The position numbers and the translations under genes are program-made. A stretch of 64,000 nt of DNA, taken from positions 21,886,001 through 21,950,000 of the forward strand of contig NC_043014.1 of NCBI RefSeq assembly GCF_006345805.1, in the 5' to 3' direction. Numbering within the stretch: the stretch's first letter is position 1; every line of letters begins with the position of its first letter. The stretch comes from Octopus sinensis (Eukaryota). Positions 1 through 64,000 of this stretch are shown here, piece by piece. Below the pieces are notes generated by a model that saw nothing but the letters and a program-made list of their open reading frames with translations, had not been told where the DNA came from and ran no database searches.

Positions 1-89
1 AAATCTTGAAATGAAGAAATTGAATAAAGAAGAATAAAGAAGGGTTTGTCTGAAGAAAATTGGTGCCACATGAAAGTAGTCATTCAAGT

Positions 90-310
90 GCCAGGTAAAA
101 GTGCCCATGCCAGTGGCACATAAAAGCACCTATCCCAGTGTCACTTAGAAGTGCCCATGCAGGTTATGTGGGTGTCAAATAAAAGTGCCTGTGCTAGTGT
201 CATGTAAAAGTGCCTGAACAGGTGCCATGTAAAAGCATCCAGTACACCATAAAGTTTGGCATTAGGAAGGTCATCCAGATGTAGAAACCATGCCAAAGCA
301 GACAAATTTC
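90..310 (+). mobile_element. Degenerate copy of the modular repeat matching the RTE LINE 3' end (SINE or truncated LINE tail)
   Basis: Repeated gtgcca(t)gtaaaag(t/c)(g/a)cc modules followed by ttggcattaggaaggtcatccagatgtagaaacc, matching 3001-3346. Confidence 0.6.
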
Positions 311-1212
311 ATTGCCTTTCATTTGTGTGTATGTGTATCTATGTGCATGCACAAGTGTGTATTAGTGTGCATGTGTGTGTGTGTGTCACTATTGAAGTCG
401 TTCATGCAACTTGTTTGTGTGTATTGACTTAGTGGTATAGAATTTTTGGAAACTGTATATATGGTGCAAGTTTTGAGTACTTGTCAGTAACTTTTTCACA
501 TCGTTTTCTAATAGTAATTACCCAACTTTCTAGGCTTTTCTCACAGCTATCCTGCATTCAAAAATTATACAGGTATTTAAAAAAATTCTCATTCAATAAA
601 TAATGTTTTTACATTATGTATACATTGATAAAATAAACTGTCGGTTTTCCAAATAGTGAATTAAAACTTAAAAGACAAAGTGAGAGACTTTGCAAATGGA
701 AATGGAATACTCTGCAGTGAATGCAATGAATATTTAAATTTGCTAGAAACTGGAGTTAAAAAAATTCAATAAACTTGAGAATTCAAAATTATAGGAAATT
801 TCTTAGAATATTTCCAGATGGTCAACCCTTTAATAATTGCTTTCTTTTAGTAATTGTTTCATACCTAATTGATAAGCAGTATTCTCCATTATAATATTAT
901 ATATATGTATGTATGTATTTATGTATGTAAGCATGCATGCCTGTACATATACAATTATGTGTTTGCTATTGATGAATGAAGAAATAAAATATCATATCAT
1001 GCCTTTATGTGGAGTTTGGATATGGCTTGAAAAGGGCTACCTCTATTTTTAAGTATTTCAATTACTCATGTAACAAACAATTTGGTCAATGAACAGAGCT
1101 CTGAAACAGTTGCATTCATATATAGAGACCCTGCTGTATGTGTATATTCTTATAATGGCAAGAAAAAAAAACATCTAAGGGCAGTTTTTCAGCTAGTATC
1201 ATATATTTTATT

Positions 1213-1619
1213 TTTTAGTTGTTTCAGTCCTTAGGCTGTACCCATGCTGGAGCACCATCTTGAAGAGTTTACTGACCCCAGTACTTATTATTTTTTGTAA
1301 AGCCTGGTACTTATTCTAACGGTTTCTTTTGCCAAAGCACTATGTTACTAGGATGAAAACACACCAACACCAGTTATCAAGCAGTGGTGGAGGACAAACA
1401 CTGACACAGACACACACCCAAACAGATGTATGCATATGTATATATATATATTTATGTATACATATGACAGGCTTTTTTCAGTTTCTGTCTACCAAATCCA
1501 CTTAAAAGGCTTTGGTCAGCCCAATGCTATTGTAGAAGACACTTCACCAAGGTGCCATGCAGTGTGACTGAACCAGAAACCATATGGTTGTGAAACAAAC
1601 TTCTCACCACACAGCCACA
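1213..1619 (-). mobile_element. tRNA-derived SINE, family D (long, internal microsatellite)
   Basis: Minus strand begins gtggctgtgtggtgagaag...ggttcagtc (A/B-box-like). Same body at 40965-41120 (+) and 54868-55128 (-); 3' halves at 48760-48970, 59595-59760 and 61080-61310. Confidence 0.7.
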
Positions 1620-1639
1620 TTTGCATCTATGCATATGTA

Positions 1640-3346
1640 ACATTTATCTGGTGGTCAATGAGGAAACTAGGGATAGATGAATGGTTATTGAGAGCTGTGC
1701 GAGCCATGTACAGAGACGCTGCAAGTAAGGTGAGGGTTAGCAACGAGTACAGTGAAGAATTCCGGGTAGAGGTTGGGGTCCACCAAGGTTCAGTCCTCAG
1801 TCCCCTCCTATTTATCATAGTCCTCCAGGCAATAACGGAGGAATTCAAGACAGGATGCCCCTGGGAGCTCCTCTATGCTAATGACCTTGCTCTAATTGCT
1901 GAGTCACTATCAGAACTGGAGGAGAAGTTTCAGGTGTGGAAGCAAGGATTAGAATTGAAGGGCCTTAAAATCAACCTAGCCAAAACCAAAGTCCTAATAA
2001 GTAGGAAGGTAGACCAATCACAAACGCCTTCAGGTAGATGGCCCTGCTCAATCTGTAGAAAAGGTGTAGGTAGAAACTCTATAAGGTGCACCAAGTGTAA
2101 GCTATGGACACATAAGAGGTGCAGCAATGTCAAAGGAAGGCTAACTAGGAAAATAGTTTTTGTCTGTGGCAGATGCTCAGGAGCAATAAACACTGAAAAT
2201 GTGCAGAGACCAACTTCTACCATGTTCCAGGGAGAAAAACTAGAAGTAGGTGATAGCTTCCGCTACCTAGGTGACCAAGTCAGTAGTGGGGGTGGGGTAC
2301 TGCTAGAGTAAGAATAGCCTGGGCAAAGTTCAGAGAGCTCTTACCTCTGCTGGTGACAAAAGGCCTCTCGCTCAGAGTAAAAGGCAGACTGTATGATGCA
2401 TGTGTACGAATAGCCATGCTACATGGTAGTGAAACATGGGCTGTGACTGCTGAGGACATGCGTAAGCTCACAAGAAATGAAGCCAGTATGCTCCGATGGA
2501 TGTGTAATGTCAGTGTTCATAATCGACAGAGTGTAAGTACCTTGGGAGAAAAGTTGGACCTAAGAAGCATCAGTTGTGGTGTGCAAGAGAGACGTTTGCG
2601 CTGGTATGGTCATGTCACGAGAATGGCTGAAGATAGTTGTGTGCAAAAGTGCCATACCCTAGCGGTTGAGAGAACCTGCGGAAGCGGTAGACCCAGGAAA
2701 ACCTGGGACGAGTTGGTGAAGCATGACCTTCGAACTTTAGGTCTCACCAAGGAAATGACTAGAGACCGAGACCTATGGAAGTATGCTGTGCGTGAGAAGA
2801 CCCGGCAAGACTAGTGAGACCATAACCCATGGCCTCTACCTGGTATGTAGCCAGTCGACTTATACATACCTTTCCTTCTTGGGACACAAAACTCCACTTG
2901 TGAAGACCCATTGAGGCAAGTGAAATCAAAATCAAAATCAAGATCAAACCAAATCAAATCAGATATCAGAAAGCAGAACCAAAATCAAAGTTGATCAACA
3001 TCAATGGAAATTGCAGCTGTGATACCAGTGCCGGTGACAAGTAAGCGAACCATCCGATCGTGGCCGTTGCCAGCGCCGCCCCGATTGGCCTCCATGCCAG
3101 TGGCATGTAAAAAGCACCATCTGTCCGTGGCCGTTTGCCAGCTCCGTCTGGCACCTGTGCGGGTGGCATGTAAAAAGCACCCACTACACTCACGGAGTGG
3201 TTGGCGTTACGAAGGGCATCCAGCCGTAGAAACACTGCCAGATCAGACTGGGCCTGATGCAGCCTTCTGGCTTCACAGACCCCAGTTGAACCATCCAACC
3301 CATGCTAGCATGGAAAGCGGACGCTAAATGATGATGATGATGATGA
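1640..3346 (+). mobile_element. 5'-truncated RTE-clade LINE: RT C-terminal half with an embedded PHD-like zinc finger, 3'UTR and (GAT)n tail; inactive
   Basis: ORF 1658-2311 has GVHQGSVLSPLLF and a YADD motif mutated to YAND. Frameshift near 2290, then ORF 2353-2814 with the RTE C-terminus (LYDACVRIAMLHGSETW...RRLRWYGHV...GRPRKTW). Ends in (GAT)n at 3329-3346. Confidence 0.9.
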
Positions 3347-3370
3347 TATATATATATATATATATATATA

Positions 3371-3762
3371 CTAGCAGTATCGCCCTGCGTTGCTTGGGTT
3401 TATTTCGACCCGCTGGAATTGGAATTTTGAAAAGTAAAAAATTTTGCATTATGTAGCTTGTTATTCTCTTGAAGTGAACATTTTTCTCGTTGAAATACAC
3501 CGAAAAGTGGTGACACAGCAGTGAAAAAATCGTAAAAAATAGGAATTTTCATAGAAAAAAAGCACCTTTTTGATGTAAATAATTTTTGGTGTTAACATGG
3601 TCAGATTTGAATTTTATTTTCTACGGAAGGAAGAGCAACCCTTCTTCTATCATACTCTCAATTTTGGTCAACTTGTGCCGCAGGGTCTCGGAGGAGATAG
3701 TGTTAGTTGAAGGTTACCAAACCTGGCGCACACAGACAACTTCAGCTTTATATAGAGAGAGA
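3371..3762 (-). mobile_element. Non-autonomous Helitron-like element
   Basis: On -, starts TC, ends CTAG, lies between A and T, and has a GC-rich imperfect hairpin (cccaagcaacgcaggg) about 10 nt from the 3' end; inserted at a TA microsatellite. Confidence 0.65.
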
Positions 3763-3879
3763 TAACACACATACATTAATACACATACACACACACACAC
3801 ACATGTATGTATGGATGTATGTATGTATATATGTACATCTGTCCACTTCTTGCCATATTTTTATCCTTCACTTCCTACA

Positions 3880-3929
<50 letters not shown>

Positions 3930-3959
3930 TCTTAGCTTACAATTTGTTTCTTTCAACAA

Positions 3960-4439
3960 TTGACAACTGAAGTATGCTCGCAAATTAATACTACGAAAAC
4001 TTAGCGACAGAAAGTAAATTAAAAACCAATTTTAATTTATAAAATATAGAATGGAATGTACTTCGAAAAATCATAGGTAAATTCCAATTGAAGAAATTGT
4101 GTGAGGAGTAAATTGTTATGTATTTATTTGTTTCTGTTTCCTGTGTATTTTTTTGAGTAGTGGTTGAAGGTACACTTGCAAAGAGAAAGTAGGAGAAAGT
4201 GTGGTAATAGAAGGAGTGAAGCAGTTGAAATTAGAGAGGCAAATCGTAAAATATTTAGTTTTCTCGAATTTTTGCTTAATTGGGGGGTCAAATTGAAAAA
4301 ACTTTATATGCCATGACCCAATCGAATCTACTTCGAAAAATCATATGGAAATTCCAATTGAAGAAATTCTATATTGTACAATTGTATTAAAAACAAACTA
4401 TGTGGGAGGCAGAGAAAATCTGCCTTTTATCATAAGAGA
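3960..4439 (-). mobile_element. Possible second Helitron-like fragment
   Basis: Similar terminus (ctgccttttatcataagaga|t), hairpin ggcaga-gaaaa-tctgcc, and an internal direct repeat of about 40 bp (tacttcgaaaaatcata...aaattccaattgaagaaatt) near 4058 and 4329. Confidence 0.35.
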
Positions 4440-4451
4440 TATATATATATA

Positions 4452-4679
4452 GGTGAGCTGGCAGAAACATTAGCATGCCGGGAGAAATGCGCAGCCGTAT
4501 TTCGTCTGCCGTTACGTTCTGAGTTCAAATTCTGCCGAGGTCAACTTTGCTTTTCATCCTTTTGGGGTCGATAAATTAAGTACCAGTTACGCACTGGGGT
4601 CAATGTAATTGACTTAATCCGTTTGTCTGTCCTTGTTTGTCCCCTCTGTGTTTAGCCCCTTGTGGGTAGTAAAGAAATA
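4452..4679 (+). mobile_element. tRNA-derived SINE, family A (central domain possibly Meta-like)
   Basis: B-box-like gagttcaaattc, then gcctttcatcctt..ggggtcgataaattaagtaccag and a conserved 3' tail. Similar copies at 6326-6549 (-), 16608-16760, 56255-56407, 57856-58070 and 63741-63966. Confidence 0.75.
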
Positions 4680-4699
4680 TATATATATATATATGTGGC

Positions 4700-5035
4700 A
4701 TGCAGTAAGCACCATTCATGCACAGGACATTGCCAGTGCTGCCTGACTGGCTCCTCGTGCCAGTGGAATGTAAAAAGCACCATCCGAATGTGGTCGATGC
4801 CAGTCCCCTACCCTGACTGGCTCCTGTGCCAGTAGCACAAAAAAGCACCATCCGAACATGGCCAATGCCAGTGCTGCCTGACTGGCTCCCATGCTGGTGG
4901 TACGTAAAAAGCAGCCACTACATTTTGGAGTGGTTGGCGTTAGGAAGGGCATCCAGCTGTAGAAATATTGCCAGATCAGATCGGAGCCTGGTGCAACCTC
5001 CTGGCTTGCCAGTCCCCAGTCAAACTGTCCAAAAT
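4700..5035 (+). mobile_element. SINE or LINE-tail copy sharing the RTE 3' end, with 3-4 tandem modules
   Basis: Modules ending taaaaagcacc, then ggagtggttggcgttaggaagggcatccagctgtagaaa as at 3195-3240; another copy at 20432-20585. Confidence 0.7.
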
Positions 5036-5149
5036 GACGAAATATCAATGTTTATTGCTCCTGAATGGGACTAGATGTGAGTTATCTCACTTGTCTATGA
5101 CTTCCAGGTGATTTGACAACAGGCAAATTGATGAGAATATATTCTCTTA

Positions 5150-5400
5150 TGTGGAGGCGTGTGGCTTACTGGTTAGGGTGACAATCGTAAGATTGTGGTT
5201 TCGATTCCTGGACTGGGTGACGCGTTGTGTTCTTGAGCAAAACACTTCATTTCATGTTACTCCAGTCCACTCAGCTGGCAAAAATGAGTAACGCTGCAAT
5301 GGACTGGTGTCCCGTCCAGCTGGGGAACATATATGCCATTGAAACCAGGAAACTGGGCCCATGAGGCTGGCTAGGCTTTAAAAGGGTGCATTTATTTTTT
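5150..5400 (+). mobile_element. tRNA-derived SINE, family C (V-SINE-like core)
   Basis: tggcttactggttag...ggtttcgattcc head and gatggactggtgtcccgtccag core; related copies at 6650-6880 (+), 56978-57310 (+) and 49190-49350 (-). Confidence 0.6.
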
Positions 5401-6325
5401 CATTATATTCTCTTACACATATAAGTACAGCCTACCCACAAACTAGCAAAACCTTGTGTAAGTATGTTTGATGTTTATTTCCCTCAAGTTGCTTCTCATC
5501 ATATTTGAACAATATATCATTGCTATTATGTTAAACTGTTGTCTGTTCAAATTTGGCCAAATGCATTTTTTAATATTTATTTTTGCTTGCAATAGCTGGT
5601 TCTTTTGGTCAAACTATCGTACCTCCAGTGCTTCAGATAAGATATCAAAGTGTAGTACAATGGTTTTGCTATAGAATGGCAAAACTATTTTTTTTGTTTT
5701 CCGAAAAAGCAACGTTTTGGACTTACGACACTTTTGCATAATAGCAACAATATAATATTTTACACACACACACACACATAATTACTAAATTTGTTAATAT
5801 ATGCTCCTAAAAGTATTAATAATAATTAAAATTACAAATTCTCTTATTAAGTTTGTGTAATAAAGAAGTTAGTATAATAGATTCTAAAGATAGAGTCCAT
5901 TTTTGTAAACCCTTTACTCCCAACCTCTCTCCTTTACCACCACCATTTCTATTTAAACATACATGACTTGTTTTCTTCGGTATCTAATTATGTCCTCCAC
6001 CTTGCCTGTTTGTATGAATATATTTTGGTGACACTCCTGCGATCGTATACTTGTATGCATGCAATGTTATGAGCGCTGATTACATCTAAGTGTGTTCCTC
6101 TGTGTGTGTGTGGACTATGTATTTTTCATTTATTGAATGCCATGCTTTTAAGAGTAAGTTTTTATACATTTTTTGCCGCTCTATCTTTCTTTCTTTTTTT
6201 CTCTCGCATCCTAATAGGCTTTTGTACCATCCCTACTTCCTCTCTCCCTCACTCTTGTCTTTCCACATTTAATTCAATAAACTTTCTCCCTTCCTTCCCC
6301 TGTTCTCTCATCCTCCTTCCCTTCT

Positions 6326-6549
6326 TATTTCTTTACTGCTCACTAGGGGCTACACAGAGGGGACAAATAAGGACAGACAAACGGATTAAGTTGATTACAT
6401 CAACCCCAGTGCGTAACTGGTACTTATTTAATTGCCCCGAAAGGATTAAAAGGCAAAGTCAACCATGGCGGAATTTGAACTCAGAACGTAACGGCAGATG
6501 AAATACCGCTAAGTATTTCGCCCGGCGTGTTCTGCCAGCTCGCCACCTT
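6326..6549 (-). mobile_element. SINE family A copy
   Basis: Reverse complement aligns by eye with 4452-4679. Confidence 0.75.
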
Positions 6550-6980
6550 ACCCCACCTGTCGGATAGGTTGTACCTGTAAATAAAACATATAAAAGGTTT
6601 AGCTCTATCACAGAATATCACACTAATTTGACCTGAGAATTAACTTAAGTGGAGATGTATGGCTTAGTCGTTAAGGTGTTGGATTCATGATCATAAAATT
6701 GTGGTTTCGATTCCTGGACTGGGCAGAGTGTTGTGTTGTTGAGCAAAACACTTCATTTCATGTTGCTGCAGTCCACTCAGCTGGCAAGCGATGGACTGGC
6801 ATCCCGTCTAGGGATGGGGTGGGAAGTATATATGCCATAGAAACCAGAAAACTGGCCCTATGAGAGTCTGTGTGGCTTGTAAGAAGCTTAGACGTATCTC
6901 TGGAATACTCAACCCTTAATCGTTTGACAGAATATGTAATGGTTGGAAATTGTTTTCGGTTCCTATGTAGTCCATGAATA

Positions 6981-7546
6981 TATTGAGTTGTCCAGAAAGT
7001 TTGTGTCAATTTATAGTAGCTTACCTTTTGACTTAATTTCGAACATGGTTGAGTCCATAAAATAGGATTTGACTACACCTCCATTTAGAGCACAGTTTAA
7101 GCTATCTTTTCGTGGAAGATTTATGTTCCTATAACCTGTGTTAATTCTCTATCCTTTTAAAATGGAAGATAGAAAGTTCATTTTCGGCACTTGATGCTTT
7201 GGGAACAAGACAAAAATTGCTGCAACTCGACTGGGATGTGTTACCCAAACCTCCATATTCACCAGATATTGCTCCTTCGGATTTCCACTTATTCAGGTCT
7301 CTGCAGGATAGTCTTAATGGTAAAAATTTCAATTCTTTGGATGACGTAAAAAGATACCTTGATGAATTCTTTGCCATGAAACCACCTCAATTCTGGGAAG
7401 AGGGTATTTTCAAGTTAAAGGAAAGATGAAGACGCATTATGCAACAAAATGGTAAATATTTGGTTGATTAAAAATGTAATGGCAAGTATTTATTGACCTT
7501 TTGCATTCCTTTAAAAATTGGCATGAACTTTCCGGACAACCCAATA
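6981..7546 (+). mobile_element. Internally deleted mariner (DD34D-type) transposon
   Basis: TIRs tattgagttgtccagaaagtt and aactttccggacaacccaata with TA ends; ORF 7199-7429 has the mariner C-terminus (PYSPDIAPSDFHLFRSL). Confidence 0.9.
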
Positions 7547-7805
7547 CATAAACCCCCTCTGGGTCATTCCATCCATGACTTGGCGGGACATCGCAGATGT
7601 AACAGCCAGGTGGTGGGAGGCTGCACTGGCTGAGAAAACTTGAGCAATGTGAAATCATGTACTTTGTTTAAAGGATGTGTTGCCTGGTCTAGGTATCGAA
7701 CACACAAATTGTATGATTCTAAGCCCAATATTCTCATCACTGCTGTATATAAATATATAGGTTTGGTAATGTATGTCTTTACACATATCTGTGATGCTTT
7801 ATTTG

Positions 7806-9970
7806 GGTTAATGTTGACATCATAATCAGGAAACGAGATTGAAAAAAATAATGCAACGGGTGTTAAAAAAAGTGTAGGAAATGAATATGAAAACAAAAAT
7901 GCCTGGAAGCAACAGGGGTGGGGAGTGGTCTTCGGAAAATTCACAAGGTCCGATGTTTTTCCCCGCATAACTTTTAGGAAAATAGGTTTCTTTAATGAAA
8001 TTTTATATAAACACCTTTCAAATAGTATAGATTATGATTATAAAGAAATTTGTGGGGAAAAGTTTTTCCGAGGGGGTGAAGAGAGGACTTTGGAAAATTC
8101 CCAAGATCTGATGTTTTTCCCTCATAACTTTGAGGAAAATATAATCCTCTTGAAATCACAAATTAGGCTTTTCCTCAGGAACTTGGATGCTAAACATCCC
8201 TTTAAAGAGTTCGGGTCCTCACTTCTACTATATATATATATATATATATAATGTTTTATTTTAAAAACCAAAGGAAATAACCCTTTTGCTCTTGGAAGGG
8301 ATCCTTATATATAGCCAAGGGAAATTACTCATTCATTTTCCAAAATTATTTGGTAAAAATGAAATTGAATATGCTTATTTCTTAGTATTTAAATGGTTAG
8401 TGTTATTTTTGCAATTTATCCAGTACAACCCTTAAACAAGTAAATAGTAATTTTCTAAACAATAGATCCACTTATTTCGGTTAGTGACATATTCACGAAT
8501 ATACCAACACTAGTGCCCCCGAGGGTAATATTCTCTGAGAACACACAAAAGCTCTTTTCAGAGTTATTTACTTTGAGTTGTTATTATCTCATATCTGATT
8601 AGCCTGTTATGACATAATATGCTTCATGATTTTAGTATACATACCTTATTAGTATTTCCTCTTATGTTCTATATACTCTGGGAACGCATTAAAGCCCTTT
8701 TTGAGGCTACTTTATTTGAATTCTTGCTATCAGGTAACTAATTTCATGTTATTACACAACTAACTTCACAATTTGTGCATTCATAACTTATTGGGAATTC
8801 CAGAAAACAAGATCCTGTGTAAGACAGTTCAGTATTCTCTGTAAATGCCCAAAAATCGTTTTTTGTTGTTATTGGATTAGTGAAACAATTATGAGAACGG
8901 AACCAAGGGATAAGCCCCACTTTCCCAAGAATTACTGGGTACGTCAGCTAGTATATATATATGCACACACACATATATATGAAATCACTCACTCGCTACA
9001 CAAAGTATATTACATGAAAGATGTGTCTCTCTCTCCCTCTCTCCACACAAAATTGAAATGTATTAGTTTACCCGATTAAAATTTTGGCATGAAAAATTGC
9101 TAAAAGAAAGTGAAAACATTGGATACCATTTGAAAACTAGTAATTTTTAAGGGGTATGTAAAAGATATTTTGTTTTGTTATAATACTTTGTTTCACACAC
9201 ACACACAAACACTAACATGGTTTTTATAAGGATTTTGTATCTCTCTCCCCTGTCCAGACTTTGTTACCACTAATTTTTATAAAGGTGCACTTGTAAAAAT
9301 TTAATGAAATTTTAAAGAAAGAAACAACCCCCATTTTCCAGACAAAAGTGTTTTGTGGAATATTAGGTCACTGTAATTCATTCATCGGAAAAAGAAAAAT
9401 ATTTTCCAATAATTTTAGCCCCCCCCCCCACTTTTCCCAAAGAAAAATAAGTGGTTTGCAGCACATTAGACATCCATAATGCATGCCCTTTAAAAGGTAT
9501 TTATATACAATTTCATTAATTGTATATCCATTTTCCTGAAAGTTATGAGGGAAAAACTTAGATCTTGAGAATCTTGTGAATTTTCTGAAGTCCTCTCCCC
9601 ACTCCGTTGCTTTCGTTTTCAACGTGGGTGTGAAGTAGAAAGATATCCGTTTTCCTCAAAGTTACGAAGGAAAAACGTCGGATCTTGTGAATTTTCCGAA
9701 ATCTTCTCCCCACAAATTTATTCATAATTATAATCTATACCGTTTGAAAGGTATTTATATAAAATTTTATCGAAAAAGGAACATTTTCCTAAAAGTTATG
9801 CTGGGAAAAACATCGGATCTTGTGAATTTTCCGAAGGCCTCTCCCCATCCCCCTTTGCTTTCCGGGCATTTTTGTTTTCATATTCATTTCCTACACCTTT
9901 TTTTTTCTTTTACACCCGTTGCATTATTTTTTTTCGATTTCGTTTCCGGGTAATAATGTCAACATTAACC
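7806..9970. mobile_element. Foldback-type element with long modular imperfect TIRs
   Basis: 7806-8140 is the reverse complement of about 9640-9970 (ggttaatgttgacat...atgtcaacattaacc). A module of about 50 bp (ggaaaattcacaagatccgatgtttttcc) occurs twice in the left arm and three times in the right. Confidence 0.75.
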
Positions 9971-10149
9971 TTTGTTTTAATTGTTCTTCCATAGACATGT
10001 TTTATAGCCGTATGCATTCACAAATACATGCATGCGTGGATACTTCAGTGTTTATCTGCCCATGATTTCGTATCAGAATAAGCGTTTCACTGTTCCTATC
10101 TCTTCCTCTCATCAAATTTGAAATCGGTTAGCGTTCCCTTTATTTTTCC

Positions 10150-12088
<1,939 letters not shown>

Positions 12089-15000
12089 TGAAATTTAATG
12101 CTTGTAATTAAACGCATAAACTATCAGAATACTCTACAATAGATTTATTTATGATTGTTTGTATTTTACATAATATTCCCTATAAGATGTAAGAATCGTC
12201 CATTTCTCTGTATGTGTGTGTATATATATAATATATATATATATGTGTGTGTCTTCATGCCTATAGTTTTTCACAGTTCAAATGCAAGATAACTCATCTT
12301 CCGGTCTCATCCCTCCATCAATTATTTTCTGCCTGAGACATGTCTAGCTAAAACCATAATTATTGTAATATTTCTTCTGTCAGTGGTCCACCATCGACGA
12401 TGGAGGTAAATATATGTAATGTGTGTAATTGCTTTTTACAGATGTTCGTTAATCTCAGCTATTTTACCATGTCTTTATCTAGGCTGGAATTCACTCCATT
12501 TAAAATACGCACACACAGACATAAATCTCAGCTATCCGTGTACGTATGTGTGTGGGTGGTTAATGTCATGTTTGTTGATGAATTCTGATTTGAGAACTTT
12601 ATCCTATACTCCATCCAGTCTTAAACATGCACATGTTAGTAATATAATTTTTTGGCTCACCGATTTAAATATACATTCCTCACTTTGGCAATTCATAAGT
12701 GTGGAAATGAGATTGTGTAGACGTGCAATGTCTTTCTCAAGGGCATTAGTAACTGACAGTAAATCGGGTAAATTGTTAAACAACGACGAAACTGGTCAGT
12801 TCGATCCCCGTTTTAAATTGTTGCAAAGATCCTCGTGGTCCTAATTTCACTGCTAGATTTAAATGCATTGTACACACGTGTGTATGTGTGTGTGGTATGT
12901 AAACCGCATCCCTCTTCTTCCCTTCCCAATTCATGTCGACTTCAAACCAGCCATGATTGAACATCAAAAGCCATGTGGTGTGTTCAGTTGAAAATAATTT
13001 AAGCATAGGTTAAAAAATATACATACTTGTGTGTGTGTGTGTATATATATATATAGCACACGTATACCACTACTTTTTATCTATGAACTCACTGAACCCA
13101 TTCACAATTAGTAAGCTTCATACTACGTCTCTTAGTGTCTCTTCCGCCCAGACACCACCAGCCATAAATCACCTGAGCCATGTGCCATTCTTTATATAAA
13201 ATTTGTATTGTGATGTCTTTTGTATTCAGTTTTAAGTTAAAATAATGAACCTCGAAACGAGCTTCTGATACAATAGACATTCAAAAAGAACATTTAAACG
13301 ATGCTTTGAGTTAAAATTAGATAGATTTACGTTATAACAAAGAATTATCTAGACTAGACATGATGAGAATACATATTTTTAGTTAACGCTTTCTCCATGT
13401 TCTTAAATTTTAGAGATATCTAAGAACAGGATAACGCAAAATTTATATTCACTAGGATAGTCTTGTTATATTGTAAATTTTATTCAATACAGCATTTGTG
13501 TTCATTGAGTATTTAAGTTTAGACATTAATTCACCGTAAACTACTATGAGTTTCCCCGTTTCAATATATTTTTAATTCGGTTTTAGTCATGTGTGTATGA
13601 TGAATTCTTTGTAAATTTCTATGTCAGCTTACATACACCAAATAAATATCAATGTTTTGTGACTATTCATAGCAATTGAAATCATGATTTTACGTTATCG
13701 TTTTAAGTGTGGAAAGGGTAATCCGACGCTCAAATGTCCATATTGTTGATCTATGTAGCATGGAGATTTAGGAATCATCATCTAAAGATTTTGTACTGGC
13801 ATATAGTTGTGATACCCGTTTTTAACACTTTTGGAAGTTAGAGCGGATTAGGTTTATTCGGGATCGATTTAATATTTCATTGTTCCAGGGATAAAGTAAA
13901 TTACGAGTCAAGTAATAGATGTTTGGAAATCTGTATCTTTGTATACTATAGTAGAATCTCCACTTGTTTAGAAAGGGCACTGGTGATAGAGCGGGAAACA
14001 AAATGCCATACATTTCGTTGTATTTCTCTATTTTCTTATTTCGAATCCCGCCAAAATCAGGACTGTACCTCCTATGCTCTGATTGTCAAATACTGATGTC
14101 GGTATAACCGACAATAGCTGTCTTCCATAAATGCTCGATTTTGTACTGTCTTGTTAGAAATCGATATGAATGAAAATATAATCCTGCAACATTTGTACAA
14201 AATTTAATATGCCTTCTAAAATATTTTCATCGATGTCTCCCCATGTCTCACTTCCTCCACCCTCTTGAGTGTGCACAAAAACTACTCAAACTGAAAATAG
14301 TTACGTAGTCTGTTTATTGGGAAGCTGAAATTTCAAATGTTCGATTCTCACCTTCGGACGTGTATGTATGTACACACACACACACATATACACGTACACG
14401 AGGAAGTGATGGGGAGATAGTTGTCTGTCTGTATGTTATATACACACACGCGCACAACATTCATATTCACTTTTTTTACAGCTTGAGAAAAGCATTTTCA
14501 TTCAATAAAATATGCGAATAATTAACTTGGATATATTTAGAACCAAAGAATTTTTAGTCTTGACAGGGTTATTTAGGCGCAAATTTCTCTGCGGACATCT
14601 CACAACAGAAGCAACCTTAGGTAACGGAAGGAAACCAATTTCTTTGGACAAACCGCTAAAAATTCAAGACTTATAAAAGAGTTTATTGGTTATAGTCTAC
14701 CAGCTATTCTAACTATTCTCTCACATTAATCATCTCCATATTGGCAATGTGAAACCACCACGTGACCTGACATATTAATTGTCTCTCTTGAATCACCTGC
14801 TTCTTTCTCCTTCCTCCTACCATTTTCTACACCTTTATTGTTCTTACTTTCTCCCCCTCCAATCAAATTATTATCTCCCACCTTGAATCTTGCTACTCCA
14901 ATCATATTCTTTACTGTCACCACATCCACTCACTGTACTCAATTTCGTCTTCCTCTTAACAAAAGCCATCATCACTAGAAGAACCAGCTTCCATATGGTG

Positions 15001-18000
15001 ATGAATTGGTCTTAATGATCTGATTTCATCTAATTTAAAATCACTTCCAAGTTTCAGCTTTGATTTTATTCAGTGCAGCCCCATTCGTAATAATTCCAGT
15101 GATATTGATCAAGATGTAGCAAATTTTCTGTAAATTCAGCTTGCGATGCGGTTTCAATCCTTCTGTATGCCTAACGACACTTCAGATGCCCACCACCTCT
15201 CTTCTATAGTATTTTGACTTCAGTTTTTATTCTTGCAGAAGAGAAAAGTTCTCAAATCCCATGGCTGTTTTTAAAAGTAACAACTGCTGTAATTGTTTAT
15301 GATTTAATGCGACCGATAACAAGCATGAACATCAAAACATCTTATTTCTCCATGTGGCTCGTTTTGGTTCTTTATTGAAATGGTTTATAATTTTTTTTTT
15401 ATTGTAGTATAGAGAAGCTACGTTAATTTTCCTTTGTTTAACAATTTTCTCATATCTAATAAACCCCTTTTTTTAGTATTGCTTCTCATCGAAACTCTTC
15501 TTGCCCGCATTTTCCCTATAGACACGTTAATTACATCAAGGTCACAAGCTAACGTGAGCGCCTCTTTGGTCGGTTGCTCGATTTACTGGTAGTAGTTTCG
15601 CATCTCATCTCATGGGTTTTTGTTTCACATTCGGCTATTTCTCTTTGTTATATTCCCGCTCCACCAGTTTCCTTCGCTTTATGCGCAGCCACATAGCTCC
15701 CGCAGTCGCTCGACCTGTTAGAAATAGCTGCAGATCCCCTCAATGCTAAAGATGAAGTCTATACCTTTTTTATATACACTTTTTCAGTTCCACGTTTAAT
15801 AATTTTGGAGGGAAAGTCCCCAGAATGAAAGAACACCTGAGTGTTAAACATAGTATAAGGGAAGAATTTACCAGTTCTGACCTTTGGAACGAGATATCTA
15901 ATTTTCGTATGGTATTGTACAAATATATTGAAATCCTGAAGCAAATACTGGCGAGTGTCGGATTGTCTGCAATACTTCTTAGTGTCGTCGTATTTTAATG
16001 TGCCCTTGTAAAAGTTAAGGCATGAAAAGTGTTAACTCAATAAAATGTATTTTCTGTATATGTACGCTGTCTCAAAAAGTATTATGTTTAAATTTTTTTT
16101 ACAAAAGTGGGCACTGTTAAATGTAATGGAAATTACGGATCGAATATATATTGAAATGATTACAATTTTACAGGAAATTTGATTTGCAAAATAAATAAAT
16201 AAAATAAATTTAGCTCTACGTCTGTTGAGGCATATACGAGAATAAACTATTGCCTGTCCTACATTGCTATCATAATTTTGGGGCTAATGCAGTTTATACA
16301 GATGGAACTTAAAATTTCGGTTTTTTTTACCTTGTCCTTGTTTTACTTTCGTTTCACTCGAAACTTGAATGAAGTACGGGACTACTATATCCTTCCTTTG
16401 ATAGGGGTATATATATGGATGTGGTAGGGAGAATTTATTACCATCGTCGTTTTGTTGGATCCTCCCAAAGTTTATAAGAAATATGGTCTAGCCGTATGTG
16501 GTATGATGTTAGAATTACAGTTCTGTTAGCTACTTTTGTGATTGGCCCAAATAACAAGCCACCTGATCTGCTCCATTTTTTTATTATCAATGTTAGAATG
16601 GGTAGTAAGGCGGTGAGCTGCTGGCAGAATTGTTAGTACGCCGGGCAAAATACTTGGCTCTCGGGGTCGATGAATTCGCCTTAATCTCTCCACCGAAATT
16701 GCTGGCCTTGTGCCAAAATTTGAAGCCAATATTAGAATGGTTAGTGTACGACAGAGTGCCAGCTAAAATACATAGCGGTATTTATGTCTCGCATATGGTT
16801 CTAGGCTCAATTCCTAGACGTCGACGGTGTCGTTCATCCTTTAGTCAACACAATACTAGTCATGTATTGGATTGATTTGATCAACTGTACTCTACCCACA
16901 AATTTGGAACTATCTGCTAGAAATAATTATTTAACGGCAATTAATAGGTCAGTGATAGACGAAAAATATCTTACGGTATTTTGTTCTCGGTATCCTGAGT
17001 TCAGGTCTTGTTTAAATTAAGTTGTCATTCAGTACAATTTATGCACTACGACTATCTTTCTATCGTAAATTTGTTAACAGTAAAGTTATCATTCACGTTG
17101 GACTATTCCTGATTATGAAATTAAAAACGAGAGACTTCAACCATCTCGACCCGTCTTACATATGGTAAGATTCCAAATGTTGGTTGAGTTCCTGCAGTTC
17201 TTGGTTGTTTTCAGGAAGGTATATGAGGAAACACTACGAGAGGCTAATAAAATCTTCGTTGATTATGCGATGTTGCTGCTAAGCTTGGACTTTTAAAGAA
17301 AAGCGTTTCTTGCTGTTGTCACTGTTTTGGTGACAAGATTTTAACCGGGGGCTTTGTATCAACTTTATTCTATCACTTGTGTTATTTATGGTAACTTGAG
17401 AGAAGTGATGGTCGTGTCGGGTATATGGTCAATTTAAGCACTTCCCTTTTAAAGTATCAAAAATTTACTTTGGAGGATCGAAGTTTGTCAGTCTAACCCG
17501 TTATTGCTTGATTATCATCTCCCACGCTCCACTGCAGTTGGATATCGCCTTATCGGAAAGGAGTTGTGGCACCTTTTTGTAGGTGCAGTGTAGTAGAATA
17601 GGTGAAATAGTGAAGCAAAAGATCGAATCTGGAGCATAGGCTTCTTTCGCTGGAAACTTTTTCATAGCTGCCATCTCTGTAACAGTGGCATAAAAAGCAT
17701 AAATGAGGGTTACTTGAGTATGTGGTGGCAATGTATGGTATTGGTGCAGGGATCAAAATATCCCGTTCGTAATTATAACAGATCTTATCGTTTATCTCCC
17801 TTCGCAACAGTTTCTGTGGCCAATGAGTGTTGACCTGCTAGAAATATTAACTGATTTCTCTCATCTTGACATTTTAAGATGGAGACAACATGTTGGTTCT
17901 GGATAGTGATTCAAAATTATAACTTTATAAGACACTTGTAAGTCTGTTTGATCAGAAGCTAAAGTTACATCTGAGAAATGTTAAATGTATATTTTGATAT

Positions 18001-19609
18001 ACCTATCTACAAGGTTTGGTTGGTTTTCCTATCTCACCAATCAGAATCACCAATGGTTGTGATGAGACAGTCCACTAACCAGAGGCCGGAGACAAATAAT
18101 ATTAGGGTTTTTGCTTTAAATATATTACAGGTTCCATTTGTTTTACTTACTCGCTTTTATTTAACAAGGTCCACTTTTATCGGATTCTTTCAACTTCACA
18201 CTCACTTCTCATATGGTGAGTACCAATCAGCACTCAAGTTGTAAGTCTAAAATCATTCCTGAAGCAACACAACTAATACCATACTTTTTTTTTTGTACAT
18301 ACTGGACTACATTCAATGTTCATGCAAGTCCTGTCAGAGTGGTTTATACATGTACTGTCATGTTAGTGAGGAGACAATGTACAGATAGGTCATGTCAGTG
18401 TGGTAGTAGTCATGACAATTGTATTCTAGATGTTGTATTTCAGACAACATAGTCTACTACCTTTAAGAAGTAGGGTGTAGTTTGTGAAATATTTTGATAT
18501 GGTCAGTAAAATGAACAACTATGTACTGTGTTCCCTGTTAGCTTAAGCTTTAGTTATCAACGAATTATTTTAAGCCTCTCTCTTTTCTTTAAACAAATAT
18601 AATAATAGTAAAGTAGACAGTTGATGCTGTGTGGTTTAAATGTTTGCTTTGCAATCATAAGGTTTTGGGATTTAATACAGCTTGTCCAAGTGTCTTCTGT
18701 AACTCTAGCCCAGTCAAAGCCTTGTGAATGGATTTTGTTGGCAGAAACTGAGAGAACCCTGTCATATGTTTGTCTCCATTCTAGACATGGGCTAATTCTA
18801 AATAAATGTTACTGTTATACATGCAGTGTCCATTTGTTTGCAATTTTCAGTGAAAACACCCAGCCACTGTGCTATCCGTGTTTGAAGGACTAGAGAAAAT
18901 ATTAACTTGTTAGAAAACCTGAGTTAGTAATAGAAAGAGCATCTAGTAATAGGAAATCTACCTTATTGAACTTTGCCTGACCCATTACAAACATGGAAAA
19001 GTTTATCAAAGCAATGGTTCAGTCAACCATGATGTTCAACTCTTTTTGATTCCAATCCTTAAGGCCGTTCTGTTTTTATGATAATGTTTTTCTCTCGTTT
19101 CAATCACATAATGAGAATGTTATTCAAAACACCCAAAATCACGTTTGTCTTTAAAAAGAATACATTGAACAATACAATCCTAGATATCCAAAATTGCAGG
19201 ATGATCATAATTGACTTGGGGGTGGGGGTTTAACAAACAATTGTTATAGAGCTATCTGAAACAATTGATTTTTTTTATGAACAAGAGTATTTCAGTTAAA
19301 GATCTAATGTATTCTTTTTTAAGGTACTAAGATGGATGTGATCTGAATGAAGTCGAGTGACCATGTAGAGGTTCTCTCATTGACTCTAAAACTGGTTGCG
19401 AGGTAGACTAGGAGATGGTCAGGTTTCAAGGTTAGTGTATTGAATCCTGATCTAAGTCTTAAAACTCTGCTTAATCCAGTTTGCTTTACTGTTATAAAAC
19501 CAAGCTGCTTCTCTACTTAAAATTGAGTAGTTAATTGTAACAAGGAAATCATCCGTATACAATATATACAAGCATAGGAAAATGTCTACAAAATGTAAAT
19601 AGCAGTGCT

Positions 19610-19990
19610 ATATGGCTGTGACTATAGAGGACATGGAAAAGCTTGAGAAAGAAATAAAGCCAATATGTTCTACTGGATTGGTAATGTCAGTGTGCATGTA
19701 CAGCAGTGTAAATGGTTTAGAGAAAAAACGGCTATAAGAAAATGCAAGAGAGAAGGCTGTACTGGTATTGTCATGTGATGCGTATGGATGAAGACTGCTG
19801 CATAAGGAAATACCAATCTCTAATCGTAGAGAGGACCTGTGGAAGGGGTAGACCCAGGAAGACCAAAGTGGTGAGAAATGATTGCTAGATGCTGAGCCTC
19901 ACAGAGGAGATAAAGGGACTATAACATCGGGCAATTTGCTCTATGTCAAGCTGAGTAAAATAATGGTCACACATATAGGCATGTCCTCTA
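19610..19990 (+). mobile_element. Decayed RTE LINE 3' coding fragment in hnRNP intron 1
   Basis: Similar to 2500-2770 (gtaatgtcagtgt...gcaagagagaagg...acctgtggaaggggtagacccaggaagacc). Confidence 0.65.
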
Positions 19991-20793
19991 TGACCATGCC
20001 CACCCCCAAATCTGTCAAAGCACCCCTACAACCCATCTTCCCAACATCACTGTTCATCTCACTATCTATGGTCACCCATTGTAGGCCCCTCCACTCCTCC
20101 TCATGTGCCTCTACACTCCATACTGTAACATGTCTATCATACCAATCCATTTTCTCTCACCATCACTCACTGGTTATGGCTTCCCTGTCTTGAAACATCT
20201 CCCCCCTCACACTAATGGAACATCCCTCTCTATCTTCTTTATTACATATGCTCCCCCAACTGTTCACTGTAGATATGCCTCCAGGACATCTCCAACACCA
20301 TCTATTTTTCTTTCTCTGACTGTCTCTGTTTAGCTCTTTTTCCACTTCCTAAGACCACTATCTCTGTCCTGCTATTATACACTAACTGCTTATTTCCCTC
20401 TCAGTTCAGAGGTCTTTGTCTTAGCAACCCTGCTGGTGCCATGTAAAAAAAGCACCCAGTACACTGTGAAGTGGTTGGTGTTAGGAAGGGCATCTAGTTG
20501 TAGAAACCATACCAAAACAATTGGAGCCTGGTGTAGCTCTTTGGCTTGTCAGCTCCTGTTAAATCATCCAACCATTGATGATGCAATAACAGTAATTATT
20601 ACCATAGGGGTGGAGCATAACTAATTATTAGGGCATTGGATAACATACTTTGTAATATTTAGTTGTAGCCATTTTTGTTAGACCTTGCATAGGTTAACAT
20701 TTTCCATTTTGTGTTTGAAATTACTATTTTTATTGTATAATCTTAGGCAAAAATTGAATTTACATGTAATTGACTGTTGTTTTTCTTTTGTAG

Positions 20794-21588
20794 GTTGATG
20801 AAGCCCAGAAACATCGACCACACTGCATTGACAGTAAAGAGGTGGAGACAAAACGTGCCATGCCACGCAATGAGGTTGAGTCACAACCGACAGTTAAGAA
20901 GCTATTTGTGGGTGGCATCAAGGAAGAAATGACAGAAGAGGACCTACGAGAGCTGTTTGGTCCCTTTGGTGAGGTGAAGACGGTCGATATGGTCATTGAT
21001 AAGAACACGCAAAAGAAAAAGGGTTTCTGCTTTGTGACGTTTGAAGATTACGACACAGTAGACAAACTGGTATTGACCAAGTTCTTTGAGTCAAAGGGTA
21101 AAAAAATTGAAGTGAAGAAAGCTCTGTCCCGTGAGGAAATGAACAAGGTCCGTAGTGGAGGCGGATCTGGTATGGGTATGGGACCTGGAGGAGCAATGGG
21201 TTATGGAATGGGAGGTGGGGACTTACCAATGCGTGGTGGCGGTGGTGGTGGCATTCGTGGAGGTCGTGGCGGCATGCCACTTGGTCGTGGACGCATGAAC
21301 AACTGGGGACCCCAGGGAGGTTTCTGTGACGACGGTTATGGTGGCAGTGACGGTTATGGTGGCGGTGGCGGGTGGAATCAGGGCGGAGGTGGGCAGTTTA
21401 GTGGTAACGGTTATGGTGGAGGTTGGGGCAGTGGTGGAGGGGGTGGTGGAAACTTTGGCTCAAACTATGGCAGTGACTACGGAGGTGGGCCAATGAAACG
21501 GGGCGGCTACTCCCAGCGAGGTGCAGGTCCCTACGGCAACTTCAGCGGTGGCGGAGGAAACAGTGGTGGTGGTGGCTATAGACGTTGA
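20794..21588 (+). CDS. hnRNPA/B: hnRNP A/B family protein, coding exon 2 (end of RRM1, RRM2, Gly-rich domain, M9/PY-NLS-like motif)
   Basis: Acceptor ttttcttttgtAG ending at 20793, in frame with exon 1 (EQ|VDEAQ). RNP2 LFVGGI, RNP1 KGFCFVTF, RGG/YGG repeats and GPMKRGGYSQRGAGPY resembling hnRNP A1 M9. TGA at 21586-21588. Total about 332 aa. Confidence 0.95.
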   Translation, partial: VDEAQKHRPHCIDSKEVETKRAMPRNEVESQPTVKKLFVGGIKEEMTEEDLRELFGPFGEVKTVDMVIDKNTQKKKGFCFVTFEDYDTVDKLVLTKFFESKGKKIEVKKALSREEMNKVRSGGGSGMGMGPGGAMGYGMGGGDLPMRGGGGGGIRGGRGGMPLGRGRMNNWGPQGGFCDDGYGGSDGYGGGGGWNQGGGGQFSGNGYGGGWGSGGGGGGNFGSNYGSDYGGGPMKRGGYSQRGAGPYGNFSGGGGNSGGGGYRR

Positions 21589-21594
21589 GTGAGT
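21589..21594 (+). promoter_or_regulatory. Consensus 5' splice site immediately after the stop codon (3'UTR intron)
   Basis: CGT TGA|GTGAGT. Confidence 0.65.
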
Positions 21595-24500
21595 ATCTCT
21601 GCATCAGGCTTATCTCTCAAACCCTACTACTACTACTACAAGATGCTACACAGTATAAGGCCAGCATGGCAATCTTCTACAGTAAATCTACTTCTACTAT
21701 TACTACTATTACGATAAAAATGATTTCAGTACTACTACTACAAGATGCTACAGTAATAAGGCCAGCATGGCAAGTACCACAGTAAAATATCACAATTATT
21801 ACCATAAATATATGCATATGTGTATGTATGTATATATGTGCGTGTGTGTATGTATGTATATATATACACACATACATACACACACAATACAGTAATGCTG
21901 CTATTATTTCCCAACTGAATGAAAGAAGACATTCTAGATACAGATATAAGGTAGTCAGCCCATTATCATTGACTTTCCTACACCCCAAATAAGTGGCATT
22001 ATATACAACTTCGCTGCTAGCATACTTACTATAATCTTAAATTTTATGCCATCTCTCCATCTATACTTCTACATCTCACACACACATATATATATGTATG
22101 TATATATGCTGTAATACTACTATATTTTGTGTCTTAATTTTTATCTACTCTATGAAGAAACTACGGAACAATTTACGTAAGGACTCTAAGGCAGCTGGAT
22201 GTTATAAAAAACTACAAACCTTTTCACTAATACAACTGAACATCTTTTGAGAATTCCTTTAAGACTTTCATTGACTTCAAAAGAAAAGGAGGAATATATT
22301 GTTGTATGTATATGTACATACATACATTCATTTAAAAAAAAAAAATCTATATCTTATAACAGTAAGAAACGAAAATGGAAAATAGAAATCAGGAAAGAAG
22401 AGAGGTAGAGAGAAGAAGAAAAGACAAGTTCTTTAGCATCTTTTAAGAAATAAGGATTTAAAATGAGAAACGAGATACATTGCAACAACACCTCTCTACA
22501 TCAGTCTATGTATATTGTATATCTATATTATATATATATATTTATATATATATATAGAACTCTATAAAATTTAAGTGGGAAGAGAAACTTTTGTATGTAG
22601 GTGGAGAGATAAAGTTACACACTTAAAAAAAAAACCTGTCAGACATATTTCCAACATAAACTGTATTTAATTCTAAATCTACTTCATTTAACTCCTTTAT
22701 TTAGGTAAGGACACATCTGTTATTAATATCATTAATATTATAATTATTATCATCATCATTGTTTGACACAATGTCAAATGGAGGACATGCTGGAGTTGTT
22801 TCTCCTCAGTTTGCACTCGTCAGTAAGCGTTATGTCCTTAAACAAAGACAGTCAACTTAACTCGTTTAAGGCATCATGCCAAATTAAGAAATCATAAAAA
22901 TTATTATTTCTTAAAGTAATTATGCCCTCATAAAAAAATTCTATTATTTATTATGACTACTACTATTACAATTATTATTACTATCCTAATAGTACATTTT
23001 GTTTCTTTCCATAATTCATGAAATATCTACTAGTAAGTTCTGAATTTCCATTGTATATTTTTACTTTCTTTTATCCTCTCTAGTTTTCCATCATCAGTGA
23101 ATAAAAAGTATTTGTTTGAAACCTTAAGTAGTTCTAAGTTACTCAGTATTGTTTGTTGATGTTTTACCCCCAACTTCATCTCTATGCCACACCCTTTTCC
23201 TCTTTCTACAGAATACCCAGATAAATAGCAAGTGGTTGAATGATAGAGCATTTCTTTGCTTGTGTGTACAAGACACAGGATTTGAATCTATTGTAGCTAT
23301 GGAAGATATTTATCTGCATGCATGTGTGTATCTAGACTGGGCAAATGTAATTATGTTTTTGTATGGGATAGTTCTGGTGGATAGATGTAGAGGTGTTTGT
23401 GTGTGACCTGGATGGATGTACTGGGATGTGTGTGAGTGGATTTGTTCAGGGCAGGTATGTGTGTGATATATGTATACTTGTGAGTGTAATTTAAAATATT
23501 TAAAAAAAAGTAGCTGGATGTCAGTAAAGGCTTTACTAAGCTGACTTTGTAGACAAGAAGTCTAACATGATATCTCAATTGTTTGTCATGGTGGATATGT
23601 ATCATTGCTGCCTTCTGATTGCCCAAGTGTGTGAAAGTGGTGTAAGCTGCTTTCTTAGTACTCTCTTAAGGGCTTTACTATTAAAATAGCCGTCAACCAA
23701 TAGATGCGAGTAAAATGGCTCCGGCTAATGAGTGTTTCAAGTTCATGACATTAAGTAGATGAATGCTAATATTGCTTTTGGACAAGGCAACAATCTGCTG
23801 CAGATGACCTATCAATTTTATTACTGAAACGTTTTATGCAAGGATGCAATGAAGGGCTGCTGTGAGTTTGATCTTCAAACCTGAACTGCTCAAGGAATTA
23901 TTACATTATTTATAAAGGATGGAGGATTAATTTTTATTATTAATTTTAAACTATAACTTTCAGTTGTTAGTTGGCCTATGGTCAATGGGTTTTTTTGTTG
24001 GCTGAGGCTTTAATGAATATTGTGTCTGTTTTCTGTACCACAAGTCTTTATATTTAAGGTTACCTGAGGTAAACCTTTGTTAGTGTGATAGCACAGACTT
24101 CCCTTCTTTTCCATGCTACTTCCAGCTAAGCTACATACATACATACATACATACATACATACATACACACACATATGCACAACCTGTCTGTACTGTATAG
24201 TTATACTTGTTGTTTATATAAATATTTTATATATAAATGTGTGTGTTTTTATTTCACTACCATTTTCATTTTTCTAGTGCCATTGCAGAGATTGCCAGTA
24301 TAGAATCAGGCAAGTGTGTTCACTCCTTCTTGGAGCTGCTTTTATAAACTTTCTCTTACATGCACCATCTTCCATATCACAGTTTTCTACTTCAGATTTT
24401 CTTTCTTTCTCCCCACAATTTTGCATCACTCAATCTCTCTGAGTTTCTCTATCAATATAAATGATAAAAAATAGCCTTTTCAAATTGCTTTCCATTTCCT

Positions 24501-25087
24501 CTTTCTCTCTTGACGTAAGCTATCGTCTTCCAGTTGTGATTGAAGTTAAGATACTATAACACCAAAGCTCAATCCAAATCATATGCTTTAGAAAGTCAAC
24601 TGCATAGTTATCCCCCTTAGTTGTAACATAACTTCACTATCTGATGGCAAAATCAGAATGTAAGGAAGAAAATGATTTTCTGTTGTAAAGTATAAATTCC
24701 ACATCCTATTAACTATGATATCATTAGTATCTTGCTCATTTTGAAGCCAACCAGCCATTTATAGCGTACTAAAACAAGTCTAGACAGTTTAGTTGCAATG
24801 AATAATTAGTAGTTTGCTATTCCAAAAGTAAGTTCTAACATCAGGGCCAAATTGATGTATGATGAGATATTTACAAATGTAAATCTTTTTTAATCATGTT
24901 TACCTGAGAATCCCTATCTTTCCTAGAAATATGATTATATTTCAGTCAGGAGTCTTAGTAACTTGGTAGTGTGATGCCTGTACGAGAAATGTATATGGTG
25001 TGAGAATGAAATTTATGTTATTTAACTTTTAAATGCTGCATAACTTTTGGTTCAAAATTATTGAAAATAATTTTAACTTACTCTTAA

Positions 25088-25288
25088 CCTTCTGGCATTC
25101 AGATAATTTTGTCATGCAATGCTTATTTATTCACATTTTGTATTAATCATGTATTATCTAAAAGATTTTGATGATGTGGTTATTTATTTTTAGAATAACA
25201 TTGTAGGATGAGGCTAGATCTGGTCAGTTTGAACATAAAAACAGGTAGAATATTGGGGCCAGATATGGTCAGTTTAAATGCTAAAGGG
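25088..25288. mobile_element. Degenerate TTAA-type (piggyBac-like) MITE
   Basis: TTAA-ccttctggcattc ... aaatgctaaaggg-TTGA; imperfect TIRs. Confidence 0.45.
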
Positions 25289-26947
25289 TTGAAAGGTTTG
25301 CTTCTGAATTAAATGGTTTCAAGTTCAGTCCCATTGTGATATCTTGGACCAGTGTCTTCTATAATCCCAGGATGATCAGTGTTCTGTGAGTGGATTTGGT
25401 AGATAACTGTTGGAAGCCTGATGTTAACATTCCATGTGTTCATTTAAGCAAAATGGGTCCTGCACTTTTGAAAACCTGTGAAATGGTAATGGTACCTTGC
25501 TAAACAGGTAAGGGTTGACAGAGAAAAGCCATCTGGCTGTAATATATGGTTAAAATTTTATCTCCATACTGGTATTGGACACTGGATATTAAATGAGCAA
25601 AGTTCAGATGCAGAAAATCATGGCCAACCAAGACATAAAGTGGTCTTGTAGTATATTGAGGTATCTGTTGAGAATAGTGAGGTTTGAACTATTATTTATC
25701 TGAGTAAGCCATTGTTAGATTGGATAAGTTTCTGTATTCATAAAAGCTTGTTACATGGGACCTATTATGTATTGCGCTTATAGTACTTTAATTGGATTAA
25801 ACCATCCCTGTATAATAGTAGTTTACTTACATGGCTCAAGTTGAGGCCATACTTCATTGGTTTTTAACGTATGGATATTGATTTTTAACATGGGTTTGTG
25901 TTGAAAGGAAGACCGGCATGAATTATCTCCCTTGCATCATTAAGCGAACATTTTGTTTTCCATCATGCAGGCGTTCATTGGATATGTGCAGTTAGTTTTT
26001 TTTAATTCAACCTCACGTCCTTGATCGAGCAGATCCCCTTTGAAAGACATTCATCCCCACATTTAATGTACTTTAAACAACACTGAAATATTTTGTATAT
26101 TTCTATTTGATTGTGATATACACCAGAATCTTTTAGGCAAGTCACTAGTGTAAGATAGGATGCTGGTGTGTAATTTAGAATTTGGTTGCTATTTTGAATG
26201 ACCACATTGACATTTCATTGGCTAGTCATCTTTTTAGTTGTGTATGCAGTGAGTTGGAAAATAAACCTTAGAAATTAGCTGTTGGGTAGGTGTAGATTAA
26301 TTAGTAATTGTAAACTACTAATTCATGTGAAATATGAAGACTTACACATGTTCTATATGCATAAATTCTACAAATCAAATCAAAATCTTTCCTAGTTTCA
26401 GTTGTTGCATTTGGCTTACTTCACTAGTATTTTTCTGTCATTTGTTTTCCTTTCCCTGACATTCAGATGCAATGTCTATGTAAGAGATTAACAAATGGAA
26501 GTTTGTCAATGAATCAAACACTGTTGGATGTGCTAATTGTAAACCGTAATTCTGTCACTGATTCCATTATGCTCAGTGGCCTTATTAACCATTCATGAGA
26601 TTCTACTTCCATATTAATGGTACTGGTTGGTAGAGCAGTTGGCCAAATATGTATAGCTCTAGTTCATAGAGCTTAGTAAAATCCCTATTCTTTCAGCAGA
26701 TTAAATGAATTATAAAATATTTGGGATGGAGTTTGATCTTTTCACTGTTCCCTTCTCAAATATAAAATATCTTTGGAAACTAAATCTCATTTTTCTGTTC
26801 TCATTTTTTAAAAATGCATTTCTTTCAGTGAGATATGTAGCATTCTTTCATCATCATCATCATCATCATTAGTTGATTAATAATTGATGTTTTTTCTCAT
26901 TTGTTTTGATAATGATTCATTTTAAGCTTTCAGACCAGTCAGTTTTT

Positions 26948-27015
26948 AATAAAATAAAAATAAAATTCAATTAAAATAAATGCAATCTTAAATCCTTTTA
27001 TTTACTGAATAAACC
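26948..27015 (+). terminator. Candidate polyadenylation signal cluster of the hnRNP gene
   Basis: Several overlapping AATAAA from 26948 and one near 27008, followed by T-rich sequence; weak evidence in AT-rich DNA. Confidence 0.35.
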
Positions 27016-30000
27016 TCACTTCACTAAAAACATGACTTGCTTTTCTTCACTTTGGATATTTTATTATTTGGCAGAATCAGCAAGGGATTTTTAATGCCTT
27101 GTGATTTTTAGTTATATATCTTTACACTGCTTGTTTGGTTGAGGTTAACTGTCATTCATCTTTCTGGGAGAGGGACAGATGGTGAATAACTGAGTCAATG
27201 TAATCTGTTTTACCCTTCCTCTACTGAAAGATTATAAGCGTGTCTCTTTTATTTTTCTTTCTACTTCTCACTTCACTTTTTTATTATTATTTCAACTTTT
27301 GACTTGCATTATCCTAGTATGGAGACTCACCAATAATATTGGGTGGAGTAGGTACTATTAAGAATTTAATGGATCTGTTTAGAAAATTAGTTTTTCCAAA
27401 AGTTGTGAGGGGATCACTTTATTGGCTGAGTTTGGGCTTTTTATGAAATGCCTGGTAGTGTTTGATCTGTTTCTTTGTTTTGAGTGTTAAGGCAGATACA
27501 ACAAATTTGTATCTAAGCAACATGTTTTGTCTTGTAACGGTGAGGTGAAAGTAACAAAATTTTTTTTCTTGTGAAAAATCAGCAGCAATTAGACACTTTA
27601 AAAGGAAGGATGACATCTGTGGGTTGGGGTCTGGATGTTGAGACCATATACCCTATCTTGATTATTGGATGGAGTGCTGTTCAAACACATTAACTCTGAT
27701 TTGATAGAAGCACACTTATTTGGGCTGGTGGTGTGTGAATGTTGGAAAACCTTTATGGTATTTTTACTCTTTAATCTCATGTCAGCCCTGATAGAACTGA
27801 TCTCTTCATTGGCACTTCCTCTCTTTTTTTATTTTTAAATCTTTTCCTCCTTGGCTGGTAAAAATACCACTCTAGTAATGGGGTAAATGAAATTGACCAA
27901 TTCCTTCCCTCAAAATTACTATGCTTGTACTTTAATGAGAAACCTTTATTCAGGTGGTGAGCTGGGGTTGATGGTTGACATGTAGACAAAATTCTTATTA
28001 GTATTCTAGTTTTTATGTTTAGTCCAAATTTTGCTGCAGGAAAGCTGGCCTATTTATCTTTGGAGGTTGACGTAATAAAATAGTCAGGTGCTGGAGTTGA
28101 TACAATTGACTTTACCCTTCCTTTTAAAATAGCTAATCTTGTTCCAAAATATGAATTAAGGTGGTGAGCTGTCTGACTCTTGCACGTTAGACCAACTGCT
28201 TAGCAGTATTTAAAAAAATATTTTTTTTACCCGGACATTCAAGTTCAATTATGCTTTTCATCCTTTCAAGTACTAGTCAAGCACTGAAAGTGCTGTAATC
28301 TACCAATTCCATGCCTTGTGCCGAAAATGTGAAACTTATTTTTGCAGGCATCACGAATCCAATTGGTTATCAAATGTATTACCTAGTTTAAATGTCTGTG
28401 ATTTAAGGGATTTCTAGCAGTCCAAATGACTAGATGAGTTTTCCACCTGCTTATCTGCCATTTTGATTGTGGTCACTTGGTGGTTGGTAGTGTTCTGTAG
28501 TTTAGCAGTTAATGTATAGTAAATATTTCATTTTGTACCTGTCTTTTTAGGTGTTAATTATGAGGTACATTCAATTGCTGCTTGTAGTGTCAAACAACCT
28601 CTAACAAGTTAATCTGTGAAGGGAGTCGGATTAAACTCAGACATGTGCAACAATTGGTCGAGTGAGAAGATTCTAAGTGGTACTGGACGGAATTTGGTAG
28701 AGAGTATGCAGCTATCCCCAAAGTAGATGCTGTGATTGTGAGGGAAGAAATCACTTAAGTTCATTAGTGTTGTGAGTTTATATTGCTATTGAATAGCAGT
28801 ATAATTTAGTCGTTTTTTTTTTTTTTTTCTTTTCCTCAACGAATGTTATATCTGAAACTTAAGAGCAATTTAGATTTTTTTTTTTTTGTAATTTCATTAG
28901 CCACTCGTCGCCGGTGGTTAATGATGCGAGAGTGATTTCCCTTGCAATATCTTTCTTTCCGAAGTGGTATTCCGAACCTACTGAAAAGGAACACCAGTGC
29001 AACGAAGTTATTTCAGCTTTTGGCATGAAGAAATTAAAAACGTATATTGATAGCTATTACCTCGATTTCATGAATTATGCAGGTTTTCGAGATCGTGATC
29101 CTTTCCATTGACATATTTTAAAAAATCAAATGCACTGAGAATTACTGTACTATTTAGGTTGCTCAGTCTGCTAAAAGCAACAGCTAAATCACACCTCGTT
29201 TTGAAAGAAGAAGCATACATTGGATAATGTTGTTCAAGGTACACATTCCTGGAAAAGAGACGGACGACGTTGGCTGAACTGCCTGATCATAATTCAGCAT
29301 GGGTTAATGTATTAAATCCTTTTGAAACAATCCTCTCACTGACCCAGTCTATTAAGTTGTAAATAGGTGTAATGTACAGCTACACTCAGTGTATCTAGTA
29401 GCAACTGAAGAAAGTCATTGGTGTTTGCTGTATTGTTAATGTTCGTTCTAATTCAGCCATTGAACATCAACTAAATCAATTTCCTAGGTTCAGGTCAGTC
29501 AGTGACAGCCATTCGGTATGCTCCTTCCACTCTCAAACGAAGATTAATATTATTCCTACTAGAAATAGCAGTGAAATTATTCGTATATAACATTGTATTG
29601 TTTTCAAGAGGGATAGGATACATTGGATAACGAACACTTGGATTAACTATTACTGAAATTAAACGTCTTACTGCTAAAAGGCATGTTATCGTAGGTTCAT
29701 TCATATGGAGCTAAACAGCAAAGATTGAGCCTCTCTACTTTGAAATCTTTTAACCCACAAGAAAAGATTCTCTGCTGTGTGATATTGTTAAACTAATATT
29801 ACATGCTTTGGGAATTTCGTATTTCTATTGTTTTATACTGTTTGAAACTAAGATGGTTCGAGGTAACAGTTCGGCAATTTGGTTGGATATATACAAAAAG
29901 GATCATCTGCGATTGGGGATTCATTTGTTTAAATAATGTACTATGCAACCTTTTCGTCTCTATATAACGAATTTCCAGTTGATCTAAATATGAGATGTTT

Positions 30001-30060
30001 TCCCGTTACAAGACAAAGGAGCATTAATAAAAGCAAACAACCGATTCGTTTATAACATAA

Positions 30061-30151
30061 AGTAGGCTGTGTTGTAAGCAGGGCCTCTCGCTTCACACGC
30101 GAGAGACCCTGGGTTCCGGGTTCAGTGCCACGGAAACTGAAAAGCCCGTCG

Positions 30152-30155
<4 letters not shown>
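30061..30155 (+). pseudogene. Chimera of a family D SINE and a tRNA-Val fragment
   Basis: SINE head gtaggctgtgttgtaag and SINE ggttccgggttcagt...cggaaactgaaaagcccgtcg flank ctcgcttcacacgcgagagaccctgggttc, the tRNA-Val(CAC) anticodon arm and start of the T arm. Confidence 0.7.
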
Positions 30156-30204
<49 letters not shown>

Positions 30205-32436
30205 CTGTCATTCGAAATATTTCTGAAACTGTGAAACCCTTGGAATTTGGAGATCTGCGATAGTGTCATCAATTCGTTTCAAAAAGGAATTGATACTTGC
30301 GAAGAGATTCTTATCACACGAAAATCGAATTAAATCAATTCAAAGTTATTCGTTGAGATAATGCAATCCAGCTCGTTGGAACTTTCGAACAGGACGCAGA
30401 AGATGTATAAAAGCATTAGAATATATCGGATCAAGCGATCCGAAGCTTCATGCATGCATTGAACTCATTCAACAGTTTTGATTCTGGATGATATAGAGGC
30501 ATGTCCATAGGTTTACCTCCGATCTTACCTAGCTATTTACCCAAGACATTATAACGCGCTGACAATATATTCTGCAAACGTCAATTAGTTGTATGATGTG
30601 GACATTATAAAGGAAATATTACGTGTGGTGGCTGGACACTCAGCTTGGAGAGCGGTGAACGGAATAATATGCTTATGAAATTAACGGGAAAGTGGCTGAG
30701 CACTCCATAGACGCGCGTACCTTTAACGTAGTTCTCAAGGAAGTTCAGCGTGACAATGTGACGAAGCTGGCCCATTGAACTATTAAGTTCTATCACGTGT
30801 AAACTGTTGAAATAATACAGGGAGCGTCAGACTGTATGATATGGAAGTATGGTGTGCAGTAAACTGACAGATAGTCGAAAAATTCGAGAAGTTGTGGTAC
30901 GTGTAGAAAATATGGTAGGCGGAATATGGAGGAAATATTAGGACGGTAGTGTGGAAAAAATGTGGTTGAATCATTTTTGTATGGCGAGATAAATGAGAAA
31001 ACAAAATATATGGGAAAACTCGTGAGGAGATATGAGATTCAGGGCGGGGAAATATTCATTGTGTATTGTTGAAAAAATATGTTGTTTAACCTCCTCACAT
31101 CATCCTGTCTTTAAATCCATAACCATCCTGTGGTTTTATAGGCGTCTAAGATTGCACTGTCTAACGTCATTTTCCTTGTTTAAGAATGCGTTGTAGCACG
31201 ATGGATATTTACATATGCATTAATATGCAGGCATGCACCGGCACGTGTTTGTGTGTGTGCGTGTTGCTGTTGTTATTATTTCCGTTTTTGAGCCCCAGCA
31301 AACCTATGGTTAAAGCACTCTAAACGTTACCATCCTATAGATTACATTTTCAGCCATTTTAAAAATCATAAATGGAAGCGGAAAATTATCGTAGGCAATC
31401 GGCATTAACTTTTTTTGAAATTATGAACAAACTTATTTTCAAAATCGTTATCTCCGTGCTTTTAAATTTGGGTCCCCAAAAGCAATTTATGAAATGCTAA
31501 AAACACAAAATAGAAAAAGAAATGGGGGCTTGTTGGATTAAAATTAGTAATTTGAAAAGTTTTATTTATTTATTTTTGTAAAATAATCTCCGTAGTTGAA
31601 ATTTTTTTTTGGGGGGGGGGCAAAGAAACGAAGAGTATGGGGTTTTCCGCCTGAGTAACGTTAAAATTTCCATTTTCAGTTTGTGTTCTCAAGTCCATTT
31701 TATATATCCATTTCATCTTTTAAGACGGTCGGGTGTGATTTTGAGGGCATTTTGCTGCTATTTCAAGCATACTGAATGACCAAGTAGAGCCTTACATTAT
31801 AATTGTGTTCAATGATATTAGATTGGTGGCCGTGAGAGCAACAGTGATGTTAGAAAGAAATGTGGTTCAAGTCTGCGTTCGAATCTTTCTTATTTCTGTT
31901 ACATCAAAATGCTTGCATGACAAAAAATAATCAAACTGAATTCAATAAGTTGATGACTGTCCTCTCGTCAATAAAAGAAGACGTAAATGTTATGCATATC
32001 TCAAAAGCGTTAGTGACTTAAGAAAGTTGACCGAATCGTTTCACCGATAAAAGAAACCGGTGTAACAACCTTAAACTACTCCATTTTAAGTTACTTCCCG
32101 GTAATCTGAAATTCTTCTTCTTGTAGTAGTAGTAGTAGTAGTATAAAATATTCTAAAATCATATTGGGTGGGGTGAAATTTCTTTCCAGGTACCACCCAA
32201 AAGTAATTTGAAATCGTTATGAAGTTACCAGGAGAAACAAACTGGTGAAATTCGAACTAAAGAACCTTTACGTTCTTCTTAGACATGTTAACAGCCCAAA
32301 CTCACTGAAATCACGACCGACTGTCTTAATAAAAGACTTTGAATTATGGGGTTTCGAGTTCCTGTGCATAAATGGTTTGCAGTCAGAATGACATTAATTA
32401 CATTTAGGAGCAGAACACTTACAAATATACTGAAAT

Positions 32437-32445
32437 AAAAAAAAA
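32437..32445 (-). terminator. Pol III terminator (T9) of the tRNA-Val gene
   Basis: Run of 9 T on - starting about 10 nt after the tRNA. Confidence 0.8.
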
Positions 32446-32454
32446 GTAAACCAC

Positions 32455-32527
32455 TGGTTCCGCTGGGGATCGAACCCAGGGCCTCTCGCGTGTGAAGCGA
32501 GCGTGATAACCACTACACTACGGAACC
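32455..32527 (-). tRNA. trnV-CAC: tRNA-Val (anticodon CAC)
   Basis: 73-nt cloverleaf: acceptor GGTTCCG/CGGAACC, anticodon stem CTCGC/GCGAG with loop TTCACAC, T loop TTCGATC, discriminator A; TATA-like sequence about 25 nt upstream. Confidence 0.96.
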
Positions 32528-34079
32528 TGATTGGATACCGTGGCGAAATTTATAGTATATATACTATATCTCATCAGTGTTGTGCGTATTAGCAAAAAAT
32601 ATAATTATTTTTATTGTAGAATTACATTTTACTTCTTTTAATATTTTTGCCCCAGCTGCGTAATTAGATATATATGTGTGTATGTACAAAAATCTATGTG
32701 TAGCCGTGTTCTTTTTGTTTTTCCGTCCAGGCGCACGCAGCGCGTGATGTCAGGTGGCCACGTGATCGAGCAACATCCGTCAGGGGTTGGCTGGTGCAGC
32801 GTGACGTCGTTCCCCGCACTCGCTTACACATATAAACATACCAACACTTACTTACACATACACACATTCACTCCTAACTGTCTCTCATACACACACGTAA
32901 ATTTATGTACACACACACACATATATATACGTACATACATACATATATGCACACATGCTAATTTGCGCGCACGCACATGCATATGCAAACTGATGTGGAA
33001 GTACACGCATACAGCCAGTGTAGAAGTAGCAGCAGTAACTGCACTCTGATTGGCTAATTCAGCCCCCGTTCCTTCTTGACCGTTATCATCTGCAAGTCAC
33101 GTGTCATTCTTCACAACATTATTTTGTTGATGTTTTGTATTGCATTCCTTTTTGTATTTTCATTCATTCCATATAAAACAACGGCGCATTCGATGCTCTC
33201 CTCTCTCTCTCTCTTTGTCTCTTTCCCTCTCCTCTCTATTGCTTTCATCTTTCATCACCATCAAACAAAAGAGAACGACAGAAAAATAAATGTATGGTTT
33301 TATATTCAGAAAATATTTCGCACACATATATACATATATGTATATATACACATACATACATATATATATCGTCTATTTGAATGTTTTGCGTTCTTGTCCC
33401 ATTTTATATATTTTTACACACACACACACACACCATATATATATATATATATATACACATATATATGTATATGTGTGTGTGTGTGTGTATAAAGGTATAC
33501 ATATATGCATATATACATACATATATGTACATACATACATATATATGTATGTATGTATGTATACATGCATATATGGGTACAGGACATAAAAAAACGTGGG
33601 CAGAATGAGAAACGAGTACATAAAAAACAAAAACATAGAAAACGAACTTTTTTCGAACAACGAAAAAACAAACAAATAGAGAAATGAGACATGCAAGAAA
33701 AAGAATATTCCCTTCATCAGTTGTCCCCTGTTCTATCTACTCCGCGTTTATACATACACACACAGAGAAAATTTATTGTATGATTCCTTTTGAATTAAGG
33801 TATTTTAACATCCAGGACACCAGAAAAGGGTTGAGTTTAGCACATACGTGTATATACCACATACAAACATATCCGTATATACATGTGCATATACGAACAT
33901 ATCCACACACACACACACATGTACATGCACACATATATAGTCACATACATATAAATATACACATACATACTTACAAATGCACACACGCATGTTAGTTCAT
34001 GTTCCAATGCAAGTTCCAGATTCAAAATAGGGCAGGTTCCAGGAATGGTTCTTGCATAAAATAAGAACACATGTGTTAA

Positions 34080-34303
34080 AGGTTCACTACAGCTGTTTTA
34101 GACGCATTTTTATTGATGGTTATTTCGCTCACATCATGAAAAAAACATTCTCTTCAATGATACCTCACAGAGAGATCAATACACATCTTGGGGTATTTTT
34201 TCTCCTGATCAAAATTTTAATCACGTGCAGAAAACGGTTTTTTCAAAGTGTAATCAAACGTTTCATCAATAGGAAATGCGTCTGAAACAGCTGTAGTGAA
34301 CCT
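34080..34303. mobile_element. TTAA-flanked MITE (Kolobok-like termini)
   Basis: TTAA-AGGTTCACTACAGCTGTTT...AAACAGCTGTAGTGAACCT-TTAA; RR...YY ends with TTAA flanks fit Kolobok. Confidence 0.7.
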
Positions 34304-34495
34304 TTAACCCATTCATGCTCTGGACGGAAAAACGAAAAGAACACAGCTACACATACATTTTTGTACATACACACGTATATATTTTTGTATACACGCGCGC
34401 GTAAGAAACCATTGGTAACTCTATGTCCAAGATATAAAATTTTTGTTTGTGCTGCAAGATTCCTGATGCGAAATCGTGTGTTGGAACAGATACTG

Positions 34496-34750
34496 TTGTA
34501 TTTCGGGACGGTCATTCTTTTTTTGCCAAATAAACACACACACTATATATTTTCTTCACTCGTTTATTACTGTTTTTATTTTAGGAATAAGTGGAGCAAG
34601 AATACACACGAAAACGAAATATGTCGCTGAAGAGGTCACAGATGTGTGACGAAAAATTTTCGGACAATGGACAGGAGTTAAAATAAGAACAGTAATAAAC
34701 GAGTAAAGTGCGTGTGTTTATTTGAAAAAAAAAAAAGATCGCCCCGAAAT

Positions 34751-34754
<4 letters not shown>
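34496..34754. mobile_element. MITE with imperfect TIRs of about 80 bp
   Basis: ttgtatttcggg...caaataaacacac...actcgtttattactgtt is inverted at 34681-34754. Confidence 0.7.
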
Positions 34755-34796
<42 letters not shown>

Positions 34797-36964
34797 GTGT
34801 GTGTGTGTGTGTAAGGTTAAGTCTATCTATTTTTAGGTGTCTGTATACACACACTCACATATATACAGATACACCATACTACACATAAACATACACACAC
34901 GAGAGAGAGAGAGAGCGGGCCAATGGTTAAGAAGTTCGCTTTGCAGCTACGAACTCCACTTCATTGCATCTTTCCATAGATTAGAGTTAACCTATACCTT
35001 ACAAATTAATTCGGGTAGACGGAAACTGTATAGAAAGAATACAGTCCGGTATTTGAAAAGATAGAGTAATCACTCTGATTCTGCCTGAGAATTATACTAA
35101 AGATGCACCTGCCTGTGCATTGTCCACCCATTTATAGGAGATCGAAGAATTGTATCCTCTTGGTCGAACGACGGAGATCCATCATTACAACGCGCGATGC
35201 AAACACACACACAGCTTTCCGTCACATCTTGGATGTATCGTAGAAATTTTAAACCTGGAAGTTATCCAAAACTTTATTTTATCGACCACAACCAGCTGAA
35301 AGGCGGTGTTGGTTATGTGTGTGTGTGTAAGAGTGAAAGGGGTAACGAAATCTCAGTTCCCAATAAATGGATATGTGTATACATGCAAGTACATTTCTGT
35401 AGAGGCAGAAGTTCAGTTTTTAGATGTGAAGTTGATGAAATTGCTTAAGATTAAAAAGCCACTATAGTCAAGGGAAGTAACTCTCGCATCATTCTGCCGC
35501 TATGGCCGTGTTGTATCTATTAAGTGAACCAGTACGGTTATGTATGATGCTGGGGTGGTGAGTGATTGTTGTGCTTTAGTCAGGTCAGCCTTAAACAGCA
35601 GATCTATAATCAAAGGATCCAAGTCGTGATTATCATTCTTAAATCATTGTATAATGTGTTCTTCCTATTTCCAAACACTAAATTGATAAAAGTGAATTTC
35701 GCTGCTTTTTCTAGCAGGTTGAATAACTGCATAGGGACTTTCTTTGTTGACTAACTTTAGTTTAGATATAGTTGAACAGTCGTTTTTAACATTGGGATAA
35801 GGCTTCCGTAAGACGAAGGTGGGGAAGTTGAATCCACACCAGTGTATGTCCTTGAAAAGCGAAACACGAAAATCAATAATGGTTGCGGTTTCCATCTTAA
35901 AATTGTCGTTGGATGCAACTAAATGATGTCAGGCATTTAAGAGTTGCAAGGCCAGAAATGTGTGAGAGGATATAGTTGATGAACAAATTTACCTTAGTTA
36001 TCTTATTAATACCGCCTGATGCTTATCGTATAAAAGGAAAGAAAATCTAGCCGAAGTCGGCAGGATTTGAACTCGGAACGTACATGATGAAAATTAAGCA
36101 TTTTGTATGGTCGAGGCCCAGAAGTGGGATTGTGTATGTGCGACAAGGTAGAAACAATGTAGAGGAGATATGTTAACGTCGGTGTGCGCGCGCGCTTGTG
36201 TTAGCAGCAGGTAGCAGTCAGGTGCTGCCACCTATCAGAGCAGTACAACATTACTCATGCTTTTTCTTGTCTGCAATCTGGGGAGAGAAAGGTAGAGAGA
36301 GAAAACTGAAGACAGTGAGAGACAAAAACAAAGAGGCGATAGAAGCAGAGAAAGAGAAAGGAGACAGAGGAAAAGAAAAACAGGCAGATAAACAAACGGA
36401 TAAAGAAACTGAATGATAGATTTAGAGAACGGGAGTATATATATCTGTAAAGAGAGAGAAGTTAGATCGATCAGTGAGTTTGATTGGTTGCAAATCTGGT
36501 TACATCTTTCTAGGTCAGCTTAGTGAAAAACAACATGGGTTGCTATACAATGATGTGGTGTAGTGGTTGTGTGGCGTGCTGTATTGTTTGTAGTGTGGTT
36601 AGAATTGTGGTTGTATGCATCGTTGTGATGTGAAGTAGTGTGGTGTGGTGTATAAGTACTATGACGTAGTGACTATTTGGTGAGATGAGGGGCGACGTGA
36701 CTGTCTGGCGTTGTGTTTAGCCCGTGGTTTGCCTTGCTTGAGCAAACCTTAGATCAAAGTGGTTCCAGCGGTGGCTATCGTATTTTGTTTAAAGTATAAC
36801 GTATCCAGAACATAAATATGTCTCCTTCCCTTTTTAAAGACGGCAGAAGTCTGTTTTGATGGAGATTTGGCTGTGAGGTGTCGTGTGACGTGTCGTGGCT
36901 ATATGACCGGGAATATTGAGGTGCTATGTAATTTTGTTTATAAAGTTAGTGAAAGGACGAGGAG

Positions 36965-37395
36965 GCAGTGTCTGTAACCATGCACTGTTTATAACAAGTC
37001 AATGTCTATAGCCAGTTGTGTTTGTTTATGATCATGCAGTGTCTAAAACTTGGAAGTGTTTATAACCAGACTATTTATAATCAGGCAGACTATAACTAGA
37101 CAGTCTCTATAATCAGGCTGTGCTTGCTCATAACCAGGTGATGTTTATAACCTGGACAAGTGTATATAATCAGGAAATGTTTATAAACGGGAACTGTAAT
37201 TATGACCAAGCAATATCTATAACCAGAAAACGTCTGTAACCAGCTCTTGACTATAACATAGACGACTAATGTCTATAGCATTGCAGTGTATATAACCGTG
37301 CAGTGCACATAGCCAGACAGTGTCTATAACCAGTGCCTTTACCTTTGACAGTGTTTATAACAAGATAGTGTTTATAAGCAGGTAGAGTCTATAAT
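36965..37395. repeat. Degenerate minisatellite with a period of about 17 bp
   Basis: More than 20 units resembling cagtgt(t/c)tataaccagg. Confidence 0.75.
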
Positions 37396-37471
37396 CTTAT
37401 CCAATGTCTCTATTGAGAGAGTGCTTTTAATCAGTATCAGTATGGTCTAAGTTATTGGCATTCTTTGAACA

Positions 37472-38510
37472 TCTGGTCGCATGCCTGATGGCTAAGCGTG
37501 AACAGAGAAGCAATTACAGAGGGCAAAATTTCTATGGGAAAATCATCGGGAGTAGGGTTTCTAGTAGAGTCTGAGAGGTAAGACAGTATAGGTGCTGATA
37601 GACAGAGAGGCGTGTGGAACTGAGCAGGGGGATAGTTCAGTTAAGGAAAACCATTATAATAGCGAGAGGTAATTCTTAAAGTTAGTTGAGTGGCCTTTTG
37701 CATGTGGACTCAGATATTTGTGTATAAAGAAAACATTTTCATTTGCTGTGTCATGGCACACCTCGTCCTAGTTTTTATAGTACCTTTGATAGTTCTTTTA
37801 ATCGTGTGTTTATTGTAAATGAATATTTGTACTGTTGAATGAGTCAAGGGTGTCATACCTTCAGTGAAGGGTACTGTCAAGATCTCTGTTCATGCTGTGA
37901 AATTTTTGTTGATATTTTGTCCTGGGTTCTCTTTGATCAAGTAAACCTACGGTCAAAATGTATTCTAGCCGTGACCGCCCTGTATATTTCTGTTTATTTT
38001 TCAGGTGTAGTGTATTTAAAAACACATTGTCCATTGTGTTCTTTTTAAAAGAGTAGAGTTGTGATTCGCGGGAGATTTGGTTGCTATTGTCGGGCGACCA
38101 CGTCGTAGAAGGCATCCTCATTGATGCCTTCTACGTGGAAGATAGAGAAAGAGTGAAGTGTAGTATCATTTCTATAAAAGCACGTGTTGTTAGAAGAGAC
38201 AAGTCTGGTCGGGTGCCTGGCGGCTAAACGTAGACACAAACGATTATAGAGGGCAAATTTTCTATGGGAAAATCATCGGGAGTAGGTTTTCTAGTAGAGT
38301 CTGAGAGGTAGGACAGTATAAGTGCTGATAGACAGAGAGGCGTGTGGAACTGAGCAGGGAGATAGTTCAGTTAAGGAAAACCATTATAATAGCGATAGGA
38401 GAGGTCAAGAGGAATAACAAGCCTGGGAATTCTTAAGTTGAAGGGCCTTTTGTATGTGGACTCAGAAATTTGTGTATAAAGCAAACGTTTTCAGTTGTTG
38501 TGTCATGGCA
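37472..38510. repeat. Direct repeat pair of about 300 bp (37472-37758 and 38204-38510)
   Basis: Shared core of about 150 nt (agagggcaaa...ataatagcga) with about 5 mismatches. Confidence 0.85.
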
Positions 38511-39484
38511 TACTTAGTCTTCAGCTGTCACACACATTTTTGAGGCGTGTCGAAAAATTCCAGGACATTTAGAAAACTTGAGTGTATTTTTTTAAATATA
38601 CCACAGAGCAGAAATGTACAGAAATATTGATGATGTAGACATTATTACTGATCCCTGAAGTACGAGCGCCAAAGACACTGTGTCTTAAGGCATAACAGAG
38701 TTGGGCAGAATCTGGGTCGGGGGAGGCTTCGTCAATACCCGCTGCAATGCTACTAAGGTATGACAGAAAGCTTATGATCCAGGAAATAAGAGATGGTTGA
38801 GGGTAACTTAAGAGAAAGTGTGTGTGACAGAGAGACAAGGAAAAGGAGTGTGTGTGAGAGAGAGAGAGAGAGGTTTGGCAAAGCTACAATCTCGTCATGA
38901 CGCATAGTGAAAGTGAAGAGGCTGATCTTGTCACAGATTGTCTTCTGAAATGATCGGTGCAGTATTCGCAGTTAGCGACTAAGAGTATGTGGCGATGATC
39001 TGGAGACAAAGAGAAAGTTTTGGGGTAATTTTATTGAGTATGTGCCATGTTGAATTGCAAGTGGGGTGATGGATTCTCACTGTGCTACTGATTGGTGGCG
39101 GTTCTTTTCGCGAGGAATCTCAGGGTCCCCTTGATAATTTGGTAAGTGGGAAAGCTTGTCGCATATGACATGTACAAATATATCTTTTGAATTTTTGATT
39201 ATAGTCTAGTAGGTGCTGTGATAGTCGGTAAAATTTTACTCTATTAGTGGGTGACATCTAGAAATATAGGCGGTATTCTTTGCCTATACTGTAATGAGCA
39301 AACAATTTGGTGGTTTTTTATTGTGAGCTTTGGTGGTGGCAGAAGTGTGATGGGCACTGGATATTAAGTTCTATGTTAAAAATTTATTGGCATATATTAA
39401 TGCATGTTTATGCTCCGAGCAAGATACGACAGGTAACCATGCATTTATTTATCTGTCTGTCTGTCTGTCTGTCTGACTGTCTGC

Positions 39485-39781
<297 letters not shown>

Positions 39782-39880
39782 CATACATACATATGTATAT
39801 ACATATATGCATGTGACCTCGTGTGTACCGTTGACGATTTTTTTCCCTCTGTCTTCCCTTCTCTGGATCTTTCCTTCTCC

Positions 39881-39920
39881 TATGTTTCCGACGAAGAGCT
39901 CCGCTCGAAACGTTAAACCC
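39881..39920 (+). ncRNA. Minimal type-I hammerhead-ribozyme-like motif (Penelope pLTR relic), U4->C variant
   Basis: gttt-CCGACGA-a-gagc(tcc)gctc-GAAA-cgt-t-aaac: core, stem II, palindromic ACGT stem III, 4-bp stem I. Confidence 0.6.
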
Positions 39921-40012
39921 TCCTTCTTTCCTTCTTTCCTGAGCGTCCAATAATACTATATTTGTTCCACGTCCTCGCGTTGTTGTGTTTTTTTGTGCTT
40001 TCTTGTTTGGAT

Positions 40013-40043
<31 letters not shown>

Positions 40044-40065
40044 CTACACACATACATACATACAT

Positions 40066-40174
<109 letters not shown>

Positions 40175-40199
40175 ATTGAGATTCAAGTGAATTCTAATG

Positions 40200-40906
40200 A
40201 ATCTCGGTACAATTGTTTCGTACGAGGACATCTTTAATAAGCTACAAAAAATGCAATAAATACAGATGGCTCCTACTCGTCAGCCGAAAAAACATCAAAG
40301 AATTCCCAAACATCAAAAGGGGTAGATTCAAATGAGGGTGTAAGATTAACTGCATTGAAGAAAGTTCGATTCCTGGAGATCCGATGAAAGGTCTTAAACT
40401 TACAGAATTTGTGCATGTCTATATATAGCTCATATTGAATTGTTAATCAAGTTATGTGAAGAAATATCGGATCTCCAGGAATCGAACTTATCTGTGATTC
40501 TTGTAAATTTCAATAACAATCTGTTCCTCTACACGATATGACAGTCACTTTGCTTCTTACTCGGATTTTCCTCTACACGATATGACAGTCACTTTGCTTC
40601 TTACTCGGATTTTCAGAAATTTCGCATGACTGTATCCGAAATTTCTTCACATAACTTGATTAACAATTCAATATGAGCTATATATAGACATGCACAAATT
40701 CTGTAAGTTTAAGACCTTTCATCGGATCTCCAGGAATCGAACTTTCTTCAATGCAGTTAATCTTACACCCTCATTTGTATCTACCCCTTTTGATGTTTGG
40801 GAATTCTCTGATGTTTTTTCGGCTGACGAGTACGAGCCATCTGTATTTACTGCATTTTTTGTAGCTTATTAAAGATGTCCTCGTACGAAACAATTGTACC
40901 GAGATT
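40200..40906. mobile_element. Young foldback element or MITE with TIRs of about 270 bp
   Basis: 40200-40471 vs 40631-40906 show 5 mismatches by eye; the spacer holds a tandem duplication of about 44 bp. Confidence 0.85.
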
Positions 40907-41135
40907 TTAATCCATTCTTGTTGCTTTTCCCCTATATATACATATATAATATATAAAGGCGCGGTCAGGTGTGAGTGTGTGGTAAGAAATCTGCTTTCCA
41001 ACCGCATGCTTCCTAACCATTGCGTGACACCTTGGGCAAGTGACTTCCACTATAGCTTCGGGCTGACCAAACCCCTGTGAGTAGATCTCGCAGAAGAAAA
41101 TTGAAAGAAACCCGTCGTTTATATATATATGAATC

Positions 41136-41227
<92 letters not shown>

Positions 41228-41639
41228 GATTCAGTTGAATTAGGTACTTAAGTTGAGGCATCAAGTCAGTCCGGTATCGCTGCATTGGATCTTTTGATTG
41301 TGATAAGGATAAAGAGGAATGTAGCCATATTACCACTACTCTTTCTTGACCTTCATTGTTATTTTCTTCTGCTCCTCTAAATTATAGTAGACTTTAAGTA
41401 TTTTCTCCCTGAGTTCATTCTGCTACAATAATAGCAGTAAGCAATGTCATTCTTTTATTCTCTAGTTCTGAGGAAAAGTCTGCTAAAAAATTATAATGAA
41501 ATATCCTATATGCCGAAAACTTATATATGGTCTTATGCTTCCGAGGAGAGCGGGTTATTTCAAATTGATGATGTAATGCTTGCATTGATCGATTGAATGG
41601 AGCCGCTTGAAATGGCCATAATGTACTAATACCTGAACA

Positions 41640-42847
41640 TCCTTGTTACTTATTTGCTTTATATAAATATATATTAGAAGGTTTGGAGATGATGTACAGG
41701 TATTTTATATTAGAAGAAATGAGGTACTCAGAAATTCGGATGGTTTTATATTTACAGATATTTATTTGTATATTACATGTTTTTATACATCATATATTAG
41801 CGCTTTCGTCCATTCTGGTGGATTTTTCAAATTGAACTAAGTTCCTGTGGAAAAAGTTTTTGACCATTTTATAGTATTATTGAGTGTGTAGTGGTGGGGA
41901 GGGATATAAGATAGTACAAGAGGGTGATGAATGGGGAGAAAGTGAGAGAGAGAGCATGTGTGTGTGTGTGCGTGTGTGTATTTTTGTATCTGAAAATGGT
42001 GTTAGAGAAAAAGAAGGGAAGGAAGAAAAGGGAGAGAAAGAAGACCATAAATTATATTTCCTTTTTATCATTGTCTTGTGTGTTAAGGAGGAATGGTCAA
42101 GTTGTTAAGAGTAATCAGTGCCACTTCTGTTTTTATTTTTTTTTTGCAACTGTAAATGGCTTTTGGTTTTTAGAAATTGGCCATTTCAAAAAAGAATCGT
42201 CTGGAATTCTTTTTATTATTGTTTTGTGAAGGTGTGTGTGTGTGTGTGTGCGTGCGTGCGTGTGTGTGTGTGTGTGGGGGGGTGCCTGTGAATCTGGAAG
42301 GGGTGCCGTTGGAGAAGGGAAGAAAGAAGAAAAAGATGAAGAAGAAATAATTGTATTGATATTTATACCACTATTCAGTTCTTTCAATCCAATGTTTGAT
42401 TCCTGTGCTTACATGGGATGGAAAATCTGGATTACAAAAACAGGTTTGTTTTATTCCCATTTTAAAAGTCAATTTGCTTTGGTGATCAGCAAGAATATAG
42501 AATAATATACAGTGTACTAAGTGCTACACTATGTTTGTTAAATTATAAATTGAAAGATTTGTCCTTCAATGTATGATGAGCAAAATTTCATAAGGTCCAT
42601 ACTTGAAAAAGAGACTTTCTTGTGTTGAAGTTACAGATGACAGAATACAAACCGACAACAACTGAGTCTGTTGTCTGATCTTCAATTGATTTAGTCTAAT
42701 ATCTCACTGATTGACAGCTAAATAAATATTAAGTTTTATCATACAGAAGCAACTGGTTCCACAAATTAAAGTAAAATGGTTTCATTCAAATATTAGAATA
42801 TCATTTGTTCAATGTTGTATTTTCGAAAACCAAAACATATGTGTAGA

Positions 42848-42912
<65 letters not shown>

Positions 42913-44303
42913 AATACAATTTATTTTGCAAATCTGGTCCTTCATCTGGTACAGCTTATTATAGAGATATTTTCAGCCATTCAATTTGGGGGAGAACTTA
43001 GTTATGAAGTATTTTTCCATAATCCTCCTGAAGGAGGTGTCATTCTTTGGACATTTGTAGAAGGGAAAGATCTTAAATTTTCTTTCTCCACATGTATCTA
43101 GGTGTTTACTCAGTGGTATCTTGCGCAGTTCTTCCCGTCGGACATGTTGTCGGTGAATCCTGGCTCGTTGGCATAAAGAATTTCCAGTTTCACCTATGTA
43201 ATCCTCCTTGCACGTGGGGCAAGTTATGCAGTATATTACATTCTGCGTCTTGCAGTTCATATCTGCATTTATTTTGAATATGTGACCACTTTTAAATTTC
43301 ATTTCTTTGTCTCCCTCTATGTATTTGTAGGAGGGGGCTACTGCAGATCCCACATCTACCATCTCCGCACTCTTTTACAAAGAATTCAGTTTTAGTTTCT
43401 GATGAGAATTTCGCTCTTGTTAGTTGTTTCTTCAGGTTTTTGTCTTGTCGTCTACTGTTTTTTATGCAATATTTGTTTAGTATGTCTTCCATTTTGGGGC
43501 TTTGTAAGACTATTGGTAGGTTTGAATGTATGATTTGAAACATGTTGGTAACTCCAGGGTTGTGTGTGTTTATGAAAGGGATAATGTTTTCTTTGTTTTT
43601 TCTTTTGGATGTCCTGAGTTGTGTGATGTCTAGTTTCATTGCTCTTGAGATTCCATTTTTTATTAGTTTAAGGGGGTAGTTTTTGTTCTAGTAGGAAGTT
43701 TTTAAGTTCATGTAGTCTTATCAGGCGTGTTTGTGAGTCAGTTACTATGCTGCATATGCGTCTTGCCATACTATATGGGATGTTTCTTTTTAAGTGGGAT
43801 GGGTGGCAGGAGTAGAAATTTAAATATTGGTGTGTGTCGGTATTTTTGTTGTGGATGTCTGTTGTGATGATGGAGTTGTGTATCTTGATGTTGATGTCTA
43901 GGAAGGGAAGTTCGTTGTGGCTGGTATCTATTGTGAAGTTGATAGATGGGTGCAGTGTGTTGAGGATGTTGTGGAATGTTCGTATGTCTTCTGATCTGTT
44001 CCAAAAGATGAAGCAGTCATCGAGGTAGCGTTTCCACTTTTTCTTGATGTCTTCTCTGAAGTCGTGTTCTTTTTCTCCAACACTACTTTCAGATACAAAA
44101 ACACACACACGCACACACGCGCGCACACATACATACACATGCTCTCTCTCTCACTTTCTCCCCATTCATCACACTCTTGTACTATCTTATATCCCTCCCC
44201 ACCACTACACACTCAATAATACTATAAAATGATCAAAAACTTTTTCCACAGGAACTTAGTTCAATTTGAAAAATCCACCAGAATGGACGCAATTTGAAAA
44301 ATC
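41640..44303 (-). mobile_element. 5'-truncated Penelope-like retroelement (RT C-terminus plus GIY-YIG endonuclease) with an inverted terminal repeat
   Basis: Minus-strand ORFs: 43668-44060 (RYLDD...LPFLD...CHPSH), 43292-43639 linker, 42973-43362 GIY-YIG (VIYCITCPTC...YIGETG...R..H...E..FI...LN); frameshifted. 41807-42015 is inverted at 44067-44289. Outer boundaries are approximate. Confidence 0.85.
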
Positions 44304-44325
44304 TAAATATATACATATATATGTA

Positions 44326-47300
44326 ATAATGGAAGTCTGTTGGGGTTCGCCAATGACGTCAGTAATGCCAGAGGTGGGAGCGTAACCCAAAGGCAGACGC
44401 GGCCATAAGTTGGGCCCGTAGCAGCAGTAGGGTTGGGGATCCTCTCTTTTCGGGCTTGTCGTTTCTGGTCCAGGCTCTTGAGACGCTTTTCCTCAAACAG
44501 CCTAACACCCTTTTGGACAGCTGGACGCCAGGCGCCGCGGTCAGAGGCAATCGATTCCCAGCCACTGGCTGAAATGCCGCAGGCCTCAAGGGAAGTATTC
44601 AGGCTGTCCTTGTATCGCCTCAGTGGCTTTCCATGGTTTCTTGCTCCAGAAGCCAGCTTAGAGAAGATCATCTTTGGTAGACGTGCATCATCCATTTGGA
44701 CTACATGTTCGACCCACCCGAGCTGGGCCTTTATGATGAGGGCTTCGATCTCGAGCATTTCGGCTCTGCGAAGCACCTCAGTGTTGGAGGCTCTGTCCTC
44801 CCAGGAAATTCCCATGATTCGTCGCAAGTAACAGAAGTGGAACTGGTCAAGCACTCGCATTTGCCTCTCCTACAGCATCCACGTCCCACAGCCGTAGAGC
44901 AGAGAGGTGATGACGACTGACCTATAGACTGTCAGCTTGGTGGAAAGTCTGATGCCTCATTCGGCCCACACACGTGTCCAAAGTCTGCCAAACGAAGCTC
45001 CTGCTTTTGCAAGCATCATAGAGACATCTTTGTCCATGTTTGAGGACAGGCAGCTTCCCAGGTATGTAAAGCTCTCCACGTTGTTCAGAGTTGTACCCTC
45101 AATCTCAATCTGAGGCTCAGGAGGTGTCAGGCTAGGTGCAGGCTGAAGCATCACTTCAGTTTTTCGCAGGTTAATGGTCAATCCGAAGGCTTTTGCTGCT
45201 TCTGCGAGACAAGTGGCAAGTTCCTGCAGGTCTGGTTCATTCAATGCTGTAAGCGCACAATCGTCTGCAAACTGGAAGTTTCTCACTAGGGCGTCCAGGA
45301 CTTTGGGCTTTTGTCTTCAGACGTCTGAAGTCAAAGAATCGGCCGTCACATTTGTTGCGAATAGTGACACCAGCATCAGACTTTGACAGGGCGCGGAAGA
45401 GCATGGTGGCAAAGATGAGGATGAGTGTGGGAGCCATCACGCAGCCTTGCTTCACGCCATTGGAGACCGGGAATGGATCAGAGATATCTCCGTTTTCCAC
45501 GATGCGAGCCATCATGCAATCACGAAATGACTGGATGATCCATGCAATCATGAAATGACAAGATATCCCACAGGCCCTTTCGGGGGATATCATGTCAAAA
45601 ACCTTCGTCAGGTCCATGAAGAGGATGTAGAGGTTCTGGTTTTGTTCTTGGCACTTCTCTTTTATCTGCCGTACTGCAAAGACCATGTCTATTATCCCCT
45701 GTTGTTCCTAAATCCACACTGGCTCTCTGAGACCACGTCATCAAGCAAGTGGTGTGTGATGCGGTTCAGAAAAACACGGGCCATGATCTTTCCACCTCTG
45801 TGGTTGTCACATGAAGCTCTGTCCCCCTTGTTCTTATACAGATGCACGATGTTGGCATCCTTGAAGTCCTGCGGCACTGACCCTTCATCCCAGAACTGCT
45901 GTATCAGCTCAGTCAACTTGATGGCAACAACTTCACCTCCCTCTTTGAAGATCTTTGGGGGTATTCCGTCAGGACTAGGTGCTTTCTCCACATGTAGTTG
46001 CTTGATGGCCTTCTGGATTTCTGCCAATGTTGGGTCATCAAGCGACACCAGGGCTGGGCGCTGTGGAATGTCTTGGATGGCCTGCTGGTCAATCTGGGAA
46101 GGTCTGTTTAGCAGCTGACTGAAGTGTTCACTCCAGTGCTGTTTGATGTCGCTCTTCTCAGTAAAGGTTCCATCGGCAGAGCGCACATGTGCCATTGCAT
46201 TTAGCGTGGGGCCATACACGTCTTTCAGGCCGGCAAAGAACTTCTTGGAATTGTGCTCGTCTGCATACTGCTGTAGTTCTGCAGCCTTGTTTTCCCACCA
46301 CTTGTCTTTCATCTGTCGCAGCTCAGTCTGCACCTTTCCTCTGATGTTCTTGAGGCGGTCGTGCTTGACTTGGGAGTCTTTGTCATTGAGCCAGGCTGTG
46401 AAGGCTTCTTTCTTCTCCTGGAGGAGGGTGGTGATCTCCTTGTTGTTGTCAAACCAATCTTGTTGTTTCCGTTTTGTGTGGCTTAGAGTAAGGCTGGCAC
46501 AGTCATACATTGCATCCCGGAAGTTGGCCCAGGCCTTCTCAAGGTTTCCCTCTGCTGGCAGATGTTCAAGCTGGTTCGCAAGGTTGTCAACGAGGGTCTC
46601 TTTTGTTTTTGGTTCATTGAGTTTCTGGACGTCTAGTTTCTTTTTAACATCAGCTTTCTGGCGTCTATGTCTGCTGACGATGGAAAAGGACAGTCTGCAC
46701 CTCAACAGCAGGTGATCTGTCCATCAGTCAGCTCCCCTCATTGCCCTAGTGATGGGAACATCCTGGATGTCACGGTGCCTGGTGATCACATAGTCAATCA
46801 GGTGCCAATGCTTGGACCTTGGGTGCATCCAGGTAGCCTTGTGGATGTCAGGCAGTTGGTACAGGGTACTGGTGGTGGTGAGTCTCTGTTCAGCGCAGAA
46901 GGTGAGTATCAGTTGACCGTTGGTATTCTCATGTCCGATGCCATGTGGACCGATGGTATCAGGCCAAGACTGGGCATCTTTGCCTACACGCATTGAAGTC
47001 CCCGAGTATCAGCTGCTTGTCGTCTTTAGGAAATGGCCGTAGCACTTTGGTGAGGTTCTGATTGAACAGCTCTCTCTGCTCCAGAGTGTAAGCACTGATG
47101 AGTGTCAGGTGCATCTTGCCTTGGAGAGGAATTCTCATCACCATCAGGCGGTCGCTGATTCCTCTTGGGAGTGACTCCAGGTTCGAATGATAAAGCCAAC
47201 TCCTGCTTCCCTGCGTTCATCCGGTGCCTCCCCTAACCAAAAGAAAGCGTATCCAGCTCTAGCCTCGGTGATCTCCCCCGTGGCGGCAAGGCGTGTCTCG

Positions 47301-48420
47301 CTGAGGGCCGCAACATCAATGCTGTATCTCTGCAGTTCACGACCCACAAGCGCTGTTCGACGTTCTGGCCTGTCACAGTTTTGGTTGTCTATGAGTGTCC
47401 TGATGTTCCAGGCTCTAACACATAAAGTGATTTTCCGGTGGGAGGATTTTGGGTTCTTCTTTCGTATTTCTTTCATGTTTCGACCGCGCGGTAGATGACT
47501 AGTCAGCTGTGGTATGCTGACAGGATGAGATGAGGCAAGCTTTCTTTAGGTCACCTTCCCCCTAAGGAGGGGAGCAGCGCTATCCCTAAAGAGGGCTGCT
47601 CCGTCTTCAGAGTGGCTGCCGAACTATGCCTTTGCCCCGGTAGGCTGCAGAACGACCATCCTGCCCTGACCGCCCGAGTGCAGGTCCACGGCTAGCAGCT
47701 CCTAGCGCCATCCTGCACCTGCCACCGTCAGCACTCGCCCATCGCCTCAGGATTTGGAAGAAGAAGTAGAGGGAGTTGAGTCACTGAATCCTGGACAAGA
47801 GAACTGTGGAGGTCTTAGGTTGCTCAAGCCCAGGAAGCCCCTCTTGGTCCAGCCGATCTAGCCAGGAGGGACGCAGAACGACACATCCTAGCCATGACTG
47901 GACTGCAGGCGCTGCCGGAGAGATGATGGACTTCACCACCTAACCGCCTTAGGGGCTCCACTCCGGATTTGGATACGGTTTACTCCTTAGCTTTTGATTA
48001 ACCAAAAAAACTTACCCGCAAGGCAGCGGGAAACCCTTGGAGGGCGGGGACGTCTCACTACCCGTACAGGACCAGAAAGACCAGCCCACTGCCCATACGA
48101 TATATAAAATTTTATAATAAAAAAAATAAAAAAAAAACAAAACACACTATATACAATACACGCACACACAGAGTCCAAAATGCAACATACACAATACACA
48201 CACACACAAACACTCCACAAACACACATAGTTGAATGGTCGTTGACTACATTGTAGCACTTCCGCTCTTTGAAAGGTCTTAATTTTTGTCCCGCAGGGTG
48301 TTCAACAAGCACCCACCTCACCAAGCAAGCCTCGTGGGGTTGCCAGTTTAGTCGCCGACGACCCGACTATAAAACAGGTTGTACTGGGCTACATGGTACT
48401 AGTAGCACTCGAGAGCGACC
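44326..48420 (-). mobile_element. Near-full-length RTE/BovB-type LINE (APE endonuclease plus RT), disrupted
   Basis: Minus-strand ORFs: AWNIRTL...DVAALSETR, ILGDFN, WHLIDYVI (EN); KAPSPDGIP, SQCGFR, GVKQGCVMAP, FADD (RT); RTE C-terminus. At least 6 frame breaks. The 5'UTR boundary is approximate. Confidence 0.92.
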
Positions 48421-48454
48421 TGACATAATACGTACATACATACATACACACACA

Positions 48455-48502
<48 letters not shown>

Positions 48503-48989
48503 ACAAGATTTAGTTGAATAAGGTACTTAAGGGTAATGCACCTAAATTTTTTTTAATGTCCTTGATTGTTAAATTCATGTATTCATCTGAAGAAAAGGTT
48601 TTTTTTAATAATGATATAATGTTTTCATTGATCAATTAAAAAATTCGTTAGAAACGGCTTTAATGAACTGACACCTATCCATCAATTGTTAGTTATTTAT
48701 ATTTATATATTTGTGCATGTATGTGTGAGTGTGTGTGTGTGTGTGTGTGCGCGCGCGCGCCTTTGTTTATGTGTTTGTCCCTACCACTGCTTGCCAACCG
48801 GTATTGGTTTGTTTACTTCTCCGTAACTTAGGGGTTTAGGGGTTCGGCAGAAGTGATCAATGGAATAAGTCCCAGGATTTTGAAAGAAATGAATTCTAGG
48901 GTTTTGAAAGAAACGAATACAAGGCAGTGACCCCAGCAAAGCCACAGTCAAAGTAAAAGATAAACAAGGAAAAGATAAAGATATTCGCG

Positions 48990-49026
<37 letters not shown>

Positions 49027-49479
49027 TTTCAAAGTTCAGTCAGCCTCAACCAGCGAGGGGAAATGGCTTGTTAGTATGTACCATGCTTTCGTAATGATTT
49101 TAGGTGCATAAGGAGTCGCTGGAAGAAATGGTTACTCTCACGTCCCACTTACTCTTAACCCAGAGGAACGGTCCAGAATGTGACAGTCGCAGGGAGAGAA
49201 GACTGCACCAACACCCCTGAGTAGACTGGACCAACGTAAAATAATGTCTCATGTGCAAGGACACAACAGATCACCCGATTCAGGAATTGAACGTATGACC
49301 ATACGACCATGAGCTGAACACTCTTAACGCATAGGTCAAGTGTATCAACGTGCGCGCGTGCACACACACATACATCCTCACACCACACTACACATAAATC
49401 CTTTCGTCGTGAAACTTTAAAAAGACAGGAATGCATCTTGCTCTCTCTCTCTCTCCCTCTCCCCCCTCTTTTTTGTCAG

Positions 49480-49571
49480 ATATGTTATCTGGCTCTTATA
49501 GCGATAACAATGAATTATCAAAGAAAATAAATCTGGCTTTGAATAAAACGTCTGTATACTCTACAGACAAT
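49480..49571 (+). other. Candidate internal coding exon of an unidentified gene
   Basis: Long pyrimidine tract plus ttttgtcAG; donor AAT|GTAAGT; one open frame (DMLSGSYSDNNELSKKINLALNKTSVYSTDN). Confidence 0.4.
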
Positions 49572-51001
49572 GTAAGTGCGAAGTATGGAAGATACGACAG
49601 TGTTTATAGAATAGAAAATCGGCACAAAGAATATCATTCCTGCAATTGTCTATCGTAGATTTTGTAGAATGCAGCATATCTTGCTACAGGAAACTTTTAA
49701 TGCTTAGAAGATTGAACTCAGAGGGTACTATCACTTTAGCATCGCGTCTGAAATGACTACACAATTAAAGGAATTTTGTGAATTCGTGAATGTTAATGAT
49801 TGCAATATGTTACGACATGTAACTAAATGATTCTGTCTTTAGAAATAATACTAGTAAGTCTAGGTGAGGAAGAATGACCCACGGCACTCTGGGAGTGCTT
49901 TGAACATGAAGGAAATCCTTGTAAATTCTTGGAAATTTATGTTTCTTCCTCAATTACATGCTTCAGTCACTACCGAAGCACTAGAAGACAGGCCATTCAA
50001 TATAATTTCAATATTTAAGCCAATGGATGAACCGTATAGATAATTTGAATGACGAATAAAGGACTGTTTATTTTATTTATTTATTTTAATTTGCTTCAGG
50101 CAAGGGATTAGCCAGCTTAGCACTGAAGTATCTAAAAATGTGAAGCAGATTCATTGTTGTCTATGATAGAGCCATAAAGTACGAGTCCTAGCTGACAAGT
50201 GTGACATCTCTAAAGATAGTTTTCATAATAAATTATTGAAACTTAGCCCAACACGTGCAACATCATTTTAAGAATGCTATGATGCAGTGAAGGCCTGTAA
50301 CCGTCAAGATATTCATACTCATGGATTATACGAAGAGTATCAGATGGTAGATAGTCATAAGTAAAGAACCTTATCTTAAATTAGTCAATAAGTCTGTGGT
50401 GTCTTTTACAAATCTGAAGACGTGTCTGATTATGTTTTCTGTTGTTCGGTATGATCAAATGCCCTTTGTAAATCGCATTTATGATTTGCTATTATTAATT
50501 ATCAAGCACAGAAATATGTGTAATGGATGATATTAAGGAATGCCAAATTCACGCTCCATGTTTCTCTCTCCTTCTGTCTGTCTGTCTGCCTAATTCCCCC
50601 CTCTCTCATATGTGTGTGTATACACATACATACATGCAAATATAGATGTGTGTGTATGTGTGTGTGTGTGTCTGTATGTGTGTAAAACACGTATGTAAAG
50701 ATAGATTAGATACATACCATAGATATATATATACACACATACATACACACTTATATGTATGGATGTATGTGTGAATGTGTGTGTATCTGTCTATGTATGT
50801 ATGTATGTATGTATGTATGTATCTGTCTGTCTGTCTGTTGAAACCGACAGATGATGGTTTTGCACTTTGTTGCTGAAAAACCTGCACATATATATTATAT
50901 GTAATATGTGTATGTGCGTGCGTGTGTGAATGTGTGTGTATGTATGTGTGTATACAAACATACATACATATACATGCATACATACATACATGCATACATA
51001 C

Positions 51002-51077
<76 letters not shown>

Positions 51078-51337
51078 CATACACCTGTCTCGTCTTTTGT
51101 TTTTCTGTAAGTTTCAACTATATATGTATGTGCATATACATACACACACATATATATATATACACATGTACATATATATGTGAATGTATGTATGCATGTA
51201 TGTGTATATATATATATATTATATATATATATATACTTACGAACACATGCATATATATGTGTGTATGTGTGTGTGTGTGCGTGTATGTGTGTGTGCGTAT
51301 GTGTGTGTGTGAGTGTGTGTGTGTGTGTGTGCGCGTA

Positions 51338-51373
<36 letters not shown>

Positions 51374-51660
51374 TGTGTGTGTGTGTTTCTGCATTCTAAC
51401 ACCAACCAGTCGTATTAACACATTGAGTTGCGATGTCAGTCGTACTTTAGGCATGTGTGATCGTTAAAGAAATGCTGCACTGTGTTCTGCTGTGTATTTG
51501 TATACAGCACGGTACCCCCGTTTTATCCTGTTCTACCCAATCTTTTCTTGATCTTTATTTCTCAGCACCACTGTTTCGGTCTTCCTCTTTCCGTCTCATT
51601 TCCTTCTCTCTCTCTCCCTCTTCTTACTCTCTCTCCACATACACTTATAAACGTATGTTT

Positions 51661-51747
<87 letters not shown>

Positions 51748-51989
51748 GTTTGTCTAACCATCTAGCTATCTGTCTGTCTGTCTACCTGTCTATCTACGCA
51801 GCAATGATGCATGCACTCACGCACGCTTGCATACGCGCGCGCGCACACACACACTCACGCACACACTCACACATACACACACACATACACACACAATACA
51901 GGGCGCCGAATCATGTTTCCATCTCACCCCCCCCCCATCATTCACAGGCCATCGTTTTGCAGCAGGCCTTCAGAAATGCTGAGGGGCGG

Positions 51990-52970
51990 ACGTGTTAGGG
52001 GTGGGTGCGTGGCAGTAGGTGTGAGGGTGGATAAGAAACGTGATGCTGTTTTTGTTATTGTTGGTCAGGGTAGTGATGGTGGTACATACGATAAGAGTTA
52101 ATGTTATTCGTGGTGATGCTGGCAGTGATGATGTTGATGACTTTGTTGTTGTCGGGATTGTTGGTGTTGAGAGTAATTTTGTTGTTATTGGTGCTGATGG
52201 CTGCAATGGAGTTTGTGTTGTTATTGTTGGTGGTGTCCATGGTTGTAGTGGTGATAGTGGTGTTGATGATGATAATGGTGGTGTTGGTGGTGGTGATGGA
52301 GATGATGGTGGTGGTGATTATAGTTTTGTTGTTGTTGTTGGTGGTGGTGTTTGTGTTGGCAGTGATGATAACGACCACGATGTGGATGACATCACTGTGG
52401 CCCGCCTCCTCGTGATCAGTCCCTCCTTGTTTCACCGTTGCAATTAACATTGACACCGTCACCAGCACCAGCGCCATCACAACTGCTACTAACAACAACA
52501 ACAATAATAGCAACTAAGTCCACCACCACCACCACTACCACTACCACAAACAACACAGCACCTCTACCAACCCACCTCCAAGCCATCACCACCAACAACA
52601 ATAATCACGACGACAACTACGTCACCACCACCACCACCACCACCACCACCACCACCACCACCACCAACACCAATACCAGTAGCAGCAGCAGCAACAACAA
52701 CAATAACAACAACAACAAAACCACGTGCCAACTATGTAGTCACAATGTTGTCACTTGTTCTGCCAGAAAAAGCAGCCAAATCTAATCTCACATCGCCCCA
52801 CTGCTAAAATAAGGGGAAAATAAACATGCATTGATTGAATAATGTAGACCTTGATACATAGTCTGAAAAATAAAAGACGAGAAGGTCACGGCTGGAACGC
52901 CTTCAATCAAGGTTGAGTGGCGCTAAACAAACAAGAGCAGTACCATCACCACCACCACCACCACCACCAA

Positions 52971-53013
<43 letters not shown>

Positions 53014-53392
53014 GCCAAAACCAACATAACTACCACTACAACTACTACTATTACCACAACCACCACTGCTATCATCACCACTACCACCTTCACCCCAGCG
53101 CACCTACTATTTCCACGTCACTCCTCTCACCGCTCCCTCTCCCACAATATAACACCACCCTACCTCCCAATACTACTAAAATAGCACTATTGCAACACTA
53201 CATCGCAATCACCACAACCACTACAAACACACCACCACCATACTCATCATTACAACACCCCAGCTTGTACACCGCCACCATCATTGGAGTCACGCCTAAA
53301 TTTTAGATAACAGTACCATTTAGTGTCAACAACAGTAGTAGTAGTAGTATCAGTAGCAGAGGAGTAGTAGTAGTTGCAGCCGCAGCAGCAAC

Positions 53393-53451
<59 letters not shown>

Positions 53452-54240
53452 CAGCAGCAGCAGAAATAGTAGCAGTGGTAGTAATTGCTGCTGCTGCTGA
53501 GAGCAACAGCAGAAGTAACAGTAGCGCCACCGTCCGTAAACAATGGAAAACAGTCAACAGATCGATAAGACGAGTAATGGCTGGCAGTGATCTCAGCTGA
53601 ATGGAATTTGTTACTGAATGAACTGAATCCGTCGTCGCCGCCGCCGCCGCTGCCACCACCACCACCACTAACAACAACAACGGCAACAAAATCATCGTCA
53701 CCACTACCACTATCACCACCGTCACCGTCACCGTCAACGCCACCACAACCACCACCACCAACGACGACAACAACTTTACTAAACACTGCCAACAGCGCCA
53801 GCACCAACATTGCACATGCATCACTAATGAATCACCACCAAAACTGCACCAGCATGTTTGTTGCAGCACCACTAAAACTGCACAACCAGCAACACTGCAT
53901 TACTGTCATTGAACTTTCTGCACTGCTTTACCTACCAACAGTACTGTACCACCACCACCACCACCTTCACCCTCAGCACCACCAGCACCGTCAGCAGCAG
54001 CAGCACCAGCACCAGCACCACCACCGCCACCACACTATCACCACCAGCACCACCACCAAATACCACTAGCACCACCAGCACCGCCAGCTGCAGCAGCACC
54101 ACCACCACCAGCACCACCACCGCTACCACTAGCACCACCACCACTACTACCACCAGTATCAGCACCACCACCGCCACCACCAGTACTACTAATCCCAGCA
54201 CCACTACAGTACCACCACTACAAACATCATCACGCCATTT
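51990..54240. repeat. Compound trinucleotide low-complexity tract (GGT/GTT, ACC/AAC, ACT/AGT blocks of alternating polarity)
   Basis: Direct reading; source of the many poly-T/V/Y/H ORFs in the ORF track. Confidence 0.9.
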
Positions 54241-55459
54241 ACAACTACTACTGCACTGGGATTGTGATGCGATATACTACGATATAAGAAAGTACACTAC
54301 GCTATATTATAAAGTGTTCACTATGCCACAACAAATCAAGCGAGGGAGCTTCAACGTGGTCTCTCGACATCCTATAAATAATAACCAGAAACCCCGTCAA
54401 ATCAACCTTGCCGTCGCGAAAAATGACATGCGGTATAATGTGAGTTTGGGGCTCCCTGAGCATAAGAAAAAGGCGGGAATAGGTTTTATCATGAGCCTGC
54501 TAAAATCAGGATTGACTTGCTGCATAACTATAGCAACAATAACGCCAACAATTACGCGAGCACGAACCAACGAGAGAACGTCTATTTAGCCGTTAGACAT
54601 TTAAAAATAGTAGTCAAACTTTCCCTCAAATACGATCGATCCCACTTCATTGGGAAAGAATTTGACACATTTGATGTGACGTAATGGAATGACGTAATGT
54701 TCACGATTGGAAAACTTTTGTCCATAGGCCTGATTCCTTTCGGCTGGCTACACTCTACTGTTACACTCGTATTTCAATACCTTACGTCCTTTTCCAATGC
54801 GTGCCACACTGAATAAGGCACTAATAGTGCTATGGCACACTCAGCTTTTTAACAGTTTTATTGTATCTTTTTTAGTCATTTAGTCTCTGGCCATGCTGGG
54901 GCACCGCTTTTAAGAACTTTTAGTCGCATGAATGAACCCCAGTACTTATTTCTTTAAAGCCTTGTACTTATTCTATCAGTCTCTTTTTGCTACACACACG
55001 ACATGCTTCTATCAGTTTCTGTCGACGAAATCCTCTCACAAGACACTTGCCCAAGGTGTTGCGCAGTGAGACTGAACCTGAAACCATGTGGCTGGGAAGC
55101 AAACTTCTTACCACATAGTCACGTTCCCCACCAAAGGAAAACGATTATTAGAATTCTTTTAAAACAAATAGGTTCATGCGTTGCCCTTTACCACCAAGAA
55201 CTATTCAGGCACTGTTGTTATGCACTAAAAACACACGATTTTTCTATCTTGGCGTTTTAATCTGGCCTCAACAACTTGTGATACCAGATCGGGCCATACA
55301 GAGATTGAAGACCTCTGTACTAGGTCATTTCTCAGTACTATATTCTACTATATAGGATAACGAATTGATTGTTAGTTATAAAGGCTCCTTCTGATTAAGT
55401 CATTCGGAGTGGTGTATCGGAGAAATGAATCCGTACTACTGATTTCTTCCGTAAAATAG

Positions 55460-55573
55460 GGTCAATGGCCGCCCGTCGGAGAAATGAGCTCCGCGAGGTA
55501 GAGTGGCTGCTGGCTATTCTTCGCAGCAATGCCATCACGGTCATTACTGTGGCCGAGCACACCATTTTCTGGG
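55460..55573 (+). other. Candidate coding exon of an unidentified gene
   Basis: GC/CpG-rich; acceptor ttcttccgtaaaatAG; donors GG|GTATGT and AT|GTAAGT; open frame GSMAARRRNELREVEWLLAILRSNAITVITVAEHTIFW. Confidence 0.4.
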
Positions 55574-58079
55574 GTATGTAAGTACCCTCAAAATTGCTGG
55601 CCTTGTACCAAAATTTGAAATCAATACATTTCGTGATGGTGGTGGTGGTAGTAGAGAGGGATATCACTACATTAAGTAAGTTTAACTCAAAGTATATATA
55701 TATACAAAAATACGCAACACTTTCAGAACATTCCTACAATTTGTAATTTCCCAGATACAGTACCACAAGAACCTGTCTTTTCATGTACCTTTTTTTCAAT
55801 ACATAATTAAATGGTCTTTCATATCTGCTCAAAACATACATTTGAACTCATACTGAGATAACATCACATTTGCAAGCTACTACTATTCTCCAGACATAGA
55901 TGCAAATAACAACAGCCCTACATAAATCCCCTAGAAACATAACTAAGAAAAAAACAAGAAAAAATTGCCCCAACCAAAACATACTGTTCCTTTTCTTTTT
56001 CTTTTTGAACCCCAGAGAACATCAAACAGAAACCAACCATCACTACCAACAGCAGCACAAACACAGAAGACAGAACTAGGAAGGATCTACAGCTCAGTTA
56101 CAGTGCATCTCATATGATTCATTACAGCACGTCGGAAGTGTGCTGCATATTAAACAGCTGGATGGTAGCATGCTATAGCCGAAACAACATGCCTGTAGTG
56201 GTTTGTCGGATATGTGCCATAGGACTGCTTCATTGCAGCTAATCAGTGGCTGCATAAAATCACCGAGGTCGACTTTGCCTTTCATCTTTTCGGGGTCGAT
56301 TAAATAAATACCAGTTAATCACTGGGGTCGATGTAATCGACTTAAACCCCTTGTCTGTCCTTGTTTGTCCCCTCTATGTTTAGCCCCTTGTGGGCAATAA
56401 AGAAATAAATACTGGGCAAAATGCTTCTCGCAATTTCGTCCATTTTCATGTTTTGGGTCCAAATTCCGCAGAGGTCCACCTTGCCTGTCATCCCTTCGAG
56501 GTCGTAAAAATACTTACCAGTTGAATACTAGAATCGACGTAATCGACTTACCATCTCCCCGGAAATTGCTGTACATATGCCAAAATTTGGAATCAGTATT
56601 TCTAATTCTTTCCACAATGATCCTTGATGCTGCTATTTCGTACAACGAAAGCGTGTCTATATGGACGAAGGCATGGAATAGTACTGAATACGGTTGTTCA
56701 CACAAATGACAGACTACAATCTTTTAACGCTCGCTTCTACTCTTTAATACATCTATTGACTGTATGTTGGTATAAAACTGGTTTGTTTCTGTTTCTGTCG
56801 TTTATCTTTTAGCTAATGTCAATCAAGCAGACCTGAGCAAAAACGCGCTTCAGCCTGATCATCCAGTCTTTTATGCTTTTTTCCCCCTCCCAGTCACAAT
56901 CTAATATGTCCTTTTAAAAAAAGACTACAAAGAGGGGGAAAATTTGAATGCTATTTGTAACAGATCGACTATAAGGTGATATGGCTCAGTGGTTAGAACA
57001 TCGGGCTCACAATCATGAGGTAGTGAGTTCGATTCCCCGGCTGGGTTGAGTGTTGTGTTCTTGAGTAAGACACTTTATTTTACGTTGCTCTAGTTCACTC
57101 ATCTGTAGAAATGACTGACAACGTCTTTGCTGCCGATCTCTTTCGGCTTTTGCCTTTCCCTTGGATAACAGTGGCACGGAGAGGAGAGACTGTTATACAT
57201 AGGCGATTGCTGGTCTTCCACAACCAACCTTGCCCGGACTTGTACCGCGGAGGGTAACTTTCTTAGTGCAATCCCATGGTCATTCATGACCGAATGTGGT
57301 CTTTACTCTTTTACGATAACTCATTCCAGTACAGTTGTGGGATACTGTATTGTGCAAAACAATGACAATACTGTATAGAGTTACATTGTAGTGGCACAAA
57401 ACACTTGTAGGGTGCTCTGCTGTGGTACTATACAATGATACATCAGAGTGATATGGCAGTGCAGTACAGTTGTCGTATTCTGTAGTGTAGTGTAATGCAA
57501 TGGTACAATATAGTACAGTGGGACATTGTAGTGGTACAGTGTTAGTGGTTGTTGTTGATGTTGATACTGTTGTTAAGTCCATGTCGGACCTGATCGAACA
57601 GACACATAGCCAAATGCGTTCCAGCCATGACCATCCTGTCATTTTGTGTATCTAAGACATTTGTGTCCAACGTGTCTTTTATTTTTAAGACTACAAGGTG
57701 CTTTTGAGAGAAATACAGGGAATGTTGCGACTGCTGCCACTGTTGTTTAACTCTAGGTTAGCCCTACGACAAAAAGAATTCTAATCAGGGCATCACGACT
57801 TTATAAAAATTTCAGGCTAAGTATACTCTTGATTACGTTATTCAAAGTGTCATTAAGGCGGCGAGCTGGCAGAATCATTAGCCTGCCGGGCAAAATGCTT
57901 AGCAGCATTTCGTCCGTCTTTAAGCTCTGAGTTCAAATTCCGCCGAGGTCAACTTTGCCTTTCATCTTCCCGGAGTCGATAAAATAAATGCCAATTGGAC
58001 ACAGGGGTCTATGTAATCGACTTACCGCCTTCCCCGAGATTACTGGTCTTTTGCTAAAATTTGAAACAATTATTTCAGG

Positions 58080-58262
58080 CCGTGGTACTCAACCGGAGTT
58101 CAATATCACCCTTGGGGTCCATATAAGATTTAGCTGTTAAAATTTATCTGCAATAAATTGGTTATACTTCTACAACACACAAAATATCTTAACAGCTTTT
58201 TAAACAATTTCTAATAAATAATCAAAGGAGTCCATAGGTAAAAAAATGGTTGAGAACCACTG
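58080..58262. mobile_element. hAT-type MITE
   Basis: TIRs ccgtggtactcaacc and ggttgagaaccactg; degenerate 8-bp TSD atttcagg/atttaaag. Confidence 0.7.
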
Positions 58263-58795
58263 ATTTAAAGTGTCCTTTGCATTTCAAGATATAAGAGTGT
58301 GATTTGAATGAAAATTAACCTCTATTTCTAGCTGGCCACACGACCACATACAGGCTCGCTGTTGGTTCATTTTATGCATAGTTGTTTAGTCCAAGATCAT
58401 ACTTCATTCAACAGACTTACGGTCAAAGTAGTTTCAGTTGTGATTATCTTGTTTTTGTTTCAGGTACAATGCATAATGTATTCGTAACTACATTATTCTA
58501 GGTTCTGTCTCCTACATTCAGTATGTGATTTAAGGGAGATTTGGCTGCTATTTCAAGCACAGCTCGCTATACACTATATTCTAAACACTACACTCTGTGA
58601 CCTCTATGCACTGCATTCTGTACACAACATATTGTATTCTTTGCACCACACTGTACAATGTGCATAATATACACTACCACTCAGTTACCACTCTTTCTTT
58701 ATATCGCTCTTCTACTAAAACTCACTTTCTCTCTTTCTCATAAGTACTACTACTACTACTACTACTACTAATACTACTACTACTACTACTACCAA

Positions 58796-58855
<60 letters not shown>

Positions 58856-58878
58856 CGTTTTGCTGGCACACCTTAGAC

Positions 58879-59375
58879 CAGGGGTGGGGAAACGCCCGCG
58901 GGCGCAACTGCGCTCGCGAGCTTATTTTATTACGTCCGCAGGCTGCTATACTCGTTTGTATAAAATATAGTAAATTTTTCAATTATAAAATTTATACAAT
59001 AGCCGTATGCTTATTTGCGACATAGATCCGTGTTTCCACTACGACTTAAAACAGTTAGACTCGAACAGAAAATCGTCCGGTAATTGCCATTTGAATGGAA
59101 ATTTTATTTTCACTATAAAACACATATTGCTAAGTTTGTACCACCCCCTTGAGACCCAACTACACTCTAGCTGAAAAATTTAGAATACTTCATAAGTAAT
59201 ATAAACGCCTTGAATTCATTGGCAGCGTTAATGAAGATATTACGCGTTAATTTTATGTTTTAATTAATGTATATAGAATTATACATAGATATAAGAGTTA
59301 GAACTTGTGATCCGTCCTCGGACCTTTTTGTTTGGAAATTTTTGCCCGCCTCACTAAAAAGTTTCCCCACACCTG
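58879..59375. mobile_element. hAT (Buster/Charlie-type) MITE
   Basis: TIRs caggggtggggaaac and gtttccccacacctg; 8-bp TSD ccttagac/ccctagac with central TA. Confidence 0.88.
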
Positions 59376-59478
59376 CCCTAGACAAATTAACCATGAAGTC
59401 AGATTTGTCCATCATGAGATCACTTCCGAGAACGTATGATCGGTCTGCCTCGTATAATATATCAAAACTTTTAAAATG

Positions 59479-59550
<72 letters not shown>

Positions 59551-59859
59551 TATATATTATATCGTTTATCTTTTAAATATCAAATATCTCTTATCTTTTA
59601 CTTGATCCAGTTATTGAACTTTGGCTGGGGCATCATCTTGAAACAAATTGACCCCGATAATTATTTTTTAAGTTTGGTACTTATTCTAACGATTCCTTGT
59701 GCTGAATTGCTAAGTTACAGAACCTAAACAAACCATCACCGGTTTCAAGCGATGCACAGTGTGTGTCAGTGTTTTGAGTTCATTTGTATGAATTTAGAAT
59801 AAGGCGCATAGCTCATCAAAGAAAAACTGTGTTTGAAAACAATTAGTACAAATAATCTT

Positions 59860-60830
59860 GAGAATCCTTTTATCACACCTATTCAATAAATCCAGCAATA
59901 GTATCAATAGCTACTGAGGTCCGAAGCGTTGACGTGCCCGAATCGGATGATCATTATCAATTTTGGACTTAAGTCTGGTTATGGTAGACTTGAGAGATTC
60001 TGTGATGTTATAGGGGTTGATTAACCTCTCTCTCGACTAGGCCCCATACGTAATAGTCCAGTGGATTGAGGTCTGTTGAGCTAGTAAGCAATGCATCTGG
60101 GAGAACATGATCATGGAGACTGACATGCATCTACGCCTTATGAGAGAGCACAAAGTCTTGGAAGACGTACGGTCTTCCGTTGCGTATTGTCTATCCAGGG
60201 ATTCACAGCTTTCTACATCACCACTGTGTAGACAGCGCCTCTGACTCTTAAGCTCTGTGAAAAAAGTGAGGAGGCATGACAAATCCCTCGTTGCTGACGA
60301 CTCCCAGAGCCATCACACTTAGTATGCATGCCCTTGGAACCTAATTCGGGTTTCTGCATAACCATCTATTATTCCTTCTGTTCACCTTTTGGTCCTGATC
60401 GAAGCTTTTCTCATCGGAGAAAAAATTGAAGTACTCCAGCCCCTTGGTGTCTTAACTTGTTTAGCAAGCACTTTGTACGGATCGAACGATTCTCTCTTGT
60501 CATATCCGGCATACACAGTCTCCTCCGTATCACATACGACTTGTATCGAATCTCCCCATGATGGTGCATTCTGAAACCTTGAGATCCTTTGTGATGATTC
60601 TGATTGGTTCTTTTGGGTTTTCGTCTGTTATTTGTTGGACTTTTGGTACAAAATTATATATTCTGATTATATTAGGACCTTATGCAAGCGTTTTGCGTTT
60701 AGCTGCTGTCAGCAGCTTCCAACTTCTTTCCAACTTTGACAACGAAGGATCGAGCGAGGTATCTGCTTCTCTATACACATTAGCGAATCGCCAAATCATC
60801 CATTAATTTGGATGACAAAAATATATATAC
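59860..60830 (-). pseudogene. Decayed Tc1/mariner-superfamily transposase (maT/DD37D-like)
   Basis: Minus-strand frames give FFSDEKSFDQDQKVNRRNNRW...GVVSNEGFVMPPHFF and DLNPLDYYVWGLVEREVN, with stops and frameshifts; TIRs not identified. Confidence 0.8.
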
Positions 60831-60870
60831 TGATAGAGAAGCTAGTCCGGAGGGAGCCGAGATCGAGTGG

Positions 60871-60925
60871 GCTTAACTGATGAGGCAAAGAAAATTGCCG
60901 AAACTTCTCGGACGAATCAGGTCCC
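60871..60925 (+). ncRNA. Hammerhead-ribozyme-like motif with an intact catalytic core
   Basis: CTGATGA (60877-83), stem II ggcaa/ttgcc with a 6-nt loop, GAAAC (60900-04); stems I and III are ambiguous. Confidence 0.55.
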
Positions 60926-61377
60926 TGTTAGTGTATGTCTTCATTCATGTGCGTTAACTACAGCATTAGAACATTTTAGCTCTTATTTCTAACAATGTAG
61001 GTGTTTCTTAACACGCTAGTCACATTTAGTGACAATTATAAATCTCCTTTTCGGTGAAATATTGCAACCTACTGTTTATATTAATTATGTGTGTGTGTGT
61101 GGCTTTGTGTTTGTGTTGTCCCCACCATCACTTAACTGATGCTGCAGTGTTTACGTCCTCGTAATTTACCGGTTCGGGAAAAGATACTGATAGAATAAGT
61201 ACCAGGCTAAACAAAATAAGTACCGAGGTCGATACATTCGAGGAAAAATTCTTCAAGTGTACCCCAGCTTGGCCGCACTCTGATGACTGAAGCAAGTAAA
61301 AGATAAAAGATATGTGTGTATGCGTGTGTGTGTGTGTGCTCACGCGCCTGTGTGTGGATGACTACACAAAGGGGTTA

Positions 61378-61440
61378 AGGTTCACTACAGCTGTTTCATT
61401 CTTCAATAAAAAACACGTCTGAAACAGCTGTAGTGAACCT
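61378..61440. mobile_element. 63-bp miniature of the 34080-34303 MITE
   Basis: Perfect 21-bp TIRs aggttcactacagctgtttca and tgaaacagctgtagtgaacct. Confidence 0.8.
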
Positions 61441-62307
61441 CAACCCATTTATTTTATTATTTATACTACTCCACATCCGGAACCTTCTCTCGTTGGATCT
61501 TGAGCCTATAGTGGTCCTTGGACTGCATGCTGGAGTATACTCTTGTGTGATTTTAGGTATACGTTGAGTGTATTTGGTCTGTACATGAAGATGTATGAAT
61601 AACTTGAAAAATAAATCCGAATATACTCGAGTAAATATGCCAGTGTCTGTACATACTGAGGATAACGGTATGCTCTCCTTGACTCTATCTTGGTGTCCTT
61701 ATTATTAAAATACATCGATTCTATTGGATCCTGCAAATAAGTATGTATGTAAATAAGCTGACTGCAAAAAAGAAAAATAAATACGATAAAATGTTTATTA
61801 CTTCTGCCAAATGCACCTGTTCATGCATATTTTATGGTGTTTCTCCTGGTCAAAGGGTTGCCACCCAGAGGACGTGATGTTCAGGGCAGATTGACGATTC
61901 TTCAAATCTTCCTGTGGACGACAATAGGAGGTCCTGTATGTGGTTCTAAAGTTATCCAACCGGCTCTGAAAGTCGTTTACTGGTTTATGACCAGGGTAGG
62001 CAGTTGTATAGTGACCTGAGTGAAACAATAATGAATGATAAATAAGACTGAGTTATTGTTCAATGTATATGTTTGCATTGCCATCTCTAGGCATAACTGC
62101 CTAGCAGTTGAATATTCTCGCTGTTAGTTTATTTCGCTAGCTACTCACCCACCCGCCTACTCATCCATCCATCCATCCATCCATCCATTTGCTTGTTTGT
62201 CCATCTGTTTGTCTATCCGTCTATGTGTTTATCTATCTGCCTGCCTGCCTGCCTAGTTGTCCCTGTGTCCGTCAGTCAGTTCGTTCGCCTGTCCGTCCGT
62301 CCGTTCC

Positions 62308-62436
<129 letters not shown>

Positions 62437-62769
62437 TGTTCTCCAGTGGCGTTTTAGATTAGCATGGAAATGGAATACATTGTTTTTTTTTTATGCAAAA
62501 GAAGAAAGAGTTAGCTAATATTTCGATCGTACGTTGAGCTATCTTCAGAGCAGTGTAGTAAAAATGGAGTAAATATTAGCGGACGTATCAATTAAAATGT
62601 TGCTAAAAGAAAACAAATGAATGTTTGATATGAACGAAAAATGGGTGGTCAAATGACTGGATGATTTCAGACTGTTTTAGGAGAAGCAGTTATAACTGCC
62701 TTAGATTATTGTAGTTTTAGTATATCATCACCATTACGTCTAATAAGCTAGCCTAACAACTTTTGTTAT

Positions 62770-63494
62770 TCCAGATTAGATGAGACAGCTGTAACAGCAC
62801 TTTGAACACACCCTACTAAACATTGCTCGTCACAATGAGCAGAACGCAGTCGGGAGAAGACAGTTTGGAAGCTCGCTGTGCAATTAAGTTTTGTTTTAAA
62901 CTTGGTAAAAACGCTACGAGAACTTATGAAATACTCCATACTACTTATGGATTAACTTGTATGAGCCTGTTTTCGCTGGCACAAACAACCAGACAAAGCA
63001 TGTCCGCCATAAATCTAATGATGACCCCCTTTTTCGACAGTAAGGGCATCACCTACATCTACTGGTTCCTTCTGGCCAGACGGTCAACAAAGAATACTTT
63101 GTGGATGTTTTGAGGGAGTTCAGGAAGAGATTTCATCGCAAAAGACCAGAGCACCTGCACAATTCACCAGTCTATAATTCCATTCTTGTATCCAACTATT
63201 TAACAGAGATGGGTATCAAAACTGTGCATCACCCTCTCTACAGTCGTCCAGGCCTTACTCCCCATGACTTTTGGTTGTTCCCCAAACTGAAGAAGACGAA
63301 AGAGGCTGTTACAAGAGTTCTGGACACCTTCACTTTGGAGGACTTCTCGAGGTGAGGGTGACTTCACGAAGTGGCTGGAGGTGCTATAACAAGTGCATTG
63401 AAATCAGAGGATCCTAGTTTGAAGGAGATTAGAGCTTTGTACCACTTTGAAATGTCTCTCATGAAAATGTCTGGAAACTTTTGGAATGCACTTT
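62770..63494 (+). mobile_element. Deleted mariner (DD34D-type) transposon remnant
   Basis: EARCAIKFCFKLGKNAT (HTH), FFDSKGI, GQTVNKEYF, PGLTPHDFWLFPKLK; right TIR-like ctggaaacttttggaatgcac. Confidence 0.85.
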
Positions 63495-63740
63495 GAAATT
63501 ATGACGGGCAGGAGTTTGAGGAGAGGTGGTTGTGATATCGTTGATGGCGTGAGAAGTAAAAGTTATGACGAAGCTACTGATGTTTCTTAGTCTCCTATTC
63601 GTAACTTGTTTTGGTTCTTATTTGTTGATATTTTACCATATATTTAATTAATGAGCGTGGTGGGATGACACAATCAGTATAATTATTAGGTACAATGCTC
63701 TGCACTATTAAGTTACTTCCCTTAATGTTTTGAGCTCTTT

Positions 63741-63966
63741 AAGGTGGCCAATCTTTGACACGCCTGGCAAAATGTTTAGCGGTATTTCGTCTGCCGCTAC
63801 GTTTGGAGTTCAAATTCCGCCGAGGTCGACTTTGCCTTTCATCCTTTCGGGGTCGATTAAATAAGTTCCAGTTACGCACTGGGGTCGATATAATCGACTT
63901 AATCCGTTTGTCTGTCCTTGTTTGTCTTCTCTATGTTTAACCCCTTGTGGGTAGTAAAGAAATAGG
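63741..63966 (+). mobile_element. SINE family A copy
   Basis: High similarity to 4452-4679. Confidence 0.75.
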
Positions 63967-64000
63967 TATTTCACCCGTCTTTACGTTCTGGGTTCAAATT

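What the first reader, a model, noticed from the sequence alone, without database searches (positions are those of the whole stretch)
21586..22830. Candidate recursive-splice/NMD autoregulatory switch in the hnRNP 3'UTR
Seen: the stop TGA is followed directly by a perfect donor, GTGAGT (21589). At 22681-22710 a pyrimidine tract and acceptor (ctcctttatttAG) abut a strong donor (GTAAGG, 22705), and a second donor CA|GTAAGC lies at 22823. Known: AG|GT ratchet points with a downstream donor define RS-exons, and human HNRNPA2B1 and HNRNPA1 autoregulate through 3'UTR splicing. Inferred: recursive use leaves the junction at the stop (NMD-immune), while inclusion of 22705-22822 (118 nt) puts a junction beyond the 50-55-nt rule (NMD-sensitive). 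EJC-dependent NMD is not established in cephalopods.
Basis: partly seen in the sequence, partly recalled or inferred. Interest (0 to 1): 0.78.

Follow-up and report, generated by a model that had tools for sequence, protein, structure and literature searches.

The report
Conserved splice-donor motif abutting hnRNP stop
An octopus hnRNP A-type gene has a consensus splice-donor motif right after its stop codon that is conserved across octopus and cuttlefish/squid-type relatives, but the proposed recursive-splice/NMD switch further downstream looks like chance motifs inside a long, unspliced 3'UTR.

Summary
The window is Octopus sinensis chromosome CM016876.1. The gene is a two-coding-exon hnRNP A homologue (XP_029647336.1). 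All three motifs are at the stated coordinates. Only the first is more than chance. TGA|GTGAGT plus the next 25 nt is 30/31 identical between octopus and decapodiform orthologues, while synonymous sites are 47% identical.

The ratchet (AG|GTAAGG, 22704/22705) and second donor (22823) are identical in three Octopus species. However, they sit in about 3.5 kb of uniformly 92-100% conserved sequence with no exon/intron step. The decapodiform 3'UTRs contain no ratchet motif. Motifs of this quality occur at chance density.

Seven decapodiform RNA contigs from separate sequencing runs have coding intron 1 removed yet read straight through TGA|GTGAGT. Six of them run at least 2.6 kb into a 3'UTR colinear with the genome. 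So the donor is not constitutive there. Two other contigs end exactly at ...TGA, which hints at a minor isoform spliced there.

Best reading: a long continuous 3'UTR that opens with a conserved, mostly unused 5' splice-site/U1-binding element. This resembles the stop-proximal 3'UTR introns of vertebrate HNRNPA1 and HNRNPA2B1. Recursive splicing is unsupported. No octopus RNA could be retrieved.

The parts
11843..12046 (+). Coding exon 1 of the hnRNP A homologue (ATG to ...AEQ|GTAAGA)
   Evidence: The spliced product equals P0001/P0122 (XP_029647336.1) at 100%.
20794..21588 (+). Coding exon 2: end of RRM1, RRM2 and the Gly-rich tail, ...GGYRR, stop TGA at 21586-21588
   Evidence: Pfam finds two RRM_1 stretches.
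21568..21619 (+). Deeply conserved block spanning the stop. It comprises the last 21 nt of the CDS, GTGAGT (21589-21594) and 25 more nt: GTGAGTATCTCTGCATCAGGCTTATCTCTCA. It is a consensus 5' splice-site / U1-binding motif abutting the stop.
   Evidence: Exact in O. vulgaris and O. bimaculoides. 30/31 identical after the stop in two decapodiforms. Two decapodiform RNA contigs end exactly at ...CGTTGA.
21636..21672 (+). Second and third conserved 3'UTR blocks (CTACAAGATGC ... CATGGCAA). Octopus carries a second copy at 21738-21773.
21589..25180 (+). Inferred long continuous 3'UTR; the 3' end is not determined
   Evidence: 92-100% identity between O. sinensis and O. bimaculoides per 100 nt, against 74-91% in introns and flanks, apart from microsatellite dips. 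The decapodiform orthologue has an unspliced 3'UTR of at least 2.6 kb. Inferred for octopus, not shown.
22692..22710 (+). Ratchet-like motif ctcctttatttAG|GTAAGG; judged a chance motif inside the 3'UTR
   Evidence: Present. No specific conservation. No AGGTRAG in the decapodiform 3'UTRs. Chance density.
22823..22828 (+). GTAAGC donor-like motif; weak and at chance level

Best explanation
Positions 21589-22830 are the start of a long, continuous and strongly conserved 3'UTR of an Octopus sinensis hnRNP A-family gene. They are not an intron/RS-exon/intron array.

The one feature under selection is the block that spans the stop codon: a consensus 5' splice site (TGA|GTGAGT) followed by a fixed 25-nt pyrimidine-rich stretch. 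I propose that it works as a regulated, mostly unused donor or U1 snRNP docking site. In most transcripts the downstream sequence stays in the mRNA. In a minority the donor is spliced to a distal 3'UTR acceptor, leaving a junction at the stop.

The balance between the two forms would tune the gene's output. The retained form carries an intact 5'SS motif and a multi-kb 3'UTR, so it may be poorly exported or unstable. This parallels the regulated retention of the stop-proximal last intron of human HNRNPA1 and the stop-proximal UTR intron of HNRNPA2B1.

Shown: the motif, its conservation, and read-through transcripts in orthologues. Inferred: use of the donor, its partner acceptor, the regulatory consequence, and that octopus behaves like the decapodiforms.

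The AG|GTAAGG at 22704/22705 and the GTAAGC at 22823 are chance motifs.
For: - The gene model equals the annotated protein. The window is identical to the O. sinensis locus L004.
- TGA|GTGAGT plus its context is exact in three Octopus species.
- It is 30/31 identical in two decapodiforms, against 0.47 identity at synonymous third positions.
- Alignable homology ends about 150 nt after the stop.
- Decapodiform RNA contigs L006-L011 from six runs encode the full spliced protein and continue 2.6 kb past the stop. They are colinear with same-species genomic contigs L014-L017 and with genomic L013 of a second species. A seventh contig, L002, reads 836 nt past the stop.
- The sequence after the stop is as conserved as the CDS over about 3.5 kb between O. 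sinensis and O. bimaculoides, with no step at 22705 or 22822.
- Contigs L012 and L003, from two further runs, end exactly at ...CGTTGA. That is where a de Bruijn graph would branch if some reads continue differently after the stop.
- No paralogue in hand shares the last 10 codons.
- Literature: PMC3091714 and PMC8068773 place the stop in the penultimate exon, describe the stop-proximal NMD-immune intron, and report HNRNPA1 autoregulation through intron 10 splicing. PMC4380460 and PMC9074902 show that an intact 5'SS motif in a terminal exon blocks export.
Against: - No spliced junction was seen in any species.
- The contig-end argument is indirect.
- No octopus RNA contig could be retrieved, so the octopus 3'UTR structure is extrapolated from conservation and from orthologues about 270 My apart (the divergence time is from my own knowledge).
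- The exon side of the donor (TGA) is non-consensus, and by a rough PWM the site is only moderate.
- The intronless paralogue P0024 has no GT after its stop, so the arrangement is not universal in the family.
- Conservation of the block could serve another purpose.
Confidence: 0.55

Rival explanations
1. The sequence from 21589 to a distal acceptor is a 3'UTR intron removed recursively through the ratchet at 22704/22705. Optional inclusion of a 118-nt RS-exon (22705-22822) makes the mRNA NMD-sensitive and gives autoregulation.
For: All motifs are present and exact in three Octopus species. The 22705 donor is strong by a rough PWM. Human HNRNPA2B1 uses an optional extra 3'UTR exon to trigger NMD (PMC3091714).
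Against: - Flanks are equally conserved, so the motifs are not specifically preserved.
- The decapodiform 3'UTRs have no AGGTRAG and no other GTRAGT for 2.5 kb.
- Orthologous mRNAs are unspliced here.
- The 22823 donor is weak, at about 7 per kb.
- Ratchet points are described as abundant within long introns in Drosophila (PMC8605326). The ratchet here lies only 1.1 kb from the donor, and the putative intron would be a few kb at most.
- EJC-dependent NMD is untested in cephalopods.
Confidence: 0.04
2. In Octopus, unlike the decapodiforms, TGA|GTGAGT is a constitutive donor of an ordinary 3'UTR intron. It would be spliced to one of several strong downstream acceptors (for example 23084, 23212, 24126, 24278 or 28551). 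The junction sits at the stop and is NMD-neutral.
For: The donor is consensus on its intron side and is conserved. There are many pyrimidine-rich acceptors downstream. Vertebrate family members have such an intron (PMC3091714, PMC8068773).
Against: The supposed intron is as conserved as the CDS for about 3.5 kb, which is unusual for an intron. The orthologous sequence is retained in the mRNAs of decapodiforms, including the blocks shared with octopus.
Confidence: 0.13
3. The conserved block is a cis-element unrelated to splicing. It could be an RBP or miRNA site, a termination context, or a stop-codon recoding/readthrough signal (the frame stays open 42 codons after TGA). The GTGAGT would then be coincidental.
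For: The mRNAs retain the element. There are pyrimidine-rich repeats (TATCTCT twice). The ORF is open after TGA in both lineages.
Against: - Substitutions between octopus and decapodiforms show no codon periodicity.
- A 1-nt indel breaks the frame after ...PWQ.
- The open frame is explained by a (CTA)n microsatellite, which has no stops in any frame.
- The 'W' at the stop in P0129 reflects an automatic gene call that read TGA as sense, because the DNA is TGA.
- A six-of-six match to GTRAGT placed exactly at the stop has a prior of about 5e-4.
- Predicted structures are not better than shuffles (z -0.2 to -1.1) and show no covariation.
Confidence: 0.2

Closest known systems
Human HNRNPA2B1 3'UTR alternative splicing coupled to NMD (McGlincy et al. 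2010, PMC3091714)
   Same: Same protein family. [quoted passage not shown] The idea that extra 3'UTR splicing sets protein level is shared.
   Different: In human, the UTR exons and junctions are documented by RACE and qPCR and respond to UPF1 knockdown and to A2 overexpression. Here no 3'UTR junction was seen, and orthologous mRNAs are unspliced for at least 2.6 kb.
Human HNRNPA1 autoregulation by inhibition of intron 10 splicing (Suzuki and Matsuoka 2017, as cited in PMC8068773 and PMC9634572)
   Same: The stop is in the penultimate exon. The regulated step is retention versus removal of the intron that follows the coding exon. A retained form is what the cephalopod contigs show.
   Different: In the decapodiform assemblies in hand, the retained form appears to be the main RNA. 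The spliced form is only hinted at by contig ends. Protein dependence is untested.
Recursive splicing ratchet points / RS-exons (PMC8605326, PMC6224609)
   Same: A juxtaposed acceptor and donor (YnAG|GTAAG) with a further donor downstream.
   Different: Ratchet points are described as abundant within long Drosophila introns (PMC8605326). That known ratchet points are conserved as motifs and show lariat or sawtooth signatures is from my own knowledge. Here there is no evidence of an enclosing intron, no specific conservation, absence in decapodiforms, and chance-level density.
Intact 5' splice-site motif in a terminal exon causing nuclear retention and decay (PMC4380460, PMC9074902, PMC11629677); U11 binding to a conserved 3'UTR element in U11/U12-65K (PMC5473595)
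   Same: A consensus 5'SS motif kept in the mature 3'UTR and conserved, with potential to tune export or stability without productive splicing.
   Different: Those systems were shown in human cells. Nothing here tests U1 binding, export or decay.

Membership tests
Recursive splice site / RS-exon | Juxtaposed 3' splice site and 5' splice site (polypyrimidine-AG|GTRAG) | tested here: met
   ctcctttatttAG|GTAAGG at 22692-22710.
Recursive splice site / RS-exon | Lies inside an intron that is actually removed (typically a long one) | tested here: not met
   Orthologous decapodiform mRNAs keep at least 2.6 kb after the stop, colinear with the genome. No octopus RNA was available. The candidate intron would be only a few kb.
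Recursive splice site / RS-exon | Motif conserved above its surroundings or across lineages | tested here: not met
   Flanks are equally 98-100% conserved between Octopus species. No AGGTRAG in the decapodiform 3'UTRs. No alignable homology.
Recursive splice site / RS-exon | Recursive intermediates (lariats, sawtooth coverage, junction reads) | not testable with these tools
   No read-level data are reachable.
hnRNP A/B 3'UTR AS-NMD autoregulation (HNRNPA2B1 type) | Protein is an hnRNP A-family member (two RRMs, Gly-rich tail, ...RR[F/Y] C-terminus) | tested here: met
hnRNP A/B 3'UTR AS-NMD autoregulation (HNRNPA2B1 type) | A used splice donor within 50 nt downstream of the stop | tested here: inconclusive
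   The motif is present and deeply conserved. Use is only hinted at by two contigs ending at TGA. Seven contigs read through.
hnRNP A/B 3'UTR AS-NMD autoregulation (HNRNPA2B1 type) | A further alternative 3'UTR junction more than 50-55 nt after the stop | tested here: not met
   No junction in 2.6 kb of decapodiform 3'UTR. Octopus could not be tested.
hnRNP A/B 3'UTR AS-NMD autoregulation (HNRNPA2B1 type) | Isoform sensitivity to NMD and to the protein's own level | not testable with these tools
   Needs experiments.
HNRNPA1-type regulated retention of the stop-proximal last intron | Both retained and spliced forms exist | tested here: inconclusive
   The retained form is seen in orthologues. 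The spliced form is inferred only from contig ends.
5'SS-motif nuclear retention element | Intact consensus 5'SS motif inside the terminal exon of a processed mRNA | tested here: inconclusive
   The motif is retained in contigs whose coding intron is spliced out. Polyadenylation and localisation are unknown.

The most novel reading that the evidence does not exclude
The stop-abutting 5' splice site and its fixed 25-nt tail would be an ancient autoregulatory device of hnRNP A genes. It would be positionally homologous to the stop-proximal 3'UTR introns of vertebrate HNRNPA1 and HNRNPA2B1. Coleoid cephalopods would keep it as a mostly retained ('detained') 3'UTR intron or U1 docking site that sets the nuclear-versus-cytoplasmic fate of the mRNA. 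That would be a stop-linked splice switch several hundred million years old that works without EJC-dependent NMD.
Probability: 0.3. Interest if true: 0.55.

Novelty: new member of a known kind. Interest (0 to 1): 0.3.

Why it matters
If the stop-abutting donor is functional, the stop-proximal 3'UTR splice architecture used by vertebrate hnRNP A1 and A2/B1 for self-control would extend to molluscs. That would give a simple, testable case of 3'UTR splice-site-based regulation in animals where NMD rules are unknown. As it stands, the specific claim of a recursive-splice/NMD switch is not supported. What remains is a short conserved element of plausible but unproven function in an otherwise ordinary long 3'UTR.

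Tried and rejected

2. Two searches for octopus RNA contigs found nothing usable. One used the Gly-rich C-terminus (a single irrelevant hit). The other used a concatenation of 17 ORF translations from 21.6-24.8 kb (no hit). Octopus transcript structure therefore stays untested.

3. Paralogue and outgroup loci were sought to test whether stop|GT is ancestral. P0098, P0004, P0006 and P0051 were not on record. Only P0024 was retrieved. It is intronless and has TAA followed by TTTGGC.

4. Stop-codon readthrough or A-to-I recoding of TGA was rejected as unsupported. There is no codon periodicity, a frame-breaking indel is present, and the open frame is explained by (CTA)n.

5. A conserved RNA structure around the stop/5'ss was examined. 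A hairpin is predicted, but there is no covariation and z-scores are -0.2 to -1.1.

6. Rfam gave only sub-threshold miRNA-family hits on a (TG/CA)n palindrome.

7. Sensitive alignment of octopus against decapodiform 3'UTRs beyond 150 nt gave only low-complexity matches.

8. No literature on cephalopod NMD or EJC was found, nor on Drosophila Hrb87F/Hrb98DE 3'UTR introns.
Full report
**Locus and gene**

The window is 100% identical to Octopus sinensis CM016876.1 (GCA_006345805.1). Window position 1843 corresponds to position 1 of locus L004. O. vulgaris is 98.9% identical, and O. bimaculoides is colinear.

The gene has two coding exons, 11843-12046 and 20794-21588. Its 332-aa product equals the annotated proteins CAI9737543.1 and XP_029647336.1. 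It carries two RRMs and a Gly-rich tail ending ...GGYRR. The terminal RR, RRF or RRY is shared by most family members retrieved from molluscs, arthropods and vertebrates. There is no other hnRNP gene in the window.

**Checking the observation**

All strings are at the stated coordinates:
- TGA at 21586-21588, followed by GTGAGT at 21589-21594.
- ...ctcctttatttAG|GTAAGG, with the junction between 22704 and 22705.
- tCA|GTAAGC, with GT at 22823.

Chance expectations differ sharply between the three.
- A stop followed by GTRAGT occurs only 3 times on both strands of the window.
- AGGTRAG occurs 13 times per 128 kb, and one copy with a pyrimidine-rich upstream is about what is expected.
- By a rough PWM of my own, the 22705 donor is strong (0.25 sites per kb are as good). 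The stop-abutting donor is moderate (3.8 per kb). The 22823 donor is weak (7 per kb), so about one such site is expected in any 118 nt.
- Acceptors as pyrimidine-rich as the one at 22704 occur 0.55 per kb, and nine lie in the 7.9 kb after the stop.

**Conservation**

Between O. sinensis and O. bimaculoides the CDS of exon 2 is 96-100% identical per 100 nt. The sequence after the stop is 92-100% identical (mostly 97-100%) to about 23980, and 94-100% from 24180 to about 25180. The only dips are at microsatellites. Introns and flanks are 74-91% identical.

There is no step in conservation at 22705 or 22822. The exact preservation of the ratchet and second donor in O. vulgaris and O. bimaculoides therefore says nothing specific about them.

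The orthologue in decapodiforms is cluster P0002/P0126, which includes an Acanthosepion pharaonis entry. It has the same two-exon structure and is 90-96% identical in the RRMs. Its DNA aligns with octopus only for about 150 nt beyond the stop.

Within that stretch the first 31 nt, GTGAGTATCTCT[G/C]CATCAGGCTTATCTCTCA, are 30/31 identical. Third codon positions of conserved codons are only 0.47 identical. The last 21 nt of the CDS are also nearly fixed. Two further short blocks, CTACAAGATGC and CATGGCAA, are shared.

The block spanning the stop is thus under strong purifying selection. The decapodiform 3'UTRs contain no AGGTRAG at all. They have no other GTRAGT for 2.5 kb.

**Transcript evidence**

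Six Logan contigs from six sequencing runs (L006-L011, 3.8-4.4 kb) encode the full 363-aa protein, so coding intron 1 has been removed. They then run straight through TGA|GTGAGT for 2.6 kb. A seventh contig, L002, does the same for 836 nt.

These contigs are colinear, without gaps, with two kinds of genomic sequence. The first is contigs of the same species that still carry the end of intron 1 (L014-L017). The second is an 88-kb genomic contig of a second decapodiform species (L013). Between those two species the first 300 nt after the stop are 95-98% identical, which is more than the CDS.

The dominant assembled mRNA of the orthologue therefore has a long intron-less 3'UTR that begins with the donor motif.

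Against that, two contigs from two other runs (L012, L003) end exactly at ...CGTTGA. In de Bruijn assemblies a shared path ends at the last base before a branch. A-to-I editing would move the break by one or more bases. No paralogue in hand shares the last ten codons. The simplest cause is a second continuation after the stop, that is, a minor isoform spliced at this donor. This is indirect evidence only.

For octopus itself I could not retrieve any RNA contig.

**Interpretation**

The best-supported picture is a long continuous 3'UTR whose first 31 nt form a conserved 5' splice-site/U1-binding element abutting the stop. The element is used rarely or conditionally.

This matches what is known for vertebrate relatives. 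In HNRNPA1 and HNRNPA2 the termination codon is in the penultimate exon (PMC8068773). [quoted passage not shown] HNRNPA1 is reported to reduce its own expression by inhibiting splicing of intron 10 (Suzuki and Matsuoka 2017, cited in PMC8068773 and PMC9634572).

An intact 5'SS motif kept in a terminal exon is also known to block nuclear export and promote decay in human cells (PMC4380460, PMC9074902). The element could therefore act even without productive splicing. Which of these operates here is inference.

Ratchet points are described within long introns (PMC8605326). RS-exons are defined by actual splicing to the preceding exon (PMC6224609). Here the enclosing intron is undemonstrated and would be short. 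The motif is not specifically conserved, it is absent from decapodiforms, and its density is that of chance.

**Alternatives examined**

- Readthrough or recoding of the TGA. The frame stays open 42 codons in octopus and longer in decapodiforms. This is explained by a (CTA)n microsatellite that lacks stops in all frames. The substitutions show no codon periodicity, and a 1-nt indel breaks the frame. The 'W' at the stop in P0129 comes from an automatic gene call that read TGA as sense, because the DNA is TGA.
- Conserved RNA structure. A hairpin pairing UUGAG(stop/5'ss) with CUCAA, enclosed by (GGU)n:(CUA)n, is predicted. It has no covariation, and its energies are no better than shuffles.
- Rfam gives only sub-threshold hits to repeat-derived miRNA families on a (TG/CA)n palindrome.
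- The single paralogue locus I could fetch (P0024, O. bimaculoides) is intronless and has no GT after its stop. The arrangement is therefore not universal in the family. Other paralogue and outgroup look-ups failed, so the ancestry of the stop-adjacent intron position remains untested.

**Verdict**

The motifs are there. The donor abutting the stop is a genuine, deeply conserved element and a reasonable candidate for hnRNP A-type 3'UTR regulation. The ratchet, the 118-nt RS-exon and the NMD logic built on them are not supported by conservation, by orthologous transcripts or by motif statistics.

Interest is modest. The decisive test is a simple tabulation of what RNA-seq reads show after ...CGTTGA in octopus and cuttlefish libraries.

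Noticed in passing
window 21636-21672 and 21738-21773: The two short 3'UTR blocks shared with decapodiforms (CTACAAGATGC...CATGGCAA) are present twice in Octopus, about 102 nt apart. Each copy is preceded by a (CTA)n run. This looks like a lineage-specific tandem duplication of a conserved UTR element.
   Followed up: partly
window 21803-21886 and 24132-24181: A (TG/TA)n-(CA)n palindromic microsatellite and a (TACA)n tract 2.27 kb apart are 76-92% complementary over 25-45 nt. They could pair as long-range dsRNA in the 3'UTR and so be a possible ADAR substrate. They also cause sub-threshold Rfam mir-297/mir-466 hits.
   Followed up: partly
window 21545-21640; L006 1740-1889: The (GGU)n glycine codons just before the stop are complementary, with G-U wobbles, to the (CUA)n run just after the conserved block, in both octopus and decapodiforms. 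Predicted stems enclose the stop/5'ss, but folding energies are not better than shuffles.
   Followed up: yes
window 11843-21588: This hnRNP A gene has only one coding intron (8.7 kb, at ...AEQ|VDEA...). The end of RRM1, RRM2 and the whole Gly-rich tail sit in one exon. In O. bimaculoides an intronless paralogue (P0024) lies about 3.4 Mb away on the same chromosome (L018 versus L005). This suggests intron loss or retrocopy history in the family.
   Followed up: partly
window 1658-2814 (+) and 43668-46705 (-): Retroelement fragments with reverse-transcriptase ORFs (Pfam RVT_1, E 2.6e-13 and 2e-10). The first also has a PHD-like zinc-finger match just below Pfam's cut-off (23.7 versus 24 bits).
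   Followed up: partly
window 52040-54600: A GC-richer low-complexity region with long ORFs on both strands, made of trinucleotide-type repeats (poly-T/S/V/G/Y translations). It is probably a satellite or microsatellite array, not a gene.
   Followed up: no
L013 2869-3828 (protein P0129): An automatic gene call on an ENA genomic contig reads the hnRNP stop TGA as Trp and extends the protein by 60 residues into the 3'UTR. The DNA is TGA, so this is a genetic-code artefact of the caller.
   Followed up: yes
L002 1-21 and L003 1-30: The 5' ends of two decapodiform RNA contigs diverge from the other contigs inside exon 1 (at L006 710 and 750). One divergence point lies at the conserved KLFIGGL codons. 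These are probably chimeric joins through k-mers shared with paralogues, which is a caution when reading contig ends as splice junctions.
   Followed up: partly
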